Assembly (NCBI RefSeq): GCF_057098645.1
Contig: NZ_CM169472.1
Direction: 5' to 3' (one strand)
Length of the DNA: 64,000 nt
Shown: piece by piece, positions 1 to 64,000 of the stretch
Numbering within the stretch: the first letter of the stretch is position 1
How the letters are laid out: every line of letters starts with the position of its first letter
Translations under genes and position numbers: made by a program
The notes under the pieces: model-generated
Told to the model about the DNA's origin: nothing
Seen by the model: only the letters and a program-made list of their open reading frames with translations
Database searches by the model: none

Positions 1-225
1 GACAGACAAAAATAAGATGAATGAGTTTTCTATAAACTTATACTTAATAATTAGAAGTTACATATCATCAGCTGTGTATCGCAACACGATTTCCAGTGTT
101 TTTCTAATCACATCAGCTTTGAGAATATCACTTGTTGTTTCCAGGGAGTGTATCAGACTTAAGATAATATTTTTATTATTAACATTATCGCCTGAAAGCA
201 TTAAATTGGTGACAGCCTGCCCTAA

Positions 226-1421
<1,196 letters not shown>

Positions 1422-1552
1422 CTAACACAGCTGACTCTTCTTCTAACAAATTACCCGAACTGCGAAAGTAACTTGCTAACGCTTTATCAGTTATTGCATT
1501 ATGAATTGTAGTATCTTCAAGCATGGTAACCTCTCATCTTACTTATGAAATT

Positions 1553-1825
1553 TTAATGTATTCTGTTTATTTTCTTACCATTGAACATACTTTTATTGTC
1601 AGCTGTCGCTGTTCTTCGGTTTGGCCCTCCTGAATCACTATTGCTAAAATCACGAATTATGCTGTCAATTAAATCTCGTCGGAAAGCATTTTCCTCAGCC
1701 GATTTCATTACGAGTAATTGCTTAATAAGAGTCTGCACCGAAAAATTTATCTTCATGCGCAGTATCTGGAGCACCGCCTGGCCAGTAATTTCATATTTTA
1801 TACTTTCATTATCAGATGTCTTCAT
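1553..1825 (-). CDS. ymgA: YmgA, small biofilm/RcsB-connector family protein (90 aa)
   Basis: Size, position between ariR and ycgZ, synteny with K-12 ycgZ-ymgA-ariR operon. Confidence 0.75.
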   Translation of the reverse strand: MKTSDNESIKYEITGQAVLQILRMKINFSVQTLIKQLLVMKSAEENAFRRDLIDSIIRDFSNSDSGGPNRRTATADNKSMFNGKKINRIH

Positions 1826-1867
1826 AACGACTTCATAGCTAACCTGTTAAATAATCAGGCTGTTGCA

Positions 1868-2104
1868 TTATTCAAAAAGCAACCCAATTAGTGCATTATA
1901 ATGTTTCTGTTCCTCTTCCCCTGTCGCTTGTTCCAGTCGGCAAAGAAGTTTGGCACAAAGCGACTTTCGACTCAGATTACGTCCATCTTTCAAAATCTCA
2001 GTCACAATTTCCCCGAGAGTTTCCTGCTGAGTAGGCAAGTTAGCTTTTGCAAAGTAACGAGTGATTGCTCCCGCAGAATCTAAAGTCACTGAATTTTGAT
2101 GCAT
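1868..2104 (-). CDS. ycgZ: YcgZ (78 aa)
   Basis: Protein MHQNSVTLDSAGAITRYFAKANL... matches recalled K-12 YcgZ; divergent from bluF. Confidence 0.8.
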   Translation of the reverse strand: MHQNSVTLDSAGAITRYFAKANLPTQQETLGEIVTEILKDGRNLSRKSLCAKLLCRLEQATGEEEQKHYNALIGLLFE

Positions 2105-2417
2105 GCTACGCCTCTGTTAAAAATGTTAATCAATGTTAAGTGAGGTAACAATAGCAAACTTGTACGAAATATGTGTACAGAATGATAAATTAATTTTTTG
2201 CAATTAGTGCTAATGCATATAAAACAATACGTTATGATAAAACATATTGCATCATTTAACTGACAACCTATACAAAAATTTTCGCCAACTCGTGTTCAAC
2301 TTTTTCCATTTTTTATCAATGTAAAGAAACAGTTATGTTTTGGTATTAAAAGAAAGACACCGGAAGATATGTCTGTTACCGTCTTACTCTCGCCTCTCCC
2401 ATTACCCTGGACAGTTA

Positions 2418-3683
2418 ATGCTTACCACCCTTATTTATCGTAGCCATATACGTGACGACGAACCTGTCAAAAAAATCGAAGAAATGGTTTCGATAGCAAA
2501 TCGCAGGAACATGCAGTCTGACGTAACAGGGATCTTACTGTTTAATGGTTCTCATTTTTTCCAGCTTCTGGAAGGTCCGGAAGAACAGGTTAAAATGATA
2601 TATCGGGCTATATGCCAGGATCCACGGCACTATAATATTGTTGAGCTGCTGTGCGATTACGCGCCTGCTCGCCGTTTTGGCAAAGCGGGAATGGAATTAT
2701 TTGATTTACGCCTGCACGAGCGAGATGACGTTTTACAGGCCGTATTCGACAAAGGCACATCAAAATTTCAGCTAACTTATGATGACAGAGCGCTACAATT
2801 TTTTCGTACTTTTGTCCTTGCAACCGAACAATCAACCTATTTCGAGATTCCTGCTGAAGACTCCTGGCTTTTTATCGCTGACGGATCTGATAAAGAACTT
2901 GATTCCTGTACCCTTTCACCAAATATAAACGACCACTTTGCCTTTCATCCTATTGTTGATCCCTTATCGCGGCGGATAATCGCTTTTGAAGCCATTGTGC
3001 AAAAAAATGAAGACAGCCCGTCAGCTATAGCAGTTGGGCAGCGTAAAGACGGGGAAATCTACACAGCGGATCTCAAAAGTAAGGCGCTTGTATTCGCGAT
3101 GGCACACGCACTTGAGCTCGGTGATAAAATGATATCTATCAATCTATTACCTATGACCCTGGTTAACGAGCCTGACGCAGTCTCTTTTTTACTTGATGAA
3201 ATAAAGGCCAATGGTCTGGTGCCTGAACAAATCATCGTTGAATTTACTGAAAGTGAAGTCATATCTCGGTTTGATGAGTTTGCCGAAGCGGTTAAATCGC
3301 TAAAGGCTGCCGGTATCAGTGTAGCAATTGATCATTTTGGCGCAGGTTTTGCTGGTTTGTTACTCCTGTCACGCTTCCAGCCTGACAGAATTAAAATCAG
3401 TCAGGAATTGATTACCAATGTTCATAAAAGCGGACCACGGCAGGCAATTATTCAGGCGATCATAAAATGCTGTACATCACTTGAAATTCAAGTCTCTGCT
3501 ATGGGCGTGGCAACACCAGAAGAGTGGATGTGGCTTGAATCCGCAGGAATTGAGATGTTTCAGGGGGATCTGTTTGCTAAAGCTAAATTGAATGGTATCC
3601 CTTCAGTTGCGTGGCCAGAAAAAAATAATTTTCAGCACATGATTTCAGTAAATCATCGTGAAAATGAATACGTTATGTTTTAA
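2418..3683 (+). CDS. bluF: BluF (YcgF), BLUF-EAL blue-light sensor / BluR anti-repressor
   Basis: Protein from MLTTLIYRSHIRDDEPVKKIEEMVSIANRRNM... matches K-12 BluF; start taken at internal ATG 2418 of the 2340 ORF. Confidence 0.85.
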   Translation: MLTTLIYRSHIRDDEPVKKIEEMVSIANRRNMQSDVTGILLFNGSHFFQLLEGPEEQVKMIYRAICQDPRHYNIVELLCDYAPARRFGKAGMELFDLRLHERDDVLQAVFDKGTSKFQLTYDDRALQFFRTFVLATEQSTYFEIPAEDSWLFIADGSDKELDSCTLSPNINDHFAFHPIVDPLSRRIIAFEAIVQKNEDSPSAIAVGQRKDGEIYTADLKSKALVFAMAHALELGDKMISINLLPMTLVNEPDAVSFLLDEIKANGLVPEQIIVEFTESEVISRFDEFAEAVKSLKAAGISVAIDHFGAGFAGLLLLSRFQPDRIKISQELITNVHKSGPRQAIIQAIIKCCTSLEIQVSAMGVATPEEWMWLESAGIEMFQGDLFAKAKLNGIPSVAWPEKNNFQHMISVNHRENEYVMF

Positions 3684-3822
3684 TTTAATCCACATTAAAA
3701 ATAATGTTTCATCCAATTTAGCTGAAATCTTATTTATACTTTGTACAATTTTAGCGTATATTGTACAAAGTATTATTGGGTCGTGTACAGGCGACGGAGA
3801 TTTGTGACCGCAAGGAGGAATT

Positions 3823-4554
3823 GTGGCTTATTACAGCATTGGTGATGTTGCTGAACGTTGCGGGATTAATCCTGTCACTCTCCGGGCCTGGCAACGCCGC
3901 TACGGTTTGTTAAAACCACAGCGCAGTGAAGGCGGACACCGACTCTTTGATGAAGAAGACATACAACGTATCGAAGAGATCAAGCGTTGGATAAGTAATG
4001 GCGTCCCTGTAGGCAAAGTTAAAGCATTACTGGAAACCACCAGCCAGGATACGGAAGATGACTGGAGCCGCTTGCAAGAAGAGATGATGTCAATTCTTCG
4101 TATGGCTAATCCTGCCAAACTACGCGCGAGAATTATTTCACTGGGTCGAGAGTACCCAGTAGATCAATTGATTAATCATGTTTACCTTCCTGTTCGCCAG
4201 CGTCTCGTGCTTGATCACAACACCTCCCGCATTATGAGCAGTATGTTTGACGGCGCACTAATTGAATACGCAGCAGCCTCGCTTTTCGAAATGCGCCGTA
4301 AGCCCGGTAAAGAAGCCATTCTGATGGCATGGAATGTTGAAGAGAGAGCACGATTGTGGCTGGAAGCATGGCGTTTATCATTGTCAGGATGGCACATTTC
4401 TGTTCTTGCTGATCCCATTGAATCGCCGCGCCCGGAACTGTTCCCGACGCAAACATTGATTGTCTGGACAGGCATGGCACCAACGAGAAGGCAAAACGAA
4501 CTTTTACAACACTGGGGTGAGCAAGGTTATAAAGTCATCTTTCATGCCCCCTAA
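3823..4554 (+). CDS. bluR: BluR (YcgE), MerR-family repressor
   Basis: N-terminal Mer[36 protein letters not shown]; synteny. Confidence 0.85.
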
Positions 4555-4774
4555 TTTCACCTTTATCCCGCCCCTTAGACAGAATGTTATAATCTGAACC
4601 CACAACAGCATTTGTACCGGAGCTGGTCCGTTGCAAAATGCTCACCGGGAGAATTCAGGTAATCCCTCTATCACACTCTGTACATATCACAGCCAAAGGA
4701 CAGACCAGATTGAAGTGGTAAAACCGATCGTGCACACTACGCAGTCTCACAACTAACAAGAGGTTATTATCCTG

Positions 4775-5179
4775 ATGGATCAGGTCGTTGTTTTTCAAAA
4801 GATGTTTGAGCAAGTGAGAAAAGAGCAAAACTTCTCCTGGTTTTATTCAGAATTAAAACATCACCGTATTGCACATTACATTTATTATCTGGCTACGGAT
4901 AACATCAGAATTATTACTCACGATGACACGGTTTTGTTATTAAGAGGAACCAGGAACCTGTTAAAAGTTAGTACGACCAAGAACCCTGCTAAAATAAAAG
5001 AGGCCGCATTGCTTCATATTTGCGGAAAATCTACATTTCGGGAATACTGTTCAACACTGGCAGACGCGGGCGTTTTCCGTTGGGTTACTGATGTTAATCA
5101 TAACAAACGCAGTTACTACGCCATTGATAATACGCTTTTATATATTGAAGATGTAGAAAATAATAAACCATTAATCTAG
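4775..5179 (+). CDS. ycgX: YcgX (DUF1398 family, 134 aa)
   Basis: Synteny and size; protein resembles K-12 YcgX. Confidence 0.7.
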   Translation: MDQVVVFQKMFEQVRKEQNFSWFYSELKHHRIAHYIYYLATDNIRIITHDDTVLLLRGTRNLLKVSTTKNPAKIKEAALLHICGKSTFREYCSTLADAGVFRWVTDVNHNKRSYYAIDNTLLYIEDVENNKPLI

Positions 5180-5874
5180 CTAAAGTTGGATGCTTAAGAA
5201 ATGCTTCATAATTCAGTAAGGCATTAGCATAATGGGAATAAAAGTACAGAGACTATCCCTATGGATGATAAATACTGTCCTTTTATTGCTACCCATAAAT
5301 AATCACCAGGCCAATACTATCAAATTGATATTTGAAATGTGATCACTTGACTTTCTATACGTTATTTTATAACGGTTAACATATTTATAAAACCAACGGG
5401 CGTGCCATACGCCCGTTTTAATACTTAACGCACATGTGTTTTGGTTTAGTCATCATCCAGTTATATGTATTTTAGCCAGGAACAGGTTAAACCTTTCCTA
5501 TATAACTCAAAAATTGAAACCTTATTCTCATGTCATGCTTATATTCATTATTATCGTTATATAAAAAGGCAACCATAATGTTTAGCAAATTGGCACAAAG
5601 TAGCATAAAGGCGATGTTTTAATTACAGGATGTTCAGTCATTTGAATGTATAACATTATAGCTAAACAAATCTAAAACGAAGTGAATAATTTATTGTTTT
5701 CACTAAATCTCATTTTGTTTAACATCCATTGAGATTCCTTGCTTTAAATTTTGTTTTATATAAGCAATCGTTTTAATTAATTTATTTTTTGAAGGGGTAA
5801 TATACTCATATGCAAAATAAAGAAATGAACATCCAAATGAACTATATTAAATACCGTGGGATAAGACATAACAA

Positions 5875-6198
5875 ATGAAGTGGGTAGTAATTGACACGGT
5901 CATTCAACCTACATGCGGCATATCTTTTTCAGCCATATGGGGTGATATGAAAATGATCATCTGGTATCAATCTACTATATTTCTTCCTCCTGGAAGTATA
6001 TTTACACCTGTTAAGCCTGGTATTATCCTTAAGGATAAAGAATATCCTATTACTATTTATAACATTGCGCCATTCAACAAGAATTTATGGAGTTTACTCA
6101 AAAGCAGTCAAGAGTGTCCTCCAGGAGAAAGCGAAATAACAAATAAATGTTTGCATAAGAGTTGTATTATAAAAATATGCCCATATGGGCTCAAGTAA
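5875..6198 (+). CDS. iraM: IraM, anti-adaptor protecting RpoS from RssB (107 aa)
   Basis: Protein [41 protein letters not shown]... about 90 percent identical to recalled K-12 IraM; AT-rich context. Confidence 0.8.
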
Positions 6199-6300
6199 TA
6201 GGTTTTATATAAATATGCTCGATATGCTATTAATAATATCCACATAAATAAAACAACGGGCGTGTTATACGCCCGTTTAAATATTTAACACATGTAGAGA

Positions 6301-7551
6301 TTACATGTTCTTGATGATCGCATCACCAAACTCTGAACATTTCAGCAGTTTAGCGCCTTCCATCAGACGTTCGAAGTCATAGGTTACGGTCTTCGCGTTG
6401 ATTGCGCCTTCCATACCTTTAACAATCAGGTCAGCCGCTTCAGTCCAGCCCATATGGCGTAACATCATCTCAGCAGAGAGAATAATAGAGCCTGGGTTAA
6501 CTTTGTCCTGACCGGCATATTTCGGCGCAGTACCGTGGGTAGCTTCAAACAGGGCGCATTCGTCACCGATGTTTGCGCCAGGGGCGATACCGATACCGCC
6601 AACCTGCGCTGCCAGGGCGTCAGAAATGTAGTCACCGTTCAGGTTCATACAGGCGATAACATCATATTCAGCCGGACGCAGCAGGATCTGTTGCAGGAAT
6701 GCATCAGCAATCACGTCTTTAATGACGATCTCTTTGCCGGTATTCGGGTTTTTAACTTTCAGCCACGGGCCGCCGTCGATCAGTTCACCGCCAAACTCTT
6801 CACGCGCCAGCTGGTAGCCCCAGTCTTTAAACGCGCCTTCGGTGAACTTCATGATGTTGCCTTTGTGCACCAGAGTCACAGAGTCACGATCGTTAGCAAT
6901 TGCGTATTCGATCGCTGCACGAACCAGACGTTTGGTGCCTTCTTCCGAACACGGCTTAATACCGATACCACAATGTTCCGGGAAGCGAATTTTCTTCACG
7001 CCCATCTCTTCACGCAGGAATTTAATCACTTTCTCGGCGTCGGCAGAGTCAGCTTTCCATTCGATACCCGCATAAATGTCTTCCGAGTTTTCACGGAAGA
7101 TAACCATATCGGTCAGTTCAGGGTGTTTAACCGGGCTTGGGGTGCCCTGATAGTAACGTACCGGACGCAGGCAGGTGTAGAGATCCAGTTCCTGGCGCAG
7201 GGCAACGTTCAGAGAGCGAATACCGCCACCAACCGGAGTGGTCAGCGGGCCTTTAATGGCAACGCGATATTCACGAATCAGATCAAGGGTTTCAGCAGGC
7301 AGCCAGACATCCTGACCATAAACCTGTGTGGATTTTTCACCGGTGTAAATTTCCATCCAGGAGATTTTACGCTCGCCTTTATAGGCTTTCTCGACTGCAG
7401 CGTCGACCACTTTCAGCATGGCTGGGGTTACATCTACACCGATTCCATCACCTTCAATGTAAGGGATAATCGGATTTTCAGGAACGTTGAGTTTGCCGTT
7501 TTGCAGGGTGATCTTCTTGCCTTGTGCCGGAACAACTACTTTACTTTCCAT
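6301..7551 (-). CDS. icd: Isocitrate dehydrogenase (NADP), 416 aa
   Basis: Protein [45 protein letters not shown]...; full-length with native 3-prime end, no e14 junction. Confidence 0.95.
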
Positions 7552-7722
7552 TCACCTCTCCTTCGAGCGCTACTGGTTTGCTCGTCTGCCACCACGTTGC
7601 ATATGCGTTTGCGTCCTGCGATACGGATGCTTTAGAGCAATTTTTTGTTAATGATTTGTAATTGGCTTGTCAATACTACCCTATTGTTTGCCGTCATGAA
7701 AGATGCGCGTTATTAGGCTATA

Positions 7723-8376
7723 ATGCGGCAATTCATAATCTCTGAAAATACCATGCAAAAAACTTCTTTTAGAAATCACCAGGTTAAGCGATTCAGCTCG
7801 CAACGTTCTACCAGGCGTAAACCTGAAAACCAGCCCACGCGTGTGATCCTGTTCAATAAACCCTACGATGTTCTTCCGCAGTTCACCGATGAAGCCGGAC
7901 GCAAAACATTAAAAGAATTCATCCCGGTTCAGGGCGTTTATGCAGCAGGTCGTCTTGACAGAGATAGCGAAGGATTATTGGTGCTGACCAATAATGGTGC
8001 ACTACAGGCGCGTTTAACCCAGCCAGGCAAACGCACTGGAAAAATCTATTATGTGCAGGTGGAAGGCATTCCCACACAAGACGCACTTGAAGCCTTGCGC
8101 AATGGCGTAACCTTAAATGATGGCCCTACCCTGCCCGCCGGCGCGGAGCTGGTTGACGAACCCGCGTGGTTATGGCCGCGGAATCCACCAATTCGTGAAC
8201 GCAAAAGTATTCCCACCAGCTGGCTGAAGATCACCTTATATGAAGGACGTAATCGCCAGGTGCGCCGCATGACCGCCCATGTTGGTTTCCCCACGCTGCG
8301 ACTGATTCGTTATGCGATGGGTGATTACACTTTGGATAATCTTGCTAATGGCGAATGGCGAGAAGTGACAGATTAA
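7723..8376 (+). CDS. rluE: 23S rRNA pseudouridine(2457) synthase RluE
   Basis: RsuA/RluE family motifs ([17 protein letters not shown]); synteny next to icd. Confidence 0.85.
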
Positions 8377-8386
8377 GGATGCAAAA

Positions 8387-10008
<1,622 letters not shown>

Positions 10009-10043
10009 TTATTATCTTTACTTAAAACAAGGAAGCAGTGAAC

Positions 10044-10685
10044 GTGGCAAAGAATTACTATGACATCACCCTCGCCCTGGCCGGTATTTGTCAGTCGGCA
10101 CGCCTGGTGCAACAACTCGCTCACCAGGGGCATTGTGATGCCGATGCGCTACACGTCTCACTCAACAGTATTATTGATATGAACCCCAGCTCGACGCTGG
10201 CGGTTTTTGGCGGTAGCGAAGCCAACCTGCGCGTCGGGCTGGAAACCTTGCTCGGCGTGCTCAATGCCAGCAGTCGCCAGGGCTTAAACGCCGAATTAAC
10301 CCGCTACACACTCAGCCTGATGGTGCTTGAGCGCAAACTCTCCTCAGCGAAAGGTGCGCTCGACACTCTGGGCAACCGGATCAACGGCCTGCAACGCCAG
10401 CTCGAACACTTCGATTTACAGTCCGAAACGCTGATGAGCGCGATGGCTGCTATCTATGTTGATGTGATCAGCCCGCTTGGCCCGCGTATTCAGGTCACCG
10501 GTTCCCCTGCAGTACTGCAAAGCCCACAAGTGCAGGCGAAAGTTCGCGCAACCCTGCTGGCAGGCATTCGCGCCGCCGTGCTCTGGCACCAGGTCGGCGG
10601 CGGACGTCTGCAACTGATGTTTTCTCGTAATCGCCTGACCACTCAGGCAAAACAAATTCTTGCTCATTTAACTCCGGAGTTGTGA
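10044..10685 (+). CDS. hflD: HflD, lysogenization regulator
   Basis: Protein [28 protein letters not shown]...; likely GTG start at 10044. Confidence 0.85.
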
Positions 10686-12059
<1,374 letters not shown>

Positions 12060-12070
12060 ACTCGTATCAG

Positions 12071-12096
12071 TGCCGGATGGCGATGCTGTCCGGCCT
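12071..12096. repeat. REP-like extragenic palindrome downstream of purB
   Basis: TGCCGGATGGCGATGCTGTCCGGCCT resembles the E. coli REP consensus. Confidence 0.4.
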
Positions 12097-12150
12097 GCTT
12101 ATTAAGATTATCCGCTTTTTATTTTTTCACTTTACCTCCCCTCCCCCGCT

Positions 12151-12167
12151 GGTTTATTTAATGTTTA
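12151..12167 (+). promoter_or_regulatory. PhoP box (direct repeat GGTTTA-N5-TGTTTA) in the phoP promoter
   Basis: GGTTTATTTAATGTTTA about 60 bp upstream of the phoP start; matches the known PhoP binding consensus. Confidence 0.6.
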
Positions 12168-12227
12168 CCCCCATAACCACATAATCGCGTTACACTATTT
12201 TAATAATTAAGACAGGGAGAAATAAAA

Positions 12228-12899
12228 ATGCGCGTACTGGTTGTTGAAGACAATGCGTTGTTACGTCACCACCTTAAAGTTCAGATTCAGGATGCTGGTC
12301 ATCAGGTCGATGATGCAGAAGATGCCAAAGAAGCCGATTATTATCTCAATGAACATTTACCGGATATTGCGATTGTCGATCTCGGATTGCCAGACGAGGA
12401 CGGTCTGTCACTGATTCGCCGCTGGCGTAGCAATGATGTTTCACTGCCGATTCTGGTATTAACCGCCCGTGAAAGCTGGCAGGACAAAGTCGAAGTATTA
12501 AGTGCCGGTGCTGATGATTACGTGACTAAACCGTTTCATATTGAAGAGGTGATGGCGCGAATGCAGGCATTAATGCGGCGTAATAGCGGCCTGGCTTCAC
12601 AGGTCATTTCGCTCCCCCCGTTTCAGGTTGATCTCTCTCGCCGTGAATTATCTATTAATGACGAAGTGATCAAACTGACCGCGTTCGAATACACCATTAT
12701 GGAAACGTTGATACGCAATAATGGCAAAGTGGTGAGCAAAGATTCGTTAATGCTCCAACTCTATCCGGATGCGGAGCTGCGGGAAAGCCATACCATTGAT
12801 GTACTGATGGGACGTCTGCGCAAAAAAATTCAGGCACAATATCCCCAAGAAGTGATTACCACCGTTCGCGGCCAGGGCTATCTGTTCGAATTGCGCTGA
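12228..12899 (+). CDS. phoP: Response regulator PhoP (223 aa)
   Basis: OmpR-family receiver and winged helix; overlaps phoQ start (ATGA). Confidence 0.95.
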
Positions 12900-14359
12900 T
12901 GAAAAAATTACTGCGTCTTTTTTTCCCGCTCTCGCTGCGGGTACGTTTTCTGTTGGCAACGGCAGCGGTAGTACTGGTGCTTTCGCTTGCCTACGGAATG
13001 GTCGCGCTGATCGGTTATAGCGTCAGTTTCGATAAAACTACGTTTCGGCTGTTACGTGGCGAGAGCAATCTGTTCTATACCCTTGCGAAGTGGGAAAACA
13101 ATAAGTTGCATGTCGAGTTACCCGAAAATATCGACAAGCAAAGCCCCACCATGACGCTAATTTATGATGAGAACGGGCAGCTTTTATGGGCGCAACGTGA
13201 CGTGCCCTGGCTGATGAAGATGATCCAGCCTGACTGGCTGAAATCGAATGGTTTTCATGAAATTGAAGCGGATGTTAACGATACCAGCCTCTTGCTGAGT
13301 GGAGATCATTCGATACAGCAACAGTTGCAGGAAGTGCGGGAAGATGATGACGACGCGGAGATGACCCACTCGGTGGCGGTAAACGTCTACCCGGCAACAT
13401 CGCGGATGCCAAAGTTAACCATTGTGGTGGTGGATACCATTCCGGTGGAGCTAAAAAGTTCCTATATGGTCTGGAGCTGGTTTATCTATGTGCTCTCAGC
13501 CAATCTGCTGTTAGTGATCCCGCTGCTGTGGGTCGCCGCCTGGTGGAGTTTACGCCCCATCGAAGCCCTGGCAAAAGAAGTCCGCGAACTGGAAGAACAT
13601 AACCGCGAATTGCTCAATCCAGCCACAACGCGAGAACTGACCAGTCTGGTACGAAACCTGAACCGATTGTTAAAAAGCGAACGCGAACGTTACGACAAAT
13701 ACCGTACAACGCTCACCGACCTGACCCATAGTCTGAAAACGCCACTGGCGGTGCTGCAAAGTACGCTGCGTTCTCTGCGTAGTGAAAAGATGAGCGTCAG
13801 TGATGCTGAACCGGTAATGCTGGAGCAAATCAGCCGCATTTCACAGCAAATTGGCTACTACCTGCATCGTGCCAGTATGCGCGGCGGGACATTGCTCAGC
13901 CGCGAGCTGCATCCGGTCGCCCCACTGCTGGACAATCTCACCTCGGCGCTGAACAAAGTGTATCAACGCAAAGGGGTCAATATCTCTCTCGATATTTCGC
14001 CAGAGATCAGCTTTGTCGGTGAGCAGAACGATTTTGTCGAGGTGATGGGCAATGTGCTGGATAATGCCTGTAAATATTGCCTCGAGTTTGTCGAAATTTC
14101 TGCAAGGCAAACCGACGAGCATCTCTATATTGTGGTCGAGGATGATGGACCCGGTATTCCATTAAGCAAGCGAGAGGTCATTTTCGACCGTGGTCAACGG
14201 GTTGATACTTTACGCCCTGGGCAAGGTGTGGGGCTGGCGGTAGCCCGCGAAATCACCGAGCAATATGAGGGTAAAATCGTCGCCGGAGAGTGCATGCTGG
14301 GCGGTGCGCGGATGGAGGTGATTTTTGGTCGCCAGCATTCTGCGCCGAAAGATGAATAA
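12899..14359 (+). CDS. phoQ: Sensor histidine kinase PhoQ (486 aa)
   Basis: Full-length PhoQ-like protein with periplasmic sensor, HAMP and HisKA/HATPase domains. Confidence 0.95.
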
Positions 14360-14443
14360 ATATGTCCTTTTATCACTATACCAAGTCAAGTCATTGATTT
14401 AATTAAACAATTATCATTGAAAAAGTGCCAAAAATCGCAAATT

Positions 14444-14508
14444 GACTACACCATTAACTACACCGTTCGGTGCACTGTATGAAACAACGTGGAACAAATA
14501 GACACAAG
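14444..14508 (+). promoter_or_regulatory. Left-arm repeat cluster: GACTACACC, AACTACACC, then GAAACAACGTGGAACAAATAGACACAAG
   Basis: Near-identical arrangement found upstream of int at 32445-32510; candidate integrase arm-type and accessory-factor binding sites. Confidence 0.4.
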
Positions 14509-14572
14509 AAATATACAGGCGGGTAATCTTTCCAGGGGGAAGCGCACCAATTCATGAGGGGCGTTAATGTCG

Positions 14573-14615
14573 ATATGGGGATCCCCATAACGGGGCTACC
14601 GGATTTTTTTTCCGG
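14573..14615. repeat. Two perfect palindromes (TATGGGGATCCCCATA and CCGGATTTTTTTTCCGG) in the island left-end non-coding region
   Basis: Read directly from the sequence. Confidence 0.5.
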
Positions 14616-14874
14616 TTAACATTTAATCAGGCTGGTGGGTTTTACATACCCTTGATCACCGTAATGATGATCCAGATGTGCACCTTTTCCACCAATGGCG
14701 GAAAAGCTCCAACCGTAACGATGATCGCTATGGTTGCCTCGATGGTCTGCGTGGTCATTATGACCATTCAGCCAGTGACCTTAATCAGAATTTTTCGCTA
14801 AAAAATGACGTTGGCCACGTCATCCTGATAGCACAAAATCACGTCGATTTTTAATGAACGGTTAAACCGTCTTT

Positions 14875-14915
14875 TTGTCACGGTGTGTCACTGGTTGTCA
14901 CTCTCCGTCACGATT
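14875..14915. repeat. Four closely spaced GTCAC repeats (TGTCACGG, TGTCACTGG, TGTCACTCT, CGTCACGAT)
   Basis: Direct repeats about 110 bp downstream of the last packaging-operon gene; candidate TerS-binding/cos-pac or operator array. Confidence 0.35.
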
Positions 14916-15025
14916 GAGGTGGTGGTCATTCTGCCCGACCGCGCATTTTTGCGCTATCGGGAATATAAAACAGTTACCGCCGTCAGCTACCCAGCTCAGA
15001 ATTGAGCCGCCTTTTAATCAACAAG

Positions 15026-15307
15026 TTACCGCCGTAACCGCTCCGGCTTCTTCCAGTGGTACGTTATTTTCGCCTTCTCCCGATACAGTTCAACGCGGCG
15101 ATTGTAGGCCAGCATTTCCAGAACGCGGATCCGTATGTCGCGCATATCCGCATCATTAAGCTGGATACCATCACGGCGCATCACCTCAGCAACAACACGC
15201 GCATAATTTTCGGCTGTCACGCTGTCCGGCTGCGTGGTCTGTTCGTCAGCCTGCTGGCTGATTCCAGAGACGCGGCGGATTAATCGCAGTATTTCTGCTT
15301 CTGTCAT
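15026..15307 (-). CDS. Hypothetical protein (93 aa) downstream of terL
   Basis: ORF with GAGG Shine-Dalgarno 8 nt upstream, 14 nt after the terL stop. Confidence 0.55.
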   Translation of the reverse strand: MTEAEILRLIRRVSGISQQADEQTTQPDSVTAENYARVVAEVMRRDGIQLNDADMRDIRIRVLEMLAYNRRVELYREKAKITYHWKKPERLRR

Positions 15308-15320
15308 GCTGCTGACCTCA

Positions 15321-16982
15321 TTACACCCCGCTAAATTCTTCCAGTTTCTGGCGGTGGCTGTCGCTTATATCAAAAGCAAAATCCTCATGCTCTGCCTGGA
15401 ATGTACCAAACGCCATCAGCGCCGCCACGCTCGGGTCTATCTTGTTCGGTGATTTTTTCTTGTTCGGCTTGATATTGGCGTTCGCGTCACTCTGCATCAC
15501 GACGTTACTCATCGACCAGGACAACACCGGATCGCTACGATGCACAATCACCCTGCGGTTAACAAAAACTTCGAACGATTTCGCCGCCGGACTGAATCTG
15601 AGGTAGGTTTGCGGGAACGGCTCCACCTCAAAGCCTGCCCCCTGTAATTGCGTCCTGAGATGCGTGGCGTTCCACGTATCAAAGCCCACCAGCCTGATAT
15701 TAAATTTCTCCGCATCCTGCATGATGTCATCTCTGATCCGGTCGTAATCAATGCAGTCACCTGGCGTTGTGCGTATCCAGCCCGCTTTAGCCCACTGGCG
15801 ATAGACAGCGCGGTTTTTATTGGCGGGGTTCTGTAGCTGGAACTCCGGCAGATAATGACGGGAAACCAGCATGATATTTTTACCGACCGGAAAGGCATAG
15901 CACACGCTGGAAATATCGCTGGTTGATGATAAGTCCAGCCCCGCGTAACACTCCTGCCCGTGTAAATCTTCCTCCGTGAACGTTCCGGCACACTCAGCCC
16001 ATGCGCCGTTACCCATCCACGGGGTAGCCCCCTGGCACCAGATATTAAATCGCTTTGTCATCATCTCCACCCATTGCGACGGAATACCCCGCGCTTTCTG
16101 GATGGTTGAGGCCAGTTTTTCACGATCCACGGAAACATCGATGTTAGGGTTAGCCTTTATCCACATCGCCGGATCATCAACCTCGTTTTCGTCGTCCAGT
16201 TCGTAAATCAGTACAAAAATTGAATCGTTGACCTCTTCGCCGTCCAGGATCTGGCAGCAATAATCATAGTGCTGCTTACAGGCTGAAACGACGTTACTGC
16301 CCGATGTGGTAATGGCAAATAACAGCCCTTCGGGACGTGCGCCCATCCCCAGCTCAAGCGCGGAATAAACGCCGTTATCGGGGTGTAGGTGGTATTCGTC
16401 CACGATGGAAAGGCTTGGGTTTGTGCCCTCGATGGTTGCCGCTTTTGCTGCCAGCGGCTTTAACAGGCTGTTGCTTTTCGGGTGCATCACCTTGTGGGCC
16501 TGAATATTCACCCGCCTGCGTAACGGTCGGGATAAAAGGCACATCTGACGCGCATCATCAAAAACGATCCGCGCCTGGTCACGGCTCACCGCTGCGGTGT
16601 AAATATCCTGCTGCCCGTTCTCCATAATCAGAAACCAGTTAGCCAGAATCGCGGCGGTCGTGGATTTCGCATTTTTGCGCGGCACTTCGATAAAGGCGCT
16701 CGTGTATTTGCGCCGTCCGGTGGCCTTAACCTTAAAGCCGAGGATGCACGCAAAGGCGAACTGCTGCCACGGCTCCAGCTCAATGGGTCTGCCACGCATC
16801 GGTCCTTTTACGTGCGGGCACACCCTGGAAAAGGCAATAAACCGCTCCACAACCTCACGATCGAACGTGTAAAGGGGGCTTTTAAGGTCCGAAAAGTACC
16901 GTTTAACAGCCTGTTTTAACCGTTTACAGGCCGGAATTTTGCCCGTTTTTACGTCTTCTGCGTACTTATTCCAGGCGGTCAA
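15321..16982 (-). CDS. terL: Terminase large subunit (553 aa)
   Basis: Size and position after TerS; ATPase and nuclease regions typical of phage TerL. Confidence 0.85.
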   Translation of the reverse strand: MTAWNKYAEDVKTGKIPACKRLKQAVKRYFSDLKSPLYTFDREVVERFIAFSRVCPHVKGPMRGRPIELEPWQQFAFACILGFKVKATGRRKYTSAFIEVPRKNAKSTTAAILANWFLIMENGQQDIYTAAVSRDQARIVFDDARQMCLLSRPLRRRVNIQAHKVMHPKSNSLLKPLAAKAATIEGTNPSLSIVDEYHLHPDNGVYSALELGMGARPEGLLFAITTSGSNVVSACKQHYDYCCQILDGEEVNDSIFVLIYELDDENEVDDPAMWIKANPNIDVSVDREKLASTIQKARGIPSQWVEMMTKRFNIWCQGATPWMGNGAWAECAGTFTEEDLHGQECYAGLDLSSTSDISSVCYAFPVGKNIMLVSRHYLPEFQLQNPANKNRAVYRQWAKAGWIRTTPGDCIDYDRIRDDIMQDAEKFNIRLVGFDTWNATHLRTQLQGAGFEVEPFPQTYLRFSPAAKSFEVFVNRRVIVHRSDPVLSWSMSNVVMQSDANANIKPNKKKSPNKIDPSVAALMAFGTFQAEHEDFAFDISDSHRQKLEEFSGV

Positions 16983-17322
16983 GCTCGTCCTCTTCTTCTG
17001 TTTCCGGTGGATTTTTACGGCGGCTTATCGGGTCAAAACCGAGCAAGGAGGCCATTTTTATCATCACTCTTTCAGCGTCGGATTTTGCGCTTAATGCGGG
17101 GTTTCTGCTCTCGCCGCCCTGACTGTTAACAATGCTGAACCCGCGCGCCGCAAGGTCTGCAACGGCTTTCCGGTAAATGGAGTAGTTGACGCAATACAGT
17201 TCCAGATTGCTCCAGTCGGCGGGGGTCAGGTCTCCCCGTTCCGCAAGCTGCCGCGATTTTTCCCGCCACTGCTTCACGGCGATATCATCCAGGTAGGCGG
17301 GGGCTTTCGGTGGTCTTGCCAT
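16966..17322 (-). CDS. terS: Terminase small subunit, P27-family-like (118 aa)
   Basis: Small acidic-C-terminus protein overlapping terL start, downstream of an HNH gene. Confidence 0.75.
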   Translation of the reverse strand: MARPPKAPAYLDDIAVKQWREKSRQLAERGDLTPADWSNLELYCVNYSIYRKAVADLAARGFSIVNSQGGESRNPALSAKSDAERVMIKMASLLGFDPISRRKNPPETEEEDELDRLE

Positions 17323-17444
17323 GCTTATTTTTCGTCAGATTATTTTTCAAAAAATTCCCGTGCATAAAAATTTGAGGAGGCGTTCGGTGCCCGGCGGGGT
17401 CGGGTTTGTCCTGAAAACGCCCCCCACCCCGTCATACAGCCTCA

Positions 17445-17669
17445 TCAGCGATTGCGGAAACATTCCATAACCTCGCGGTCACGGTCGGTTAATCGCTTCG
17501 CTGTGATGCGTTCTGCGCGTCCTGACGCTTTATCTTTATGCCCTGTTTCCTGTGTCTTCCATGCGTCACGCTGCCTTATAAGTCCACGGATAAGGCGGTT
17601 TTGTTCCCGCTCATTCATCAGCGTCATACATCCAGTTATTGCGGTTAGCGGCCCGTTCTTCCTCTTCAT
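17445..17669 (-). CDS. Hypothetical basic protein (74 aa) overlapping the 3-prime end of the HNH gene
   Basis: ATG at 17669 preceded by AGGTGG Shine-Dalgarno (5-nt spacer); out of frame with HNH; start uncertain. Confidence 0.4.
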   Translation of the reverse strand: MKRKNGPLTAITGCMTLMNEREQNRLIRGLIRQRDAWKTQETGHKDKASGRAERITAKRLTDRDREVMECFRNR

Positions 17670-18051
17670 GAAATCCACCTGCGGCACGCTTGCTTTTTGT
17701 TGCCGGATCAAGCCATTTCGTTTTCTGGTTATGACACGCCTGGCACAATGGTTGATGGTTCCATTCGGGCCAGAAGAGAACATCATCACCGCCATTAATC
17801 GGGATAATGTGATCCACCACCACGGCGGGCGTATATATCCCCTTCTCAAGGCATCGCACGCATAACGGGTTTTTACTCAGATACATGGCGCGGTATTTGT
17901 CCCACTGTCTGGAGTACCCACGCGCGCGGCGGTGTCCTCGTCTGGCATCCTCTGCACGCCATGCCGCCCGCCTGTGCTCCTCACACTTGCCGGACTTCAC
18001 GCGCCTGTTACAGCCTGGTTCTGTGCATCGTCTTAATGGTTGCCACGGCAT
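17611..18051 (-). CDS. HNH endonuclease (146 aa), packaging-associated
   Basis: Cys/His-rich motifs (CxxC ... HIIPINGGDD ... CQACHNQK); located just upstream of terS as in HNH-dependent cos packaging. Confidence 0.85.
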   Translation of the reverse strand: MPWQPLRRCTEPGCNRRVKSGKCEEHRRAAWRAEDARRGHRRARGYSRQWDKYRAMYLSKNPLCVRCLEKGIYTPAVVVDHIIPINGGDDVLFWPEWNHQPLCQACHNQKTKWLDPATKSKRAAGGFHEEEERAANRNNWMYDADE

Positions 18052-18347
18052 CAGTACACCCCCACATCACGGTAAGCCGTCCAGAGCGCGCCAATCGTCA
18101 TGGGTACGCGCGTTTTTGCGTTATCCGCTACCAGCTGGCGATTCTCGTACAGGTGAGCGATAAACATCATGCAGCCAATCTTTATGGCTGGCGTGAACTC
18201 CAGCCCGTCATCAAAGCGCCTGCCTATATGTATCTGGCACGCCTCAAGCGATGCGGCAATGTATCCGCTGATTAACTGGTCTTCCTCGTCGCCATCGATG
18301 CGGCAATGGAGTTTCACTTCTTCCAGGGTGATAAGTTCTTCTGTCAT
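18051..18347 (-). CDS. Head-tail connector protein, gp6-like (98 aa)
   Basis: Size, position and sequence character of phage gp6-like connector proteins. Confidence 0.65.
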   Translation of the reverse strand: MTEELITLEEVKLHCRIDGDEEDQLISGYIAASLEACQIHIGRRFDDGLEFTPAIKIGCMMFIAHLYENRQLVADNAKTRVPMTIGALWTAYRDVGVY

Positions 18348-18682
18348 TTTTCCGCGCCCTCACGACAAAGAATTTCAAGGCGTGTCCTGGCGGCATCCGG
18401 CAGCGGCTGCCCGATGATATTCAGTACACGCCCCGCCAGCGGCCCCGTACTGACCTTTATCCGGCTGGTGGCGTTGATGTCCTTCCGGTACCGTATCCAG
18501 ATCCTTACGGTACCAATCGCCAGCTCTGCACCCGATGAAATGGCCTCCTTGCTGCTGATCATGTTCACGCTTGCCCAGAGTGTGTGACCGTCCTCCCACG
18601 TTTCGAGTATTTCGCCGGTTATATCCCTGGTCTGTTTCAGGGTCTGAATCGTTACCCTGTCACGCAGTCGCCCTATGTTCAT
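18344..18682 (-). CDS. Head-tail adaptor / head closure protein (112 aa from MNIGRL)
   Basis: MNIGRLRDRVTIQ... typical of head-tail adaptor family; starts 4 nt inside the portal 3-prime end. Confidence 0.65.
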   Translation of the reverse strand: MNIGRLRDRVTIQTLKQTRDITGEILETWEDGHTLWASVNMISSKEAISSGAELAIGTVRIWIRYRKDINATSRIKVSTGPLAGRVLNIIGQPLPDAARTRLEILCREGAEK

Positions 18683-19890
18683 TCCGGTTTTTCTCCCTCG
18701 CTGATTTTTACTTCCTGTTTCCATGCCTGGCTGAACTCATCACCACCATCACGCGGGGACAGCCCTTCACGTTCGCGGGCTTCGTTCGGGCACATAACGC
18801 CGGATTTGATGCCGCGTTCATAGGTGGCAAAGCGTTCGCCAGGTGTGGCCCGTAACAGGTCCGCGCTGTCAAACTCCACCTGATACCGGATACCAGGTAC
18901 AGGCGAGGCCACCAGCAGGGCGTTTTTTATCTGCTGCTCAAAGTTCGCCAGCCACGGGCGCATCGTCATGGTGAGAAATGCGCGGCTTGCCTCGCTGAAA
19001 TTGCTGTAGGTGCTGTTGCTGTATTCCTGCAAAAAAATCGGCGAGACGTTGAACATTCGGGCGATGTCTTCAATGGTGAAGCGACGGGAGGCCAGCCATT
19101 CAGCATCCTGATTACTCATGCCCAGCTGCTGATAGCTCATACCCCCTTCAAGGATGGGCGTTTTTCCGGCGTTTCTGGCCCCTTTGTAGCGTTCCAGTGC
19201 GGCTAATGCCTGTTTGCCCTTCACGCCGTCCAGCCATTCGCCTGACGTGATAACCCCTGCCGCCATCATGCCATCACGCATCACGCTCGCGCCGTGGCGT
19301 TGTTGGGCCAGCCCAAGCCCCAGCGATTCGCGGCAGATGGTTACAGGTGAGCGCCCCATAAAACCGTCATCCGTGGAGTAACGAAGGTGGAGAACCTCCC
19401 ACGGTAAATAGTTGCGGGTGTTTCCGGTGTAGGCGTCAGTGATGCAGTAGCGCCAGTTGTGTTCGCCTGTCTGCTCCACGTTCACCGACTGCGGCGGGTA
19501 AGGATGTAAAGCCACCGGAAAACCATCACGCCCCCACTGAATCACCGCATAAGCATTACCGTTTAACAGGCAGTGGCGGATCATCATTCGCTTAAACTGG
19601 TAGGGAGTCTGCCACGCGTTCGGGCGCTCGTTGAGGATGTGATCGACCGGATGAGAATCAAGCCACTCTCGGGCCTCCTTCCCCTTCTCATTGCGTACCA
19701 GGTACAGGTAACACGGCATGGTAGCCACCGCCTCAGAGATGACCGTGACGGCGTTCATGACGGCGGGCAGTGATTCCGCTGTCCCCGATGATACGTACTC
19801 ACCCGCCCCCGTGTTCGATGTGCCAGCCAGCGCCATAAACTCATCAAGCGTCATGCTGCGCTGCTCTTTTTTTCTTCTGAAAGGCCACAT
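18679..19890 (-). CDS. Portal protein, HK97 family (403 aa)
   Basis: Size and position between prohead protease and connector genes. Confidence 0.8.
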   Translation of the reverse strand: MWPFRRKKEQRSMTLDEFMALAGTSNTGAGEYVSSGTAESLPAVMNAVTVISEAVATMPCYLYLVRNEKGKEAREWLDSHPVDHILNERPNAWQTPYQFKRMMIRHCLLNGNAYAVIQWGRDGFPVALHPYPPQSVNVEQTGEHNWRYCITDAYTGNTRNYLPWEVLHLRYSTDDGFMGRSPVTICRESLGLGLAQQRHGASVMRDGMMAAGVITSGEWLDGVKGKQALAALERYKGARNAGKTPILEGGMSYQQLGMSNQDAEWLASRRFTIEDIARMFNVSPIFLQEYSNSTYSNFSEASRAFLTMTMRPWLANFEQQIKNALLVASPVPGIRYQVEFDSADLLRATPGERFATYERGIKSGVMCPNEAREREGLSPRDGGDEFSQAWKQEVKISEGEKPE

Positions 19891-19891
19891 A

Positions 19892-20464
19892 TCACACCCC
19901 CGCTAAATCCGCCCACCAGCGGCGATTATCCGCACGCGGCATTTTTTCGGGGTGCTGCTCATACAGGGAACGGCGGGCCAGCTCCACGCCGGAATCGGGG
20001 TAAGCCGGTACCGATGTAACGGTAATTTCGTACAGTTCCGCCACCAGCACGGTGCGCACGCATGGATCTGTTGTGGTATCCCATACATCCTTACGGGAGC
20101 GAAAGCCAAAGCTCATCCCCGAGATGTCCCCACGCTTAACCAGTTCGATAACGTCGCGCCCTGTACTGGTATCCGGTGGGGTCAGTTCAAAGCGTAACCC
20201 TGTTTCGTCCTCTTCCAGTTTCAGCGTGCCGGAACGGGTGCGCCCCAGTAACATGCTGTGGTCATGCTCATACAGGCCGCGAACGTCATTACCCGCCGCA
20301 AGCCATTCAGTAAACGCTCCCCGCTGGAATTTTTCGTAAAACTCACCCCATAGCAGATCAGAAAGGTTATCCCAGCGAACAACGTAGCCTGTAAGCGTGT
20401 TGCTGGCGCTGGTGGTGATTTCCGATGACCGGATTTCCATACTCTTCATAATTTTTTCACCCAT
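19892..20464 (-). CDS. Prohead maturation protease, HK97 family (190 aa)
   Basis: Size and position between major capsid and portal genes. Confidence 0.8.
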   Translation of the reverse strand: MGEKIMKSMEIRSSEITTSASNTLTGYVVRWDNLSDLLWGEFYEKFQRGAFTEWLAAGNDVRGLYEHDHSMLLGRTRSGTLKLEEDETGLRFELTPPDTSTGRDVIELVKRGDISGMSFGFRSRKDVWDTTTDPCVRTVLVAELYEITVTSVPAYPDSGVELARRSLYEQHPEKMPRADNRRWWADLAGV

Positions 20465-20503
20465 AAAACACTAAAGGGGCTTTTAAGCCCCTTCTGTATG
20501 CTG

Positions 20504-21661
20504 TTAATCGTCGTCTTCCGGCAGTTCCAGAATCTTGATCGCGTTCGAATCCACCACGCCACCGCCTAAATATTTTTGCGTGAAAATTTTGATGAATCCT
20601 GGTTCTGTCAGGTTGTCCGGTCTGGTGCGAACACCTGTTTCGTGATCAACAATGTAGTAACCGCGTTTGAAGTCACCCAGGGCAATAACGTTATCAGGCA
20701 TAAACTCCAGATATTCGACCGGAAGGCCCAGCAACGTATCAGGATCACCCGCCTGTAAACGGTCGCGCCAGATATAATCACCGTTCGCGTTCTTCACCTT
20801 CTGAAGTTTTGCCGCCGTCGTGGAGTTAACCACCCAGACCGCGTTTTTGCGGTATTTTTTACGTAATGCAAATTTCAGGTCGATCAGCGGGTCCGCAGAT
20901 GTCCACGCCAGAGATTCGGAAGGTTTAATTACCTGCAACGTACCAAAATCACGCTCTTTGTCGTTCTTCTCTGCACGGGGTACGGATAAAAAACCTTTTG
21001 CTTTTTTGTCACCGTCGCCCACAACCAGATCGCTTTCTTCGGTTTCCGTGAAGGTGTCGCCAATCTCACCCGTCAGCCATGAAAGGATGTCCACATCGGA
21101 AAAATCCACGATTTCCTGTGTGGTGCGCGGGTACGCATAGACCGGATACAGCTTGATGCTCACCTCGTTAATCTGCGGGGTGCTGGTCTGTTCGCGTGCC
21201 TTACCCTCTTCACCGTGGTTAACGGTCGCACCGCCAGCGGAAACAAGCTGCTTAAACTCGTTGCTGCTGATTTTCTTCACGGTACAGATGCGGCGCATGG
21301 TGGATTCATCCGCCAGCATTCGCATGATTTCGGTGTTCAGTTCAGGGATAACGGTATAACCACCATCAGCGGGAACGCCTGTACTTAATGCGCGGGTTTC
21401 ACCTGTCAGAATGTAGTTGCGGAGTTCTGCGGGGTCAGTGGTCTGACTGCTTTTACCTGGCTTGCTGCGCTCTTCGTCTGCAATGGCTTCAAGGCGGGAA
21501 ATGTCTTTATCGAGGGATTCAGCTTTAGCGCGTAATTCGTCAAATTTTGCGCCCTCTGCATCGTTAAGGCTGCGGTTTTCTTTTTCCGCGTTCTCCAGCA
21601 TGTCGCGCATCTGATTTTTAATGGCGGTTTTCTGCTGGCGTAATTCGATTATTCTCGGCAT
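20504..21661 (-). CDS. Major capsid protein, HK97 fold, with N-terminal coiled-coil scaffolding (delta) domain
   Basis: Start taken at MPRIIELRQQ (ATG 21661) because the upstream codons of the 21706 ORF form a terminator hairpin; coiled-coil N-terminus then MCP-like body. Confidence 0.85.
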   Translation of the reverse strand: MPRIIELRQQKTAIKNQMRDMLENAEKENRSLNDAEGAKFDELRAKAESLDKDISRLEAIADEERSKPGKSSQTTDPAELRNYILTGETRALSTGVPADGGYTVIPELNTEIMRMLADESTMRRICTVKKISSNEFKQLVSAGGATVNHGEEGKAREQTSTPQINEVSIKLYPVYAYPRTTQEIVDFSDVDILSWLTGEIGDTFTETEESDLVVGDGDKKAKGFLSVPRAEKNDKERDFGTLQVIKPSESLAWTSADPLIDLKFALRKKYRKNAVWVVNSTTAAKLQKVKNANGDYIWRDRLQAGDPDTLLGLPVEYLEFMPDNVIALGDFKRGYYIVDHETGVRTRPDNLTEPGFIKIFTQKYLGGGVVDSNAIKILELPEDDD

Positions 21662-21699
21662 AAAAAAAAGTCCTGGGGTTAAGTAAGGAACTCCAGGAC
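21662..21699 (-). terminator. Intrinsic terminator immediately upstream of the capsid start codon
   Basis: Minus-strand RNA: GUCCUGG(AGUU)...(AACC)CCAGGAC stem followed by U8 and then AUG. Confidence 0.55.
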
Positions 21700-21751
21700 G
21701 CGGCAAACACTCAACCGTTTTTCATAAGGAAATCAGTAATCGCACCGATCG

Positions 21752-21801
21752 TTTTCCCGCCTGGTAATGAATATTGGCGAGCACATTAACAGGCGGGAAA
21801 A
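21752..21801 (-). promoter_or_regulatory. Long perfect hairpin in the capsid-operon leader (12-bp stem TTTTCCCGCCTG/CAGGCGGGAAAA, 26-nt loop)
   Basis: Inverted repeat read directly from the sequence. Confidence 0.45.
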
Positions 21802-21876
21802 TGGCCCCAGCGTCCTGGCACCACGGGCGAGAATAATCATGATTCAGTTCGGGTAAAATATGCCGATCCACTCAGT

Positions 21877-21906
21877 GAACAACGTGGAACAACCACGAAC
21901 AAATAA
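21877..21906 (+). promoter_or_regulatory. Third copy of the AACAACGTGGAACAA-N4-GAACAA motif, in the capsid-operon leader
   Basis: Same motif as at both island ends (14481-14508, 32483-32510). Confidence 0.35.
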
Positions 21907-21920
21907 TTTACAAAACATGA

Positions 21921-21943
21921 CAAAAAGCCGGATTGCTCCGGCT
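21921..21943 (-). terminator. Intrinsic terminator after the PerC-like gene
   Basis: Minus-strand AGCCGGA-GCAA-TCCGGCU hairpin followed by UUUUU. Confidence 0.5.
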
Positions 21944-21949
21944 GTGTGA

Positions 21950-22222
21950 TTATCTGTCCTGGTAATTTCGCCATATTTCATCACCAGCACCATCCATACC
22001 CATTTCGGCATAAGTGCGATCGACCGCCTTTTTCAGGTCTCCGTAATTATCCGGCGGCTCCGGTGGCCTCTGTGCCTTCCTGGAACATTCCAGCCGTCGC
22101 ATCGTGATATGATGCCGTTCCTTGTCTGTCTCCACCAGCTGCATGACTTCACCCCATCGCGCCGCCGCCCTCCGGTAAAAGCCTTTCGCCTCCAGTTCCT
22201 CCGCTATGCGGTCATGTACCAT
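21950..22222 (-). CDS. Small regulator, possibly PerC-family (90 aa from MVHDRIAEEL)
   Basis: ATG 22222 with GGGGGTGA Shine-Dalgarno, 11 nt after the ssb stop; FYRRAAARW motif reminiscent of PerC-like activators; family assignment is tentative. Confidence 0.4.
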   Translation of the reverse strand: MVHDRIAEELEAKGFYRRAAARWGEVMQLVETDKERHHITMRRLECSRKAQRPPEPPDNYGDLKKAVDRTYAEMGMDGAGDEIWRNYQDR

Positions 22223-22232
22223 CGTCACCCCC

Positions 22233-22643
22233 TCAGAACGAAATATCATCACCGTAAGGGTCATCGCCTCCCGCTGGTGGCTGATTACCCTGTGTGCCTG
22301 TGGTTTTGCGTCTGTTCCCGCCTGGACGTGCCGCGCGGGCACTGATTACGCTGTCTGCGATAACCTGCCAGCCCTGCCGCGTTTCTCCGTTCTGTCCGGT
22401 CCACTGGCTGACCTGCATCGTGCCGGATACGCTGGCAACATCGCCTTTTTGATGTTTAGCCAGGAAGTCGGCCTGTTTGCCAAATGCGATGACCGATAAC
22501 CATAACGTCGCCTGTCCGTCCTGTGCCTGGCTGCATGGCAAAGATACCGCCATACGCGCCAGCGTCATCGGTGTGCCCTTGCTGGTCTGTTTTACCTGCG
22601 GGTCGTCCACCAGCCGCCCGTAAGCGGCTATCTGTGCCGTCAT
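22233..22643 (-). CDS. ssb: Single-stranded DNA-binding protein (136 aa)
   Basis: OB-fold region plus Gly/Pro-rich tail ending with acidic DDISF-like C-terminus. Confidence 0.75.
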   Translation of the reverse strand: MTAQIAAYGRLVDDPQVKQTSKGTPMTLARMAVSLPCSQAQDGQATLWLSVIAFGKQADFLAKHQKGDVASVSGTMQVSQWTGQNGETRQGWQVIADSVISARAARPGGNRRKTTGTQGNQPPAGGDDPYGDDISF

Positions 22644-22891
22644 AATTCCACCTCTCCGGTTTTAACGTTGATGGTTGTTACCTGTTCCGCTTCGGCAATC
22701 TCCCGTTCTGTCAGCGTGGCAAAGTTTGCCGCCGCCGTGGTCATGAATGCGCTTATCAGGTCGGGATGTTCCTTCGCGTATCCTTCCCGCGTGTGGCGGT
22801 CTATCGTTCTGATTGCCACCTTTAAGGTGTGCTCAGTCATGTCTAACGCTTTATATTTTGGCTCTGTTCTGTCTCTGCGTTTTTGGGTCAT
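22640..22891 (-). CDS. Hypothetical protein (83 aa from MTQKRRDRTEP)
   Basis: ORF between ori and ssb; GAGAGG Shine-Dalgarno before ATG 22891; start uncertain. Confidence 0.45.
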   Translation of the reverse strand: MTQKRRDRTEPKYKALDMTEHTLKVAIRTIDRHTREGYAKEHPDLISAFMTTAAANFATLTEREIAEAEQVTTINVKTGEVEL

Positions 22892-22903
22892 TTCTCGCAA
22901 CCT

Positions 22904-23093
22904 CTCACTTTTTCGCCTCACTTTTTCAAGCGTCTCACTTCGTCGCAGTTGGGATTTTCGGTTTTTCTATGTGTGTGTTTCATAAGTATTTTTTTACCCC
23001 TCACTTTTGAGGATGTATACAGGTCGAAAAGTGAGGGAGAGCGGGCTAATTTTGGCCCTCTTTCTATCCCCCTCGCTTTTGCTCCTCACTTTT
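22904..23093. repeat. Iteron array, candidate island replication origin
   Basis: Six direct copies of (C)CTCACTTTT and one inverted copy (AAAAGTGAGG) immediately 3-prime of the rep gene, the last overlapping the rep stop codon. Confidence 0.6.
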
Positions 23094-24492
23094 ATAGCGG
23101 CGCTACATCATCCCCATCGATACGAATAACCCCATCTTTTTCCAGCTTGTACAGCCAGCGCCGGAAGTTTTTCATTTCATACCCCAGCTTTTTCATGTCA
23201 TCACGTAACAGCGGGATCGTGCACTTGTCGCCGTTCTGTGTGCGTGAACGGATGCACCCCCATAGCGCGGTATGGTTTTCCGTCTTGTTCCCTGCCTCCT
23301 CGATGCGCTCCAGTTCAACAGGAGGGCGCGGATCATCCACCACCACCAGCGACGTGATTAATTCACCGTCAGCGTCGGTAAAAAGCTCCACCACGCGTAA
23401 GTCATATGCGGCTTCTTTGAGTTCCTCCGCGTCCTTCATTTTGGTGCATGAGATAACCAGCGCTTCGCTTCCTGCGTCCTCCCTGCGTATCCGGTATTCA
23501 GCATCCAGCGAAGCACGAAATGCACTGGAACCGCGCGCGCCTTTCGTCTCATCCTTGCCGGAATGGTGAACCACCAGCACCGTGGCCCCTGTGCGTCGTT
23601 TCAGTTCGTCACAACCACGGATAAACGCCCCCATATCACGGGAATCATTTTCATCATTCCCACCAAAGCAACGCGCCAGCGTATCCAGAATAATCATGCG
23701 TACAGGTTTACCCGTTTCCCGCTCCACCTGACGGGCAGCGATAACCATTTCATCAACATCAAGCGGGGCAGCCGGAAAGATGGGGCGGTTTACCAGATAC
23801 AGATTTTTCACCTGCTCATCGTGCACAACCTCCCAGGCTTTTACACGACGCGGAACACCTATACCGCCTTCACCAACCACATAGAGAACCGCACCATGTG
23901 CAACCCTGCGGCCTCCCCACTGGCGACCAGTGGCAACATGGCACGCCCACGATCCGGCAAGGAATGATTTATAGGACCCGCTAGCCCCGTATATGCTGCA
24001 TAGCGATACCGCCGGAATAATCCCCTTAACCACGTAATCCAGTTGCGTGTCGTATCCGGTAGATCCAACGCTCATCGGTAGCGTGGTTTTTCGCTGGTGG
24101 TTTTTTTCTTCCGCCGGCTCTTTCCCGCGCACCCGTTCCAGGTATTCGCGCCAGTTCTCCCGCATATGGTTGTGCATCCCTTCGGGGTAATAATTCGCAT
24201 CAGTTACACCCGCCGCCGCCAGCTTGTGCGCAATGGCATTAATATTTGATGGCCTGATGTGGCCTGCCTTGTACAGCCGGACACAATAGCGCCCCTCGTC
24301 GATGATTCTCAGGTCTGCCAGTTCATCCAGTTGATCATCAGCCAGCACAACGGGAGGCACATTATCGCCAGCCAGTCGCCCGTCCTGTTCCTGCCACTGT
24401 TTCGCATGTGCCCAGGCATCACTACCCGCAAAAATAATGACTTCGGTCATCTTGTCGTAAGGCTGTTTTTTTAAGTTCGGTGCGCTTTTCAT
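23092..24492 (-). CDS. Replication initiation protein (primase/helicase-like RecA-fold NTPase, 466 aa)
   Basis: Deviant Walker A (GASGSYKS) and Walker B (MIILDTLARCF) motifs; position between small-gene operon and ori as in PICI pri-rep. Confidence 0.7.
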   Translation of the reverse strand: MKSAPNLKKQPYDKMTEVIIFAGSDAWAHAKQWQEQDGRLAGDNVPPVVLADDQLDELADLRIIDEGRYCVRLYKAGHIRPSNINAIAHKLAAAGVTDANYYPEGMHNHMRENWREYLERVRGKEPAEEKNHQRKTTLPMSVGSTGYDTQLDYVVKGIIPAVSLCSIYGASGSYKSFLAGSWACHVATGRQWGGRRVAHGAVLYVVGEGGIGVPRRVKAWEVVHDEQVKNLYLVNRPIFPAAPLDVDEMVIAARQVERETGKPVRMIILDTLARCFGGNDENDSRDMGAFIRGCDELKRRTGATVLVVHHSGKDETKGARGSSAFRASLDAEYRIRREDAGSEALVISCTKMKDAEELKEAAYDLRVVELFTDADGELITSLVVVDDPRPPVELERIEEAGNKTENHTALWGCIRSRTQNGDKCTIPLLRDDMKKLGYEMKNFRRWLYKLEKDGVIRIDGDDVAPL

Positions 24493-24614
24493 TTCTTGCC
24501 CCTGAATCCGTTAACTGCGTATTCCGCTCTATTCGATCACGGATTGGCATCGAAGTCCGATCAGCGATTCGCATCCATTCGATCAACCGGGAACTTAACT
24601 TTTTCTACCGCTTT

Positions 24615-25370
24615 TTAACGCGTTTTTTCGCTGCTTTCCACTACCGGGGGATTTTTCCTCAGTGACTCTCCCTGAAGGACCACTCGGTGTGAGTTATGTA
24701 CCAGTCTGTCCAGGATGGCATCTGCTGTTGTTGGGTTCTCCATCAGACCATGCCATTTATCTACCGGGAACTGGCTTACCACTATCGTGCTGCTTTGTCC
24801 GTAACGATCCTCTATGAGCTCCAGAAGGTCATTACACTGGGCGTTACTTAACTGTTCCAGCCCCAGATCGTCCAGGATTAGAACCTGTATTTTTTGCAAC
24901 TGTTTCAGATATTTCAGCCAGCTGCCATCAACACGTCCCTGAGCCAGTTGTTCCAGTAATCGCCCGGTTCTACAGTACCGGACGCTGTGTTTCTGTCGAC
25001 ATGCCTGTTCGCCCAGCGCATTGGCTATCCAGCTCTTGCCACATCCTGTCGGACCGGTTATCAGCAGGTTTTTCCTGTGGGTTATGTAGTGGCCGTTCAG
25101 CAGTTCTCTCATCTGTTCAGCCCGCAGACCTCTTGAGGCCGGATAGCGCAGCCCTTCCGGTGTTGCCTGGTATTTCAGGCCGGCATTTTTTCTCAACCGT
25201 GCCACACGGCTGTTTTCCCTGCTCAGAAGCTCGTCATCAACCAGCAGCGTCAGCCTTTCCTCGAACGACAGTTCGTCGTAGGTCTGAGGCGTTTCCCGCT
25301 GCCGTATCAGGCTCCCGGCCATCGCCGGGAGTTTCAGTTGGGTCAGTTTGTTTAACAGGTTATCACTCAT
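24615..25370 (-). CDS. istB: IS21-family helper ATPase IstB
   Basis: Walker A GPTGCGKS and typical IstB architecture; start taken at MSDNLLNKL. Confidence 0.85.
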   Translation of the reverse strand: MSDNLLNKLTQLKLPAMAGSLIRQRETPQTYDELSFEERLTLLVDDELLSRENSRVARLRKNAGLKYQATPEGLRYPASRGLRAEQMRELLNGHYITHRKNLLITGPTGCGKSWIANALGEQACRQKHSVRYCRTGRLLEQLAQGRVDGSWLKYLKQLQKIQVLILDDLGLEQLSNAQCNDLLELIEDRYGQSSTIVVSQFPVDKWHGLMENPTTADAILDRLVHNSHRVVLQGESLRKNPPVVESSEKTR

Positions 25371-25386
25371 ACTGTTGTTCCTTCTG

Positions 25387-26952
25387 TCAGTGGTAGTAGC
25401 CCGGACCACGCAGGTTTTCATGCTCTGAAGCATATGCCGGATGTTGTTCGCCCTGGCGGGATAATGGAAGCTCCAGGTTCTCCCGATGGTGACGCAGCAG
25501 ATTGTCGATAAAGCGTCTGTCAGGGGCGTTATAGTGCAGGGCAACGTAACAGGCCTTTTCCAGCCGTTCCGGGCCGTATTTTTTCTGAAGTGCCAGCAGC
25601 CCCAGAACTGCACGATAAGCCAGTTCCGGATGGGGTTTTGCCTTCAGCATGGATTCAACCACCCGGCCTGTGGACGGGCCCGTACGTTTTCCCTGCTCGA
25701 TCAGGCGTTCCGGTGTCCATGTCCCGTGCTGCCGGTGGCGCTCTGGCATGTGAAGCGGATTGGTTGTGTGTTTATATTCATGTGTGCTGCGCGGATGTTG
25801 CGCCACACACTGCCCCTTGTGCCAGAGCTGTACCACCGACTGCCCCGCCTTCAGTGACAGACGCTGACCGACCAGTTCGTGTGGAACGGAGTACCAGTGA
25901 CGGGCATATTCAACGTGGTAGTCAGGGCCAACCTTCACAGCTTTGTATTCCGTGTATTCATAAGGTGCCAGAGGCAGCGGAGAGAGTGCTGGCGCATCCA
26001 GTATGCGGAAGCGTTCTGCACGGGTTTGATTGCCGTACCCCTTCATTGGCCGGTTATTCATGTCTGTCAGTAACTCCCTAAGGCGCGCATTCAGCGCCCT
26101 GAGCGTGTGGAAGGTTTCATTACGGATGCGGGCAAGAAGCCATCGTTCAACGATGAGGACGCCGTTTTCTGCTTTTGGTTTATCTTTAGGTTTGCGTGGT
26201 CGGGCCGGGATGATAACCGTGCCATAGTGCTCAGCCAGTGCCTGATAACTGTCGTTGATGACAGGCTCATATCGATCGGCCTTTTTCACTGCGCTTCTGA
26301 GGTTATCGGGGATGAGCAGCTTCGGTACGCCGCCCAGGAAGGTCAGGCAACGGCTGTGGGCATTTAACCATGACATCATGTCCTGACCTTCGCACGCTTC
26401 AACGTAGGTATAGTTGGACGCCCCCATTACGGCCACGAAGATTGCCACGCGGCGTATCTCACCGGTGTCCGGATTAATAACAGGAACCGTAGGACCACAG
26501 AAGTCGATAAAAAGCTTTTCGCCGGCACGATGCTCCTGGCGCATGGAGAGACGTCGCGTTTTTTTCCACTCCCGGTAGCAACGGCAGAAGTGCGAGTATC
26601 CCATCGCTTTGTTACCCGCCTGTGCCTTGTATTCCATCCACAACAGTTGCCGCGTCACACCTGGTTTTCTCATTTCCGTATCGAAGTACAACATGTCAGG
26701 CATTACAAGCTCTGATGCAAAGGTGTCTTTGGGCGGAAAAATGAGTTTCTCCAGCGTGTCATGGGATATATCAGCAGGTAATGGCCATGACAGAGAAGAG
26801 GCTTTGAAGCGGGCAAGAACCTCAAAAACGGTTGAGGCGCTGATGTGTAACGTCAGTCCGATACAACGGTTAGTCAGCTTCTTGTCGAACTTGAGCTGAA
26901 GGATCTTAAAACAGGTTTCCATAGTGCTCCTGGATTTTCTCTTTCTGGACAT
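25387..26952 (-). CDS. istA: IS21-family transposase IstA
   Basis: N-terminal HTH then DDE integrase core; start ambiguous (26922, 26952 or 27033). Confidence 0.8.
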   Translation of the reverse strand: MSRKRKSRSTMETCFKILQLKFDKKLTNRCIGLTLHISASTVFEVLARFKASSLSWPLPADISHDTLEKLIFPPKDTFASELVMPDMLYFDTEMRKPGVTRQLLWMEYKAQAGNKAMGYSHFCRCYREWKKTRRLSMRQEHRAGEKLFIDFCGPTVPVINPDTGEIRRVAIFVAVMGASNYTYVEACEGQDMMSWLNAHSRCLTFLGGVPKLLIPDNLRSAVKKADRYEPVINDSYQALAEHYGTVIIPARPRKPKDKPKAENGVLIVERWLLARIRNETFHTLRALNARLRELLTDMNNRPMKGYGNQTRAERFRILDAPALSPLPLAPYEYTEYKAVKVGPDYHVEYARHWYSVPHELVGQRLSLKAGQSVVQLWHKGQCVAQHPRSTHEYKHTTNPLHMPERHRQHGTWTPERLIEQGKRTGPSTGRVVESMLKAKPHPELAYRAVLGLLALQKKYGPERLEKACYVALHYNAPDRRFIDNLLRHHRENLELPLSRQGEQHPAYASEHENLRGPGYYH

Positions 26953-27137
26953 TGACGTCTCCACTGGTTTAAACACGGCAATGGAGACTGTGGTGAAAAG
27001 AGTTAATTCCCGGAGTGACTGGCAGGATGCCAATCAATGATCGGAAGCATGCCAAATCGTGATCGATTGTGATGCCAAACTGTGATCGGAGATGGATGCC
27101 AAATCATGATCGATTCGAATGCCAAACTGCGATCGAT

Positions 27138-27434
27138 TCAGATGCCATTTTGCACGTTAACCATGGTTTTCAGCTTCTGGATGTTTGCCCGTGCCCTGGC
27201 GTTGCTGGTGGGCACGTTATGCGGCGCGGTCTGTACCAGAGAAAAATCACGCCGGAACTGATAAACAGGCATCACGCAATCATATTCGTAACCTTCACGG
27301 CGGTAAGTTACGCACCGTCCCGCCACGCCCTTAATCATTACCGTGCCGCCGTACTGGTCGCGGTAAATATCACCGCGCGTAAATTTAGGGTGAGTGTTGC
27401 CACTGGCAGTTAAGCCAGAATATTTAAGTTTCAT
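27138..27434 (-). CDS. Hypothetical protein (98 aa); last 6 codons replaced by IS21 end sequence
   Basis: Before the IS21 insertion this gene would end ...KLKTMVNGFRGKK with its TGA overlapping the rep ATG (24490-24492). Confidence 0.5.
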   Translation of the reverse strand: MKLKYSGLTASGNTHPKFTRGDIYRDQYGGTVMIKGVAGRCVTYRREGYEYDCVMPVYQFRRDFSLVQTAPHNVPTSNARARANIQKLKTMVNVQNGI

Positions 27435-27439
27435 TATTT

Positions 27440-27673
27440 TTATTCTCCGGTGTGCTGTTCTTTATATCTGTCGTGCAATAGATCTATTTTTTGCAGTTCC
27501 ATTATTACAGGCTCAAGTAGCGTTATTAATGCCGTGGCAATTCTTGATTTTTGTTTGTCGCGTTCATTATCTCCAAGCGTGTCAAGCCATATGCGCAATA
27601 TTTCCAGCATGTTTTCACTGTGAGAAAGTGCAAGAAATGCGCGGTCTATTGTTTCAAGGTAAATATCACGCAT
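27440..27673 (-). CDS. Hypothetical protein (77 aa)
   Basis: Coupled ORF (5-bp gap to next gene, 1-nt gap after previous stop). Confidence 0.5.
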   Translation of the reverse strand: MRDIYLETIDRAFLALSHSENMLEILRIWLDTLGDNERDKQKSRIATALITLLEPVIMELQKIDLLHDRYKEQHTGE

Positions 27674-27674
27674 A

Positions 27675-27896
27675 TTAATCCCCGTCCGTCGTTTTTCTTA
27701 AAACAACTTCTGTCACGAAATCAGCATAGTTAGCGGCAATATCAAGAATATTTAGCCCTGTATCCCTGTGCTCATCAGTGCAAAGAAAGAAAAAAGCCAC
27801 CAGCATAATTTCAGATATTGACGAAAGCGCATCAGCCGCATCATCAGGAACGCCGGAAAATTCCTGTTTCAGGGAATTAAAACGATCATCACGCAT
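27675..27896 (-). CDS. Hypothetical protein (73 aa)
   Basis: First ORF of the three-gene set upstream of rep. Confidence 0.45.
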   Translation of the reverse strand: MRDDRFNSLKQEFSGVPDDAADALSSISEIMLVAFFFLCTDEHRDTGLNILDIAANYADFVTEVVLRKTTDGD

Positions 27897-27929
27897 AACC
27901 CCGTTACTTTATTCGTACCCCTTATAATG

Positions 27930-28129
27930 GGGTGTTAGCCAGCCAGACCCGGCATGATTACTGCCCCCAGTCGTCCATGATCCGGGGGGTGATGTCACCG
28001 GGTCTGGTGGGGCGCTGGTAACCGCTAATAGGGGTCAGGTCAGGCACTTTTGCCGGGACCGTCTGTAACGTGGATGCCGGTACCTGCTCCCCGTGGTTAT
28101 CTGGTTAACCCATATACAAGGGAGACAGA
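27930..28129 (+). ncRNA. Candidate IS110-type bridge (guide) RNA in the 5-prime non-coding end
   Basis: Structured GC-rich non-coding flank upstream of the recombinase, where IS110-group elements encode their bridge RNA; not verified by folding. Confidence 0.25.
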
Positions 28130-29326
28130 ATGACCGAATCCAGCGATTACGAATCCGTCCAGGTCTTTATCGGCGTTGATGTCGGTAAAGATACGCATCA
28201 CGCTGTAGCCATTAATCGTTCAGGTAAACGCCTGTTCGATAAAGCATTACCCAACGACGAAAACAAACTCAGGTCGCTAATATCTGACCTGAAACAACAT
28301 GGTCAGATACTGCTGGTTGTTGATCAGCCAGCTACCATCGGTGCGTTACCTGTCGCCGTTGCCCGCTCAGAAGGAGTCCTTGTCGGATACCTCCCTGGAC
28401 TGGCCATGCGCCGCATAGCCGACTTACACGCCGGTGAAGCTAAAACTGATGCTCGTGACGCTGCCATCATTGCCGAAGCTGCCCGTACCCTGCCTCACGC
28501 GCTACGCACGCTGAAACTGGCTGACGAGCAAATCGCCGAACTCTCCATGCTCTGCGGCTTCGATGATGATCTTGCCGCACAGACAACGCAGGCCAGCAAC
28601 CGTATCCGCGGCCTTCTGACCCAGATACATCCGGCACTGGAGCGCGTTCTCGGTCCGAGACTTGATCACCCGGCGGTACTCGATCTTCTCCAGCGATATC
28701 CCTCACCAGAAAAACTCGCTTCGCTGGGTGAGAAGAAGCTGGCAGCCCAGCTCTGCAAACTTGCGCCTCGTCTGGGTAAACGCCTTGCAGCAGACATAGC
28801 TCAGGCACTGGCCGAACAAACCGTCGTCGTTCCCGGCACGAATGCCGCTGCCGTAGTACTGCCACGTCTGGCACTCCAGCTCATCACGCTGCGTAAGCAA
28901 AGAGACGAGGTGGTGCTTGAGGTAGAACAGCGAGTTCTTGCTCACCCTCTTTACCCGGTCCTGACCAGTATGCCCGGAGTCGGTGTCAGGACCGCAGCCA
29001 GACTCCTCACCGAGGTCGCCTGCCGCGCCTTCGCCTCTGCCGCACATCTCGCTGCTTATGCTGGCCTTGCGCCGGTAACTCGGCGATCCGGCTCGTCAAT
29101 ACGCGGTGAGCATCCCTCGCGACGGGGTAATAAAGCTCTCAAACGGGCGTTGTTCCTGTCGGCCTTCGCCGCGCTCAGGGATCCGCTCTCCAGGGCTTAC
29201 TACACCCGCAAAATGAGTCAGGGAAAACGACACAATCAGGCGCTTATCGCCCTGGCGAGACGACGCTGCGACGTTCTGTTCGCCATGATGCGCGACGGGA
29301 CTTTTTATACCCCGCAGGCGTCATAA
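28130..29326 (+). CDS. IS110-family transposase/recombinase (398 aa)
   Basis: N-terminal IGVDVGKDTHHAVAIN (RuvC-like DEDD) motif and C-terminal serine-containing domain. Confidence 0.85.
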   Translation: MTESSDYESVQVFIGVDVGKDTHHAVAINRSGKRLFDKALPNDENKLRSLISDLKQHGQILLVVDQPATIGALPVAVARSEGVLVGYLPGLAMRRIADLHAGEAKTDARDAAIIAEAARTLPHALRTLKLADEQIAELSMLCGFDDDLAAQTTQASNRIRGLLTQIHPALERVLGPRLDHPAVLDLLQRYPSPEKLASLGEKKLAAQLCKLAPRLGKRLAADIAQALAEQTVVVPGTNAAAVVLPRLALQLITLRKQRDEVVLEVEQRVLAHPLYPVLTSMPGVGVRTAARLLTEVACRAFASAAHLAAYAGLAPVTRRSGSSIRGEHPSRRGNKALKRALFLSAFAALRDPLSRAYYTRKMSQGKRHNQALIALARRRCDVLFAMMRDGTFYTPQAS

Positions 29327-29339
29327 CATGCTTGACAAC

Positions 29340-29561
29340 TTAATAGGGGCACCCCCCATTTTCACAATCAGCAATAAGAATATTTTTAGCGTCATTCAGC
29401 GACCGCGTGGCGGTGTATCGGATACATTCCAGGGCGAACTGTGTCCGGTCTTTCTGTTCTTCTCCCTGCGCAAGCTCTGCAGTGCATTCAATATCGATAA
29501 GCGCGTGCATCAGCGTAGTGAGCGCGGCGGCTGCTGCGTCCGGTGTGGTTTTATTGCACAT
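29340..29561 (-). CDS. Hypothetical Cys-containing protein (73 aa, MCNKTTPDAAAAALTTLMHALIDIECTAEL...)
   Basis: AGGAGG Shine-Dalgarno 8 nt upstream; ATG overlaps the end of the preceding gene by 11 bp; stop is 14 nt from the IS110 transposase stop. Confidence 0.5.
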   Translation of the reverse strand: MCNKTTPDAAAAALTTLMHALIDIECTAELAQGEEQKDRTQFALECIRYTATRSLNDAKNILIADCENGGCPY

Positions 29562-29751
29562 GGCACACCTCCTGACGAATACGGGCGGCGAATACAGCAA
29601 CACAACCGGACGGGCAACGGCTACGCGCTTCGCGTTCCGTCCAGGCGGTTACGTGGATGATTTGAGATTCTCCGGCACTCAGTGCCAGAAAACGCCACAC
29701 AAAGGCCGTTTGTGTGTGTACAAGGTGTGGTATATGATTTACAGCAACCAT
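29551..29751 (-). CDS. Hypothetical Cys/His-rich protein (66 aa, MVAVNHIPHLVHTQTAFVWRF...CPSGC...CHVQ)
   Basis: AGGAG Shine-Dalgarno 5 nt upstream of ATG; first gene of the leftward small-gene operon. Confidence 0.55.
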   Translation of the reverse strand: MVAVNHIPHLVHTQTAFVWRFLALSAGESQIIHVTAWTEREARSRCPSGCVAVFAARIRQEVCHVQ

Positions 29752-29780
29752 AACGGCTCCTAGTTTACGTTGTTGGTTAG

Positions 29781-29825
29781 AAGCCCTGCGAGTGGTAACG
29801 ACACTTGCGGGGCTTTGTCTTTTCA
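29781..29825 (+). terminator. Strong hairpin with U-rich tail, best formed on plus-strand RNA
   Basis: 14-bp stem AAGCCCUGCGAGUG/CACUUGCGGGGCUU with two G-U pairs on the plus strand (C-A mismatches on the minus strand), followed by UGUCUUUUC. Confidence 0.45.
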
Positions 29826-29845
29826 TCGATTACCTTGATAAAGGT

Positions 29846-29924
29846 GTCAGCCACTATATTAGTAACGGGTGTCAGCCACGTCAATAGTGTTTTTCCGTTT
29901 TCTTGTGTGTATACTGTCAGCCAC
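29846..29924 (+). promoter_or_regulatory. Three direct repeats TGTCAGCCAC (29846, 29870, 29915) overlapping the promoter of the RHH gene
   Basis: Exact 10-bp repeats; the third overlaps a TATACT -10-like hexamer about 30 bp upstream of the RHH start. Confidence 0.5.
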
Positions 29925-29945
29925 CTAATAACGAGGAAATCAGAT

Positions 29946-30125
29946 ATGGCAACAAAAGCAGTTAATGCAAAATCCAAAAAGCTTGAGGCTCGAGTACCAC
30001 ACGCAATAGCTGATGCTGTAGAAAATTTAAAGGAAGATGGCGAAAGTACAGGGCAATTTATCGTTTCGGCACTTGAAGGCGAGATCAAACGCCGCCAGCG
30101 CCGCAAGGCCAAAGAATCAGAATAA
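29946..30125 (+). CDS. Ribbon-helix-helix (CopG/Arc-like) DNA-binding protein (59 aa)
   Basis: MATKAVNAKSKKLEARVPHAIADAVENLKEDGESTGQFIVSALEGEIKRRQ: beta-strand then two helices pattern; plus strand, divergent from the small-gene operon. Confidence 0.6.
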   Translation: MATKAVNAKSKKLEARVPHAIADAVENLKEDGESTGQFIVSALEGEIKRRQRRKAKESE

Positions 30126-30167
30126 TCACTATCAGCGCCGTGGTGTGAGGTATTACGGCGCATTGCT

Positions 30168-30356
30168 ATGCAGGACAACACAATGACCGATAAAGAATTG
30201 ACCAAAACATTATCACCGGCACGGAAAAGACGGCGCAGAAAGATAGAGCATGAATCAGAAAGATTCGCGCCATGTGCTTTTGCCCTTGAGCAATTCCTTA
30301 AAGAATACAGGGAAAAGCGCTCATTGCAGGTATGGCAACGAACTGAACCAGACTGA
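30168..30356 (+). CDS. Hypothetical highly basic protein (57-62 aa, contains RKRRRRK)
   Basis: ORF directly downstream of the RHH gene and upstream of an intrinsic terminator; weak ribosome-binding site. Confidence 0.4.
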   Translation: MQDNTMTDKELTKTLSPARKRRRRKIEHESERFAPCAFALEQFLKEYREKRSLQVWQRTEPD

Positions 30357-30451
30357 TTGCATTGCCCACCAGCCTGATAGCGGCTATCATCCCCGTGCTT
30401 ATGTTTGGGATCACACACACAAACGGCGCAGCGGGTTATCTGTTCAGAAAG

Positions 30452-30479
30452 GCGGCTCCATTTCGGGGCCGCTTTTTTT
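30452..30479 (+). terminator. Intrinsic terminator of the plus-strand RHH cassette
   Basis: GCGGCUCC-AUUUC-GGGGCCGC hairpin followed by UUUUUUU. Confidence 0.6.
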
Positions 30480-30625
30480 ATGCCTGAAAAACCCCAATTT
30501 TGTGGTTTTCCAGTCTCACCAGGGCGAACGAATCCCCGCCCACGTTCTGGCGTATATTCAATCTTCATGGTTATAGCTCTGTGTTCAGATGATTGATGTG
30601 TGGCGGCTGTGTGCCGCCAGCGTGA

Positions 30626-30814
30626 TTAATGAACTGCCTTGCAGCTATCCTTCCAGGCCAGAACCTCGGATAAAGACCAGCCAACGGAACGACCGCCAAG
30701 TTTACGACGTGATGGGAATTGTCCGGCCTTTTCCAGGCGGTAGCGACACGTACGGCTAAGGCCGGTTAGTTTTTCGCATTCTTTTTCACGTATAAACCGA
30801 TCAGTGCTTAACAC
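30626..30814 (-). CDS. alpA: AlpA-family phage regulatory protein (62 aa)
   Basis: LTGLSRTCRYRLEKAGQFPSRRKLGGRSVGWSLSEVLAW matches the AlpA/Xis-like HTH family pattern. Confidence 0.8.
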   Translation of the reverse strand: MLSTDRFIREKECEKLTGLSRTCRYRLEKAGQFPSRRKLGGRSVGWSLSEVLAWKDSCKAVH

Positions 30815-31188
30815 TATTGCCCCCTTTCGTTTCTTAAAGAGTTATTTCGTGTTCTATTGCGTTGAGATGTGTCTGATTGTGTCAGGATGATTCAGAGTTG
30901 GCAAATGTTGAGGCCGTATGGTTTACAGAAAGAGGAATAATCAGGATAAAATCATTTAAATTCATGTTAATACAAAGACATAAAATATTGTTTCATGCCT
31001 TTTTTCTCGCTATTTAAAGAGTGATTCGCTAGTGTATAAAAAACCAGTGACACATTAAAAATCAGCTACTTATAAATCTGTACACTTTTTCGCCTCTTGT
31101 TCGTAGTTGTTCCGCATTGTTGCTCATTGTTGCACGTTGTATCTGTTCGCATATCCAGTATGCGCATACTGAAAAAATACGAAAAAAA

Positions 31189-32406
31189 TTATTTTCTTCT
31201 GGCTACTGGTAGCGTGGTTACGTTTTCATGTGTTCCCGCCAGTATCCCTAACCGCTCCATCCACATATCCAGCGCATTGCGTTTAGCATCCAGATAACGG
31301 GAATGATTATAAACTCGCTGCATTCCTGGCATCTGGTGGCCTGTAAGCTGCTCCACGACATGCGGATCAACGCCTAAATCGTTCAGCATGGTTGTAAAGG
31401 TGCGCCGGATGTCATGCAGTGACCAGTGAGGATGATTAAGCCTCCTGTGCGCTAATCTTCCATACTGCGATACGCTGGCCTCCTGTTTCACTTCCCCCAG
31501 CAATAAGCCCGTGTGCCTGTTCTGCTCCACCAGCTGCGTGACGAACGGCAGGATCGCTTCCGGTATGGGCCGGAATATTGCGACCTTCGTTTTGCTGTGC
31601 TCCTTCGGAACGGTCCATAGCATTTCCGTAAAATCCCACTCCCCGATCTCCGATAGCCTCAGTTCTACCGTCCTGGCTCCGAAGACAATCAGGAGGCGGA
31701 TTAACGCGACGTAGTAAGGGGAAAATATTTTTTTGTCCAGTGCCTGCAATAATTCGCCAAGTTCTTTGTTACTTAAGACACGTTCGCTTATATCCGGTTT
31801 TTTCCCAACGTCCGCCACGTTCAGATCGTCCAGAACGTTGCTGATTGCATAGCGCCGCCTACGGCAGAACTTAAGCGCCTGTTTGCACGCCTGTAGCACG
31901 AATCCGGCAGTAACAGGCGTTCGCTTTGCCACCTGGTCAAAACAGGCCAGCCAGTGCCGTAGCTCGCATTTATCCAGCGGCATAGCACCAATCTGCTGTA
32001 TTACGTGATTATTAAGTCGCCTTTTCAGGGCGATATAATCCACGCGCTTTTCCTTTACGTAATACTCAAGCCAGTAGGTGAGCGCATCGCCAACCGTTAC
32101 GGGCTTTAACGCTTCCTGTACGGTGTAATTCATCTCATGACGTGGATTTTTCCCCTCAGCCAGCCATGTGCGACACTGTGCGGCTTTTTCCCTAGCTGCT
32201 TTCAGGCTCAGATCAGGATAACTTCCCAGCTTAATGCGTTCGGGTCGTGTCTCCCTTCCCGTTCCGGCCCTGTATGTGAAATACCAGGTCAATTTCCCTG
32301 ATGTTAAATATTTCACGCTCAGGTTTCCGCCATCACTATAAAACGTGTTTTTCTCCGCTGGCTTACCATGAAGTTTCCTTAGCAAGGTATCGCTCAGTTT
32401 GTTCAT
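31189..32406 (-). CDS. int: Tyrosine integrase, P4-like (about 405 aa)
   Basis: Arm-binding N-terminal domain plus catalytic R..HxxR..Y signature (HDIRRTF...RYLD); start at ATG 32406 (GTG 32418 also possible). Confidence 0.9.
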   Translation of the reverse strand: MNKLSDTLLRKLHGKPAEKNTFYSDGGNLSVKYLTSGKLTWYFTYRAGTGRETRPERIKLGSYPDLSLKAAREKAAQCRTWLAEGKNPRHEMNYTVQEALKPVTVGDALTYWLEYYVKEKRVDYIALKRRLNNHVIQQIGAMPLDKCELRHWLACFDQVAKRTPVTAGFVLQACKQALKFCRRRRYAISNVLDDLNVADVGKKPDISERVLSNKELGELLQALDKKIFSPYYVALIRLLIVFGARTVELRLSEIGEWDFTEMLWTVPKEHSKTKVAIFRPIPEAILPFVTQLVEQNRHTGLLLGEVKQEASVSQYGRLAHRRLNHPHWSLHDIRRTFTTMLNDLGVDPHVVEQLTGHQMPGMQRVYNHSRYLDAKRNALDMWMERLGILAGTHENVTTLPVARRK

Positions 32407-32444
32407 TGCTCTGCTCACGTTTTACCCCCTCTTTACGAAAAAGT

Positions 32445-32510
32445 GACTACACCAGTGACTACACCGATCGTTGCACAAAGGGCTACAACGTGAAACAAGC
32501 TGGAACAAGG
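32445..32510 (+). promoter_or_regulatory. Right-arm repeat cluster: GACTACACC x2 then ACAACGTGAAACAAGCTGGAACAAGG
   Basis: Between the int start and the chromosomal junction; mirrors the left-arm cluster. Confidence 0.4.
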
Positions 32511-32593
32511 AAAATCACAAATCTGTTGATAATCAAAAACATAATGCACAGCCTGAAACATTATGAAACAGCAAAAAACACTAAATGATAAAA

Positions 32594-33500
32594 TGCTGTT
32601 ATTCTTAACCCGCTGGTGCAACACATGGTCCGCTGGCGAGTGCCGCGTGTACTGGCGGTGTCGATTTTGATGACCATCATCGTGATGGCTATGGTGTTGC
32701 TGTTAGCTTATCTGGGTTCCGCGCTCAACGAGTTGACGCGGACGTTACCGCAATATCGCAACTCTATTATGACGCCGCTGCAAGCTCTTGAGCCGTTGTT
32801 GCAACGCGTAGGGATTGACGTCTCAGTTGACCAGCTGGCGCATTACATTGATCCGAACGCGGCGATGACGTTGCTCACCAACTTATTGACGCAGTTATCT
32901 AATGCCATGTCATCAATATTTTTATTGCTGCTGACGGTGCTGTTTATGCTGCTCGAAGTGCCACAATTGCCCGGAAAATTTCAGCAAATGATGGCGCGTC
33001 CGGTTGAAGGGATGGCGGCGATTCAGCGTGCGATTGACAGTGTGTCTCATTATCTGGTGCTGAAAACAGCCATCAGCATCATCACCGGCCTGGTCGCATG
33101 GGCGATGCTCGCCGCCCTCGATGTTCGCTTCGCTTTTGTCTGGGGATTGCTGGCCTTTGCGCTTAATTACATCCCTAATATTGGTTCAGTTCTCGCGGCA
33201 ATCCCCCCTATCGCTCAGGTACTGGTGTTTAATGGCTTCTACGAAGCGTTGCTGGTGCTGGCGGGATATCTGCTGATTAATCTGGTCTTCGGCAATATTC
33301 TGGAGCCGCGCATCATGGGACGTGGGCTGGGGCTTTCGACATTGGTGGTATTTTTGTCGTTGATTTTTTGGGGATGGTTGTTAGGACCGGTGGGTATGCT
33401 GCTTTCCGTGCCGTTGACAATTATTGTCAAAATTGCGCTTGAACAAACAGCGGGAGGTCAAAGCATCGCCGTTCTGTTAAGCGATCTCAATAAAGAGTGA
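32594..33500 (+). pseudogene. tqsA: tqsA (ydgG) AI-2 exporter, 5-prime truncated at the island junction (lacks about 45 codons)
   Basis: K-12-like TqsA sequence begins abruptly at ...[16 protein letters not shown]; an in-frame TAA sits at 32589-32591 just inside the island. Confidence 0.8.
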
Positions 33501-33524
33501 CGGCCTCCGCAGAGGCCGTCAGGG
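33501..33524. terminator. Bidirectional hairpin between tqsA and pntB
   Basis: ACGGCCTCCGCAGAGGCCGTC inverted repeat. Confidence 0.45.
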
Positions 33525-34916
<1,392 letters not shown>

Positions 34917-34923
34917 TTACCCC

Positions 34924-36519
<1,596 letters not shown>

Positions 36520-36979
36520 TCATGTACGAGCTAAATGTTACTCCGTTAAAATAAATTAGTAACAAACGCCCTATAACGTACTGAAAATTATGCCTGTGAT
36601 CTAGCGCCAAAAATCAGTATTTCGGCGTGAACTCGCAAAATATTAACGATTCAGCCGTGATAGTGGGATAAACACCTTAGAACGCCGGATAAAGACTGAT
36701 AATTGTCTTCGACGGTCGGGTAAAACGAGACATCGCCCCGGCACGAATCACTACTTAACATTAAATTAACTTATACAATTCAGTTGCTTCAGTAGTAATG
36801 ATGCTGATACGGCTGTTTTTTAAGCATAGACGGTCATTTGAGCAGGATTAAAATTGGCTTAAGGAATGTGATATGAAAAATGACGCAGACAGTTACACCG
36901 TTTAAATGCAATAATCAGCCACGTTTCTCGTTAATAACAATACCAGTACCTGGTTTGCGCAAGGCGAAGGATTATTTTT

Positions 36980-37924
36980 ATGAAGCTTAAGAACACCCTC
37001 CTGGCGTCGGCACTGCTTTCTGCTACGGCATTCTCCGTTAACGCAGCAACAGAACTGACACCGGAGCAAGCGGCAGCGGTTAAACCTTTTGACCGTGTAG
37101 TGGTTACCGGTCGTTTTAATGCTATTGGCGAAGCGGTGAAAGCCGTTTCTCGTCGCGCAGATAAAGAAGGTGCCGCCTCTTTTTATGTTGTCGACACTTC
37201 TGATTTTGGTAACAGCGGTAACTGGCGTGTGGTCGCTGACCTCTATAAAGCCGATGCTGAAAAAGCAGAAGAAACAAGTAATCGCGTAATTAACGGTGTT
37301 GTCGAACTGCCGAAAGATCAGGCTGTTCTGATTGAACCGTTTGACACGGTCACCGTCCAGGGCTTCTATCGTAGCCAGCCAGAAGTCAATGATGCCATTA
37401 CCAAAGCGGCAAAAGCGAAAGGTGCCTACTCTTTCTACATCGTTCGTCAAATCGATGCCAACCAAGGCGGCAACCAGCGTATTACTGCATTCATCTATAA
37501 AAAAGATGCTAAGAAACGTATCGTCCAGAGCCCGGATGTGATCCCGGCAGATTCCGAAGCAGGACGTGCAGCTCTGGCTGCCGGTGGCGAAGCCGCGAAG
37601 AAAGTTGAGATCCCGGGTGTTGCGACTACCGCATCACCAAGTTCTGAAGTCGGTCGCTTCTTTGAAACCCAGTCATCAAAAGGCGGGCGTTACACCGTCA
37701 CGCTCCCGGATGGCACTAAAGTCGAAGAACTGAACAAAGCGACCGCAGCGATGATGGTCCCGTTCGACAGCATCAAATTCTCTGGCAACTACGGCAACAT
37801 GACCGAAGTCTCCTATCAGGTTGCGAAACGTGCCGCGAAGAAAGGTGCTAAGTATTACCACATCACCCGCCAGTGGCAGGAACGTGGTAATAACCTGACC
37901 GTCAGCGCAGATCTGTATAAATAA
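36980..37924 (+). CDS. ydgH: YdgH, DUF1471-repeat periplasmic protein
   Basis: Signal peptide plus three repeated YdgH/BhsA-like domains; synteny. Confidence 0.8.
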   Translation: MKLKNTLLASALLSATAFSVNAATELTPEQAAAVKPFDRVVVTGRFNAIGEAVKAVSRRADKEGAASFYVVDTSDFGNSGNWRVVADLYKADAEKAEETSNRVINGVVELPKDQAVLIEPFDTVTVQGFYRSQPEVNDAITKAAKAKGAYSFYIVRQIDANQGGNQRITAFIYKKDAKKRIVQSPDVIPADSEAGRAALAAGGEAAKKVEIPGVATTASPSSEVGRFFETQSSKGGRYTVTLPDGTKVEELNKATAAMMVPFDSIKFSGNYGNMTEVSYQVAKRAAKKGAKYYHITRQWQERGNNLTVSADLYK

Positions 37925-38109
37925 CTATTCAGTTACTCCTATAAGGCGGCTTGATGCCGCCTTTCGCATTTTTAGTCACAAATTTCCCCGCGACCATTGC
38001 ATGCAGACACATCTCTTCGTAAAATCCCGCGCTTCAGTGGCAAACTCCATTTTTATGCGTTTTGCCCTAATATTTATTCTTCTTATCACGTTTTAATCAC
38101 TGGATATCG

Positions 38110-39492
38110 ATGGAAAAGAAACTGGGACTGAGCGCACTCACCGCGCTGGTATTAAGCTCAATGCTGGGCGCGGGTGTTTTCAGTCTGCCGCAAAATATGG
38201 CGGCAGTTGCCAGCCCGGCAGCACTGCTCATCGGCTGGGGTATTACTGGCGCTGGCATTTTATTGCTGGCCTTTGCCATGCTGATCCTCACGCGCATTCG
38301 TCCCGAACTTGACGGCGGTATCTTTACCTATGCCCGCGAAGGGTTTGGCGAGCTAATCGGCTTTTGTTCCGCATGGGGATACTGGCTGTGTGCAGTCATC
38401 GCCAACGTCTCCTATCTGGTGATCGTTTTTTCCGCGTTAAGCTTTTTTACGGACACGCCGGAATTGCGCCTGTTTGGCGATGGTAATACCTGGCAATCGA
38501 TCGTCGGTGCATCGGCTTTATTGTGGATTGTTCACTTTTTGATCCTGCGCGGGGTGCAAACCGCTGCCAGCATTAACCTGGTGGCGACACTGGCAAAATT
38601 GTTGCCGCTGGGTCTGTTTGTTGTGCTGGCGATGATGATGTTCAAACTGGATACCTTCAAGCTCGACTTCACCGGACTTGCACTTGGCGTACCTGTTTGG
38701 GAACAGGTGAAAAACACCATGCTGATCACCCTGTGGGTTTTCATTGGTGTGGAAGGTGCCGTGGTTGTTTCTGCCCGTGCGCGTAATAAACGTGATGTTG
38801 GCAAAGCGACACTGCTGGCGGTTCTCTCCGCTCTGGGCGTTTACTTGCTGGTAACGCTGCTTTCGCTGGGTGTGGTGGCACGTCCTGAACTGGCTGAAAT
38901 TCGTAACCCGTCAATGGCCGGTCTGATGGTGGAAATGATGGGACCGTGGGGCGAAATCATCATCGCTGCCGGTTTGATCGTTTCCGTTTGCGGCGCGTAC
39001 TTAAGCTGGACCATCATGGCGGCAGAAGTTCCGTTCCTGGCTGCCACTCATAAAGCATTCCCACGCATTTTTGCGCGCCAGAACGCACAAGCTGCGCCAT
39101 CCGCCTCACTGTGGTTGACCAACATCTGCGTGCAAATTTGTCTGGTACTCATCTGGCTGACCGGTTCCGATTACAACACGTTGCTGACCATCGCCTCAGA
39201 AATGATTCTGGTGCCCTATTTCCTGGTCGGCGCGTTCTTGCTGAAAATCGCAACCCGTCCACTGCATAAAGCGGTAGGTGTCGGTGCCTGCATTTATGGC
39301 TTATGGTTATTGTACGCCTCTGGTCCAATGCACTTGCTGTTATCCGTTGTTCTGTATGCACCGGGGCTGCTGGTTTTCCTGTATGCGCGCAAAACGCATA
39401 CACATGATAATGTACTGAACCGTCAGGAAATGGTGCTGATTGGCATGCTGTTAATTGCCTCAGTTCCGGCGACCTGGATGCTGGTGGGATAA
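38110..39492 (+). CDS. ydgI: Putative arginine:ornithine antiporter (ArcD/YdgI)
   Basis: 460-aa APC-family transporter; synteny. Confidence 0.8.
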   Translation: MEKKLGLSALTALVLSSMLGAGVFSLPQNMAAVASPAALLIGWGITGAGILLLAFAMLILTRIRPELDGGIFTYAREGFGELIGFCSAWGYWLCAVIANVSYLVIVFSALSFFTDTPELRLFGDGNTWQSIVGASALLWIVHFLILRGVQTAASINLVATLAKLLPLGLFVVLAMMMFKLDTFKLDFTGLALGVPVWEQVKNTMLITLWVFIGVEGAVVVSARARNKRDVGKATLLAVLSALGVYLLVTLLSLGVVARPELAEIRNPSMAGLMVEMMGPWGEIIIAAGLIVSVCGAYLSWTIMAAEVPFLAATHKAFPRIFARQNAQAAPSASLWLTNICVQICLVLIWLTGSDYNTLLTIASEMILVPYFLVGAFLLKIATRPLHKAVGVGACIYGLWLLYASGPMHLLLSVVLYAPGLLVFLYARKTHTHDNVLNRQEMVLIGMLLIASVPATWMLVG

Positions 39493-39528
39493 CGTTCATC
39501 CCATCGTTGGATAGCAAAGGAGATAACG

Positions 39529-40251
39529 ATGGGTAAAACCCAGCCCTTGCCAATATTAATTACTGGCGGAGGTCGTCGCATCGGCCTCGCCCTCGCATGG
39601 CATTTCATTAATCAAAAGCAACCGGTGATTGTCAGCTATCGGACACACTATCCAGCCATTGATGGACTGATTAATGCAGGTGCGCAGTGTATTCAGGCTG
39701 ATTTTTCGACCAACGACGGTGTGATGGCGTTTGCCGATGAAGTACTAAAAAGCACCCATGGTCTGCGTGCTATTTTGCATAACGCCAGTGCGTGGATGGC
39801 GGAAAAACCGGGTGCGCCACTGGCCGACGTACTGGCTTGCATGATGCAGATCCACGTTAATACCCCATACCTGCTCAACCATGCGCTGGAAAGATTACTG
39901 CGTGGGCACGGACACGCCGCCAGCGATATCATTCACTTTACCGATTATGTGGTGGAGCGCGGTAGCGACAAACATATTGCGTATGCTGCAAGCAAAGCGG
40001 CACTGGATAATATGACCCGCTCGTTTGCCCGCAAGCTGGCACCGGAAGTGAAAGTGAATTCTATTGCGCCATCGCTGATCCTGTTTAATGAACATGATGA
40101 TGCCGAATATCGACAACAGGCGCTGAATAAATCACTGATGAAAACCGCGCCTGGCGAGAAAGAAGTGATCGACCTGGTCGATTACTTACTTACCAGCTGC
40201 TTTGTCACCGGACGCAGTTTCCCACTTGATGGCGGTCGTCATCTGCGTTAA
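39529..40251 (+). CDS. folM: Dihydromonapterin reductase FolM
   Basis: SDR family, 240 aa; synteny. Confidence 0.85.
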   Translation: MGKTQPLPILITGGGRRIGLALAWHFINQKQPVIVSYRTHYPAIDGLINAGAQCIQADFSTNDGVMAFADEVLKSTHGLRAILHNASAWMAEKPGAPLADVLACMMQIHVNTPYLLNHALERLLRGHGHAASDIIHFTDYVVERGSDKHIAYAASKAALDNMTRSFARKLAPEVKVNSIAPSLILFNEHDDAEYRQQALNKSLMKTAPGEKEVIDLVDYLLTSCFVTGRSFPLDGGRHLR

Positions 40252-40583
40252 TGCAGCTTAATCCAGCATATAATCAACACCCATGCGCTTATCCCCCAGC
40301 ACGCAACAGAACCAACAAAAGCAGCGGGCAAGCGCATCATTCCGGTGAAATACCATAGCGACACCAGGTAAACAAAATAGGGAATAATCGACCACATGCT
40401 AAAAATGATGGTTGCGCGCAAGGCTTCAATGCCACGTTCGCTGGCAACAATATAATGCGCGATGAGCGCAAAGGTCGGGAAAAGTGGAATCAGCCCGGCG
40501 ATATAATAATTTTTCGTTTTTGCTAAAACACCAATCAACAGCACTACCAGCGCACCGAGCGCGGCTTTGATTACCAGCCCCAT
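40248..40583 (-). CDS. ydgC: YdgC inner-membrane protein (GlpM family)
   Basis: 111-aa hydrophobic protein; synteny. Confidence 0.8.
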   Translation of the reverse strand: MGLVIKAALGALVVLLIGVLAKTKNYYIAGLIPLFPTFALIAHYIVASERGIEALRATIIFSMWSIIPYFVYLVSLWYFTGMMRLPAAFVGSVACWGISAWVLIICWIKLH

Positions 40584-40711
40584 CTTTTTACCTTAACACT
40601 TCCATAACAAGTCATCAGTAGAATACCTGATGAAAACTTGTTTAGAAACGATTGATAGTAAGTAAAAACAGCGCGGTGTATTGTGACGTTTTTATATCTA
40701 CCGTGAATGTT

Positions 40712-41431
40712 ATGAACACTATCGTATTTGTGGAAGATGATGCGGAAGTCGGTTCACTGATTGCCGCGTACCTGGCAAAACATGATATGCAGGTTACCGT
40801 AGAGCCGCGCGGCGACCAGGCCGAAGAAACCATTTTGCGAGAAAATCCGGATTTGGTGTTACTCGACATCATGCTACCAGGCAAGGACGGCATGACCATT
40901 TGTCGTGATTTACGCGCAAAGTGGTCTGGACCGATTGTTCTTCTAACCTCTCTCGATAGCGATATGAACCACATCCTGGCACTGGAAATGGGTGCCTGCG
41001 ACTATATTCTCAAAACGACGCCCCCTGCTGTTTTGTTAGCGCGTTTACGTTTGCATTTGCGTCAGAATGAGCAAGCCACGCTGACCAAAGGTCTTCAGGA
41101 AACGTCACTGACTCCCTACAAAGCCCTGCATTTCGGCACGTTGACCATCGATCCTATCAACCGCGTAGTCACCCTGGCTAACACTGAAATCTCGCTCTCG
41201 ACAGCTGATTTCGAATTATTGTGGGAATTAGCTACCCATGCCGGGCAAATCATGGACCGCGATGCATTGCTGAAAAATTTACGCGGCGTCAGTTATGACG
41301 GACTGGATCGTAGCGTGGACGTGGCTATTTCGCGGTTAAGAAAAAAACTGCTCGATAACGCCGCAGAACCTTATCGCATTAAAACTGTGCGTAACAAAGG
41401 CTATCTTTTTGCGCCTCATGCATGGGAATAA
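40712..41431 (+). CDS. rstA: Response regulator RstA
   Basis: OmpR-family; start at MNTIVFVEDD. Confidence 0.9.
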   Translation: MNTIVFVEDDAEVGSLIAAYLAKHDMQVTVEPRGDQAEETILRENPDLVLLDIMLPGKDGMTICRDLRAKWSGPIVLLTSLDSDMNHILALEMGACDYILKTTPPAVLLARLRLHLRQNEQATLTKGLQETSLTPYKALHFGTLTIDPINRVVTLANTEISLSTADFELLWELATHAGQIMDRDALLKNLRGVSYDGLDRSVDVAISRLRKKLLDNAAEPYRIKTVRNKGYLFAPHAWE

Positions 41432-41434
41432 GCG

Positions 41435-42736
41435 ATGAAAAAACTGTTTATCCAGTTTTACCTGTTATTGTTTGTCTGCTTCCTTGTGATGTCTCTGCTG
41501 GTTGGGCTGGTGTACAAATTTACCGCCGAACGCGCGGGCAAACAGTCGCTGGATGATTTGATGAACAGTTCGCTGTATCTGATGCGCAGCGAATTGCGTG
41601 AGATCCCCCCACACGACTGGGGTAAGACGCTGAAAGAGATGGATTTAAATCTCTCTTTCGATCTGCGTGTCGAGCCACTGAGTAAATACCATCTTGATGA
41701 TATTTCCATGCACCGACTGCGTGGCGGCGAAATTGTCGCCCTGGACGATCAGTACACGTTTTTGCAGCGTATCCCGCGCAGCCACTACGTGCTGGCAGTT
41801 GGTCCTGTTCCTTATCTTTATTATCTCCATCAGATGCGATTGCTGGATATCGCCCTGATCGCTTTTATTGCTATTTCCCTCGCCTTTCCGGTGTTTATCT
41901 GGATGCGTCCGCACTGGCAGGATATGTTAAAACTGGAAGCAGCGGCGCAACGATTTGGCGATGGGCATCTCAATGAACGTATCCACTTTGATGAGGGTTC
42001 GAGCTTTGAACGACTTGGTATCGCATTTAACCAGATGGCGGACAATATCAACGCCTTGATTGCCAGCAAAAAACAGCTTATTGACGGTATCGCTCACGAA
42101 CTGCGAACACCGTTAGTGCGCCTGCGTTATCGACTGGAGATGAGCGATAACCTGAGCGCCGCCGAATCCCAGGCGTTGAATCGCGATATCAGTCAACTTG
42201 AAGCTTTAATTGAAGAGCTGCTGACTTATGCCCGACTCGATCGCCCACAAAACGAGCTTCATCTTAGCGAACCAGACCTGCCGTTGTGGCTATCAACGCA
42301 TCTGGCAGATATTCAGGCAGTAACGCCCGATAAAACGGTACGGATAAAAACGCTCATGCAAGGCCATTATGCGGCGTTGGATATGCGCTTAATGGAGCGC
42401 GTGCTGGATAATTTGCTCAATAACGCCCTGCGCTACTGCCATTCAACGGTTGAAACCAGCCTGCTACTGTCGGGGAATAGAGCGACATTAATTGTTGAGG
42501 ATGATGGCCCAGGGATTGCCCCAGAAAACCGCGAACATATCTTTGAACCTTTTGTGCGCCTCGATCCCAGCCGGGATCGCTCAACCGGCGGCTGCGGGCT
42601 GGGGCTGGCAATTGTCCACTCTATAGCACTGGCAATGGGCGGTACGGTTAATTGTGACACCAGCGAACTGGGTGGTGCCCGCTTCTCGTTTAGCTGGCCG
42701 TTATGGCATAACATCCCGCAATTTACCTCTGCTTGA
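41435..42736 (+). CDS. rstB: Sensor kinase RstB
   Basis: 433-aa HAMP/HisKA/HATPase protein. Confidence 0.9.
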   Translation: MKKLFIQFYLLLFVCFLVMSLLVGLVYKFTAERAGKQSLDDLMNSSLYLMRSELREIPPHDWGKTLKEMDLNLSFDLRVEPLSKYHLDDISMHRLRGGEIVALDDQYTFLQRIPRSHYVLAVGPVPYLYYLHQMRLLDIALIAFIAISLAFPVFIWMRPHWQDMLKLEAAAQRFGDGHLNERIHFDEGSSFERLGIAFNQMADNINALIASKKQLIDGIAHELRTPLVRLRYRLEMSDNLSAAESQALNRDISQLEALIEELLTYARLDRPQNELHLSEPDLPLWLSTHLADIQAVTPDKTVRIKTLMQGHYAALDMRLMERVLDNLLNNALRYCHSTVETSLLLSGNRATLIVEDDGPGIAPENREHIFEPFVRLDPSRDRSTGGCGLGLAIVHSIALAMGGTVNCDTSELGGARFSFSWPLWHNIPQFTSA

Positions 42737-42778
42737 CACTACGCGCACGGTGGTCAAGTCACCACCACTGTGCTATAA

Positions 42779-45141
<2,363 letters not shown>

Positions 45142-45253
45142 GGCCTGCTCCTCACCTGATTAATTTTTTCTTTCTGTTTTGCTTTCGTTAAGCAACTTTT
45201 AGCTCGCTTATTATTTACCATTTGATAACAAATGTTTGGTCTTTCGTGCCATG

Positions 45254-45280
45254 TAAAAAAACCGCCCCGAAGGGCGGCTC
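45254..45280 (-). terminator. Intrinsic terminator after fumA
   Basis: Minus-strand CCGCCC-UUCG-GGGCGG hairpin followed by U7. Confidence 0.6.
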
Positions 45281-45283
45281 TGT

Positions 45284-46930
45284 TTATTTCACACAGCGGG
45301 TGCATTGTGTGAGTTGTATCTGCTGGAAGAAGTCATTTCCTTTATCATCCACAAGGATAAACGCCGGGAAATCTTCCACTTCAATTTTCCAGATGGCTTC
45401 CATTCCCAGTTCCGGATATTCAACACATTCCAGGCTCTTAATACTTCCCTGCGCCAATACAGCGGCCGGACCACCGATACTGCCAAGGTAGAAGCCGCCG
45501 TGTTTTTTACAGGCATCCGTCACCTGCTGGCTGCGGTTGCCTTTCGCCAGCATGATCATACTTCCGCCCTGCGCTTGCAGTTGATCGACATAAGAATCCA
45601 TCCGTCCGGCGGTCGTTGGGCCAAGAGAACCGGAGGCATAACCTTCCGGCGTTTTGGCCGGACCCGCGTAGTAAATCGGATGATCTTTAATGTACTGCGG
45701 CAGCCCTTCACCGTTATCCATCCGCTCTTTCAGTTTGGCGTGAGCAATATCACGACCAACGATAATCGTGCCGTTAAGCGATAAGCGTGTAGAAACGGGA
45801 TACTGCGACAACTGTGCGAGGATCTCTTTCATCGGACGGTTAAGGTCAACGCGCACCGCTTCGCCTTCTCCCGCTTTGCGCAGCTCTTCCGGGATATATT
45901 TGCCTGGATTATGTTCCAGTTTTTCGATCCAGATCCCCTGACGGTTGATCTTCGCTTTGATATTACGGTCAGCAGAGCAGGAGACGCCCATACCGACCGG
46001 GCAGGATGCGCCGTGACGTGGCAGGCGAATCACGCGGATGTCGTGAGCGAAGTATTTACCACCAAACTGCGCACCCAGACCAAGATTTTGCGCTTCGATC
46101 AGCAATTCTTTTTCCAGTTCCACATCGCGGAACGCCTGACCGTGCTCATTCCCTTCCGTTGGCAGTTCATCATAGTATTTCGCGGAAGCCAGTTTCACCG
46201 TTTTAAGGTTCGTTTCTGCAGAAGTTCCACCAATAACGAACGCAATATGATACGGAGGACAGGCCGCCGTACCCAGCGTGCGCATCTTCTCAACCAAGTA
46301 ATTTTTCAGTTTCCCCGGCGTCAGTAACGCTTTGGTTTCCTGATAGAGATACGTCTTGTTTGCCGAACCACCACCTTTGGCGATACAGAGGAATTTGTAT
46401 TCGTCGCCATCAACGGCATAAAGATCGATCTGCGCTGGCAGATTGGTGCCGGTATTCACTTCTTTATACATATCCAGCGGCGCGTTTTGCGAGTAGCGCA
46501 GATTATCTTCGATATAAGTGTTATAGACACCGCGCGCCAGCGCCGCTTCATCACCACCACCGGTCCATACACGCTGCCCTTTTTTACCAACAATAATCGC
46601 GGTGCCGGTATCCTGACAGGTTGGCAGAACGCCTTTCGCCGCGATGTCGGAGTTACGCAGGAATTGCAGCGCCACATATTTATCATTTTCGCTGGCCTCC
46701 GGGTCACGCAGAATGTCGGCCACCTGTTGTTGGTGAGCCGGACGCAGCATAAACGACGCATCATGAAACGCCTGACGCGCCAACAGAGTTAACGCTTCGG
46801 GTGCGACTTTCAAAATCTCCTGCCCTTCAAATTCAGATACGCTAACGTGTTCGCTGGTTAGCAGGTAATACTCAGTATCATCTTTTTTGAGTGGAAAAGG
46901 AGCCTGATAATGAAAGGGTTTGTTTGACAT
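45284..46930 (-). CDS. fumA: Fumarate hydratase class I (aerobic)
   Basis: 548 aa Fe-S fumarase. Confidence 0.95.
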
Positions 46931-47128
46931 TGTTCTCTCACTTACTGCCTGGTTTGGTTATGCTCTGGGCGGGTGTTCCGTTGCCCTGTTAAAAGCGAGT
47001 AACAATATCCTACACACTTTTTTAACAAAAACTGAGACTAGTACGACTTTTTGCGGCTCCAGGTTACTTCCCGTAGGATTCTTGCTTTAATAGCGGGATT
47101 AATTTCCACATTAAAACAGGGATTGATC

Positions 47129-48304
47129 ATGCAAAAACTCATTAACTCAGTGCAAAACTATGCCTGGGGCAGCAAAACGGCGTTGACTGAACTTTATGGT
47201 ATGGAAAATCCATCCAGCCAGCCGATGGCCGAGCTGTGGATGGGCGCACATCCGAAAAGCAGTTCACGAGTGCAGAATGCCGCCGGAGATATCGTTTCAC
47301 TGCGTGATGTGATTGAGAGTGATAAATCGACTCTGCTCGGAGAGGCCGTTGCCAAACGCTTTGGCGAACTGCCTTTCCTGTTCAAAGTATTATGCGCAGC
47401 ACAGCCGCTCTCCATTCAGGTTCATCCAAACAAACACAATTCTGAAATCGGTTTTGCCAAAGAAAATGCCGCAGGTATCCCGATGGATGCCGCCGAGCGT
47501 AACTATAAAGATCCTAACCACAAGCCGGAGCTGGTTTTTGCGCTGACGCCTTTCCTTGCGATGAACGCGTTTCGTGAATTTTCCGAGATTGTCTCCCTAC
47601 TCCAGCCCGTCGCAGGTGCACATCCGGCAATTGCTCACTTTTTACAACAGCCACATGCCGAACGTTTAAGCGAACTGTTCGCCAGCCTGTTGAATATGCA
47701 GGGTGAAGAAAAATCCCGCGCGCTGGCGATTTTAAAATCGGCCCTCGATAGCCAGCAGGGTGAACCGTGGCAAACGATTCGTTTAATTTCTGAATTTTAC
47801 CCGGAAGACAGCGGTCTGTTCTCCCCACTATTGCTGAATGTGGTGAAATTGAATCCTGGCGAAGCGATGTTCCTGTTCGCTGAAACACCGCACGCTTACC
47901 TGCAAGGCGTGGCGCTGGAAGTGATGGCAAACTCCGATAACGTGCTGCGTGCGGGTCTGACGCCTAAATACATTGATATTCCGGAACTGGTTGCCAATGT
48001 GAAGTTCGAAGCCAAACCGGCTAACCAGTTGTTGACCCAGCCGGTGAAACAAGGCGCAGAACTGGACTTCCCGATTCCTGTGGATGATTTTGCCTTCTCG
48101 CTGCATGACCTTAGTGATAAAGAAACCACCATTAGCCAGCAGAGTGCCGCCATTTTGTTCTGTGTCGAAGGCGATGCAACGCTGTGTAAAGGTTCTCAGC
48201 AGTTACAGCTTAAACCGGGTGAATCAGCGTTTATTGCCGCCAACGAATCACCGGTGACTGTTAAAGGCCACGGTCGTTTAGCGCGTGTTTACAACAAGCT
48301 GTAA
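47129..48304 (+). CDS. manA: Mannose-6-phosphate isomerase
   Basis: MQKLINSVQNYAWGSKTALTELYG...; 391 aa. Confidence 0.95.
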   Translation: MQKLINSVQNYAWGSKTALTELYGMENPSSQPMAELWMGAHPKSSSRVQNAAGDIVSLRDVIESDKSTLLGEAVAKRFGELPFLFKVLCAAQPLSIQVHPNKHNSEIGFAKENAAGIPMDAAERNYKDPNHKPELVFALTPFLAMNAFREFSEIVSLLQPVAGAHPAIAHFLQQPHAERLSELFASLLNMQGEEKSRALAILKSALDSQQGEPWQTIRLISEFYPEDSGLFSPLLLNVVKLNPGEAMFLFAETPHAYLQGVALEVMANSDNVLRAGLTPKYIDIPELVANVKFEAKPANQLLTQPVKQGAELDFPIPVDDFAFSLHDLSDKETTISQQSAAILFCVEGDATLCKGSQQLQLKPGESAFIAANESPVTVKGHGRLARVYNKL

Positions 48305-48404
48305 GAGCTTACTGAAAAAATTAACATCTCTTGCTAAGCTTATTAAAGGCTTATAACACCTTCAGGCGGCCAGTCCGCCTGATTTCATTTTATGGATAAT
48401 CATT

Positions 48405-64000: not shown

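What the first reader, a model, noticed from the sequence alone, without database searches (positions are those of the whole stretch)
22904..23093. Iteron array abutting the rep gene: probable island origin of replication
Six direct and one inverted copy of CCTCACTTTT lie immediately 3-prime of rep, the last overlapping its stop codon. This is the arrangement seen for SaPI and P4-type origins.
Basis: partly seen in the sequence, partly recalled or inferred. Interest (0 to 1): 0.5.

Follow-up and report, generated by a model that had tools for sequence, protein, structure and literature searches.

The report
Replication origin of a phage satellite
The short repeats just after the rep gene are almost certainly the sites where the island's own helicase-initiator binds to start copying a phage-satellite island; this is a known kind of origin, and in this genome the island around it is damaged.

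Summary
Seven copies of AAAAGTGAGG (rep-sense strand) lie in 22903-23093: three exact direct, one exact inverted, two with one mismatch, one with two. The first overlaps the rep stop codon.

The array fills the same slot as the experimentally validated EcCICFT073 origin, between the initiator gene and a conserved small gene plus ssb. It matches the same stretch of the published PICI EcCIRM12579 at 220 of the 221 window bases aligned.

About 60 Rep homologues across Enterobacterales keep the same layout:
- Two or three direct iterons at the stop codon.
- An inverted iteron pair around a TGTATA(T/C)A centre.
- A usually A+T-rich tract.
- Three or four direct iterons.

Iteron base 6 tracks one residue at the start of the last helix of Rep's C-terminal winged-helix domain: N with A, H or K with G, S or G with C (57 of 57 loci).

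Rep is a RecA-fold RepA-type (AAA_25) helicase. It is not the SF3 or MCM-type helicase of SaPIs or the SF3 helicase of P4, so it works like those systems without belonging to them.

In this window the replicon is probably crippled. An IS21-family element sits 23 bp upstream of rep, a second IS lies further upstream, and the island ends carry two different att cores.

Verdict: an ordinary member of a known kind, with a neat specificity code.

The parts
23092..24492 (-). rep: a 466-aa initiator-helicase. Residues 1-122 form an N-terminal domain shared with other PICI initiator types. Residues about 148-385 form a RecA-fold RepA/AAA_25 core. Residues 400-466 form a winged helix.
   Evidence: ORF. 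Pfam AAA_25, E = 2.4e-43. Best PDB sequence match is RSF1010 RepA, 1g8y. Foldseek hits are Rad51, KaiC, RadA and T7 gp4. AlphaFold2 model. 465 of 466 residues match the EcCIRM12579 Rep.
23095..23295 (-). Region encoding Rep's C-terminal winged-helix domain (residues 400-466). The N442 codon is at 23167-23169.
   Evidence: AlphaFold2 gives helices 405-419, 426-435 and 443-452 and strands 456-459 and 462-465, with pLDDT above 90. Foldseek hits are all winged-helix DNA binders. N442 covaries with iteron base 6.
23071..23093 (-). Rep-proximal iteron pair, AAAAGTGAGG and AAAAGCGAGG, 13 nt start to start. The first overlaps the rep stop codon.
   Evidence: The same position (offsets about 0 and +12 from the stop) is occupied in about 60 homologous loci.
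22998..23037 (.). Core dyad: an inverted iteron (23027-23036, + strand) and a direct iteron (22999-23008, - strand). They flank an 18-nt spacer that holds the palindrome TGTATACA (23014-23021).
   Evidence: Inverted repeat I2: 11-nt arms, 100% complementary, 18 nt apart. The dyad with a (T/C)(G/A)TATATA-like centre is kept across genera.
22955..22997 (.). A+T-rich tract (65-75% A+T) next to the core dyad; candidate unwinding region.
   Evidence: The least stable 25-mers of 22600-23400 start at 22968-22978, which is in the top 1.3% of the whole window.
22903..22940 (-). Rep-distal iteron cluster: GAAGTGAGAC (22931-22940), AAAAGTGAGG (22916-22925) and AAAAGTGAGA (22903-22912). The last overlaps the ribosome-binding region of the next gene.
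   Evidence: Homologous loci have 3-4 direct copies at offsets about +151 to +190.
22640..22891 (-). Conserved 83-aa gene (phrog_1231, function unknown) immediately after the origin. It is not specific to the iteron type.
   Evidence: 73% identical to the gene that follows the EcCICFT073 origin. Homology with islands of other Rep types ends at about 22898, just before the iterons. phrog_1231 match.
22233..22643 (-). Island-encoded single-strand DNA-binding protein, a likely accessory of the replication module.
   Evidence: Pfam SSB, E = 1.7e-16.
24516..27154 (.). IS21-family insertion (istA and istB) with a 7-bp target duplication, CGTTAAC. It lies 23 bp upstream of the rep ATG and cuts the 3' end of the DUF4222 gene, so rep is separated from the island operon.
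   Evidence: blastn against the uninterrupted island of strain 14EC001, and the junction sequences. ORFs.

Best explanation
The repeats are the iterons of the replication origin of a phage-inducible chromosomal island (PICI). In this window the island has a capsid-forming (cf-PICI) packaging module.

Shown here:
- The 466-aa Rep encoded immediately upstream has a RecA-fold RepA-type helicase core and a C-terminal winged-helix domain.
- One residue at the start of that domain's last helix (N442) changes together with base 6 of the iteron across the family.

Inferred:
- The winged helix binds AAAAGTGAGG, and N442 reads the adenine at base 6.
- Rep molecules bound to the inverted pair at 22998-23037 face each other across the TGTATACA centre.
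- Rep oligomers assemble there and open the duplex at that centre or in the adjacent A+T-rich tract (22955-22997).
- The helicase loads itself.
- Host DnaG and DNA polymerase III, helped by the island's SSB, then copy the element. This Rep has no primase domain.
- The direct-repeat clusters at both ends (23071-23093 and 22903-22940) raise local Rep occupancy. Because the last iterons overlap the next gene's ribosome-binding site, they may also affect its expression.

In this genome the cis element and the rep ORF are intact. An IS21-family insertion 23 bp upstream of rep and mismatched island ends make an active, excising replicon unlikely.
For: - Position: the array lies between the initiator stop codon and a conserved small gene plus ssb. 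The EcCICFT073 origin fills the same slot, and its deletion reduced pri-rep-dependent plasmid maintenance (PMC6092414).
- Modularity: islands with the same flanks but other initiators carry other iterons in that slot. D5_N/SF3 types have GGTAGAGG, CTGTCTACC or CTGTTCACC; the DUF927 type has TTGTCCCA. Homology with the ssb-side module stops at about 22898.
- Conservation: about 60 of 73 Rep-homologue loci, from Xenorhabdus to an Oceanospirillaceae MAG, hold 5-12 copies of an AAGTGnGGn unit at the same offsets from the stop. Among four E. coli islands, 69% of iteron columns are invariant against 32% of other intergenic columns.
- Covariation: iteron base 6 against the residue before F443 gives A-N 21, G-H 6, G-K 24, C-S 5 and C-G 1, with no exceptions. 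About 8 parsimony changes fall on a helicase-core tree, including switches between close relatives.
- Structure: residues 400-466 are a confident winged helix, and N442 lies at the N-cap of helix 3.
- Helicase core: AAA_25, with RSF1010 RepA as the best PDB sequence match.
- Published counterpart: the stretch matches the published PICI EcCIRM12579 at all but one aligned base.
Against: - No experiment on this Rep type was found in the searchable literature. Binding, melting, helicase activity and self-loading are all inferred.
- The A+T-rich tract is only moderately unstable, and in some homologues it is not A+T-rich at all. The melting site is therefore uncertain.
- The Walker A motif is unusual (GASGSYKS), although it is conserved across the family.
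- The rep-distal iterons overlap the next gene's ribosome-binding region, so a regulatory role cannot be separated from an origin role.
- Relatedness of the loci inflates the covariation count. About 8 changes is the fair number, not 57.
- In this window the IS insertion may silence rep.
Confidence: 0.85

Rival explanations
1. The repeats are mainly a transcriptional or translational control region for the downstream genes (the 83-aa gene, ssb, perC and the packaging operon). Rep or another island protein would bind them as an operator. They would not be an origin.
For: The rep-distal cluster ends 11 nt before the next ATG, and its last copy provides the GAGAGG ribosome-binding sequence. The same placement recurs in E. 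coli relatives.
Against: - No sigma-70-like promoter was found in 22500-23400.
- Gram-negative PICIs are transcribed as one rightward unit from the alpA promoter (PMC6092414).
- The downstream gene is shared with islands that have quite different iterons.
- The repeats covary with the helicase's DNA-binding domain.
- The slot is a validated origin in EcCICFT073.

A secondary regulatory effect remains possible.
Confidence: 0.08
2. The repeats are a packaging signal (cos or pac accessory sites) recognised by the island's small terminase or HNH protein.
For: The island encodes its own HNH, TerS and TerL. Terminase-binding sites are often short repeats (general knowledge).
Against: The same rep-iteron module, about 99.8-99.9% identical at the DNA level, occurs in islands with a quite different packaging module (capsid, decoration protein, other TerS). 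The repeats track Rep, not the packaging genes. They lie about 5.6 kb from terS.
Confidence: 0.02
3. The array is a real but dead origin. The sequence is an inherited relic with no activity in this genome, because Rep is not made and the island cannot excise.
For: - An IS21-family element lies 23 bp upstream of rep.
- A second IS (IS110 family) lies further upstream.
- The island ends carry different att cores: GGACATATTT at 14358-14367 and ATAACAGCA at 32594-32602.
Against: The rep ORF and all iterons are intact and essentially identical to those of EcCIRM12579. Read-through or an outward IS promoter could still express rep, and in situ replication does not need excision. This reading qualifies the main explanation rather than replacing it.
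Confidence: 0.5

Closest known systems
Origins of Gram-negative PICIs (EcCICFT073 pri-rep-ori; Fillol-Salom et al. 2018, PMC6092414)
   Same: - Same chromosomal att core at the phoQ end (GGACATATTT).
- Same gene order: DUF4222, initiator, origin, small gene, ssb, perC.
- Origin immediately 3' of the initiator gene, with short iterons in both orientations.
- The first 122 residues of Rep are 62% identical.
   Different: - The EcCICFT073 initiator body is D5_N/DUF5906/Pox_D5 (SF3 type). Here it is RepA/AAA_25 (RecA fold).
- Its iterons are CTGTCTACC/GGTAGA, not AAAAGTGAGG.
- Only the CFT073 origin has been tested.
EcCIRM12579 (published PICI of E. coli O55:H7; Table S1 of PMC6092414)
   Same: Rep is identical at 465 of 466 residues. 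The origin stretch matches at all but one aligned base, and that base lies outside the iterons.
   Different: It has the classical PICI packaging module (capsid, decoration protein, TerS). The window has the HK97-like cf-PICI module. It is uninterrupted and lies between roxA and phoQ. I found no specific test or text description of its origin.
SaPI origins and Rep proteins (Ubeda et al.; Qiao et al. 2022, PMC9371898)
   Same: - Iterons immediately downstream of rep.
- Copies on both sides of an A+T-rich region, with opposed orientation.
- The initiator is a helicase with a C-terminal winged helix that reads the iterons.
   Different: - SaPI Reps are SF3 or SF6 (AAA+) helicases that move 3' to 5'. 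This one has a RecA-fold RepA/DnaB-like core.
- The iterons are 10 nt rather than 5-6 nt.
- The opposed pair flanks an 18-nt TGTATACA spacer rather than the long A+T tract.
Satellite phage P4: alpha protein with ori and crr
   Same: A block of short iterons in both orientations (crr, 4291-4590) abuts the 3' end of the initiator gene alpha (4636-6969). A sister PICI (L007) even uses the P4 type 1 repeat TGTTCACC.
   Different: - P4 needs two cis sites. The annotated origin is 9086-9809, away from alpha.
- Alpha is a 777-aa protein annotated 'DNA primase'. That it is a primase plus SF3 helicase is from memory; P4 alpha was not scanned here, and the D5_N/Pox_D5 calls are for the sister PICI initiators L005 and L007.
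- The window Rep has no primase and shows no significant similarity to alpha.
RSF1010 RepA and T7 gp4-type primase-helicases
   Same: Same helicase fold family. The best PDB sequence match is 1g8y. Longer homologues carry Zn-ribbon and Toprim primase domains, as gp4 does.
   Different: By my recollection, RSF1010 RepA and T7 gp4 do not recognise an origin themselves and rely on RepC or on transcription. This Rep carries its own sequence-specific winged helix.

Membership tests
PICI replication origin (Gram-negative lineage, Fillol-Salom 2018) | Lies immediately 3' of the replication initiator gene, within a PICI. | tested here: met
   The first iteron overlaps the rep stop codon. The island has int, a 62-aa ORF (30626-30814) in the slot of the helix-turn-helix (alpA-type) regulator of related islands (no family hit of its own), one direction of transcription, no tail or lysis genes, and PICI att cores.
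PICI replication origin (Gram-negative lineage, Fillol-Salom 2018) | Two sets of short iterons flanking an A+T-rich region. | tested here: met
   Four copies lie on the rep side and three on the distal side of a 65-75% A+T tract at 22955-22997. The tract is only moderately unstable.
PICI replication origin (Gram-negative lineage, Fillol-Salom 2018) | The iterons are specific to the cognate initiator. | tested here: met
   Different initiator types in the same slot have different iterons. Within the family, iteron base 6 covaries with Rep residue 442 in 57 of 57 loci.
PICI replication origin (Gram-negative lineage, Fillol-Salom 2018) | Rep plus ori drives autonomous replication, and deleting ori impairs it. 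| not testable with these tools
   Shown only for EcCICFT073, which has a different Rep body.
Capsid-forming PICI (cf-PICI) | Own capsid, protease, portal, connectors, HNH, TerS and TerL; no tail or lysis genes; 10-18 kb. | tested here: met
   ORFs 15321-21706. They match the annotated island of strain 14EC001. Criteria as given. The island is about 13.8 kb without the two IS elements.
SaPI-type Rep/ori | The initiator is an SF3 or SF6 (AAA+) self-loading helicase. | tested here: not met
   The core is AAA_25, a RecA fold. The nearest matches are RSF1010 RepA, Rad51, KaiC and T7 gp4. The SaPI classes are described.
SaPI-type Rep/ori | A C-terminal winged helix recognises iterons located just after rep. 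| tested here: met
   Predicted winged helix at residues 400-466, plus the covariation. Binding itself was not tested.
P4 alpha/ori/crr system | An alpha-type primase-SF3 helicase, TGTTCACC type 1 repeats, and two separate cis sites. | tested here: not met
   No significant similarity to alpha. The iterons differ. Only one repeat block was found: outside 22903-23093 the window holds only isolated, scattered motif matches.
Classical iteron plasmids (Rep_3/RepA-pi-TrfA type) | A Rep_3-type initiator, 17-22-bp iterons, and DnaA boxes or IHF sites in the origin. | tested here: not met
   Pfam gives only AAA_25. The iterons are 10 bp. No DnaA box, IHF consensus or GATC occurs in 22850-23150.

The most novel reading that the evidence does not exclude
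This Rep family may be a third, independently built class of satellite self-loading initiator-helicase. It would combine a RecA-fold (SF4-like, presumably 5' to 3') motor, with or without a fused Toprim primase, and a winged helix whose iteron specificity is set largely by one residue (N for A, H or K for G, S or G for C). It would act on an origin whose functional core is an inverted iteron pair across a TATATA centre. That would allow rational re-targeting of Rep-origin pairs, and a comparison of how SF3, SF6 and SF4 motors solve self-loading on the same origin plan.
Probability: 0.45. Interest if true: 0.5.

Novelty: new member of a known kind. Interest (0 to 1): 0.3.

Why it matters
The finding itself is routine. 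It locates the origin of a PICI, as the published model for these islands predicts, and a virtually identical stretch sits in a catalogued PICI (EcCIRM12579).

The comparative by-products carry the modest added value:
- This Rep class uses a different helicase superfamily from the studied SaPI and EcCICFT073 initiators, yet the origin plan is the same.
- A single residue-to-base correspondence is seen across about 60 loci. It gives a directly testable specificity rule for incompatibility and cross-talk between co-resident satellites.
- E. coli PICI initiators are mosaics that share one N-terminal domain.

For annotating this genome, the origin is intact but the island is IS-disrupted and has mismatched ends, so it is unlikely to be mobile.

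Tried and rejected
- Promoter and terminator scan of 22500-23400: no sigma-70-like site. The only stem-loop within the array lies on the strand antisense to the operon and is not conserved. The promoter reading was therefore not favoured.
- DnaA box, IHF consensus, GATC and oriC-type 13-mers in 22850-23150: none, or only 3-mismatch matches. This is not a DnaA-dependent plasmid-type origin.
- Full-text search for the iteron sequence and its variants returned only unrelated eukaryotic papers. Searches for a description of a RepA-type PICI origin found none.
- A search for P4 crr and type 1 repeat papers gave nothing useful. The annotated P4 record was read instead.
- Foldseek of the C-terminal domain gave only generic winged-helix hits with weak E-values (0.02 or higher). 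No specific relative such as a SaPI or P4 origin-binding domain appeared.
- NCBIfam and Pfam gave nothing for Rep residues 1-122.
- The cos/pac reading was rejected because the rep-iteron module is shared between islands with different packaging genes.
- The 228-aa + strand ORF at 22883-23569 and the small ORFs that RefSeq annotates inside the origin of strain Z1323 were treated as spurious. They run through the repeats or antisense to rep.
- No complete E. coli genome in the collection holds the island with both IS elements, so the source strain was not identified.

Full report
**1. The observation**

The stated motif CCTCACTTTT (+ strand) is AAAAGTGAGG on the strand that encodes rep. In 22903-23093 there are:
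- three exact direct copies (22916, 22999, 23084);
- one exact inverted copy (23027);
- two one-mismatch copies (22903, 23071);
- one two-mismatch copy (22931) that keeps the AAGTGAG core.

The copy at 23084-23093 overlaps the TAA of the 466-codon ORF at 23092-24492 on the minus strand. At one mismatch or fewer the 64-kb window has 11 matches against 3.98 +/- 2.02 expected, and none of 100 shuffles reached 11. Six of the 11 sit in 190 bp.

**2. Context**

All genes from 15.3 to 32.4 kb run on the minus strand. In order they are:
- integrase (31189-32418);
- small regulators;
- a DUF4222 gene;
- the 466-aa protein (Pfam AAA_25, E = 2.4e-43);
- the repeats;
- an 83-aa gene;
- ssb;
- perC;
- an HK97-like head module: capsid, protease, portal, connectors, HNH, TerS and TerL.

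There are no tail or lysis genes. This fits the published description of capsid-forming PICIs, and the island matches annotated islands in complete E. coli genomes.

**3. Positional homology with a validated origin**

Fillol-Salom et al. 2018 (PMC6092414) state that in Gram-negative PICIs the region immediately 3' of the initiator gene is the origin, with two iteron sets flanking an A+T-rich region. They showed for EcCICFT073 that pri-rep plus ori maintains a plasmid and that deleting ori reduces maintenance.

EcCICFT073 lies between roxA (ycfD) and phoQ. It has the order DUF4222, initiator, 288-bp repeat region, small gene, ssb, perC. Its small gene is 73% identical to the window's 83-aa gene, and its repeat region is full of CTGTCTACC/GGTAGA copies. 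The window's repeats therefore occupy the same slot as a tested origin.

The window's Rep and origin also match the published PICI EcCIRM12579 closely: 465 of 466 residues, and all but one aligned origin base.

**4. The repeats travel with the initiator, not with the neighbours**

E. coli islands share the DUF4222 side and the ssb side but carry different initiators (Pfam assignments). Each has its own iteron family directly 3' of the initiator:
- D5_N/SF3 types have GGTAGAGG (L005) or CTGTTCACC (L007).
- The DUF927 type has TTGTCCCA (L006).

Homology with the ssb-side module stops at about 22898, five bases before the first repeat.

**5. Family-wide conservation**

A scan of one genome per species returned 73 loci that encode Rep relatives. 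In about 60 of them the 300 nt after the stop codon hold 5-12 copies of an AAGTGnGGn unit at nearly fixed offsets: about 0, +12, +56 (inverted), +85, sometimes +135 (inverted), then +151 to +190.

The inverted/direct pair at +56 and +85 always brackets a spacer whose centre is (T/C)(G/A)TATATA-like. In the window this is TGTATACA at 23014-23021.

Among four E. coli islands, 69% of iteron columns are invariant against 32% of other intergenic columns. The variable iteron columns change in all copies at once: GAGG becomes GGGG or GGGC.

**6. Covariation with Rep**

The last 70 residues of Rep align as helix, helix, helix, hairpin. The residue just before the invariant F-x-R-W-L (N442 in the window) predicts iteron base 6 without exception in 57 loci:

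| Residue | Iteron base 6 | Loci |
|---|---|---|
| N | A | 21 |
| H | G | 6 |
| K | G | 24 |
| S | C | 5 |
| G | C | 1 |

On a tree built from the helicase core alone this needs about 8 changes. These include switches between close relatives in the E. coli clade and in the Kosakonia/Kluyvera clade.

AlphaFold2 with a 33-sequence alignment gives a confident winged helix for residues 400-466, and N442 caps the third helix. A separate model of the domain agrees, and its Foldseek hits are all winged-helix DNA binders such as Fur, IclR, ArsR, LexA and histone H1. I infer that this domain reads the iterons. Binding was not measured.

**7. The motor**

The core is a RecA fold. The best PDB sequence match is the RSF1010 RepA helicase (E = 0.0055). 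Structural matches are Rad51, KaiC, RadA and T7 gp4.

Homologues of about 680-700 aa add a zinc-ribbon and a Toprim primase at the N-terminus. The window's protein has no primase domain.

SaPI Reps have the same domain logic (motor plus C-terminal winged helix, with iterons after rep) but use SF3 or SF6 motors. P4 alpha showed no significant similarity to the N-terminal 135 residues of the window Rep, the only stretch compared. In P4 the block that abuts alpha is crr, and the annotated origin lies elsewhere.

So this system works like those, but it is not a member of either.

**8. Mechanism proposed**

Shown:
- The anatomy of the repeat array.
- Its conservation across the family.
- The covariation with Rep.
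- The predicted folds.

Inferred:
- Rep binds the iterons through the winged helix.
- Two Rep assemblies face each other on the inverted pair.
- The duplex opens at the TATATA-like centre or in the adjacent A+T-rich tract. The least stable 25-mers of the surrounding 800 bp start at 22968-22978.
- The helicase loads itself.
- Host primase and polymerase, with the island SSB, complete replication.

No DnaA box, IHF consensus or GATC is present, and no promoter-like site was found.

**9. State of the replicon in this window**

- An IS21-family element (24516-27154, target duplication CGTTAAC) lies 23 bp upstream of the rep ATG, inside the end of the DUF4222 gene.
- A second, IS110-family element lies in 27903-29558.
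- The phoQ-side end carries the ycfD-phoQ att core (14358-14367). The int-side end carries the tqsA att core (32594-32602), next to a truncated tqsA and pntB.

The island looks like the product of recombination between two resident PICIs. It probably cannot excise, and rep may not be expressed.

**10. Verdict**

The feature belongs to a known kind, and a virtually identical stretch sits in a catalogued PICI. It is of low to moderate interest.

The points worth keeping are:
- the RecA-fold Rep class;
- the conserved dyad core;
- the one-residue specificity rule.

Noticed in passing
window 14358-14367 and 32594-32602; 32616-34913: The island is flanked by two different PICI att cores: GGACATATTT (ycfD-phoQ type) at the phoQ end and ATAACAGCA (tqsA type) at the int end. 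A truncated tqsA and pntB follow the int end. This suggests recombination, probably an inversion, between two resident PICIs, and an island that cannot excise.
   Followed up: partly
window 24516-27154 and about 27903-29558: Two insertion sequences lie inside the island's early region. The IS21-family element (istA, istB; 7-bp duplication CGTTAAC) is 23 bp upstream of rep. The IS110-family element has its transposase at 28130-29326.
   Followed up: partly
window 24127-24492 (Rep residues 1-122); L006 2231-4366; L083 5242-6996: The first 122 residues of Rep are 82% identical to the N-terminus of a DUF927-type initiator and 62% identical to that of the validated EcCICFT073 Pri-Rep. Three unrelated initiator bodies therefore share one N-terminal domain. 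Its function is unknown; the only hit is a weak phrog_864 'DNA primase' match.
   Followed up: partly
L025, L029, L031-L033, L045, L056-L058, L064, L073 (about +95 to +119 after the rep stop); L083 about 7183-7204; L005: A motif CTGAAAGCCGCGCCATTACTGG sits at a fixed offset in 11 origins of RepA-type Reps, those checked being about 455 aa with no primase domain. It is also present in origins of the unrelated D5_N type, including the validated EcCICFT073 origin. It is absent from the window. It may be a host-factor or priming signal.
   Followed up: partly
L007 2330-2565; L084 (P4) 4291-4590: An E. coli PICI with a D5_N/Pox_D5 initiator uses iterons CTGTTCACC/GGTGAACAG. These contain the type 1 repeat of satellite phage P4 (TGTTCACC), which in P4 fills crr directly after the alpha gene.
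   Followed up: partly
L035-L052 (Serratia, Pectobacterium, Erwinia and Morganella loci), last codons of rep: In the Reps with K at the specificity position, an extra iteron lies inside the coding end. The C-terminal residues K-V-G-D are encoded by AAAGTGGGGGAT.
   Followed up: no
window 21922-21945 against L082 9400-9732: About 330 bp between perC and the capsid gene are missing relative to the closest complete island (strain 14EC001), including a 225-nt hypothetical gene. The 130-aa perC ORF call (21950-22342) overlaps ssb. The real start is probably further in; RefSeq relatives are about 90 aa.
   Followed up: no
L001, L081, L085 against the window: The same rep-origin module (99.8-99.9% identical) is combined with a classical PICI packaging module in O157:H7 and O55:H7 strains, and with the HK97-like cf-PICI module in the window. 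This shows module exchange between the two satellite types.
   Followed up: partly
L003 1592-1971: RefSeq annotates two small hypothetical genes (153 and 201 nt) across the origin repeats of strain Z1323. These are probably spurious calls.
   Followed up: no

What the first reader, a model, noticed from the sequence alone, without database searches (positions are those of the whole stretch)
24509..27161. IS21-family element inserted six codons before the end of the gene preceding rep
The IS (24516-27154) has a 7-bp CGTTAAC target duplication. Removing it restores an ORF ending ...KLKTMVNGFRGKK whose stop overlaps the rep ATG. The insertion therefore uncouples rep from its upstream operon and is probably polar, so the island may be replication-defective or re-wired to IS-borne promoters.
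Basis: seen in the sequence. Interest (0 to 1): 0.5.

Follow-up and report, generated by a model that had tools for sequence, protein, structure and literature searches.

The report
Ordinary IS21-family insertion in a phage satellite
A well-known jumping gene (an IS21-family insertion sequence of the ISSso4 type) has landed between two overlapping genes of a phage-satellite island in E. coli; this is a real but routine event, and its effect on the island's replication gene is plausible but untested.

Summary
Window 24516-27154 is a complete 2639-bp IS21-family element. It carries istA (511 aa) and istB (251 aa), has TG...CA ends with repeated terminal motifs, and is flanked by a 7-bp duplication, CGTTAAC. 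It is 100% identical to full copies at other sites in many E. coli genomes.

In-silico excision restores a 99-aa DUF4222 gene ending GFRGKK, whose stop overlaps the ATG of a RepA-family helicase gene (ATGA). At least 490 E. coli genomes carry this uninterrupted arrangement. None of 5,426 complete genomes carries this insertion.

The host element is a capsid-forming PICI of the EcCIEDL933 type.

The functional reading is only partly supported:
- The IS points the same way as the island operon.
- It has no predicted intrinsic terminator on that strand and no consensus outward promoter.
- rep keeps its own ribosome-binding site.
- Polarity is therefore plausible but may be incomplete.

An ISEc20 element (27903-29351) lies upstream in the opposite orientation. 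The island ends are mismatched: a phoQ/roxA-type core on the left and a tqsA-type core on the right. That implies an inversion or a misassembly, and probably an island that cannot excise.

Verdict: ordinary, low interest.

The parts
24516..27154 (-). Complete IS21-family insertion sequence (PGAP label 'ISSso4 family'), 2639 bp. It is transcribed in the same direction as the island operon.
   Evidence: 100% full-length matches at unrelated loci in other E. coli genomes. Those copies have their own flanks and duplications. Ends are 5'-TG...CA-3'.
24509..24515 (.). Target-site duplication CGTTAAC, rep-side copy
   Evidence: Present as a single copy in empty sites.
27155..27161 (.). Target-site duplication CGTTAAC, DUF4222-side copy
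25387..26922 (-). istA, DDE transposase, 511 aa
   Evidence: Pfam Mu-transpos_C_2 at 3e-20. Pfam rve at 1.5e-7 (32.1 bits, just below the 32.6-bit cut-off). Same length as the annotated istA WP_045147483.1.
24615..25370 (-). istB, AAA+ helper ATPase, 251 aa
   Evidence: Pfam IstB_IS21 at 1e-60. PGAP name 'IS21-like element ISSso4 family helper ATPase IstB'.
27026..27154 (-). Left terminal inverted-repeat region, with about five copies of the motif ATGCCAAAnnnnGATCG. It abuts the body of the DUF4222 gene.
   Evidence: Direct-repeat families D1 and D2, and inverted pairs I1-I13
24516..24600 (-). Right terminal inverted-repeat region, with two to three copies of the same motif in inverted orientation. 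It ends 24 nt from the rep ATG.
   Evidence: D14, D15, I2, I6-I9
27138..27434 (-). Interrupted DUF4222 gene. 93 native codons are followed by 5 IS-encoded codons (VQNGI) and a stop inside the IS end.
   Evidence: The DUF4222 domain (residues 16-68, 2e-23) is untouched.
24489..24509 (-). Orphaned last six codons (GFRGKK) and stop of DUF4222. This stretch carries the rep Shine-Dalgarno (AGGGG) and the ATGA stop/start overlap.
23092..24492 (-). rep: RepA-family helicase, 466 aa, intact
   Evidence: Pfam AAA_25 at 2e-43. PHROG primase/helicase families. 99.4-100% nt identity to IS-free islands and the same length.
22900..23095 (-). Putative island origin. The iteron AAGTGAG occurs five times directly and once inverted, immediately downstream of rep.
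   Evidence: Near-identical in three other islands. The function is inferred by analogy with PICI origins.
14360..32591 (-). Host element: a capsid-forming PICI-type satellite, 18.2 kb (14.1 kb without the two IS). Gene order is int, alpA, early genes, DUF4222, rep, ssb, perC, capsid, protease, portal, head closure, connector, HNH, terS, terL.
   Evidence: Pfam. Synteny with annotated islands. Boundaries from empty-site alignments.
27903..29351 (+). Second insertion, ISEc20 (IS110 family, 398-aa transposase at 28130-29326). It is opposite in orientation to the island operon and lies between rep and the alpA-proximal early region.

Best explanation
**Shown (confidence about 0.97).** An active ISSso4-type IS21-family element made a simple transposition into a capsid-forming PICI of an E. 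coli chromosome. The element encodes the IstA DDE transposase and the IstB AAA+ target-capture ATPase. A 7-bp staggered cut in the target produced the CGTTAAC duplication. The insertion falls in codon 94 of the 99-codon DUF4222 gene, 17 nt upstream of the overlapping rep start codon.

Both flanking genes stay essentially intact. DUF4222 swaps its last 6 residues for 5 IS-encoded ones. rep keeps its start codon and Shine-Dalgarno. They are now 2.6 kb apart.

**Inferred (confidence about 0.55).** After helper-phage induction, AlpA-dependent transcription of the island operon would have to cross ISEc20 in antisense orientation and then the whole IS21 element to reach rep. Translational coupling from DUF4222 is lost. 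Two untranslated gaps, of 215 nt and 122 nt, are exposed. Induced Rep expression, and that of the downstream ssb, perC and packaging genes, is therefore expected to be strongly reduced rather than necessarily abolished. A low, AlpA-independent trickle from the weak istAB promoter may read into rep.

Together with the mismatched attachment cores and the 18.2-kb size, the island is most likely an immobilised, recently disabled satellite. Both IS copies are 99.7-100% identical to copies elsewhere, and all island ORFs are still intact.
For: - IS identity and boundaries.
- Duplication and duplication-length range.
- Empty sites and conserved ATGA overlap.
- Uniqueness of the insertion: (no place covers at least 80% of a 300-bp junction query in 5,426 genomes).
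- Co-orientation and absence of minus-strand terminator-like sites.
- No outward promoter.
- rep Shine-Dalgarno retained; sizes of the untranslated gaps.
- Island type and intact late genes: with the cf-PICI definition and alpA requirement in bioRxiv 10.1101/2022.09.08.507074.
- Second IS.
- Heterologous attachment cores.
- Weak single-copy IS21 promoter, with -35 in the right TIR and -10 in the left TIR: PMC10122671.
Against: Nothing argues against the structural part.

For the functional part:
- No expression data exist.
- The absence of predicted intrinsic terminators and the co-orientation allow substantial read-through.
- The consensus scans are crude and cannot see Rho-dependent termination or non-consensus promoters.
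- The island's native promoter was not mapped here.
- The heterologous ends could reflect an assembly error rather than a real inversion.
Confidence: 0.8

Rival explanations
1. The insertion is functionally near-silent. Transcription reads through the co-oriented IS, rep initiates from its own Shine-Dalgarno, and island replication is close to normal. Only DUF4222's last residues change.
For: There is no minus-strand terminator-like site in 24300-27500. The rep ribosome-binding site and ATG are intact. istA and istB are translated for most of the IS length, which limits Rho access.
Against: Two untranslated gaps of 215 and 122 nt are exposed. Translational coupling is lost. An additional antisense-oriented ISEc20 lies upstream in the same operon. 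IS insertions in operons are classically polar (general knowledge).
Confidence: 0.2
2. rep is re-wired to an IS-borne promoter. This could be an outward promoter in the right TIR or the istAB promoter. Either would give helper-independent Rep expression.
For: IS21 carries a -35 box in its right TIR (PMC10122671). No terminator is predicted between istB and rep, so istAB transcripts can run into rep.
Against: No -35/-10 pair reaching 8 of 12 matches lies in the last 130 nt before rep, and the flank offers no usable -10. The single-copy IS21 promoter is weak, and IstA binding occludes it. Constitutive firing of an unexcised origin would probably be counter-selected (inference).
Confidence: 0.15
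3. The IS is not a simple insertion. It would be a recombination scar between two IS copies, part of a composite transposon, or an assembly artefact.
For: The same window shows signs of large-scale rearrangement (heterologous island ends). One other copy of this IS, on pGF60-D, lacks a proper duplication, with only 3 bp matching.
Against: The 7-bp duplication is perfect, and the flanks rejoin into a sequence found contiguous in 490 genomes. There is no second copy of the IS end in the window.
Confidence: 0.03

Closest known systems
ISSso4-type elements of the IS21 family (istA/istB; prototypes IS21, IS5376, IS100)
   Same: It has two tandem genes (a DDE transposase and an IstB AAA+ ATPase), TG/CA termini, multiple repeated motifs in both ends, a 4-8 bp duplication and a length of about 2.6 kb. 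It is identical at nucleotide level to copies annotated by PGAP as the ISSso4 family.
   Different: Nothing of substance differs. Only the insertion site is new: it is absent from 5,426 complete E. coli genomes. The exact ISfinder name could not be checked, because ISfinder is not available here.
Capsid-forming PICIs (cf-PICI), prototype EcCIEDL933 (bioRxiv 10.1101/2022.09.08.507074)
   Same: It carries int, alpA and rep, plus capsid, prohead protease, portal, head-closure and connector proteins, HNH, TerS and TerL. It has no tail genes. It is about 14 kb without the IS elements.
   Different: This copy carries two IS insertions. Its left end has the phoQ/roxA-site core and its right end the tqsA-site core, so it is a rearranged and probably non-excisable derivative. 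Direct nucleotide comparison with EcCIEDL933 itself was not done.
Classical polar IS mutations in operons (IS1/IS2 in gal and lac)
   Same: An IS lies between the promoter-proximal and distal genes of a co-transcribed, translationally coupled gene set.
   Different: Here the IS is co-oriented and has no predicted intrinsic terminator, and the distal gene keeps its own ribosome-binding site. The degree of polarity is unknown.
Classical (non-capsid-forming) E. coli PICIs sharing the same early module, for example the tqsA island of strain PE164
   Same: It has the same int-alpA-...-DUF4222-repA-ssb-perC module, with the same 4-nt DUF4222/repA overlap.
   Different: The late module differs: terminase small subunit, head decoration protein and another capsid type, instead of the full HK97-type capsid and packaging set.

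Membership tests
IS21 family insertion sequence | Two consecutive genes: istA (DDE transposase) followed by istB (AAA+ helper ATPase) | tested here: met
   Pfam Mu-transpos_C_2 (3e-20) for the 511-aa ORF. Its rve match (1.5e-7, 32.1 bits) falls just below the 32.6-bit cut-off. IstB_IS21 at 1e-60 for the 251-aa ORF. The two genes are 16 nt apart.
IS21 family insertion sequence | Terminal inverted repeats ending 5'-TG...CA-3', with multiple repeated transposase-binding motifs (L1/L2..., R1/R2...) | tested here: met
   Ends are TGCAAAATGG... and ...GGAATACGCA. The motif ATGCCAAAnnnnGATCG occurs about five times at the left end and two to three times at the right end. The family description is in PMC10122671.
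IS21 family insertion sequence | Short target-site duplication (4-8 bp) | tested here: met
   7 bp here. 4-7 bp in eight other identical copies.
IS21 family insertion sequence | Discrete mobile unit found at different loci with the same boundaries | tested here: met
   299 records hold a copy covering at least 80% of it, and many are 100% identical over 1-2639.
IS21 family insertion sequence | IstA/IstB-dependent transposition activity | not testable with these tools
   Only inferred, from intact ORFs and multi-copy expansion (up to 34 places per genome).
Capsid-forming PICI (cf-PICI) | PICI core genes int, alpA and rep | tested here: met
   Phage_integrase plus Arm-DNA-bind_3, Phage_AlpA, and the AAA_25 RepA-family helicase.
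Capsid-forming PICI (cf-PICI) | Own capsid and packaging set (major capsid, protease, portal, head-tail connectors, HNH, TerS, TerL) without tail genes | tested here: met
   All eight are recognised by Pfam and full length. No tail genes lie between phoQ and tqsA.
Capsid-forming PICI (cf-PICI) | Integrated at a specific attB and flanked by matching core repeats, so excisable | tested here: not met
   The left core is AAATATGTCC (phoQ/roxA site) and the right core is TGCTGTTAT (tqsA site). This copy is a rearranged derivative, or the assembly is chimeric.
Capsid-forming PICI (cf-PICI) | Induction, replication and transfer dependent on a helper phage and on alpA | not testable with these tools
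   Known for EcCIEDL933. Not testable for this copy.
Polar IS mutation | Transcription-terminating signals inside the IS in the orientation of the operon | tested here: inconclusive
   No intrinsic-terminator-like site on the minus strand. Rho-dependent termination cannot be predicted reliably. The maximum C/G ratio in the 215-nt gap is 1.8.
Polar IS mutation | Reduced expression of distal genes | not testable with these tools
   Needs RNA or protein measurements.

The most novel reading that the evidence does not exclude
The two IS insertions and the att-site mismatch may have converted a mobile capsid-forming satellite into a fixed chromosomal locus. Its replication gene would now be fed only by IS21 read-through. 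That would give helper-independent, low-level in-situ firing of the island origin, or a domesticated capsid gene cluster. This would be a snapshot of satellite domestication driven by IS elements and by inter-island recombination that inverted roughly 0.5 Mb of the terminus region.
Probability: 0.07. Interest if true: 0.45.

Novelty: already known. Interest (0 to 1): 0.15.

Why it matters
It matters little beyond strain-level annotation. The locus is a clean example of how IS elements and recombination between related islands disable phage satellites.

Practically, this cf-PICI copy should not be counted as functional or mobile in satellite surveys. The DUF4222 and rep genes should be annotated as an IS-split operon rather than as independent genes. 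The mismatched island ends flag either a large chromosomal inversion or an assembly error that should be checked.

Tried and rejected
- **Same insertion elsewhere.** I searched 5,426 complete E. coli genomes with a 300-bp junction query and found none.
- **Same phoQ-island-tqsA arrangement.** A 22.7-kb query found none; maximum coverage was 71%, against about 82% expected.
- **Outward promoter at the rep-proximal IS end.** I used the consensus tool and a relaxed scan requiring at least 8 of 12 matches. Nothing lies within 130 nt of rep, so the hybrid-promoter idea was rejected.
- **Intrinsic terminators in the IS on the operon strand.** None were found.
- **Target-site consensus.** Ten insertion sites of this IS showed none.
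- **Crossover point between the two parental islands.** Sliding identity to two reference islands was uninformative, because both are mosaics at 95-100%.
- **Long direct repeats near both island ends.** I first took the 21-23-nt repeats (ACTACACC...ACTACACCG) for att cores. Empty-site alignments showed they lie inside the island and are probably arm-type sites. The true cores are the short sequences at the phoQ and tqsA junctions.
- **Technical.** Several fetched loci (L002, L006-L012, L014, L015) never appeared in the Python sandbox. I read them through DNA alignment instead.
- **Not attempted.** Metagenome or GTDB scans for the junction (low expected value), the ISfinder name, and direct comparison with the EcCIEDL933 sequence.
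Full report
**Observation.** The finding's coordinates are exact. CGTTAAC occurs at 24509-24515 and 27155-27161. Between them lies a 2639-bp unit that begins TGCG... and ends ...TGCA on the + strand.

On the minus strand the unit carries a 511-aa ORF at 25387-26922. It matches Pfam Mu-transpos_C_2 (3e-20) and, just below the curated cut-off, rve (32.1 against 32.6 bits). Sixteen nucleotides downstream is a 251-aa ORF at 24615-25370, which matches IstB_IS21 at 1e-60. Both ends carry several copies of the motif ATGCCAAAnnnnGATCG, about five at the istA-proximal end and two to three at the other. This is the multi-repeat TIR architecture described for IS21 elements (PMC10122671).

The same 2639 bp occur at 100% identity, end to end, on many E. 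coli chromosomes and plasmids. 225 genomes hold a copy covering at least 80% of it, with up to 34 places per genome. PGAP labels its istB 'IS21-like element ISSso4 family'. Eight other copies that I inspected have duplications of 4, 5, 5, 6, 6, 6, 7 and 7 bp and no common target sequence. A ninth, on a small colicin plasmid, has no proper duplication. The 7-bp duplication here is therefore typical.

**Empty site.** Joining 24515 to 27162 gives a sequence that aligns in a single piece across the junction in E. coli genomes, at up to 98.6% identity. 490 genomes reach at least 80% coverage. In strain AF39 the site reads ...ACCATGATTAACGGATTCAGGGGCAAGAAATGAAAAGC, with one copy of the heptamer.

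The restored ORF is 99 aa and ends KLKTMVNGFRGKK. Its TGA (24491-24489) overlaps the ATG (24492-24490) of the next gene. In three IS-free islands (AF39, FDAARGOS_1283, PE164) the same two genes are annotated as a 300-bp 'DUF4222 domain-containing protein' and a 'helicase RepA family protein', 1401 bp in AF39 and FDAARGOS_1283 and 1407 bp in PE164, with a 4-nt overlap. The DUF4222 proteins end GFRGKK or VFRGKK.

It is not met. No complete E. coli genome in the collection has this particular insertion.

**What the IS sits in.** The surrounding 18.2 kb (about 14360-32591) is a capsid-forming PICI-type satellite. Its genes, all on the minus strand, are:
- tyrosine integrase (31189-32418)
- AlpA (30626-30814)
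- small early genes
- DUF4222
- RepA-family helicase (23092-24492; AAA_25, with PHROG primase/helicase relatives)
- SSB and PerC
- HK97-type capsid, prohead protease and portal
- head-closure and connector proteins
- HNH, TerS and TerL

All are full length and there are no tail genes. This is the gene set that defines cf-PICIs such as the 15.4-kb EcCIEDL933, whose induction needs alpA and a helper phage (bioRxiv 10.1101/2022.09.08.507074).

Immediately downstream of rep is a conserved iteron cluster, with AAGTGAG five times directly and once inverted, at 22900-23095. I take this to be the island origin, by analogy with other PICIs.

**Consequences for DUF4222 and rep.** The Pfam domain of DUF4222 (residues 16-68) is untouched. 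Only the last six residues are replaced, by VQNGI. rep is intact, at 99.4-100% identity to IS-free islands. It retains its AGGGG Shine-Dalgarno 6 nt upstream of the ATG, because the last 24 nt of DUF4222 stayed attached to it.

The IS is co-oriented with the operon, so island transcripts enter at the left TIR and leave through the right TIR. The consensus scan finds no terminator-like hairpin on that strand anywhere in 24300-27500. It finds no promoter-like site on that strand either. A relaxed scan (at least 8 of 12 matches) finds only weak sites inside the IS and none in the 130 nt before rep. In IS21 itself the right TIR carries only a -35 box and the single-copy promoter is weak. The flank here offers no usable -10.

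What is certain is the loss of translational coupling and the interposition of 2.6 kb, including untranslated stretches of 215 and 122 nt. Polarity is plausible but may be partial. An outward IS promoter is unlikely. Weak read-through from istAB into rep is possible. None of this can be decided in silico.

**Other lesions in the same island.** Two further features bear on the 'replication-defective' idea.

First, a 1449-bp ISEc20 (IS110 family; transposase at 28130-29326, + strand) is inserted at 27903-29351. The site is defined by the break in homology with AF39 and PE164. It lies at the junction of two small early genes and is oriented against the operon. rep is thus separated from the alpA-proximal region by two IS elements.

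Second, the island's flanks do not match each other.
- The left flank is phoP-phoQ (12228-14359), with the phoQ/roxA-site junction GAATAAATATGTCC.
- The right flank is the 3' part of tqsA followed by pntBA, with the tqsA-site junction AAAATGCTGTTATTC.
- Alignment with the empty K-12 sites and with islands properly integrated at each site shows two different attachment cores.
- K-12 has these loci about 0.49 Mb apart. Relative to K-12 coordinates, the phoQ/roxA-site island of FDAARGOS_1283 lies in the opposite orientation to the tqsA-site island of AF39.

The simplest reading is homologous recombination between two related islands, which inverted the intervening segment. An assembly chimera is the alternative. 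No complete E. coli genome shows the same arrangement.

With heterologous cores, Int-mediated excision should fail. At 18.2 kb the element also exceeds the roughly 15-kb cf-PICI unit size, which may be too large for its small capsids (inference).

**Age.** Both IS copies are 99.7-100% identical to copies elsewhere, and every island ORF is still open. The disabling events are therefore recent.

**Verdict.** This is a real, precisely described, routine insertion of a catalogued IS into a catalogued type of satellite. The functional half is reasonable but unproven, and it is overshadowed by the ISEc20 insertion and the mismatched island ends. Interest is low.

Noticed in passing
window 27903-29351: A second IS sits in the same island. 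It is ISEc20 (IS110 family, 398-aa DEDD transposase on the + strand), inserted at the junction of two small early genes with at most 2 bp of duplication. It is oriented against the island operon. Copies elsewhere share about 20 nt of flanking similarity, which suggests target specificity.
   Followed up: partly
window 14354-14367 and 32587-32604 (flanks 12228-14359 phoPQ; 32616-36510 'tqsA-pntBA): The island ends belong to two different attachment sites: phoQ/roxA on the left and tqsA on the right. These loci are about 0.49 Mb apart in K-12. That implies an inversion by recombination between two inverted islands, or a chimeric assembly. The arrangement is not seen in 5,426 complete E. coli genomes.
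   Followed up: partly
window 14445-14465 and 32444-32466: Tandem 12-nt units lie just inside each island end: ATTAACTACACC on the left and AGTGACTACACC on the right. They differ in three central bases between the two site types and are probably arm-type integrase-binding sites.
   Followed up: partly
window 22900-23095: An iteron cluster (AAGTGAG, five direct copies and one inverted) lies directly downstream of rep. It is almost invariant in three other islands and is the likely island replication origin.
   Followed up: partly
window 49958-52423 (IS5 transposase 50818-51798): An IS5-family element splits uidC into an N-terminal 174-aa fragment and a C-terminal 268-aa fragment. The adjacent uidB ORF (52462-53508) covers only residues 110-457, so it is probably frameshifted or truncated as well.
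   Followed up: no
window 373-1353: Another IS5-family transposase gene (326 aa) gives the same family match and score as the one in uidC. It lies left of an EAL-domain gene, an mlrA-like regulator gene, iraM and icd.
   Followed up: no
window 21950-22342: The island's perC-family gene is intact here (PerC domain 5e-43). It is annotated as a pseudogene (frameshift or internal stop) in the AF39 and FDAARGOS_1283 islands.
   Followed up: no
L013 (E. coli PE164, NZ_CP114128.1) 8841-20455: A tqsA-integrated island has the same int-alpA-DUF4222-repA-ssb-perC early module but a different, non-capsid-forming late module (terS, head decoration protein, another capsid type). This shows modular exchange between classical PICIs and cf-PICIs.
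   Followed up: no
L001, L005-L012 (other copies of the IS): Other copies of this IS interrupt mostly accessory or defence-type genes. Examples are a dynamin-family protein, a TOTE-system primase, a phage terminase, a nuclease/DEAD-box helicase pair and a colicin plasmid relaxase. Strain GF60 carries at least 29 chromosomal places plus copies on four plasmids.
   Followed up: no

What the first reader, a model, noticed from the sequence alone, without database searches (positions are those of the whole stretch)
27138..27896. Three tightly coupled small ORFs of unknown function immediately upstream of rep
Genes of 73, 77 and 98 aa are separated by 1-5 bp, and the last originally overlapped the rep start (ATGA). 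None matches a family I recognise. Their position between the regulatory region and the replication gene is where satellites often carry helper-interference or accessory functions.
Basis: inference. Interest (0 to 1): 0.45.

Follow-up and report, generated by a model that had tools for sequence, protein, structure and literature searches.

The report
Satellite early genes including RgdR regulator
These three small genes are a conserved stretch of the early operon of an E. coli phage satellite (a capsid-forming PICI), cut off here from its promoter and its replication gene by two insertion sequences; the third gene is the already published regulator RgdR, so the finding is largely ordinary.

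Summary
The three ORFs are real and lie on the minus strand: 27896-27675 (73 aa), 27673-27440 (77 aa) and 27434-27138 (98 aa). They are spaced by 1 and 5 nt. The inferred ATGA overlap with rep is correct once an ISSso4 insertion (24516-27154, TSD CGTTAAC) is removed.

They are not a separate three-gene unit. They form the distal part of the early operon of an EcCIEDL933-like capsid-forming PICI: alpA, icd-like, variable small genes, orfB, rgdR, rep. About 1,360 of 5,426 complete E. coli genomes carry related sequence.

ORF3 is a DUF4222 protein and the positional orthologue of RgdR (ECs1581), a published regulator of type III secretion and motility. Here it has lost its conserved C-terminal six residues to the IS. 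ORF1 and ORF2 are Escherichia/Shigella-restricted acidic helical proteins with no detectable homologues of known function. ORF2-like genes sit directly upstream of rgdR in 56 of 60 PICI loci.

New context: across satellites and lambdoid prophages the DUF4222 gene almost always overlaps the start of the replication-initiator gene by 4 nt, whatever the initiator type. An unannotated DUF4222 ORF also lies out of frame inside E. coli K-12 ymfM.

This copy is probably inactive. Interest is low.

The parts
27675..27896 (-). orfA: 73 aa, acidic (pI 4.2), Escherichia/Shigella-restricted family (phrog_24341; aligns to residues 78-146 of the 154-aa phrog_2512).
   Evidence: dN/dS is 0.36-0.54. In the O157 island L002 it is fused to the preceding ORF as one 154-aa protein, through a G7 rather than G8 tract. 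No Pfam, NCBIfam, PADLOC or PDB match.
27440..27673 (-). orfB: 77 aa, acidic (pI 5.1), phrog_2196; predicted two-helix hairpin.
   Evidence: AlphaFold2 gives pLDDT 93.7 with helices 2-32 and 37-75. Foldseek against PDB finds nothing at E<0.001. An exhaustive HMMER search of 1.84 billion representatives gives only 11 hits. dN/dS is 0.12-0.34. It is 27% identical to ECs1580, the gene just upstream of rgdR in Sakai Sp7. An orfB-like gene lies 5 nt upstream of DUF4222 in 56 of 60 PICI loci.
27138..27434 (-). orfC: IS-truncated rgdR (DUF4222). Native codons 1-93 are 27434-27156. The last 5 codons and the stop (27155-27138) are read across the junction into ISSso4.
   Evidence: Pfam DUF4222 E=2e-23. 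It is 99% identical over 93 aa to WP_000770163.1 (L001) and 76% to ECs1581 RgdR. The RGD motif is at residues 20-22. AlphaFold2 predicts a 5-strand SH3/Tudor-like barrel (residues 21-70, pLDDT>90) plus a C-terminal helix 77-96.
24489..24508 (-). Displaced 3' end of rgdR (GFRGKK*), carrying the rep ribosome-binding site and the ATGA stop/start overlap.
   Evidence: Reconstructed by removing the IS and one copy of the target duplication. It matches the intact junctions in L001, L002 and L004.
24516..27154 (-). ISSso4-like IS21-family element (istA 27033..25387, istB 25613..24615), flanked by the 7-bp target duplication CGTTAAC (24509-24515 and 27155-27161).
23092..24492 (-). rep: 466-aa RepA-type helicase (AAA_25), now separated from its operon by the IS.
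27903..29351 (+). ISEc20 (IS110 family; transposase 28130-29326), inserted in the poly-G/C tract just upstream of orfA. Boundaries are approximate within the C runs.
29340..29561 (-). 'up1': the next coupled small ORF upstream. Its last 3 codons are replaced by ISEc20 sequence. In intact relatives it overlaps orfA by 8 nt or is fused to it.
29551..29826 (-). Icd-like gene (NF033153), an early gene of the operon.
30626..30814 (-). alpA (Phage_AlpA), the published activator of the PICI cycle.
   Evidence: PMC6092414.
31189..32418 (-). Tyrosine integrase at the tqsA-side end of the island.
15321..21706 (-). Capsid-forming packaging module: terL, terS, HNH, connector, head completion protein, portal, protease, capsid.
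   Evidence: It is 97.6% identical to Sakai Sp7 (OI-51, EcCIEDL933) over 6.9 kb.

Best explanation
The three ORFs are the distal part of the early operon of an EcCIEDL933-like capsid-forming PICI. The operon runs alpA, icd-like, a variable set of small genes, orfB, rgdR, rep. AlpA, induced by a helper phage, switches on the PICI cycle (published).

Shown here:
- orfC is rgdR. It is predicted as a basic protein (pI about 10) with a disordered N-terminus, a Tudor/SH3-like barrel and a basic C-terminal helix.
- Its stop codon is built into the start codon of the replication initiator.

Inferred:
- RgdR-family proteins are made together with the initiator at the onset of element replication. They act as non-sequence-specific DNA- or protein-binding co-factors of the early/replication module.
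- The published effects on LEE1, motility and Congo-red binding are spill-over of that activity on host transcription.
- orfB, an acidic helical hairpin almost always encoded 5 nt upstream of rgdR in PICIs, is most likely a binding partner or modulator of RgdR.
- orfA is a fast-evolving, mosaic accessory protein. In some islands it is fused to the preceding gene through a slippery G tract. Its target is unknown.

In this window the system is broken. ISEc20 separates the three genes from the alpA-side promoter region. ISSso4 replaces the near-invariant C-terminal GFRGKK of RgdR and uncouples rep. This copy is therefore probably not expressed normally, and the island is probably replication-defective.
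For: Identity and operon structure:
- Intact relatives show the uninterrupted run Icd-like, 1-5 small ORFs, orfB-like, DUF4222, replicase, next to int and alpA.
- Sakai ECs_1581 (RgdR) occupies the same position and overlaps the ECs_1582 primase by 4 nt.
[quoted passage not shown] RgdR is 99 aa, pI 10.09, binds DNA non-specifically, activates LEE1, represses motility and raises Congo-red binding (PMC3378721).

Coupling to replication:
- In 89 of 91 loci the DUF4222 stop overlaps the next gene's start by 4 nt.
- That next gene is an AAA_25 RepA helicase, a D5_N/DUF5906 primase-helicase, a DUF927 protein or an HTH_36/Phg_2220_C O/DnaD-like initiator.
- Named phages (YeP3, PSTCR8lys, SKA5, Flotzy, e14) show cro, cII..., DUF4222, replication protein.

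Fold.

orfB-rgdR pairing. The prophage DUF4222 proteins (about 59 aa) lack both the C-terminal helix and an orfB neighbour.

Damage in this copy. FRGKK is nearly invariant in 22 RgdR sequences.
Against: - No experiment links RgdR, orfB or orfA to replication or to each other. The pairing argument is synteny only.
- Tight gene packing with 4-nt overlaps is common in phage operons.
- In SfV-like and Stx phages an Ash or antirepressor-like gene, and another small ORF, lie between DUF4222 and the initiator. L033 is another such exception.
- The same RgdR protein (WP_000770163.1) sits upstream of different replicase types. This argues against an initiator-specific partner, although those replicases share an N-terminal region of about 125 aa.
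- The FRGKK conservation may reflect the rep ribosome-binding site rather than protein function.
- Read-through from the IS elements could still express the three genes and rep.
Confidence: 0.6

Rival explanations
1. Helper-interference or anti-phage accessory genes. The small proteins would bind helper-phage proteins to block or redirect helper development, as P4 epsilon or Sid and SaPI interference proteins do.
For: They sit in a satellite's early operon. orfA and orfB are acidic, fast-evolving, mosaic and restricted to Escherichia/Shigella satellites. That pattern fits arms-race proteins. They are absent from GenBank phages.
Against: There are no PADLOC hits and no similarity to any P4 protein. 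The paper that defined E. coli PICIs looked for EcCICFT073 interference among genes downstream of rep (c1499, c1500), whose deletion did not affect island transfer; it does not mention the early small ORFs in this connection (PMC6092414). DUF4222 also occurs in ordinary lambdoid phages, where interference with a helper makes no sense.
Confidence: 0.15
2. RgdR is a dedicated host-virulence regulator: a cargo gene that activates LEE1 and represses motility, with no role in the satellite's own cycle. orfA and orfB would be unrelated fillers.
For: Deletion and complementation in EHEC change type III secretion, adherence and sheep colonisation. The activity depends on residue 20 of the RGD motif, which this copy keeps (PMC3378721).
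Against: The family is present in LEE-negative UPEC and commensal strains. It also occurs in Klebsiella, Yersinia, Providencia and Salmonella phages. R20 is not conserved among PICI RgdRs. The gene is hard-wired to the initiator start codon.
Confidence: 0.2
3. RgdR-family proteins act on core host machinery. They could be RNA-polymerase-binding modulators (a Tudor-like domain plus a basic helix, as in CarD), H-NS antagonists, or cell-division inhibitors (the SfiC/YmfM phenotype of e14).
For: - From my own knowledge of hns mutants, the published phenotypes (LEE up, motility down, curli/Congo red up) resemble loss of H-NS silencing.
- An unannotated DUF4222 ORF lies inside the DNA fragment whose expression causes YmfM filamentation.
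Against: The fold scores are in the range where any small barrel matches. No filamentation was reported for RgdR in the text read. No binding data exist.
Confidence: 0.15
4. The ORFs are chance reading frames or dead pseudogene debris with no protein products.
For: In this window they are cut off from promoter and operon by two IS elements. The promoter scan is at chance level (7 found against 4.3 expected).
Against: They are conserved in hundreds of genomes with dN/dS well below 1. There is a Pfam domain. AlphaFold2 gives confident folds. A family member has a published protein phenotype.
Confidence: 0.03

Closest known systems
RgdR (ECs1581) of E. coli O157:H7 Sakai Sp7 / OI-51 (CP-933C)
   Same: DUF4222 domain, RGD at residues 20-22, 99 aa once reconstructed and basic. 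It lies directly upstream of the island's replicase and overlaps it by 4 nt. Overall identity is 76%, with a near-identical core.
   Different: This copy has lost its last six residues (GFRGKK) to ISSso4 and is uncoupled from rep. It precedes a RepA-type helicase rather than a primase-type replicase. Its activity on LEE and motility is untested.
EcCIEDL933 and related capsid-forming PICIs (Penades laboratory)
   Same: int, alpA and rep plus a full capsid and packaging module without tails. The packaging module is 97.6% identical to Sakai Sp7, and the whole element is 98.2% identical to the island of strain 14EC001.
   Different: It carries two IS insertions (ISEc20, ISSso4). Its flanks come from two different attachment sites: phoQ on one side and tqsA/pntB on the other.
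Phage P4 cnr (ORF106, DUF5375) upstream of the alpha primase
   Same: A small gene placed immediately upstream of the satellite's replication gene in the early operon. From my own knowledge, Cnr modulates alpha and copy number.
   Different: There is no sequence or profile similarity (hhalign probability 0.1%; phmmer). The predicted fold class differs (helical against barrel). It is a positional analogue only.
Tudor-like RNA-polymerase-interacting domains (UvrD/PcrA C-terminal domain, CarD/CdnL N-terminal domain) and DUF1653
   Same: A five-stranded small barrel of about 50 residues. CarD also combines the barrel with a basic DNA-contacting helical part (DUF1653 matches).

Membership tests
DUF4222 / RgdR family | Match to Pfam PF13973 above the gathering score | tested here: met
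   82.1 bits against a cut-off of 27. ECs1581 itself scores 82.0 bits.
DUF4222 / RgdR family | RGD tripeptide at residues 20-22, which gave the protein its name | tested here: met
   T19-R20-G21-D22 in orfC. R20 varies among PICI homologues, while G21 and D22 are invariant.
DUF4222 / RgdR family | Full-length 99-aa protein with the conserved C-terminal helix and FRGKK tail | tested here: not met
   The window copy ends ...MVN-VQNGI*, with IS-derived residues. The reconstructed pre-insertion gene does meet the feature.
DUF4222 / RgdR family | Gene immediately upstream of the island's replicase gene, with a 4-nt overlap | tested here: met
   Met after removing ISSso4. The same holds in 89 of 91 related loci and for ECs_1581/ECs_1582.
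DUF4222 / RgdR family | Activates LEE1 and type III secretion, and represses motility | not testable with these tools
   Published for ECs1581 and C1493 only (PMC3378721).
Gram-negative PICI / capsid-forming PICI | int, alpA and a pri/rep gene co-oriented in a small island at a specific attachment site | tested here: met
   The island is about 14 kb without the two IS elements. Integration sites match those in L001, L004 (tqsA) and L002, L093 (roxA/phoQ).
Gram-negative PICI / capsid-forming PICI | Own capsid, protease, portal, connectors and terminase, but no tail or lysis genes | tested here: met
   Pfam assignments. The element ends at phoQ directly after terL and one small ORF.
Gram-negative PICI / capsid-forming PICI | Helper-phage-induced excision, replication and transfer | not testable with these tools
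   Probably lost here, because rep is uncoupled and the flanks are chimeric (inference).
P4 Cnr (DUF5375) | Sequence or profile homology to P4 ORF106 | tested here: not met
   hhalign probability 0.1%. phmmer bit scores are below 5.
Known anti-phage defence proteins (PADLOC) | Match to any PADLOC-DB model | tested here: not met
   No hits at E<=1 for the three ORFs or their upstream neighbours.
CarD/TRCF/UvrD Tudor-like RNA-polymerase-interacting domains | Structural match strong enough to imply homology | tested here: inconclusive

The most novel reading that the evidence does not exclude
DUF4222/RgdR proteins may be a widespread and frequently unannotated class of small Tudor-like proteins. 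Their gene is hard-wired to the start of the replication-initiator gene in lambdoid phages and PICIs of Enterobacterales. They would act on core host machinery (RNA polymerase, nucleoid proteins or FtsZ) when element replication starts. On this reading the 'virulence regulator' RgdR and the e14 'cell division inhibitor YmfM/SfiC' are two views of one family. The ymfM phenotype would come from the nested out-of-frame DUF4222 ORF, and orfB would be the PICI-specific partner of the RgdR C-terminal helix.
Probability: 0.2. Interest if true: 0.6.

Novelty: already known. Interest (0 to 1): 0.27.

Why it matters
For the window itself it matters little. This is a decayed copy of a common E. coli satellite, and its best-characterised gene was named in 2011.

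The comparative by-products are more useful.

1. The native role of RgdR in the satellite has never been defined. Its invariant translational coupling to replication initiators of four unrelated types, in satellites and in true phages, gives a concrete and testable place to look.

2. orfB emerges as a conserved companion gene of rgdR in PICIs.

3. DUF4222 genes are often missed or masked by longer out-of-frame ORF calls. This includes ymfM in E. coli K-12 e14, and it could change which protein is credited with the SfiC division-inhibition phenotype.

Tried and rejected
- NCBIfam and PADLOC scans of the three ORFs and their neighbours gave nothing.
- PDB sequence-profile searches found nothing below E=0.3 for RgdR, orfB or orfA.
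- tblastn of the three window proteins against GenBank phages gave one weak hit for orfC and none for orfA or orfB. The shorter prophage DUF4222 query was needed to reach phages.
- An exhaustive HMMER search with orfB found only 11 near relatives.
- The idea that orfA and orfB are diverged paralogues (both start with MRD) was rejected: hhalign probability 0.4%.
- Similarity to P4 epsilon, ORF151, cnr or any other P4 protein was rejected.
- A c4-like antisense RNA upstream of the icd-like gene, by analogy with P1 immI, was sought. There was no Rfam hit at gathering score and only chance-level hits at E<=1.
- The promoter and terminator scan of 27000-31200 was at chance level, so it says nothing about expression of the orphaned genes.
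- The genome-contig scan with the RgdR alignment used overly strict patterns and returned one locus, E. albertii.
- The afdb50 fold library was not available.
- K-12 YmfM as a DUF4222 protein in its annotated frame was rejected. The match is in another frame.

Full report
OBSERVATION

The three ORFs are on the minus strand: orfA 27896..27675 (73 aa), orfB 27673..27440 (77 aa) and orfC 27434..27138 (98 aa). orfA and orfB are separated by a single T between TAA and ATG. orfB and orfC are separated by 5 nt.

Megablast of 27138-27930 against 5,426 complete E. coli genomes matches 1,364 of them, and 785 contain at least 80% of the query. In every case the match covers only window 27155-27902. The sequence on either side is therefore foreign.

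- On the rep side lies a 2,639-bp ISSso4-like IS21-family element (24516-27154) with a 7-bp target duplication, CGTTAAC.
- On the other side lies ISEc20, an IS110-family element at about 27903-29351.

Removing ISSso4 and one copy of the duplication restores ...ACC ATG GTT AAC GGA TTC AGG GGC AAG AAA TGA. This is a 99-aa protein ending GFRGKK, whose stop lies inside the ATGA of rep (24492). The same junction is seen in intact relatives. The last five codons (VQNGI) and the stop of the 98-aa ORF, however, are IS sequence.

ARE THEY GENES?

Yes.

- RefSeq annotates the same CDSs in relatives.
- Against diverged relatives, dN/dS is 0.12-0.34 for orfB, about 0.4 for orfC and 0.36-0.54 for orfA.
- orfC carries Pfam DUF4222 (82 bits against a cut-off of 27).
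- AlphaFold2 gives confident folds for orfB (pLDDT 93.7) and for the orfC core (pLDDT above 90 for residues 21-70).

WHAT THE ELEMENT IS

Reading the minus strand, the island has an integrase (32418-31189), AlpA (30814-30626), an Icd-like gene (29826-29551), the small ORFs and a RepA-type helicase (24492-23092). These are followed by SSB, then capsid, protease, portal, head completion protein, connector, HNH, terS and terL (21706-15321).

This is the architecture of capsid-forming PICIs, whose prototype is EcCIEDL933 (bioRxiv 10.1101/2022.09.08.507074).

- The packaging module is 97.6% identical to Sakai prophage-like element Sp7 (OI-51).
- The whole island is 98.2% identical to one in strain 14EC001.
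- In E. coli PICIs, AlpA is the helper-induced activator of the island's genes (PMC6092414).

THE TRIO IS PART OF A LONGER OPERON

Ten annotated E. coli relatives (L001, L002, L004-L010, L093) and the E. albertii locus L003 all show the same pattern. An Icd-like gene is followed by one to five small overlapping ORFs that vary in number and identity, then a DUF4222 gene, then the replicase.

In the window, ISEc20 has landed in a homopolymeric G tract 6 nt upstream of the orfA ATG. It clips the last three codons of a fourth coupled ORF, 'up1' (29561..29340).

That tract is G8 in L001, L004 and L007, where up1 and orfA are separate with an 8-nt overlap. It is G7 in the O157 island L002, where they form one 154-aa ORF. 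It is G9 in L005, which PGAP flags as frameshifted. In L006 and L008, orfA follows a different upstream gene, so it can be an independent cistron.

ORF3 IS RgdR

Sakai ECs_1581 is the protein named RgdR. It lies at the equivalent position and overlaps the ECs_1582 primase by 4 nt.

The window protein is 76% identical to ECs1581, and the core (residues 20-68) is almost unchanged. It keeps the RGD motif at residues 20-22.

Published work describes RgdR as follows (PMC3378721):
- 99 aa, pI 10.09;
- activates LEE1 and type III secretion;
- represses motility;
- raises Congo-red binding;
- binds DNA without sequence specificity.

Among 22 PICI homologues, R20 is variable while G21, D22 and the C-terminal FRGKK are nearly invariant. 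The window copy has lost that tail.

STRUCTURE

RgdR is predicted to have a disordered N-terminus, a five-stranded SH3/Tudor-like barrel (residues 23-68) and a basic C-terminal helix (residues 77-96).

- KOW domains.

BFVD returns DUF1653 and uncharacterised phage proteins. These are leads, not family assignments.

orfB is predicted as a two-helix hairpin with no informative structural neighbour.

ORF1 AND ORF2

Neither has a Pfam, NCBIfam, PADLOC or PDB match. PHROGs lists both as families of unknown function. Homologues are confined to Escherichia and Shigella. A full HMMER scan of 1.84 billion representatives finds 11 hits for orfB.

orfB is nevertheless distantly related to the gene immediately upstream of rgdR in other PICIs, with a shared WL..L..NERD motif. 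These include ECs1580 (27% identity) and the equivalents in L009 and L010. An HMM of these sequences recognises the ORF immediately upstream of DUF4222 (5 nt in nearly all cases) in 56 of 60 PICI-type loci. orfB, rgdR and rep therefore form a conserved triad, whereas orfA and up1 belong to the variable part.

orfA is mosaic. Its N-terminal 26 residues are identical across the relatives compared, its middle is diverged, and it has two alternative C-terminal tails.

A WIDER PATTERN

A pattern scan of IMG/VR with a DUF4222 alignment returned 80 loci. About 50 were PICI-sized contigs and 30 were contigs mostly of 40-50 kb from lambdoid prophages. These were analysed together with the earlier loci.

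In 89 of 91 loci the DUF4222 stop overlaps the next gene's start by exactly 4 nt (ATGA or GTGA). The other two loci are cut by contig ends. The downstream gene falls into these types:
- a RepA-type AAA_25 helicase;
- a D5_N/DUF5906/Pox_D5 primase-helicase;
- a DUF927 protein;
- an HTH_36/Phg_2220_C (DnaD/O-like) initiator;
- in one lineage (L033), an Ash-family gene followed by the initiator.

In the prophages the gene order is cro, cII (CP76), a small ORF, an antirepressor-like gene, DUF4222, then the initiator.

tblastn with the 59-aa prophage version finds 115 GenBank phage records.
- YeP3, PSTCR8lys, SKA5 and Flotzy place DUF4222 directly before the replication or primosomal protein (in PSTCR8lys a 353-aa hypothetical gene that it overlaps by 4 nt).
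- SfV and an Stx2a phage have one or two genes in between.

The PICI replicases of all three helicase types share an N-terminal region of about 125 aa. An identical RgdR protein (WP_000770163.1) upstream of different replicases therefore does not exclude an interaction with them.

MECHANISM

Shown:
- the operon context;
- the coupling of rgdR to the initiator start codon;
- the predicted folds;
- the damage in this copy.

Inferred:
- RgdR-family proteins are produced together with the initiator. They act as a non-specific DNA- or protein-binding co-factor of the early/replication module, and the EHEC phenotypes are spill-over on host transcription.
- orfB is a partner of the PICI-specific C-terminal helix of RgdR. 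The helix-less 59-aa prophage proteins have no orfB neighbour.
- orfA is an accessory protein of unknown target.

I put the identity part at about 0.95 and the mechanistic part at about 0.3.

In this window ISEc20 separates the genes from the alpA-side promoter region. ISSso4 truncates RgdR and uncouples rep. The copy is therefore probably silent or mis-expressed.

COMPARISON AND NOVELTY

The closest known things are RgdR itself and the EcCIEDL933 early operon. P4 cnr is only a positional analogue, with no similarity. No evidence supports helper interference. The finding as written is already known biology in a degraded copy.

SIDE OBSERVATION

In E. coli K-12 e14 the DUF4222 ORF is unannotated. 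It lies out of frame inside the 3' half of ymfM (NC_000913.3 1204001-1204180).

- It has a TTG start with AAGGAG 7 nt upstream.
- It encodes 59 aa and scores 67 bits against DUF4222.
- It overlaps the start of the ymfN/oweE replication gene by 11 nt.
- The five nucleotide differences between K-12 and phage SKA5 in the overlap are all synonymous in the DUF4222 frame and all non-synonymous in the ymfM frame.

The ymfM filamentation study expressed the whole ORF, and I found no frame-specific mutants in its text. Similar out-of-frame masking appears in SfV orf37, an Stx2a phage 'antirepressor' and Flotzy CDS0060.

Noticed in passing
L094 5002-5181 (= NC_000913.3 1204001-1204180), E. coli K-12 e14 prophage: An unannotated 59-aa DUF4222 ORF (TTG start, AAGGAG 7 nt upstream, 67 bits) lies out of frame inside the 3' half of ymfM ('cell division inhibitor YmfM'). 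It overlaps the ymfN/oweE replication gene start by 11 nt. All 5 nucleotide differences from phage SKA5 in the overlap are synonymous in the DUF4222 frame and non-synonymous in the ymfM frame. The published filamentation phenotype could therefore belong to either ORF.
   Followed up: partly
window 27899-27902 and 29352-29357; L001 9743-9750; L002, L004, L005, L007 equivalents: A homopolymeric G tract sits just upstream of the orfA ATG. It is G7 (up1 and orfA fused into one 154-aa ORF), G8 (two overlapping ORFs) or G9 (PGAP 'frameshifted') in different islands. This could be a slippage-prone fission/fusion point or a sequencing artefact. ISEc20 is inserted exactly in this tract in the window.
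   Followed up: partly
window 12899-14359 (phoQ) and 32616-34913 (tqsA remnant, pntB): The island's two flanks come from different chromosomal attachment sites: roxA/phoQ on the terL side and tqsA/pntB on the int side. No complete E. coli genome has both in one place. The gene orientations fit a large inversion by recombination between two inversely oriented PICIs.
   Followed up: partly
window 24118-24492 (N-terminal about 125 aa of rep); L001, L003, L045, L073 replicases: PICI replicases with three unrelated helicase modules (AAA_25 RepA, D5_N/DUF5906 primase-helicase, DUF927) share one conserved N-terminal region of about 125 aa that has no Pfam match. This points to domain shuffling just downstream of the rgdR/rep junction.
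   Followed up: partly
proteins P0053 (126 aa, 36 contigs) and P0172 (78 aa, 18 contigs): Public assemblies contain in-frame orfA-orfB fusion and chimera proteins: the orfA N-terminus joined to whole orfB, or to the orfB C-terminus. Recurrent deletions therefore seem to occur between these two adjacent genes.
   Followed up: no
L095 2501-2650 (SfV orf37), L099 1801-1950 (Stx2a_WGPS2 'antirepressor'), L100 1501-1668 (Flotzy CDS0060): The DUF4222 match lies in a different reading frame from the annotated CDS that covers it. DUF4222 genes appear to be systematically masked by over-long neighbouring ORF calls in phage annotations.
   Followed up: partly
window 29777-30568 (minus strand): A 263-aa ORF lies between alpA and the icd-like gene. 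It has no Pfam match and is annotated inconsistently in relatives (hypothetical protein, or partial 'Icd-like' pseudogene). This may be a non-coding regulatory region rather than a gene. No Rfam family matches it.
   Followed up: no

What the first reader, a model, noticed from the sequence alone, without database searches (positions are those of the whole stretch)
27897..29339. IS110-family element inside the island with a candidate bridge RNA in its 5-prime non-coding end
A 398-aa DEDD-type recombinase (28130-29326) is preceded by about 230 bp of structured non-coding sequence. IS110-group elements encode a bridge RNA there that pairs with target and donor DNA. The 3-prime side leaves only 13 nt before the stop of the neighbouring small gene, so the insertion also defines or alters that gene end.
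Basis: partly seen in the sequence, partly recalled or inferred. Interest (0 to 1): 0.5.

Follow-up and report, generated by a model that had tools for sequence, protein, structure and literature searches.

The report
ISEc20 insertion sequence with bridge RNA
This is an ordinary, intact copy of the known E. coli insertion sequence ISEc20, whose 5-prime non-coding end does encode an IS110-type bridge RNA that steers the element into runs of eight to ten C residues, one of which lay between two small genes of this island.

Summary
The 398-aa ORF (28130-29326) is a DEDD/serine IS110-family recombinase preceded by 227 nt of structured non-coding DNA. The element is ISEc20, one nucleotide different from copies in 2,383 of 5,426 complete E. 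coli genomes.

The element runs from 27903 to 29351, plus one shared C, between C runs of 4 and 6. Uninterrupted sites carry C8 or C9.

The bridge-RNA reading is supported. A covariance model built only from 63 distant relatives (68-82% protein identity) hits 27903-28102 at 191 bits. The 5-prime hairpin and two stem-loops with internal loops are kept by compensatory changes. The first loop carries CUGCCCCC and GGGGGG-UG, matching the C-tract target. The second carries UAAUAGGGGU and GUAACG, matching the element's right and left ends. These donor guides co-vary with the ends across relatives.

The right end holds TTGACA. It would lie 17 nt from TACTTT only in the excised circle.

The neighbouring small gene's stop codon lies inside the IS. 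The insertion therefore replaced its last three residues and separated it from the overlapping downstream gene.

ISEc20 and LE-encoded bridge RNAs of the IS110 group are already known, so interest is low. Nothing was tested experimentally. The crossover cannot be placed to the nucleotide inside a homopolymer.

The parts
27899..27902 (+). Left part of the split poly-C target tract (CCCC). The last C may be the shared crossover base.
   Evidence: The flanks of other copies vary upstream of this run. Empty sites have C8 or C9 here.
27903..29351 (+). ISEc20 (IS110 family, IS110 group), 1449 bp between the C runs. There are no terminal inverted repeats.
   Evidence: It differs by 1 nt (28914) from the copies fetched, which are annotated 'IS110-like element ISEc20 family transposase'. 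The ends were defined by alignment of copies.
27905..27910 (+). TACTTT, a candidate -10 hexamer of a promoter that exists only across the circle junction.
   Evidence: With a one-C junction it lies 17 nt from TTGACA of the right end. Relatives have TACTAT or TACCTT here. No sigma-70-like site is found in the integrated copy. This is inference.
27917..27933 (+). 5-prime stem-loop of the bridge RNA (ACCCC-UUAUAAU-GGGGU).
   Evidence: Helix 1 has 4 of 5 pairs with changes on both sides.
27942..28008 (+). Target-binding stem-loop. The outer stem is 27942-27952 with 27998-28008. The 5-prime loop strand holds ACUGCCCCC (27960-27968, left target guide). The inner hairpin is 27970-27981. The 3-prime loop strand holds GGGGGG-UG (27984-27991, right target guide plus two further bases).
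   Evidence: The outer stem has 6 of 11 pairs with compensatory changes and 97% of cells paired. The guides match the C-tract target. Variant elements L119, L106 and L086 have changed guides that match their own flanks.
28010..28091 (+). Donor-binding stem-loop. The outer stem is 28010-28015 with 28086-28091. The second stem is 28017-28024 with 28078-28084. The 5-prime loop strand holds UAAUAGGGGU (28026-28035, left donor guide). The inner hairpin is 28038-28060. The 3-prime loop strand holds GUAACGUGG (28065-28073, right donor guide plus two further bases).
   Evidence: UAAUAGGGGU has the same sense as the right end TAATAGGGGC (29341-29350). GUAACG is the reverse complement of CGTTAC at the left end (27902-27907). 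Across 57 loci the guide 8-mer and the right-end 8-mer are pairable at 451 of 456 positions, and 0 of 10000 shuffles reach that. The outer stem has 4 of 6 pairs with compensatory changes.
28130..29326 (+). Recombinase gene, 398 aa. It has a RuvC-like DEDD domain (D17, D65, D107, D110 by alignment) and a Tnp domain with the SGSS serine motif at 320-323.
   Evidence: The Tnp domain aligns to IS621 (8WT6) at E 1e-14.
29332..29337 (+). TTGACA in the right end, a candidate -35 hexamer of the junction promoter.
   Evidence: TTGAC is conserved in the right ends of all relatives where the end was found. Its function is inferred from Durrant et al. 2024.
29341..29351 (+). Right end TAATAGGGGCA, the left-donor half-site.
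29352..29357 (+). Right part of the split poly-C target tract (CCCCCC).
29340..29561 (-). Island gene (73 aa, no Pfam family) whose C-terminus was changed by the insertion. Its last three codons (CPY) and its stop TAA (29340-29342) are IS sequence.
   Evidence: The intact allele ends ...DCENGGGYA*. The window copy ends ...DCENGGCPY*. Pfam finds nothing.
27675..27896 (-). Island gene (73 aa). In uninterrupted islands it overlaps the upstream gene by 8 nt (ATGCGTGA). Here it is separated from it by the IS.
   Evidence: Annotation of L007 and translations.

Best explanation
Identity (shown). Window 27903-29351 is an intact copy of ISEc20, an IS110-group insertion sequence.

The RNA (structure and complementarity shown, function inferred). 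Its 227-nt left end encodes a bridge RNA of about 175-190 nt, from about 27917 to about 28095. The RNA has a 5-prime hairpin followed by two stem-loops with internal loops.

- The first loop (CUGCCCCC on the 5-prime side, GGGGGG on the 3-prime side) pairs with the two strands of a C8-C10 tract in the target.
- The second loop (UAAUAGGGGU and GUAACG) pairs with the element's own right and left ends once these are joined in an excised circle.
- The DEDD/serine recombinase then exchanges strands at the C that follows ...GGGGCA.

Expression (inferred). The right end supplies TTGACA and the left end supplies TACTTT. A sigma-70 promoter for the RNA therefore exists only in the circle.

This insertion (shown). 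The element landed in the G/C tract where two small genes of a P4-like island overlap. It rewrote the last three residues of the upstream gene and uncoupled the downstream one.

Not shown: expression of the RNA, the circle, and activity of this copy.
For: Identity:
- The element has a 1-nt difference from the copies fetched. ISEc20 matches occur in 2,383 of 5,426 complete E. coli genomes.
- Durrant et al. 2024 supplementary files list ISEc20/ISSfl4 in the IS110 group, with the left end as the long non-coding end.

Structure:
- A model built from relatives only hits 27903-28102 at 190.9 bits over all 208 positions.
- 33 named pairs are 93.8% paired against at most 49.5% in slid controls. There are 213 double-sided changes against at most 43, and 0 of 500 shuffles reach the observed values.

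Target:
- Empty sites have C8 or C9.
- The window has no other C or G run of 7 or more.
- Nearly all of the 67 aligned left ends carry the same C5/G6 loop sequences and lie in C runs.
- The few with altered loops have matching altered flanks. L119 has ACGCUC against flank ACGCTC. L106 has UUCAUCCU against TTCATCCC. L086 has GGGGUG against right flank CACCCC.

Donor:
- The guide 8-mer and the right-end 8-mer are pairable at 451 of 456 positions in 57 loci, and 0 of 10000 shuffles reach that. Three variant types (GGGAC, GGAGC, GAGGC) are mirrored in the guide.

Promoter:
- No promoter-like site exists in the integrated copy.
- TTGACA-17 nt-TACTTT forms across a one-C junction.

Protein:
- The domains are present and the catalytic residues align to IS621.

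The guide orientation rules are taken from PMC11208160 and PMC11208158.
Against: - No RNA, circle or transposition was observed.
- Rfam 15 gives no match, so no curated model could be applied.
- In the single-sequence fold the two target guides pair with each other (C6:G6), which closes the loop.
- The bases that should read the core do not fit a core that is identical in donor and target. Both 3-prime loop strands carry G-U, which fits donor A-C, whereas targets have C-C.
- C counts at junctions vary: 1-5 on the left, and 4-7 on the right at ordinary junctions. Tandem copies have four Cs at the joint. The register is therefore not settled.
- The relatives are related by descent, so shuffle counts overstate independence.
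Confidence: 0.88

Rival explanations
1. The structured left end is only a 5-prime leader that regulates transposase translation or stability. On this view C-tract specificity is read by the protein, and the complementarity to target and ends is coincidental.
For: The target guides are complementary to each other and close the loop in the minimum-energy fold. Most relatives share the same target and donor, so most guide positions never vary.
Against: Where guides do vary, the DNA varies with them. The donor guide against the right end shows this in 57 loci, with 0 of 10000 shuffles reaching the observed value. So do L119, L106 and L086. The four matches sit on the expected sides of two internal loops and in the expected strand sense, as in IS621. 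The helices, not the loops, carry the compensatory changes.
Confidence: 0.05
2. The element is an inactive relic. The RNA and ends are conserved only because the copy is recent, and it no longer moves.
For: No promoter-like site is found in the integrated copy. This exact insertion was not seen in any of 5,426 complete E. coli genomes, so its age is unknown. The copy carries one substitution, A262V.
Against: The ORF is intact and the catalytic residues are present. The left end is 100% identical to many copies. There are up to 10 places per genome, plus tandem arrays and many distinct sites, which argues that the family is active. The absence of a promoter in the integrated state is the expected condition for this family.
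Confidence: 0.07
3. The guide RNA lies in the 3-prime end, as in the IS1111 group (seekRNA type), and the left-end structure is something else.
Against: The right end is only 25 nt (29327-29351), and what follows is island sequence. The model search of the whole window found nothing else apart from a 17-bit match at 34259-34406 inside an ORF with both loops deleted. Durrant et al. list ISEc20/ISSfl4 as left-end type.
Confidence: 0.01

Closest known systems
ISEc20 / ISSfl4 (ISfinder names, as used by NCBI PGAP annotation)
   Same: The window copy differs from the E. coli copies fetched by one nucleotide over 1449 bp. Shigella plasmid copies annotated ISSfl4 are 99.3-99.4% identical.
   Different: Only the insertion site differs. 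This site in the P4-like island was not found occupied in any complete E. coli genome. One viral-contig locus (L047) shares the left junction.
IS621 and its bridge RNA (Durrant et al. 2024, PMC11208160; Hiraizumi et al. 2024, PMC11208158)
   Same: Both have a DEDD plus serine recombinase, a long left end and a short right end. Both RNAs have a 5-prime hairpin and then target and donor stem-loops with internal loops. In both, the 5-prime loop strand has the sense of the top strand and the 3-prime loop strand is its reverse complement. In both, the -35 hexamer is in the right end and the -10 hexamer in the left end.
   Different: The recombinase is distant. Only the C-terminal domain aligns significantly (E 1e-14), and the protein is 398 aa against 326-328 aa. 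The target is a homopolymer, so the two target guides are complementary to each other. The positions facing the core fit donor A-C rather than a dinucleotide shared by donor and target. The left donor guide stops before the crossover.
IS110 of Streptomyces coelicolor and its clade (ISBma3, ISSam1 and others)
   Same: Durrant's clustering puts ISEc20 in the same protein cluster as IS110 itself. The 80 relatives fetched, from Burkholderiales and Actinobacteria, share the end sequences CCCC|GTTAC and ATAGGGGCA|C-run and the same loop sequences.
   Different: ISEc20 is the enterobacterial member. Its 5-prime hairpin and the second stem of its donor loop differ in sequence.

Membership tests
IS110 family, IS110 group | N-terminal RuvC-like DEDD domain | tested here: met
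   PF01548 matches residues 14-168 at E 6e-49. D17, D65 (in the place of IS621 E60), D107 and D110 are present; they fall within a weak N-terminal alignment to IS621, 2.7 bits.
IS110 family, IS110 group | C-terminal Tnp domain with catalytic serine | tested here: met
   PF02371 matches at E 7e-22. SGSS at 320-323 aligns with the SGSS of IS621 that holds S241.
IS110 family, IS110 group | Long non-coding left end and short right end, with no terminal inverted repeats | tested here: met
   The left end is 227 nt and the right end 25 nt. The ends GTTACTTT... and ...TAGGGGCA are not inverted copies of each other, by direct reading.
ISEc20 | Near-identity to the reference element | tested here: met
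   There is a 1-nt difference from copies annotated as ISEc20. The ISfinder reference itself was not available.
Bridge RNA (IS621 type) | 5-prime stem-loop followed by two stem-loops with internal loops, conserved by covariation | tested here: met
   The model built from relatives scores 190.9 bits.
Bridge RNA (IS621 type) | First loop: the 5-prime strand has the sense of the left target and the 3-prime strand is the reverse complement of the right target | tested here: met
   CUGCCCCC and GGGGGG match C8-C9 empty sites. Variant loops match variant flanks in L119, L106 and L086.
Bridge RNA (IS621 type) | Second loop: the 5-prime strand has the sense of the right end and the 3-prime strand is the reverse complement of the left end | tested here: met
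   UAAUAGGGGU matches TAATAGGGGC, and GUAACG matches CGTTAC. Covariation holds in 57 loci.
Bridge RNA (IS621 type) | A core dinucleotide identical in donor and target and read by all four guides | tested here: inconclusive
   The homopolymer hides the register. Both 3-prime strands carry G-U facing the core, which fits donor A-C, while targets have C-C. The deletion joint GGGGCA-C-GTTAC implies that only one C is shared. The left donor guide does not pair with the core.
Bridge RNA (IS621 type) | Promoter reconstituted across the joined right and left ends; the RNA is expressed and bound by the recombinase | not testable with these tools
   Only hexamers and spacing can be seen: TTGACA-17-TACTTT in a one-C circle, and no site in the integrated copy.
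Rfam family for bridge RNA | Match to a curated covariance model | tested here: not met
   No match at gathering threshold over the window. Only chance-level matches (E 5-8) appear in 27700-29600. None of the 4227 Rfam 15 models matched, so no curated bridge-RNA model could be applied; this says nothing against the RNA.

The most novel reading that the evidence does not exclude
In the ISEc20/IS110 clade, donor and target do not share a dinucleotide core.

- The donor reads ...GGGGC-A-C-GTTAC and the target is a pure C tract. Only one C is common to both, and the position before it is mismatched (A against C).
- The RNA bases facing that position are set to the donor.
- Because the target is a homopolymer, the two target guides can pair with each other and close the loop.

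The same RNA also drives natural deletions. It does so by recombining the right junction with chromosomal sequences that mimic a left junction (C-run followed by GTTAC) or with a second C tract.
Probability: 0.35. Interest if true: 0.45.

Novelty: already known. Interest (0 to 1): 0.2.

Why it matters
For annotating this window, four points matter.

- Bases 27903-29351 are a mobile element, not island cargo.
- The small gene at 29340-29561 has a chimeric C-terminus.
- The gene at 27675-27896 has lost its translational coupling.
- The island has been hit by at least two insertion sequences.

More generally, ISEc20 is one of the commonest IS110-group elements in E. coli, with matches in 44% of complete genomes. 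Its guide sequences and C-tract specificity can be read directly from the sequence, which lets its future insertion sites (C8-C10 runs) and adjacent deletions be predicted. None of this changes what is known about bridge recombinases.

Tried and rejected
1. Rfam search, at gathering threshold over the whole window and at permissive threshold over 27700-29600, found nothing relevant.
2. A simple 'CC core, 2-bp duplication' model was tried. It fits C8 empty sites, since 4+6 = 8+2. It does not fit the one-C joints RE-C-GTTAY seen in L023, L028, L047, L074 and L121, nor the L047/L130 deletion. I now favour a one-C overlap, under which the window's tract would have been C9.
3. A 'CA core' model with target CCCC-CA-CCCCCC was rejected, because no left junction carries CA before CGTTAC.
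4. The terminase site looked like an exception. Its empty allele is ACCACCCCC and the occupied alleles have C4-5/C6. The likeliest reading is an unsampled in-frame C9 allele; this is not resolved.
5. Counting Cs to fix the register was abandoned. Tract lengths differ among assemblies of the same site (C8 against C9; L041 against L030; L129 lacks the A), which may reflect slippage or sequencing error.
6. The second model hit at 34259-34406 (-) was rejected. It scores 17 bits, lies inside a 462-aa ORF, and has both loops deleted.
7. Sub-terminal ATA/TAT repeats, as described for the IS110 group, were looked for by eye. ISEc20 has them, but Actinobacterial relatives do not, so they were not used.
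8. A literature search for ISEc20 and ISSfl4 found only inventories and Shigella plasmid studies, with no description of this element's RNA or target.

Full report
**What is there**

The ORF at 28130..29326 (+, 398 aa) exists as described. It carries the two domains of IS110-family recombinases: PF01548 DEDD_Tnp_IS110 (E 6e-49) and PF02371 (E 7e-22). It also passes NCBI's model 'IS110 family RNA-guided transposase', at 238.6 bits against a cutoff of 140.

Its C-terminal domain aligns to the solved IS621 recombinase (8WT6, E 1e-14), including the SGSS motif that holds the catalytic serine. The acidic residues of the RuvC-like domain are present: D17, D65, D107 and D110.

**Identity**

Megablast against 5,426 complete E. 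coli genomes finds the element in 2,383 of them, at up to 10 places per genome. The copies are annotated 'IS110-like element ISEc20 family transposase'. Over 1449 bp the window copy differs from the common copy by one base (28914 T for C, giving A262V). Shigella plasmid copies annotated ISSfl4 are 99.3-99.4% identical.

No complete E. coli genome has ISEc20 at this particular site. Zero records cover 80% or more of 27700-29700.

**Ends and target**

I compared six other copies in unrelated flanks and 30 viral-contig copies. All share GTTACTTTATTCG... (window 27903) through ...TTAATAGGGGCA (29351).

- Left of the element there is always a C run of 1-5, most often 4-5.
- Right of it there is a C run of 4-7, most often 6.
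- In a minority, a single C followed by other sequence (GTTAC or GTTAT in three loci) lies on the right instead.

In the window the runs are 27899-27902 and 29352-29357.

Uninterrupted versions of this island site read ...CACGCATAA-C8-ATTTTCAC (L007, L130) or the same with C9 (L008, L009). The target is therefore a homopolymeric C tract. The window holds no other run of seven or more C or G.

**The non-coding left end is a conserved structured RNA**

Rfam 15 has nothing that matches. I therefore collected relatives:

- 80 loci from Burkholderiales and Actinobacteria, at 68-94% protein identity;
- further plasmid and chromosomal relatives.

An alignment of 67 distinct left ends (A4) shows three elements: a 5-prime hairpin, then two long stem-loops with internal loops. 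RNAalifold finds the same stems.

I named a structure that leaves the loop strands unpaired and counted it on A4:

| Measure | Named structure | Controls |
|---|---|---|
| Cells forming standard pairs | 93.8% | at most 49.5% (partners slid 1-3 columns) |
| Cells changed on both sides | 213 | at most 43 (slid controls) |
| Shuffles reaching the observed covariation score, paired cells, double-sided changes or pair types | – | 0 of 500 |

For the count of pairs with a double-sided change (18), 33 of 500 shuffles reach the observed value.

The outer stem of the first stem-loop has 6 of 11 pairs with compensatory changes. The outer stem of the second has 4 of 6.

I then built a covariance model from 63 relatives, leaving out the window and its three close relatives (A5, R1). 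It matches window 27903-28102 on the plus strand over its full length at 190.9 bits, E 1.4e-47. The only other match in 64 kb is a 17-bit alignment at 34259-34406 (-). It lies inside a 462-aa ORF and has both loops deleted, so I treat it as chance.

**The loops match the DNA in the way bridge RNAs do**

Durrant et al. define the rule. [quoted passage not shown] First loop (target):
- The 5-prime strand holds ACUGCCCCC (27960-27968).
- The 3-prime strand holds GGGGGG-UG (27984-27991).
- A C tract satisfies both.

Second loop (donor):
- The 5-prime strand holds UAAUAGGGGU (28026-28035). It reads like the right end TAATAGGGGC (29341-29350), with the final U able to wobble-pair.
- The 3-prime strand holds GUAACG (28065-28070), the reverse complement of CGTTAC at the left end.

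**Covariation between guides and DNA**

Almost the whole clade shares these loop sequences and also sits in C runs with the same ends. That means most guide positions never vary. Where they do vary, the DNA follows.

In 57 loci where the right end could be located, the donor-guide 8-mer and the right-end 8-mer are pairable at 451 of 456 positions. The shuffled mean is 437.7, and 0 of 10000 shuffles reach the observed value. The variants GGGAC (17 loci), GGAGC (L106) and GAGGC (L127) are each mirrored in the guide.

On the target side:
- L119 has ACGCUC where others have CCCCC, and its left flank is ACGCTC|GTTAC.
- L106 has UUCAUCCU against flank TTCATCCC.
- L086 has GGGGUG against right flank CACCCC.

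These loci are related by descent, so the shuffle counts are not probabilities. The variant types are, however, separate events.

**Where the strands cross**

This could not be fixed to the nucleotide.

A CC core with a 2-bp duplication fits C8 empty sites (4+6 = 8+2). Five loci from different genera, however, have the right end joined to C-GTTAC or C-GTTAT followed by non-IS sequence: L023, L028, L047, L074 and L121.

For L047 the history can be read.
- Its left junction is at the island's C tract.
- Its right end is joined to a native sequence, CTCCCCC|GTTACGCC.
- In the uninterrupted island L130 that sequence lies about 495 bp downstream of the C tract.

That is a deletion between the right junction and a mimic of a left junction, which is the same geometry as excision. 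The joint is GGGGCA-C-GTTAC, with one C.

This implies that the circle junction also has one C, and that donor (..GGGGC-A-C-GTTAC) and target (C tract) share only that C. In line with this, the bases facing the crossover on both 3-prime loop strands are G-U. That pairs with the donor's A-C and only half-pairs with C-C. The left donor guide also stops at the C before the A.

On this reading the window's tract was C9. Two things argue for caution. Tandem copies have four Cs at the joint. Tract lengths at one and the same site also differ among assemblies. I therefore give the element as 27903-29351 plus one shared C.

**Expression**

The right end carries TTGACA (29332-29337), conserved as TTGAC in all relatives. 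The left end carries TACTTT (27905-27910), which is TACTAT in Burkholderiales. In a one-C circle the spacer is 17 nt.

The integrated copy has no sigma-70-like site in 27700-29500. This matches the family rule that excision rebuilds the promoter for the RNA. It is inference here.

A start about 7 nt downstream of TACTTT would place the 5-prime end at the first hairpin (27917).

**Effect on the host genes**

The island is a P4-like satellite remnant:
- integrase at 31189-32418;
- an Icd-like gene region (named from the annotation of homologous islands);
- a DUF4222 gene at 27138-27434;
- an IstA/IstB element at 24615-27033.

In uninterrupted islands two 73-aa genes on the minus strand overlap at the G tract. 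The upstream one ends ...DCENGGGYA* with C8, or 7 residues longer with C9. The downstream one starts at the ATG within ATGCGTGA.

In the window the upstream gene (29340-29561) reads through six Gs into the IS and ends ...DCENGGCPY*. Its stop TAA (29340-29342) is IS sequence. The downstream gene (27675-27896) keeps its ATG 2 nt from the C run but now lies 1.45 kb from its partner.

**Comparison with what is known, and verdict**

ISEc20 is a catalogued element. Durrant et al. include ISEc20/ISSfl4 in their IS110-group set, with the left end as the long end and in the same cluster as IS110 itself. They report predicted bridge RNAs in 85.7% of catalogued IS110-group elements, mostly in the left end.

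I found no paper that describes this element's RNA or its C-tract target. That is a detail within a known system.

The finding is correct and ordinary. Three features are mildly unusual: the homopolymer target, with target guides that are complementary to each other; the apparent one-base overlap in place of a shared dinucleotide core; and the natural guide-consistent deletions.

Noticed in passing
L047 (viral contig) against L130:432-960 (E. coli F2_407_2_2): The same island site is occupied by ISEc20, but its right end is joined to a native CTCCCCC|GTTACGCC sequence that lies about 495 bp downstream in the uninterrupted island. This is a deletion between the right junction and a mimic of a left junction. 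The joint is GGGGCA-C-GTTAC.
   Followed up: yes
L002 (E. coli SMN152SH1) against L017:282-450 (K-12 MG1655 autotransporter pseudogene): K-12 has two C8 tracts 132 bp apart as direct repeats. In SMN152SH1 ISEc20 sits between the left flank of the first tract and the right flank of the second, and the 124 bp between them are gone. This is an IS-associated deletion between two target tracts.
   Followed up: partly
L023, L028, L074, L121 (right junctions): In these loci the right end is followed by C-GTTAC or C-GTTAT and then unrelated sequence (in L028 what looks, from its translation, like the start of another transposase gene; not tested). The pattern recurs in E. coli prophages, Cupriavidus and Pseudarthrobacter. 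It suggests frequent recombination with left-junction mimics.
   Followed up: partly
L128:462-3363 and L129:462-3823 (E. coli SMN152SH1 plasmid, SMN197SH3 chromosome): These are head-to-tail tandem arrays of two and at least three ISEc20 copies, joined by GGGGCA-CCCC-GTTAC. One joint reads GGGGC-CCCC and lacks the A.
   Followed up: partly
window 27899-27902 / 29352-29357; L007:3388-3395; L008 and L009: The target tract is C8 in some islands and C9 in others. The length sets the C-terminus of the upstream 73-aa gene (...GGGYA* against ...GGGLCVMIVLIP*). NCBI annotates one C9 allele as a frameshifted pseudogene. The tract behaves like a slippage-prone site in its own right.
   Followed up: partly
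L016 (terminase gene, E. coli CFSAN004176) against L006 and L039: ISEc20 sits in a phage terminase gene whose closest empty allele reads ACCACCCCC, not a pure C run. Occupied alleles have C4-5 and C6. Either an unsampled C9 allele was the target, or the tract was altered at insertion.
   Followed up: partly
window 24615-27033 (-): An IS21-type element lies 100 bp left of the DUF4222 gene. It has IstA (548-aa ORF with rve and Mu-transposase C-terminal domains) and IstB (PF01695, E 2e-60). In uninterrupted islands a RepA-family helicase gene follows the DUF4222 gene at this position, so this looks like a second IS hit on the same island.
   Followed up: partly
L010:1801-2809 (E. coli 8479) and L014:1801-2155 (IncF plasmid near ompT): These are truncated relatives of ISEc20, with 88% and 75% identical left ends. 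L010 is cut by an IS3-family element. L014 is a short remnant found on many ColV-type plasmids. The L010 target loop has UUCCCCC and G5.
   Followed up: no
window 34259-34406 (-): This is a weak match (17.3 bits) to the bridge-RNA model. It lies inside a 462-aa ORF and both loops are deleted in the alignment. I judged it a chance match.
   Followed up: yes

What the first reader, a model, noticed from the sequence alone, without database searches (positions are those of the whole stretch)
29340..29751. Two overlapping Cys/His-rich small genes with strong ribosome-binding sites at the head of the island operon
ORFs of 66 and 73 aa (29551-29751 and 29340-29561) each have a near-consensus Shine-Dalgarno and overlap by 11 bp, so they are translationally coupled. 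Their Cys and His content hints at metal binding. They sit where SaPI-type islands place their first regulatory genes. A plus-strand hairpin with a U-rich tail (29781-29825) lies in their 5-prime region, suggesting antisense or attenuation control.
Basis: seen in the sequence. Interest (0 to 1): 0.5.

Follow-up and report, generated by a model that had tools for sequence, protein, structure and literature searches.

The report
Satellite operon head guarded by antisense RNA
The two small genes are ordinary, already catalogued genes at the head of a phage-satellite operon (one is cut by an insertion sequence), but the hairpin beside them looks like the terminator of a conserved antisense RNA, not yet in the RNA-family library, that covers the first gene's ribosome-binding site.

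Summary
Both ORFs, their Shine-Dalgarno sites, the 11-bp overlap and the plus-strand hairpin are real.

- **ORF1 (29551-29751, minus strand)** belongs to the Icd-like family of host cell-division inhibitors, best known from phage P1 icd.
- **ORF2 (29340-29561)** is the first 70 codons of a conserved 144-151-aa satellite gene. ISEc20 (27905-29351) cuts it inside a G tract, so its last three codons are IS sequence.
- **Cys and His** are not conserved in either family. Metal binding is not supported.
- **The island** is a capsid-forming PICI inserted in tqsA. Its regulators are AlpA and a divergent YlcI/YnfO-like protein, whose variants match the promoter repeats one-to-one.
- **The hairpin** has more than 60 compensatory variants and a strong G·U bias towards the plus strand. 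A conserved -10 hexamer lies 36-37 nt upstream, inside the first codons of icd. A second stem-loop often presents the anti-Shine-Dalgarno sequence.

Together these define a roughly 80-nt cis-antisense RNA at 29745-29826 (+). It has no Rfam match. It occurs across Gamma- and Betaproteobacteria, and it also sits opposite HNH and GIY-YIG nuclease genes. It most likely silences translation of the first gene and, through translational coupling, of the operon. Expression of the RNA is untested.

The parts
29551..29751 (-). ORF1: Icd-like small protein (66 aa), first gene of the operon
   Evidence: NCBIfam NF033153 at 64.6 bits against a cutoff of 25, E = 6e-18. It is 41% identical to P1 Icd over 46 aa. 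RefSeq annotates it as Icd-like in relatives.
29352..29561 (-). Native 5' part (70 codons) of ORF2. This is the N-terminal domain of a 144-151-aa PICI gene of unknown function. The ORF as read in the window runs on to 29340 in IS sequence.
   Evidence: Alignment to intact relatives. It matches PHROG 2512 and 5146 and has 464 homologues, all unnamed.
27905..29351 (+). ISEc20 (IS110 family), 1447 bp, transposase gene 28130-29326, inserted in the G tract of ORF2
   Evidence: Junction alignment gives 6 G, then the IS, then 4 G, against G10 in L001. It is 99.9% identical to annotated ISEc20 copies. The junction is absent from 5,426 complete E. coli genomes.
27675..27904 (-). Displaced 3' part of ORF2 (C-terminal domain, MRDDRFNSL...)
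   Evidence: 96% identical to residues 73-145 of the intact 145-aa protein.
29745..29826 (+). Predicted cis-antisense RNA of about 80 nt. The 5' stem-loop is at 29746-29778, with loop GCUCCUAGUUUA holding the anti-SD. The terminator hairpin is at 29780-29816 and the U-rich tail at 29817-29826.
   Evidence: Covariance model R1 scores 71.3 bits, E = 4e-13, and this is the only hit in the window. The fold is -35.5 kcal/mol, z = -4.6. Covariation and G·U asymmetry support the structure. There is no Rfam match.
29733..29738 (+). -10 hexamer TATGAT of the antisense promoter, inside icd codons 5-7. A possible -35 (TTGTGT) lies at 29710-29715.
   Evidence: A TAnnnT hexamer ends 34-40 nt upstream of the motif in 39 of 50 divergent representatives, against 1-6 of 50 in control windows. 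Sequence read.
29856..29884 (-). Sense promoter of the icd operon: TTGACG, 17 nt, TAATAT
   Evidence: Consensus scan. The operator repeats fill the spacer and cover the predicted start site.
29843..29925 (.). Three copies of TGTCAGCCAC (29845, 29870, 29915), proposed operators
   Evidence: the repeat finder. The repeat sequence changes one-to-one with the YlcI/YnfO-like variant across loci.
29946..30125 (+). Divergent ylcI/ynfO-like gene (59 aa), candidate repressor
   Evidence: NCBIfam NF041551, E = 1e-16. Protein variant and operator co-vary.
30626..30814 (-). alpA, the known PICI activator
   Evidence: Pfam PF05930, E = 5e-17. Its role is described in PMC6092414.
27138..27673 (-). Further small operon genes: a 77-aa ORF (27440-27673) and a DUF4222 gene (27138-27434)
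   Evidence: Pfam PF13973. Gene order is conserved in L001-L007.
23092..24492 (-). RepA-type helicase gene of the operon, separated from it by an IS21-type element (about 24493-27137)
   Evidence: Pfam AAA_25. In L001 the DUF4222 and helicase genes overlap by 4 bp.

Best explanation
This is the head of the early/replication operon of a capsid-forming phage-inducible chromosomal island (cf-PICI) inserted in tqsA.

The genes:
- The first gene encodes an Icd-like protein. Its family includes the phage P1 cell-division inhibitor.
- Its stop codon overlaps the start of the next gene. Ribosomes finishing icd are therefore expected to start the downstream small genes, as annotated for P1 icd and ant.
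- The second gene is a two-domain, all-helical protein of unknown function. Here ISEc20 cuts it at the domain boundary.

Proposed control (inferred):
1. A YlcI/YnfO-like protein, encoded divergently, binds three TGTCAGCCAC repeats that fill and flank the sense promoter, and represses it.
2. A roughly 80-nt antisense RNA starts at a promoter inside icd codons 5-7. It is complementary to the icd start codon, the Shine-Dalgarno site and most of the leader, and it ends at the conserved hairpin. It blocks translation of any leaky icd mRNA.
3. Without icd translation, the coupled downstream genes also stay silent.
4. On helper-phage infection, AlpA-dependent activation raises sense transcription above the level the antisense RNA can hold down.

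In this window the operon is broken twice, by ISEc20 and by an IS21-type element, so the island is probably crippled.

Shown: gene identities, the IS break, conservation of the overlap, RNA structure covariation, strand bias, the conserved -10 hexamer, and protein/operator co-variation. Inferred: that the RNA is made, that it represses translation, that YlcI is the repressor, and that Icd is toxic here.
For: Gene identity and island type:
- Icd family membership.
- P1 icd is annotated as a division inhibitor required for ant expression, and it overlaps ant1 by 4 bp.
- The stop/start overlap is kept in L001-L007 although the downstream gene changes.
- The island carries capsid, protease, portal, connector, HNH, TerS and TerL genes plus int, alpA, an SSB gene and a helicase. 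This matches EcCIEDL933.
- The IS break is documented.

Antisense RNA:
- There are 65 distinct terminator hairpins with compensatory inner stems.
- Minimum-energy folds contain 84 G·U pairs on the plus strand and 12 on the minus strand. The plus strand is more stable in 48 of 65 variants and less stable in 6.
- 97.5% of cells are paired against 88.2% in shuffles, with covariation score 0.335 against 0.156 and 0 of 500 shuffles as high. Sliding the partners by one to three columns drops pairing to 32-56%.
- The outer helix shows AGCCA:UGGUU changing to AGUCA:UGAUU.
- The -10 hexamer sits at a fixed distance in 39 of 50 divergent representatives, against 1-6 in controls. It is kept even where the encoded protein is unrelated: HNH, GIY-YIG or zinc-ribbon.
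- The 5' stem-loop forms in 84 of 84 sequences, with the anti-SD in the apical loop in 45.
- At least 78 of 80 Icd-anchored viral loci carry the motif over the icd start.

Related systems and regulators:
- A sibling island (L001) carries the C4 and isrK immunity RNAs in front of its icd, so RNA control of icd translation is the norm for this family.
- YlcI variants and repeat sequences co-vary one-to-one.
- An Icd-like protein in a six-gene prophage operon that includes a primase is the likely growth-arrest effector (bioRxiv 10.1101/2023.04.06.535777).
Against: - There is no expression data, and no RNA gene is annotated here in RefSeq relatives.
- The -35 element is weak or absent in most variants.
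- In many non-E. coli members the U tract after the hairpin is interrupted (CGUCAUUUUA). On the other strand it doubles as a -10 hexamer, so termination efficiency is uncertain.
- In the CFT073-type variant the anti-SD lies in a stem, not a loop.
- The outer motif GGTTAGAAGCCC...GGGCTT was fixed by my search pattern, so its conservation is partly circular. A relaxed scan returned mostly generic terminators.
- The function of ORF2 remains unknown (pLDDT 50).
Confidence: 0.6

Rival explanations
1. The conserved hairpin works in the sense mRNA. It would be a 5'-UTR element that stabilises the transcript or gates translation, for example with the start codon held in the outer helix and the SD in a loop. 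No antisense RNA would be involved.
For: The sense promoter places the hairpin in the icd leader. In many non-E. coli members a -10-like hexamer (TAAAAT, TAGAAT or TATAAT) lies 4-5 nt upstream of the hairpin on the sense strand, so the mRNA would begin with it. The minus-strand fold is still better than shuffles, at -19.5 kcal/mol, z = -3.3.
Against: G·U pairs on the plus strand become A·C mismatches on the minus strand: 84 against 12, with the plus strand more stable in 48 of 65 variants. The G·U in the outer helix is present in 69 of 84 sequences. This reading does not explain the conserved TAnnnT inside unrelated coding sequences.
Confidence: 0.15
2. The plus-strand transcript is not a regulator in its own right. 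It would be the leader of the ylcI/ynfO-like repressor mRNA, or the hairpin would simply be an insulating terminator that stops antisense read-through from entering ylcI.
For: The hairpin lies directly upstream of, and in the same direction as, the ylcI promoter and gene. A YlcI-like or other small DNA-binding gene follows in many loci.
Against: The same cassette occurs in contigs where the antisense-strand partner is an HNH or GIY-YIG gene, with varied downstream context. The fixed 36-37-nt spacing, the 5' stem-loop and the overlap with the start codon and SD suggest the target is the translation start region. ylcI has its own conserved TATACT element downstream of the hairpin.
Confidence: 0.15
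3. One reading: two intact small Cys/His-rich metal-binding regulatory proteins.
For: ORF1 contains C-x3-C followed by C-H.
Against: The first Cys is Ser in EcCICFT073 and the C-H pair is G-L, R-H or T-Y in relatives. No Cys is invariant across the wider family, including P1 Icd. The last Cys of ORF2 is encoded by the IS, and only C66 and H19 are invariant. No zinc-binding family or fold was matched.
Confidence: 0.03

Closest known systems
Phage P1 immI operon (c4 RNA, icd, ant1/ant2)
   Same: An Icd-family gene comes first. Its stop overlaps the start of the next gene, and a small RNA masks its ribosome-binding site so that downstream genes are silenced. A sibling island (L001) carries C4 and isrK themselves.
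   Different: The window has no C4, isrK or a1b1 match. The RNA proposed here is cis-antisense with its own promoter on the opposite strand, not a processed sense-strand RNA. The downstream genes are not Ant homologues.
Phage P22 immI (Mnt and Arc repressors, ant, sar antisense RNA); comparison from my own knowledge, not tested here
   Same: A small divergent repressor gene with operators in the promoter, plus a short cis-antisense RNA with an intrinsic terminator that covers a ribosome-binding site in the operon.
   Different: No sequence relationship was tested or seen. Here the antisense RNA targets the first gene, not an internal junction. The ribbon-helix-helix fold of YlcI/YnfO is presumed, not shown.
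SymR/SymE-type (type I toxin-antitoxin) cis-antisense control; comparison from my own knowledge, not tested here
   Same: The antisense promoter lies inside the first codons of a potentially toxic gene, and the RNA covers the SD and start codon. The cassette also precedes nuclease genes.
   Different: Toxicity of this Icd is untested. The element heads a long operon rather than a two-gene module. There is no Rfam match to SymR or other antitoxin RNAs.
EcCIEDL933 and EcCICFT073 (Gram-negative PICI and cf-PICI satellites)
   Same: Same gene order: int, alpA, divergent small gene, icd-like gene, small overlapping ORFs, DUF4222, primase or helicase, SSB, packaging module. EcCICFT073 carries the identical hairpin and an ORF2 N-domain homologue that is 97% identical.
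   Different: The window's copy is interrupted by ISEc20 and an IS21-type element. The published descriptions I read do not mention the icd-like gene, the antisense RNA or a YlcI-type repressor.

Membership tests
Icd-like host cell division inhibitor (NCBIfam NF033153) | Profile match above the curated cutoff | tested here: met
   64.6 bits against a cutoff of 25, E = 6e-18.
Icd-like host cell division inhibitor (NCBIfam NF033153) | Direct similarity to P1 Icd and the conserved W-R-F ... A-x-T-E-x-E-A-R ... F-x-A-R core | tested here: met
   41% identity over 46 aa, E = 2e-7. The core is conserved in A6.
Icd-like host cell division inhibitor (NCBIfam NF033153) | Inhibits cell division when expressed | not testable with these tools
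   Only indirect support: the P1 annotation and the ECOR61 growth-arrest effector.
C4/isrK/P4-CI type immunity RNA (Rfam RF01695, RF01394, RF03163) | Covariance-model match upstream of icd | tested here: not met
   No Rfam match at E <= 1 in window 27000-33000. The positive control, L001, gives C4 at 77.6 bits and isrK at 66 bits.
Cis-antisense regulatory RNA (sar- or SymR-like in how it works) | Promoter on the opposite strand, conserved independently of the coding sequence | tested here: met
   TAnnnT at a fixed distance in 39 of 50 divergent representatives against 1-6 of 50 in controls. It is kept opposite unrelated proteins.
Cis-antisense regulatory RNA (sar- or SymR-like in how it works) | Conserved secondary structure on the antisense strand, ending in a terminator | tested here: met
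   Covariation and G·U strand bias. The terminator scan finds the site.
Cis-antisense regulatory RNA (sar- or SymR-like in how it works) | The RNA is expressed and represses its target | not testable with these tools
Phage-inducible chromosomal island, capsid-forming type (cf-PICI) | int, alpA, a replication gene and a full head and packaging module, with no tail or lysis genes | tested here: met
   Pfam hits for integrase-adjacent AlpA, AAA_25 helicase, SSB, capsid, S78 protease, portal, connectors, HNH, TerS and TerL. Absence of tail and lysis genes was judged only from the ORF list at 14.9-32.4 kb.
Phage-inducible chromosomal island, capsid-forming type (cf-PICI) | Induction and transfer by a helper phage | not testable with these tools
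   The two IS insertions make a defect likely.
Small Cys/His metal-binding protein | Conserved set of metal-ligand residues | tested here: not met
   No Cys is invariant in the wider Icd family. ORF2 keeps only H19 and C66.
YlcI/YnfO family, as operator-binding repressor | Family profile match, and operator sequences that change with the protein variant | tested here: met
   NF041551, E = 1e-16. Protein variant and repeat sequence correspond one-to-one. DNA binding itself is not testable here.

The most novel reading that the evidence does not exclude
The hairpin belongs to a structured cis-antisense RNA family that appears undescribed (P1 helix, anti-SD stem-loop, terminator, with its own promoter in the target's first codons). 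The family would be a portable silencing cassette for toxic first genes (Icd-like proteins, HNH and GIY-YIG nucleases) in satellites and phages across Proteobacteria. In Gram-negative PICIs it would work with a YlcI/YnfO-type repressor. That protein would be the 'missing' PICI repressor, whose existence Fillol-Salom et al. 2018 called unclear.
Probability: 0.45. Interest if true: 0.7.

Novelty: new variant of a known kind. Interest (0 to 1): 0.55.

Why it matters
The two ORFs themselves are routine. One is an annotated Icd-like gene and the other is an IS-broken hypothetical gene.

What matters is the control region around them. How Gram-negative PICIs stay silent is an open point: only the activator AlpA is known. 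This locus offers two concrete, testable candidates:
- a conserved antisense RNA over the first gene's translation start;
- a divergent YlcI/YnfO-like protein with matching operators.

The RNA family has no match among the 4,227 Rfam families searched. It is found from E. coli to Pseudomonas and Betaproteobacteria. It also sits in front of homing-endonuclease-type genes, which suggests a general way that mobile elements keep dangerous first genes off.

Tried and rejected
- **Rfam:** an E-value scan of 27000-33000 found nothing, so the hairpin is not C4, isrK or P4-CI.
- **Pfam, PADLOC-independent family searches and PDB sequence searches** gave nothing for ORF2, and nothing for Icd beyond NF033153.
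- **ORF2 structure:** the AlphaFold model had pLDDT 50, too poor for a fold search.
- **Phage collection:** tblastn of Icd found only one satellite-like record and did not find P1.
- **Leader peptide or a longer 91-aa Icd starting at 29826:** rejected because that ATG is absent in L004 and L006.
- **Hairpin as an AlpA-bypassed intrinsic terminator on the sense strand:** rejected because no U tract follows it on the minus strand.
- **Exact-motif scan of 100,044 genomes:** about 130 chance hits are expected, so only hits confirmed by the covariance model were counted.
- **Literature:** searches for the motif, for YlcI/YnfO and for Icd-like proteins found no description of this RNA.

Full report
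**1. Checking the observation**

On the minus strand, ORF1 runs 29751 to 29551 (66 aa) behind AGGAG, 5 nt, ATG. ORF2 runs 29561 to 29340 (73 aa) behind AGGAGG, 6 nt, ATG. They share 11 bp.

The plus-strand hairpin lies at 29780-29816 and is followed by TGTCTTTTCAT. It is the strongest terminator-like site in the region. It folds at -30.9 kcal/mol on the plus strand (z = -5.3, 0 of 200 shuffles as stable) and at -19.5 kcal/mol on the minus strand. The coordinates are therefore correct.

**2. What the two ORFs are**

ORF1 matches NCBIfam NF033153, 'host cell division inhibitor Icd-like protein' (64.6 bits, cutoff 25). It is 41% identical to phage P1 Icd over the conserved core. RefSeq annotates it this way in hundreds of E. 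coli genomes.

ORF2 is not intact.
- Alignment with strain FORC_028 (L001) shows a 145-aa protein. The window copy is interrupted after codon 70, in the middle of a G10 run, by a 1447-bp element at 27905-29351.
- That element is 99.9% identical to annotated ISEc20 copies, an IS110-family insertion sequence.
- The rest of the gene lies at 27675-27904.
- The junction is in none of 5,426 complete E. coli genomes.
- The full-length family has 464 relatives but only 37 cluster representatives among 1.84 billion proteins. None carries a name.
- It has two helical-hairpin halves that occur either fused or as two overlapping genes, as in EcCICFT073. The structure model is poor, with pLDDT 50.

**3. 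Cys and His**

Among close relatives of Icd only one Cys is invariant. In the wider family, including P1 Icd, none is. The conserved residues are W-R-F, A-x-T-E-x-E-A-R and F-x-A-R.

In ORF2 only H19 and C66 are invariant, and the last Cys is encoded by the IS.

**4. Context**

The island runs from about 14.9 kb to 32.4 kb of the window and is inserted in tqsA.
- It carries int, alpA, the divergent ylcI/ynfO-like gene, icd, small overlapping ORFs, a DUF4222 gene, a RepA-type helicase and an SSB gene.
- It also carries a complete head and packaging module: capsid, protease, portal, two connectors, HNH, TerS and TerL.
- This is the capsid-forming PICI layout of EcCIEDL933. The regulatory end is shared with the prototype EcCICFT073.
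- An IS21-type element separates the DUF4222 gene from the helicase gene, so the operon is broken twice.
- AlpA is the known activator. Fillol-Salom et al. state that a global repressor in Gram-negative PICIs is unclear (PMC6092414).

**5. Translational coupling**

In seven related islands the icd stop overlaps the next start by 4, 8 or 11 bp, although the next gene differs between islands.

In P1, icd overlaps ant1 by 4 bp and is annotated as 'apparently required for expression of ant'. Coupling is therefore a conserved feature, but it is not shown experimentally here.

**6. The hairpin**

The hairpin is nearly invariant in seven E. coli islands whose flanks differ, and one island has a compensatory variant.

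- These hold 65 distinct hairpins whose inner stems differ but still pair.
- Minimum-energy folds contain 84 G·U pairs on this strand against 12 on the complement. This strand is more stable by over 1 kcal/mol in 48 of 65 variants and less stable in 6.
- On an 84-sequence alignment, 97.5% of cells pair against 88.2% in shuffles. The covariation score is 0.335 against 0.156, with 0 of 500 shuffles as high. Sliding the partners by one to three columns drops pairing to 32-56%.

*Features upstream on the same strand.*
- A -10-type hexamer (TATGAT, TAGAAT, TATAAT, TAGACT and others) ends 36-37 nt before the motif in 60 of 85 cases. Among 50 divergent representatives, 39 have it within a 7-nt window, against 1-6 in control windows.
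- The complement of the start codon follows. It is usually AGCCAU and pairs with UGGUU just before the terminator. Compensatory AGUCA:UGAUU variants appear in a relaxed scan.
- A 4-6-bp inner stem follows. Its loop carries the anti-Shine-Dalgarno sequence in 45 of 84 sequences.

*The predicted RNA in the window.* These features define an RNA at about 29745-29826 (+), with -10 at 29733-29738. Its fold is -35.5 kcal/mol, z = -4.6.
- A covariance model built from the alignment finds one hit in the window (71.3 bits).
- It finds a full-length hit over the icd start in at least 78 of 80 viral loci fetched by Icd similarity. One of the others lacks upstream sequence.
- It finds none in P1.

*What it sits opposite.* The gene on the other strand is Icd-like in about half of the distinct cases. 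Otherwise it is an HNH, GIY-YIG, zinc-ribbon or other protein. Protein constraint therefore cannot explain the conserved -10.

*Taxonomic range.* In one genome per species, model-confirmed members occur in:
- Gammaproteobacteria: Proteus, Rahnella, Xenorhabdus, Limnobaculum, Cedecea, Oceanisphaera, Pseudomonas, Stutzerimonas, Halothiobacillus and Photobacterium.
- Betaproteobacteria: Aquabacterium, Ramlibacter, Xenophilus and a Burkholderiales genome.

About 130 chance hits are expected for the bare pattern, so only model scores of about 45 bits or more were counted.

*Prior description.* Rfam has no match. RefSeq relatives have no RNA gene annotated here. I found no paper describing it.

**7. 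Link to known RNA control of icd**

The sibling island L001 has the same promoter, the same hairpin and a truncated icd. These are followed by isrK (66 bits), an a1b1-like site, C4 (77.6 bits) and a second icd. The 'ash family protein' pseudogene annotated there lies over these RNA genes.

Icd genes in this family are thus usually guarded by a small RNA. The window appears to use a cis-antisense RNA instead of C4.

**8. The divergent gene**

The 59-aa YlcI/YnfO-like protein lies 195 bp from icd. Three copies of TGTCAGCCAC fill the spacer of the sense promoter (TTGACG, 17 nt, TAATAT), cover its predicted start site and sit at the ylcI promoter.

Across loci, each protein variant has its own repeat. 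MATKAVNAKSKK... goes with TGTCAGCCAC in 15 of 15 cases. Other variants go with GGTGTGGCC, TGGTATTCAC, TGAAATACAC or ACTGGCACCC. This is the pattern expected of repressor and operator pairs. Binding itself is untested.

**9. Mechanism and confidence**

| Claim | My confidence |
|---|---|
| Gene identities, the IS break and the island type | about 0.9 |
| The hairpin terminates a real, structured antisense RNA that represses icd translation | about 0.65 |
| YlcI-like protein is the repressor | about 0.6 |
| Icd is toxic or arrests division here | about 0.5 |

The Icd figure rests on the family name and on the ECOR61 result, where an Icd-like protein in a six-gene operon that includes a primase is the likely growth-arrest effector.

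**10. Caveats**

- The outer motif was fixed by my search pattern, so its conservation is partly circular.
- A relaxed scan returned mostly generic terminators.
- The -35 element is weak.
- The U tract is interrupted in many members and doubles as a sense-strand -10.

**11. Verdict**

The finding as written describes ordinary, already catalogued genes, one of them IS-broken, and gives them an unsupported metal-binding reading. Its remark about antisense control points to the interesting part. That part is a conserved cis-antisense RNA with no match in Rfam 15, and a candidate repressor and operator pair, at the head of Gram-negative PICI operons.

Noticed in passing
window 27905-29351: ISEc20 (IS110 family) sits exactly inside the homopolymeric G run of ORF2. 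This IS/ORF2 junction is absent from 5,426 complete E. coli genomes. The transposase gene points towards icd, so outward transcription would be antisense to ORF2 and icd, and would meet the hairpin terminator.
   Followed up: partly
window 29352-29357 and 27901-27904; L001 near 8990; 64 session loci: The G run at the ORF2 domain boundary varies from G7 to G11. G7 and G10 give a fused 144-145-aa protein. G8, G9, G11 and GGGGGTGG give two overlapping genes (19 fused, 45 split). This is either slipped-strand switching or homopolymer assembly error.
   Followed up: partly
window about 24493-27137: An IS21-type element (istA and istB ORFs at 24615-27033) separates the DUF4222 gene from the RepA-helicase gene. 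These two genes overlap by 4 bp in the intact relative L001. The operon is therefore interrupted a second time.
   Followed up: no
window 32616-33500 and L002 494-637 / 12154-13059: The island is integrated in tqsA, the AI-2 transporter gene. RefSeq annotates both tqsA ends as partial in strain STEC17-183.
   Followed up: no
window 29843-30125; L003-L007 and viral loci: YlcI/YnfO-like protein variants correspond one-to-one with the repeated 10-mers in the icd/ylcI intergenic region. These are candidate repressor and operator pairs for Gram-negative PICIs, for which the literature I read names no repressor.
   Followed up: partly
L001 9392-9954: This mosaic sibling island has a truncated first icd followed by isrK, an a1b1-like site, C4 RNA and a second icd. 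The RefSeq 'ash family protein' pseudogene lies over these RNA genes and is probably not a protein gene.
   Followed up: partly
window 29777-30568 (-): A 263-aa ORF runs antisense across ylcI and the promoter region. It is annotated as a hypothetical protein in relatives (for example L002 9238-10137). It has no family match and is probably spurious.
   Followed up: partly
L010, L015, L022, L027, L050, L055, L374, L384 and others: The same antisense cassette (-10 hexamer, AGCCAU, anti-SD stem-loop, terminator) sits opposite the start of HNH, GIY-YIG and zinc-ribbon genes. These are in viral contigs and in genomes of Pseudomonas, Stutzerimonas and Betaproteobacteria.
   Followed up: partly

What the first reader, a model, noticed from the sequence alone, without database searches (positions are those of the whole stretch)
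29781..30479. Plus-strand RHH regulator cassette with three direct-repeat operators, divergent from the island small-gene operon
A ribbon-helix-helix protein (29946-30125) and a downstream highly basic ORF (30168-30356) form the only plus-strand unit in the island, ending at a clean terminator (30452-30479). The RHH promoter carries three exact TGTCAGCCAC repeats, the third over the -10. The cassette is divergent from the leftward operon that leads into rep and convergent with alpA. This is the layout expected for an island master repressor (functionally analogous to SaPI Stl) or a small toxin-antitoxin or defence module; neither protein is one I can assign to a characterised family.
Basis: partly seen in the sequence, partly recalled or inferred. 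Interest (0 to 1): 0.65.

Follow-up and report, generated by a model that had tools for sequence, protein, structure and literature searches.

The report
Satellite island RHH repressor-operator switch
This is the probable on/off switch of a phage-parasitising island in E. coli: a tiny DNA-binding repressor whose three binding sites sit on the promoters it faces. The module is present in about a third of complete E. coli genomes, and I found no paper that studies it.

Summary
A 59-aa ribbon-helix-helix (RHH) protein of the named but uncharacterised YlcI/YnfO family lies at 29946-30125. A small conserved ORF follows (true start probably 30183), then a strong one-way terminator (30446-30479). Three exact TGTCAGCCAC copies (really 11-mers, GTG-N5-CAC) lie in the 119-bp divergent promoter region.

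In 50+ homologous islands across Enterobacterales the three sites keep their positions. Two lie on the leftward promoter and one abuts the -10 of the RHH gene. The 5-bp core changes together with the beta-strand residues of the RHH. The sites therefore look like its operators.

The surroundings resemble the immunity region of satellite phage P4. alpA corresponds to vis, and the Icd-like gene is a homologue of the C-terminus of P4 Kil/Eta. A long minus-strand ORF (an Eta analogue) is kept open straight through the RHH gene and its operators. A conserved plus-strand stem-loop plus terminator lies antisense to the Icd-like ribosome-binding site.

A toxin-antitoxin or defence role is not supported. 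The best reading is an immunity repressor of a capsid-forming PICI/P4-like satellite. It is a new variant of known kinds, and it is untested experimentally.

The parts
29551..29751 (-). Icd-like gene, first gene of the leftward operon; homologue of the C-terminus of P4 Kil/Eta. The start at 29751 has the SD AGGAG.
   Evidence: NF033153 at 63.8 bits. P4 Eta/Kil residues 161-208 hit the same model at 73 bits. RefSeq start as in L001.
29745..29826 (+). Candidate cis-antisense RNA: a stem-loop whose loop holds the anti-SD (GGCTCCT), then a 15-bp hairpin (29780-29816) and a U-rich tail. It is complementary to the RBS and start of the Icd-like gene. The 5' end is not mapped.
   Evidence: In 39 diverse sequences 98.5% of cells are paired, 14 of 17 pairs show compensatory changes, and 0 of 500 shuffles reach the observed values. 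The hairpin is more stable on the plus strand in 47 of 48 loci. Window fold -27.4 kcal/mol, z -4.7.
29844..29854 (+). Operator O1, GTGTCAGCCAC, 1 nt downstream of the -10 of the leftward promoter
29856..29884 (-). Leftward promoter P_L: -35 TTGACG (29884-29879), 17-nt spacer, -10 TAATAT (29861-29856)
   Evidence: Promoter scan, 9 of 12 matches. The GTCAA next to site 2 is conserved in nearly all loci.
29869..29879 (+). Operator O2, GTGTCAGCCAC, in the spacer of P_L and touching its -35
29910..29915 (+). -10 (TATACT) of the RHH gene promoter; no good -35
   Evidence: GTATACTG is conserved across loci.
29914..29924 (+). Operator O3, cTGTCAGCCAC, abutting the -10 and covering the expected transcription start
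29946..30125 (+). YlcI/YnfO-family ribbon-helix-helix protein, 59 aa
30183..30356 (+). Small conserved ORF, 57 aa: disordered basic N-terminus plus one long helix; found only in E. coli/Shigella; function unknown
   Evidence: phrog_21027 E 1.6e-15; homologues with in-frame indels; dN/dS 0.33; AF2 model
30446..30479 (+). Intrinsic terminator of the RHH operon, effective on the plus strand only
29777..30568 (-). Long ORF (263 aa) antisense to the small ORF, the RHH gene and the operators; analogue of P4 eta. In this island it is out of frame with the Icd-like gene and stops 26 nt before the Icd-like start codon.
   Evidence: Stop-free in 53 of 56 loci. Stops per 130 nt of promoter region: 0.34 against 4.1-4.5 in the other two minus frames. 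T is avoided at wobble sites before His/Gln codons. No family hit for the product.
30626..30814 (-). alpA (P4 vis homologue), convergent with the RHH operon and co-directional with the long ORF
   Evidence: phrog_2790; RefSeq annotation; synteny in most loci
31189..32418 (-). Island integrase, next to the truncated tqsA

Best explanation
The cassette is the immunity (repressor) module of a PICI/P4-like phage satellite.

Proposed mechanism. The 59-aa YlcI-family RHH protein binds, presumably as dimers, to three 11-bp operators of the form GTG-N5-CAC. O2 lies in the spacer of the leftward promoter P_L and O1 lies at its start site. Bound repressor therefore shuts off the Icd-like (P4 Kil homologue) and replication operon. 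O3 abuts the -10 of the RHH gene's own promoter, which gives autoregulation. The RHH gene and a small accessory ORF are transcribed rightwards and stop at a one-way terminator before alpA.

The module is embedded antisense inside a long Eta-like ORF that runs from alpA to the Icd-like gene.

Inferred by analogy with P4: when a helper phage turns on alpA, read-through transcripts are kept translated across this ORF. This would avoid Rho termination, run over and silence the RHH promoter, and express the Icd-like and replication genes.

A conserved plus-strand antisense RNA over the Icd-like ribosome-binding site probably adds a second, translational lock.

Shown here: the sequence features, the fold, the synteny, the covariation and the open-frame constraint.

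Inferred: binding, repression, and the way repression is lifted.
For: Family and fold:
- Searches place the protein in YlcI/YnfO and in the RHH fold.

Site placement:
- The three exact repeats occur only in this intergenic region.
- P_L (TTGACG-17-TAATAT) is placed so that O2 lies in its spacer and O1 at +1.

Comparative evidence:
- In 50+ distinct loci from about 25 genera the three sites stay at about -103, -78 and -33 from the ATG, next to a conserved GTCAA and a conserved GTATACT.
- The 5-bp core changes with beta-strand residues 11-15:
  - KKLEA: TCAGC
  - KRFDV: TCGGA
  - LQVSV: AACAC
  - QQLNA: AATCG
  - QMTTV: AAATA
  - QTLAA: TTGAA
  - QS.T.: TCTTA
- The same pairing recurs in distant genera whose flanks have diverged.

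Natural swaps:
- L001 and L002 have identical AlpA and Icd-like proteins but different RHH genes and different repeats.
- L001 and L003 share the RHH and operators but have different replication proteins.

Context:
- The order ylcI, convergent alpA, int holds in most loci.
- P4 Eta/Kil carries the same Icd-like domain, and the P4 mechanism is summarised in PMC10111431.
- The antisense frame is kept open.
- The antisense RNA structure shows covariation.
- The literature reports no repressor for Gram-negative PICIs (PMC6092414).
Against: - There is no experimental binding or expression data of any kind.
- The covariation is a correlation between tightly linked sequences.
- The RHH promoter has no convincing -35.
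- Operator spacings (25 and 45 bp) are not whole helical turns, so cooperative binding is uncertain.
- Published work induces EcCICFT073 by AlpA over-expression alone and does not invoke a repressor. I could not locate that island to check whether it carries the cassette.
- In this window the leftward operon is broken by IS110 and IS21 insertions, and the long ORF is out of frame with the Icd-like gene. This copy may therefore be inactive.
- The promoter of the antisense RNA is not identified.
Confidence: 0.62

Rival explanations
1. Type II toxin-antitoxin pair: the RHH is the antitoxin and autorepressor, and the basic 57-aa ORF is the toxin.
Against: - The small ORF is missing from all 73 RHH-bearing loci outside E. 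coli, and in L002 it follows a different RHH.
- It has no toxin-family or PADLOC match.
- Its model is a disordered tail plus a single helix.
- The 59-aa RHH has no C-terminal toxin-binding extension.
Confidence: 0.04
2. The repeats are binding sites for another island protein (AlpA as activator, or the replication initiator as iterons), and the RHH acts elsewhere.
For: AlpA activates PICI promoters in EcCICFT073. P4 Vis and the alpha protein bind short repeats (own knowledge; ori repeats are annotated).
Against: - Identical AlpA goes with different repeats (L001 and L002).
- Identical repeats go with different replication proteins (L001 and L003).
- The cores track the RHH beta-strand in about 14 classes.
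- The motif is absent upstream of alpA and elsewhere in the island.
Confidence: 0.07
3. The RHH is an accessory or packaging-related factor, as its phage relatives might be, and regulates only itself. It is not the island's master switch.
For: K-12 ylcI lies next to the cos site and nohD of prophage DLP12 and lacks the three-site architecture. Autoregulation alone would explain O3.
Against: O1 and O2 lie exactly on the -10/+1 and the spacer/-35 of the leftward promoter in all loci. The position between alpA and the replication operon is conserved.
Confidence: 0.15
4. The plus-strand genes are shadows of one real minus-strand gene (a long Eta-like protein), so there is no RHH cassette.
For: The minus frame is under clear selection to stay open across the whole region. 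PGAP sometimes calls a minus-strand pseudogene there.
Against: - The RHH protein is strongly conserved, folds confidently as RHH, and belongs to a family with members in non-overlapping contexts such as K-12 ylcI.
- It has its own SD, -10 and terminator.
- The minus-frame product has no family hit.
- In the small-ORF region dN/dS is lower on the plus frame (0.33 against 0.44).
Confidence: 0.04

Closest known systems
YlcI/YnfO family (NCBIfam NF041551; K-12 prophage genes ylcI of DLP12 and ynfO of Qin)
   Same: Sequence family membership at 60.6 bits. Short RHH-type proteins of about 60 aa on mobile elements of Enterobacterales. K. pneumoniae L078 bridges the two subtypes.
   Different: I found no paper on the family's function. 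K-12 ylcI lies beside cos/nohD of a lambdoid prophage and has no GTG-N5-CAC triplet of sites. The island clade has a distinct MATKxxNAKS N-terminus and a GEIKRRQRK tail.
Immunity region of satellite phage P4 (vis, nested eta/kil, internal promoter P_LE, CI RNA with seqA/seqC)
   Same: alpA is the vis homologue and lies upstream in the same direction. A long ORF runs into an Icd-like (Kil) C-terminus, and an internal promoter faces the replication genes. P4 Eta/Kil hits the same Icd-like model (mechanism as summarised in PMC10111431).
   Different: P4's immunity factor is an RNA on the same strand (C4/isrK Rfam hits). The window has no such hit. Instead a protein repressor gene with operators is embedded antisense in the long ORF, together with a cis-antisense RNA. 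One relative (L004) carries both kinds.
SaPI Stl / PICI Rpr master repressors of Gram-positive cocci
   Same: Position between int and the replication module, divergent from the operon it would repress. Proposed role of keeping the island quiescent (PMC6092414).
   Different: No sequence relation was detected in any search here, and I recall Stl as an HTH-type repressor (own knowledge). Stl is lifted by binding a helper-phage protein. Here, lifting probably depends on alpA-driven read-through, and nothing suggests an anti-repressor partner.
RHH repressors acting on iterated short repeats (omega of pSM19035, CopG, Arc/Mnt of P22 immI)
   Different: 11-bp GTG-N5-CAC units 25 and 45 bp apart rather than contiguous heptads. 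About 14 natural specificity classes share one fixed promoter scaffold.
P1/P7 immI (c4 RNA, icd, ant) and hok/sok-type antisense control
   Same: Translation of a small, potentially toxic Icd-type ORF is the controlled step. An RNA complementary to its RBS is present (P1 and hok/sok from own knowledge).
   Different: The RNA here would be a true cis-antisense transcript with an anti-SD loop and its own terminator. It matches no Rfam family.

Membership tests
YlcI/YnfO family (NF041551) | HMM score above the curated cut-off (30 bits) | tested here: met
   60.6 bits, E 1.1e-16, residues 9-50. K-12 YlcI scores 37.6 bits.
Ribbon-helix-helix superfamily | N-terminal beta-strand followed by two helices | tested here: met
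Ribbon-helix-helix superfamily | Dimer that inserts a two-stranded sheet into the major groove of repeated sites | not testable with these tools
   Indirect only: the operator core co-varies with beta-strand residues.
Type II toxin-antitoxin system | Partner gene belongs to a toxin family | tested here: not met
   No hit in Pfam, NCBIfam or PADLOC. The only match is phrog_21027, of unknown function.
Type II toxin-antitoxin system | The two genes travel together | tested here: not met
   The small ORF was found only in the E. coli loci and in none of the 73 loci from other genera. In L002 it is paired with another RHH.
P4-type immunity region | vis/alpA upstream of, and co-directional with, a long ORF that ends in the Kil/Icd-like domain | tested here: inconclusive
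   Met in many relatives, with in-frame ORFs of 1000-1300 nt. In this window the long ORF is in another frame and stops 26 nt before the Icd-like start.
P4-type immunity region | CI (C4-type) RNA and a seqA (isrK-type) target | tested here: not met
   No Rfam hit at E<=1 in 20000-34000. The P4 control and L004 do hit.
P4-type immunity region | Rho-dependent termination relieved by translation of the long ORF | not testable with these tools
   Only the selection for an open frame is seen.
SaPI Stl-like master repressor | Divergent from the repressed operon, between int and the replication genes | tested here: met
SaPI Stl-like master repressor | Derepression by direct binding of a helper-phage protein | not testable with these tools
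   No data.
Anti-phage defence system | Match to a known defence protein model | tested here: not met
   PADLOC gave no hit for the RHH, the small ORF, the Icd-like protein or AlpA.
Capsid-forming PICI (host element) | int, alpA and rep plus own capsid, portal, protease and terminase genes | not tested
   The ORF layout at 15300-21700 suggests it, and relatives in E. coli O157:H7 genomes match the description in the cf-PICI preprint 10.1101/2022.09.08.507074. The capsid-module proteins were not searched.

The most novel reading that the evidence does not exclude
A three-layer bidirectional switch in which a repressor gene, its operators and both promoters are all encoded inside, and antisense to, a translated Eta-like ORF. 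Transcription and translation arriving from alpA would erase repression physically, and a cis-antisense RNA would guard the toxic Icd-like gene. The RHH beta-strand and operator core would have diversified into a dozen or more immunity types that let several satellites coexist in one cell. That would be the missing repressor of Gram-negative PICIs and a natural, readable protein-DNA recognition code for an RHH family.
Probability: 0.35. Interest if true: 0.85.

Novelty: new variant of a known kind. Interest (0 to 1): 0.68.

Why it matters
- Missing repressor. Gram-negative PICIs are said to have no known repressor; only the activator AlpA has been described (PMC6092414). Parts of this cassette match in 1702 of 5426 complete E. 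coli genomes, although only 155 carry 80% or more of it. It is a concrete, testable candidate for the missing negative control.
- Recognition code. The roughly 14 matched pairs of beta-strand sequence and operator core on one fixed promoter scaffold form a ready-made data set for RHH-DNA recognition rules and for orthogonal repressor parts.
- Overlapping genes. Complete antisense overlap with a frame kept open by selection is a rare, clean case of dual coding in bacteria. It links PICI regulation to the P4 eta/kil paradigm.

Tried and rejected
- cos-site idea. I suspected that the region after the RHH gene might be a non-coding cos site, because K-12 ylcI lies beside cos. A distant DNA search of the phage collection found nothing, and the ORF is conserved as a protein.
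- tblastn of both small proteins against phages found nothing. The queries are probably too short for that database.
- Conserved 'KTKAALQGRQC' at the start of the long ORF looked like a protein motif. It is simply the antisense reading of the RHH-operon terminator.
- I tried twice to find the model island EcCICFT073 in the CFT073 genome by coordinates, and found only a lambdoid prophage and core genes. I therefore make no claim about that island.
- No fold search was run for the small ORF, because its model is one helix.
- The -10-like element proposed for the antisense RNA lies inside conserved Icd-like codons. Its conservation alone does not prove a promoter, although the synonymous sites there are unusually fixed.

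Full report
**Where we are**

The window is E. coli. The finding lies in an island inserted in tqsA beside pntAB. The island carries:
- int (31189-32418, minus strand) and alpA (30626-30814, minus);
- the plus-strand cassette of the finding;
- a leftward operon that starts with an Icd-like gene and runs to a RepA-type helicase (23092-24492);
- what looks, from ORF sizes only, like a capsid/portal/terminase block at about 15300-21700.

This is the layout of a capsid-forming PICI as described for EcCIEDL933. E. coli 042 carries the same regulatory module (int, alpA, the cassette, the Icd-like operon and RepA), without IS elements, joined to a shorter late region with only capsid and head-decoration genes (L001). 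In the window the leftward operon is interrupted by an IS110-family element and an IS21 element.

**The observation**

All the stated features are present.
- TGTCAGCCAC occurs exactly three times in 64 kb, all within 80 bp.
- The ORF 29946-30125 is a YlcI/YnfO-family protein (60.6 bits against a cut-off of 30; phrog_949).
- It has no Pfam hit and no PDB sequence hit.
- Its AlphaFold model (pLDDT 88) shows an extended segment at 11-18 and helices at 19-28 and 35-58.
- The terminator is strong on the plus strand only.
- The second ORF has 36 homologous clusters, all from E. coli or Shigella. They are mostly 57 aa and start at the Met at 30183. They share an invariant ERFAPCAF..LE.FLK core and differ by in-frame indels.
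- Its model is a disordered basic tail plus one helix.

**What the repeats are**

I fetched 73 loci encoding relatives of the RHH from one-genome-per-species contigs and 10 E. coli loci.

Upstream of nearly every homologue the architecture is the same:
- an 11-mer GTG-N5-CAC at about -103;
- a second at about -78, abutting a conserved GTCAA;
- a third at about -33, directly after a conserved GTATACT.

On the minus strand, GTCAA reads as the -35 (TTGAC) of a leftward promoter. In the window this promoter is TTGACG-17-TAATAT (29884-29856). Site 2 fills its spacer and site 1 begins 1 nt after its -10. Site 3 abuts the -10 of the RHH gene.

The 5-bp core is not conserved. It changes together with residues 11-15 of the protein, the RHH beta-strand:

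| Beta-strand residues | Operator core |
|---|---|
| KKLEA | TCAGC |
| KRFDV | TCGGA |
| LQVSV | AACAC |
| QQLNA | AATCG |
| QMTTV | AAATA |
| QTLAA | TTGAA |
| QS.T. | TCTTA |
| QKIHA | TGTTC |

The same pairing is kept in distant genera whose spacers have diverged. KKLEA with TCAGC is found in Escherichia, Xenorhabdus and (as RKLEA) Pectobacterium. QMTTV with AAATA is found in about ten genera. Site 1 can be inverted, as expected for a dimer on a pseudo-symmetric site.

Two natural swaps separate the repeats from other island proteins:
- L001 and L002 encode identical AlpA and Icd-like proteins. L002 has a different RHH gene and a different repeat (GGTAATTACC, twice) at the same place.
- L001 and L003 share the RHH and operators but have unrelated replication proteins.

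I take this as strong indirect evidence that the RHH binds these sites.

**The surroundings: a P4-like immunity region**

- The Icd-like gene hits NF033153. So does the C-terminus of the P4 eta/kil ORF (residues 161-208, 73 bits).
- In P4, eta is coupled to the upstream alpA homologue vis, contains an internal promoter, and must be translated for transcription to pass the immunity region. The immunity factor is the CI RNA (summary in PMC10111431).
- The window has no C4 or isrK match. The P4 control does, and so does one RHH-bearing relative, L004.

**A long ORF antisense to everything**

On the minus strand an ORF runs from 30568 to 29777 through the small ORF, the RHH gene and the operators.
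- In 53 of 56 distinct loci this frame is stop-free across the RHH gene. The ORFs are mostly 600-1300 nt long and are often in frame with the Icd-like gene.
- In the 130-nt promoter region, which is non-coding on the plus strand, this frame has 0.34 stops on average. The other two minus frames have 4.45 and 4.08.
- Inside the RHH gene, the wobble base before His/Gln codons is T in 5 of 279 cases, against 21.5% overall. This is exactly what is needed to avoid antisense TGA (the sequences are related, so the p-value overstates the case).
- The product has no family hit.

I read this as an Eta analogue whose openness, rather than its amino-acid sequence, is selected. This is consistent with translation protecting alpA-driven read-through from Rho. 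That last step is inference.

**A plus-strand RNA element**

Just upstream of the operators, at about 29745-29826, lie a short stem-loop and a 12-15-bp hairpin with a U-rich tail.
- The loop of the short stem-loop carries the complement of the Icd-like Shine-Dalgarno sequence.
- Across 39 diverse sequences 98.5% of cells pair, 14 of 17 pairs show compensatory changes, and no shuffle reaches the observed values.
- G.U pairs make the hairpin more stable on the plus strand in 47 of 48 loci. The RNA is therefore antisense to the Icd-like translation start.
- Rfam has no match.
- Its promoter is not established. A -10-like element lies in Icd-like codons whose synonymous sites are almost invariant.

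**The small ORF**

- It shares its wobble positions with the long antisense ORF, so codon periodicity cannot tell the two apart.
- dN/dS is 0.33 on the plus frame, 0.44 on the antisense frame and 0.8-1.2 on the other frames.
- PGAP annotates it in several genomes.
- It is probably a real accessory gene restricted to E. coli. It is absent from all loci of other genera and is not tied to the RHH type.
- The region between the RHH gene and alpA is variable and can hold BRO-N/AntA genes.

**Rivals**

A toxin-antitoxin or defence module is not supported. AlpA or Rep as the binder of the repeats is contradicted by the natural swaps. The idea that the plus-strand genes are mere shadows is contradicted by the conservation, fold and signals of the RHH gene.

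**Known or new**

- The protein family is named, but I found no paper on its function.
- It is small: 97 clusters at 50% identity among 1.84 billion proteins.
- The PICI papers I could read state that a repressor in Gram-negative PICIs is unclear. None mention this gene.
- At least part of the cassette matches in 1702 of 5426 complete E. coli genomes, but only 155 carry 80% or more of it. Many genomes share just the small-ORF and terminator part, and some hold up to six copies.

I rate it a new variant of known kinds: an RHH autorepressor and a P4-type immunity region.

**Limits**

- Nothing here is experimental.
- This particular copy may be defective because of the IS insertions.
- I could not verify whether the model island EcCICFT073 carries the cassette.

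Noticed in passing
window 29777-30568 (minus strand): A 263-aa ORF lies fully antisense to the RHH gene, the small ORF and the operator region. The same frame is kept stop-free in 53 of 56 related loci, even across the non-coding promoter region, and synonymous sites of the RHH gene are biased to allow it.
   Followed up: yes
window about 29745-29826 (plus strand): A conserved stem-loop with an anti-Shine-Dalgarno loop, followed by a terminator-like hairpin, lies antisense to the start of the Icd-like gene. It shows strong covariation and G.U pairs specific to the plus strand, and has no Rfam match. Its promoter and 5' end are unknown.
   Followed up: yes
window 28130-29326 (plus) and 24615-27033 (minus): An IS110-family transposase gene and an IS21 istA/istB pair interrupt the leftward operon between the Icd-like gene and the RepA helicase. 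This copy of the island is probably crippled.
   Followed up: partly
L002 2780-3010 (E. coli O157:H7 strain 7409): At the position of ylcI there is a different RHH gene (MSTPLEKRSPPYQMRLPEDF...) with its own palindromic repeat, GGTAATTACC, present twice. AlpA, the Icd-like protein and the small ORF are essentially unchanged. PGAP does not annotate this RHH.
   Followed up: partly
L004 2624-2809 (E. coli STEC316, tRNA-Pro island): This relative carries both a P4-type CI RNA (Rfam C4, 75 bits) with an isrK/seqA-type element (80 bits) and the ylcI cassette. The two kinds of immunity determinant can therefore coexist.
   Followed up: no
L019, L022, L044, L068, between int and alpA: The Rfam int-alpA RNA motif (RF02996) hits above its gathering score in four related islands. 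No such hit was found in the window.
   Followed up: no
L084 4252-4834 (E. coli K-12 DLP12): K-12 ylcI is divergent from nohD, with the lambda-type cosN sequence (AGGTCGCCGCCC) about 200 bp upstream. It lacks the three GTG-N5-CAC sites, so the phage-borne members of the family seem to be wired differently.
   Followed up: partly
L005, L079, L082 (E. coli); L069, L070 (Serratia, Pantoea): Some family members are 101-104 aa long, with a conserved C-terminal extension (…EGSGENPLISSHDALAQVEKLG…) of unknown role.
   Followed up: no
L002 2857-3450, L005 2917-3396, L081 2098-2502: RefSeq/PGAP annotation of this region is inconsistent. It gives a minus-strand 'Icd-like, incomplete' pseudogene across the small ORF in some genomes, a 135-aa Icd-like protein reaching the ylcI start in another, and the small plus-strand ORF only sometimes.
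   Followed up: partly
window 29700-29750; related loci: Codons 5-11 of the Icd-like gene (H/S-T-Q-T-R-P-K/E-F/Y) use almost invariant synonymous codons (ACC CAA ACT CGC) across genera. This points to a constraint at the nucleotide level, possibly the antisense RNA promoter or an RNA pairing site.
   Followed up: partly

Follow-up and report, generated by a model that had tools for sequence, protein, structure and literature searches.

A 3′ remnant of tqsA at the end of an apparently hybrid satellite island with mismatched attachment cores in Escherichia coli

In the window, the 64-kb stretch of DNA analysed here, the gene for the AI-2 exporter TqsA is represented by a 3′ fragment (32594..33500, + strand) that begins exactly where a satellite-type island ends. 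Very probably this fragment is the attR-side remnant of tqsA, a silent pseudogene whose split has been locked by an inversion between two satellites. The splitting of tqsA by a satellite is a routine event that has already been annotated and published. The only less routine elements are the hybrid island with its mismatched att ends and the inversion that it implies, which is based on one visible endpoint.

The extent of the fragment is defined by alignment to an intact K-12-type locus. Homology to K-12 tqsA sets in at 32594, corresponding to nucleotide 129 of 1035 and to the third base of codon 43, and continues unbroken through the tqsA stop codon (33498-33500), pntB and pntA with 98.7% identity. 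The fragment retains the final base of codon 43 and then codons 44-344 with the stop. Residues 44-344 of K-12 TqsA are matched with 100% identity over 32595-33497 (tblastn), and the codons differ from those of K-12 by 15 synonymous and no non-synonymous changes, with no internal stop. The Pfam family AI-2E_transport (PF01594) is recognised with 237.8 bits against a gathering cutoff of 34.3, the match covering model positions 40-326 of 327. On the right side of the fragment the pntB and pntA context of tqsA is conserved, with pntB (33525..34913, - strand) as the adjoining gene. The fragment lacks the promoter, the ribosome-binding site and the start codon of the native gene, and the N-terminal domain is incomplete in the window, codons 1-43 being missing. 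Neither the first 128 nt of tqsA nor the intergenic region between mdtJ and tqsA occurs anywhere in the 64-kb window, as judged by alignment and by blastn-short and tblastn searches, which gave only chance matches of 10-14 nt, none of them significant.

An earlier sequence-only reading had proposed that an island truncates tqsA at 32594, and this is confirmed by homology that starts exactly there and by foreign, integrase-bearing DNA immediately 5′. The same reading held that the first ~45 codons had been removed. N-terminal codons are indeed cut off, but the exact number is 43, and they have been displaced by site-specific integration and not deleted, because ordinary carriers of the island keep the 5′ 144 nt of tqsA at its other end. 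There the piece is a 144-nt 5′ tqsA pseudogene beside mdtJ, as seen in all three carriers for which the whole island was fetched.

Comparison of attL, attR and attB places a 9-bp core, TGCTGTTAT, at the attR junction (32594..32602, + strand), where it covers tqsA codons 43-46. The core is common to attL and attR of the tqsA island of strain JNE141411 (L004; L numbers denote comparison loci), to attL of L006 and to attB of K-12. Eight further carriers have the junction position, the core and the tqsA side unchanged, with a 3-base difference in the island-side flank in two of the eight. In canonical carriers, recombination inside the shared core would regenerate the K-12 sequence exactly. Of 5426 complete E. 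coli genomes, 246 have an identical junction between int and the tqsA fragment (tqsA′), so that ~4.5% of them are without an intact tqsA for this reason. Carriers among those examined include O157:H7, O145, O43 and uropathogenic isolates. In every one of the 11 carriers examined, the 906-nt 3′ piece is labelled a pseudogene by RefSeq/PGAP ("incomplete; missing N-terminus").

The site is also established in the literature. Bobay et al. found tqsA among the core genes disrupted by prophage integration (PMC3603311). Mageeney et al. reported tqsA islands of 11-16 kb among integrative elements that interrupt genes, including the TIGER islands Eco282.16.tqsA, Eco33.11.tqsA and Eco557.15.tqsA, and counted tqsA among their candidates for "regulated gene integrity"; an 11-kb phoQ island appears in the same list of elements (PMC7192596). 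The window island resembles the E. coli tqsA-site elements in its target gene, its 11-16 kb size class, the integrase adjoining the 3′ fragment and the inactivation of the gene near its 5′ end. It differs from them in that its other end lies at phoQ, with a different att core, and in carrying two IS insertions.

The island occupies 14368..32593 (- strand) and is identified by Pfam matches and near-identical annotated loci as a capsid-forming PICI-type satellite that is a mosaic of phoQ-site type on the left and tqsA-site type on the right. It measures 18.2 kb, or ~13.9 kb after subtraction of an IS21 element (2.64 kb) and an IS110 element (1.66 kb). At its right end lies a tyrosine integrase of the tqsA-site type with 409 amino acids (31189..32418, - strand; Pfam PF13356 Arm-DNA-bind_3 and PF00589 Phage_integrase). 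The integrase region shares 99-100% identity with L001 and L006, both of them tqsA-site islands, and ~84-94% with islands at the phoQ/roxA site. An AlpA-family regulator follows (30626..30814, - strand; PF05930, 61.8 bits). Annotated islands match the packaging module with 98-100% identity. On the - strand the island encodes TerL (15321-16982), TerS (16966-17322), an HNH protein (17611-18051), the portal (18679-19890), a prohead protease (19892-20464), an HK97-type major capsid protein (20504-21706) and a RepA helicase (23092-24492). TerL, the capsid protein and RepA (AAA_25) are assigned by Pfam together with near-identical annotated loci, and the remaining four take their names from such loci. 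Further genes recognised in these ways encode an Icd-like protein, DUF4222, SSB, PerC, and head closure and connector proteins. The annotations of near-identical islands name neither tail nor lysis genes.

Two insertion sequences are found in or near the replication module. The IS21-family element with istA and istB (24514..27155, - strand; Pfam rve/Mu-transpos_C_2 and IstB_IS21) lies within the module and is missing from L003-L006. The IS110-family element (27902..29559, + strand; Pfam DEDD_Tnp_IS110 and Transposase_20) lies in or near it and is missing from related islands.

Capsid-forming PICIs (cf-PICIs) are phage satellites that assemble small capsids of their own and take only tails from a phage, and the family uses six attB sites in E. 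coli (10.1101/2022.09.08.507074). Like the prototype EcCIEDL933, the window island combines int, alpA, an Icd-like gene, a primase or RepA module and PerC with a full HK97-type head and packaging module. The integrase is at one end with the AlpA-type regulator nearby, in the order seen in L003, L004 and L006. Without its IS elements the island is ~14 kb long, within the ~10-15 kb size criterion for cf-PICIs, and no tail or lysis genes are recognised. In contrast to cf-PICIs, it has no matching att direct repeats at its ends and carries the IS21 and IS110 insertions. As far as its genes indicate, the island matches the description of a cf-PICI-type satellite. It is probably immobile, because its att ends are mismatched and because of the two insertions.

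From the start of int to the core, the right arm (32419..32593) is a 175-bp AT-rich segment that contains two GACTACACC repeats at 32443-32470 as well as the int promoter region. Pairs of (G/A)ACTACACC repeats with the same orientation lie close to the two ends of the island, at 14443-14470 and 32443-32470, and similar paired motifs are seen in tqsA-type and phoQ/roxA-type islands alike. Judged by sequence, the arm repeats near the island ends are probably arm-type binding sites of the integrase. The right arm recurs with at least 95% identity in 263 genomes, and a variant with 90-95% identity is found in 522 further genomes, including many O157:H7. This variant borders roxA in the two loci examined. 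It may be the arm of the phoQ/roxA-site islands, but the int-arm region of the two roxA-site loci is only ~85-88% identical. The satellite family is present in ~15% of complete E. coli genomes, a share that follows from the occurrence of the arm variant in 522 genomes beyond those with the tqsA-type arm.

The two ends of the window island (14358-32602) carry different cores, AAATATGTCC of the phoQ/roxA type on the left and TGCTGTTAT of the tqsA type on the right. The left core, (AA)ATATGTCC (14358..14367, + strand), directly follows the phoQ stop codon and is identical to attL of L005, the phoQ/roxA-site island of JNE141411; the 10-mer also borders roxA at attR of L005. By locus comparison, the left chromosomal flank of the island is phoQ (12899..14359, + strand), with phoP and purB before it. 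Because this left flank is phoQ, the tqsA 5′ piece is missing from the window.

A junction between phoQ and TerL of the same island family is present in O157:H7 genomes. Sister islands occupy the phoQ/roxA site in at least 178 genomes, including O157:H7, and some genomes have both islands, for example JNE141411, RM10809-3 and "strain 10". In JNE141411 the tqsA island (L004) and the phoQ/roxA island (L005) lie ~505 kb apart and are inverted relative to each other. Many proteins of these two islands have identical accession numbers, which suggests gene conversion, or a recent duplication to the second site with exchange of the integrase module.

The interior of the window island is a mosaic of the two types. 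In a sliding-window comparison, phoQ-site islands match 14.2-16.6 kb with 99-100% identity, and the tqsA-site island of strain 14EC001 does so over 17.8-24.5 kb and 29.4-32.6 kb. At 160 informative sites the same pattern is seen: over 15023-16614 the phoQ-site type is present at 63 of 64 sites, and over 18111-21919 the informative SNPs are mostly of the 14EC001 tqsA-site type. The switch falls at ~16.6-18.1 kb, with a mixed zone between. The linkage of phoQ, island and tqsA′ was found in none of the 5426 complete E. coli genomes. The island thus appears to be a hybrid produced by recombination of two sister satellites, which would imply an inversion of ~0.5 Mb around the terminus, or a misassembly.

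The history that best accommodates these observations begins with the integration of a PICI-type satellite through its tyrosine integrase at the 9-bp core, splitting tqsA. Of the two pieces, the 5′ one retains the promoter, and the 3′ one, 301 codons long, is without a promoter, a ribosome-binding site and a start codon. This second piece is best taken as a silent pseudogene, for which we infer neither expression nor function. Its pristine state would reflect an insertion that is recent on the evolutionary scale, or excision that was possible until recently, and not selection on a shortened protein. Homologous recombination with an inverted sister island at the phoQ/roxA site would most likely then have flipped the intervening ~0.5 Mb. 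The gene order predicted to result is phoQ (+), the island from TerL (-) to int (-), the tqsA 3′ piece (+) and pntB (-), and this is the order in the window. The other endpoint of the putative inversion would lie outside the window; the tqsA 5′ piece is expected ~0.5 Mb away, beside a reciprocal hybrid next to roxA. The inversion would have locked the tqsA split in this genome. The arrangement is comparable to E. coli inversions between homologous prophages, in which two homologous elements, inverted and flanking the terminus region, yield hybrids with swapped flanks. It differs in that the repeats are phage satellites and not lambdoid prophages, and in that one endpoint is visible.

The consequences of the split for the protein can be read from the structure of TqsA (YdgG), a pentameric exporter of the AI-2E family determined by cryo-EM (PDB 7NB6; PMC9475539). 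Helix H1 (Thr7-Phe29) of the five protomers is entwined around the fivefold axis as the main cytoplasmic contact of the pentamer, and Met19 acts there as a hydrophobic plug. H2 (Ala31-Trp57) is a long horizontal membrane-embedded helix, and the predicted, docked AI-2 cavity (HP1, H5 and H6) lies in the C-terminal domain (PMC9475539). Relative to this protein, residues 44-344 and the pntBA synteny are kept in the window, whereas residues 1-43, the promoter and the start codon are gone. The lost part had been described as the first transmembrane segment; the structure instead identifies it as H1 and the first half of H2. In-frame restart codons are present as had been claimed, GTG at 32616 (Val51) and ATG at 32625 (Met54) (32616..32627, + strand), and the remaining reading frame is open. 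Translation from residue 51 or 54 would give a protein without H1 and nearly all of H2 that retains the C-terminal domain with the AI-2 site. Stable assembly of such a protein is unlikely on structural grounds, and so is a functional shortened exporter.

Sampled fragments from 11 other carriers and the window allow the state of tqsA′ to be compared. It is open in 11 of these 12, and the sole clear sign of decay is the nonsense mutation S298* in UPEC-455U/190220 (L009). The few amino-acid changes among the 11 sampled carriers may be lineage polymorphisms. Taken together the fragments are compatible with recent or repeated insertion and give no positive sign of selection on a truncated product. 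As a counterpoint to the pseudogene reading, purifying selection would also explain the lack of non-synonymous changes and the 11 open fragments.

Expression from the junction was assessed with several scans. A consensus scan for sigma-70 promoters gave no site in 32200-33700, where 1.6 are expected, and two terminator-like sites equal the number expected by chance. A permissive scan identified a candidate weak outward promoter with the extended -10-like motif TGaTAAAAT (32586..32594, + strand). The adjoining island genes int and alpA are on the strand opposite to tqsA′. Transcription from the island, as had been suggested for a shortened product, is therefore not supported: int and alpA point the other way, the consensus scan finds no promoter, and there is only the weak -10-like motif. 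A fusion with an N-terminus supplied by the island is excluded by in-frame TGA (32586-88) and TAA (32589-91) codons before the junction, and the out-of-frame ATG at 32593 would give a short peptide only. PGAP calls a 60-residue "hypothetical protein" (WP_001332680.1; 32406-32588, + strand) in many carriers. Considered as a source of read-through transcription, this ORF overlaps the beginning of int and the repeat-rich att arm, stops 6 nt short of the tqsA junction in the frame of tqsA′, and is probably spurious. An Rfam scan of the whole window gave no matches.

Against this background it is very unlikely that a promoter created at the junction drives a shortened TqsA from Val51 or Met54 with residual or altered function. 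The ORF is open and its protein is identical to that of K-12, the TGaTAAAAT motif lies exactly at the junction, a weak SD-like GGTG is located 6 nt before ATG 32625, and the predicted AI-2 cavity is in the retained domain. These features, of which the motif and the GGTG may allow some expression, are set against the lack of a consensus promoter, a best -35 match of 3/6, and anti-SD pairing of +1.5 kcal/mol for the GTG and -2.8 kcal/mol for the ATG compared with -5.7 kcal/mol for the native tqsA start. The loss of the H1 pentamer contact and of nearly all of H2, the S298* mutation in one carrier and the pseudogene annotation in every carrier examined also speak against it. Equally hard to sustain for this genome, and judged highly improbable, is a reversible switch of the "regulated gene integrity" kind, in which excision of the satellite precisely restores tqsA and the fragment is kept as a half-gene. 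The shared 9-bp core of canonical attL and attR, which could rebuild the K-12 sequence, the naming of tqsA as a candidate (PMC7192596), the mostly undecayed fragments across diverse lineages and an element that interrupts and inactivates the coding sequence would all fit such a switch. A single excision cannot rebuild tqsA here, however, because the end cores AAATATGTCC and TGCTGTTAT differ and the 5′ piece is absent; moreover, the IS21 and IS110 elements are inserted in or near the replication module, and recent insertion likewise predicts intact fragments. A combination of these ideas, in which tqsA is a satellite on/off site for AI-2 export, frozen in the off state by a terminus-spanning inversion while a junction promoter may drive a headless TqsA that keeps the substrate-binding domain and modulates quorum signalling, is the least probable of all.

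A different kind of explanation, unlikely but of greater weight than these, is that separate phoQ/roxA and tqsA islands were misjoined during assembly. In this case tqsA would still be split, and its 5′ piece would sit where the tqsA island really ends on the left. The putative inversion may be an assembly error across two near-identical repeats of ~10 kb because the linkage of phoQ, island and tqsA′ is unmatched in the 5426 complete genomes. Sister islands in one genome can share ~7 kb at very high identity, enough to mislead assemblers, and the zone of the type switch falls in the most conserved part, the packaging module. On the other hand, the mosaic transition at 16.6-18.1 kb is gradual, as for recombination or gene conversion, and nothing in the window suggests a collapse. 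Inverted prophage-like repeats that recombine are also a well-known source of real inversions in E. coli, for example in O157:H7. The preferred reading remains that of a silent attR-side remnant locked in place by inversion between satellites.

Phenotypes ascribed to tqsA, in AI-2 export and in biofilms, should not be assumed for carrier strains. As to the earlier suggestion that AI-2 export is lost or altered, loss of export cannot be safely inferred from the loss of tqsA alone because E. coli has three TqsA paralogues, YhhT, YdiK and PerM. The hybrid with its mismatched ends, implying an inversion of ~0.5 Mb around the terminus and a tqsA split that would be irreversible, is of moderate interest for studies of genome structure and calls for caution with island-mapping tools that rely on matching att repeats.

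Elsewhere in the window, two IS5 copies (226-1421 and 50750-51945) are 99.9% identical and in opposite orientation. Each carries GGAAGGTGCGAA repeats at its termini and is associated with a target duplication, CTAA. As comparison with L003 and L001 shows, the left copy sits within ariR (ymgB), the right one within uidC.
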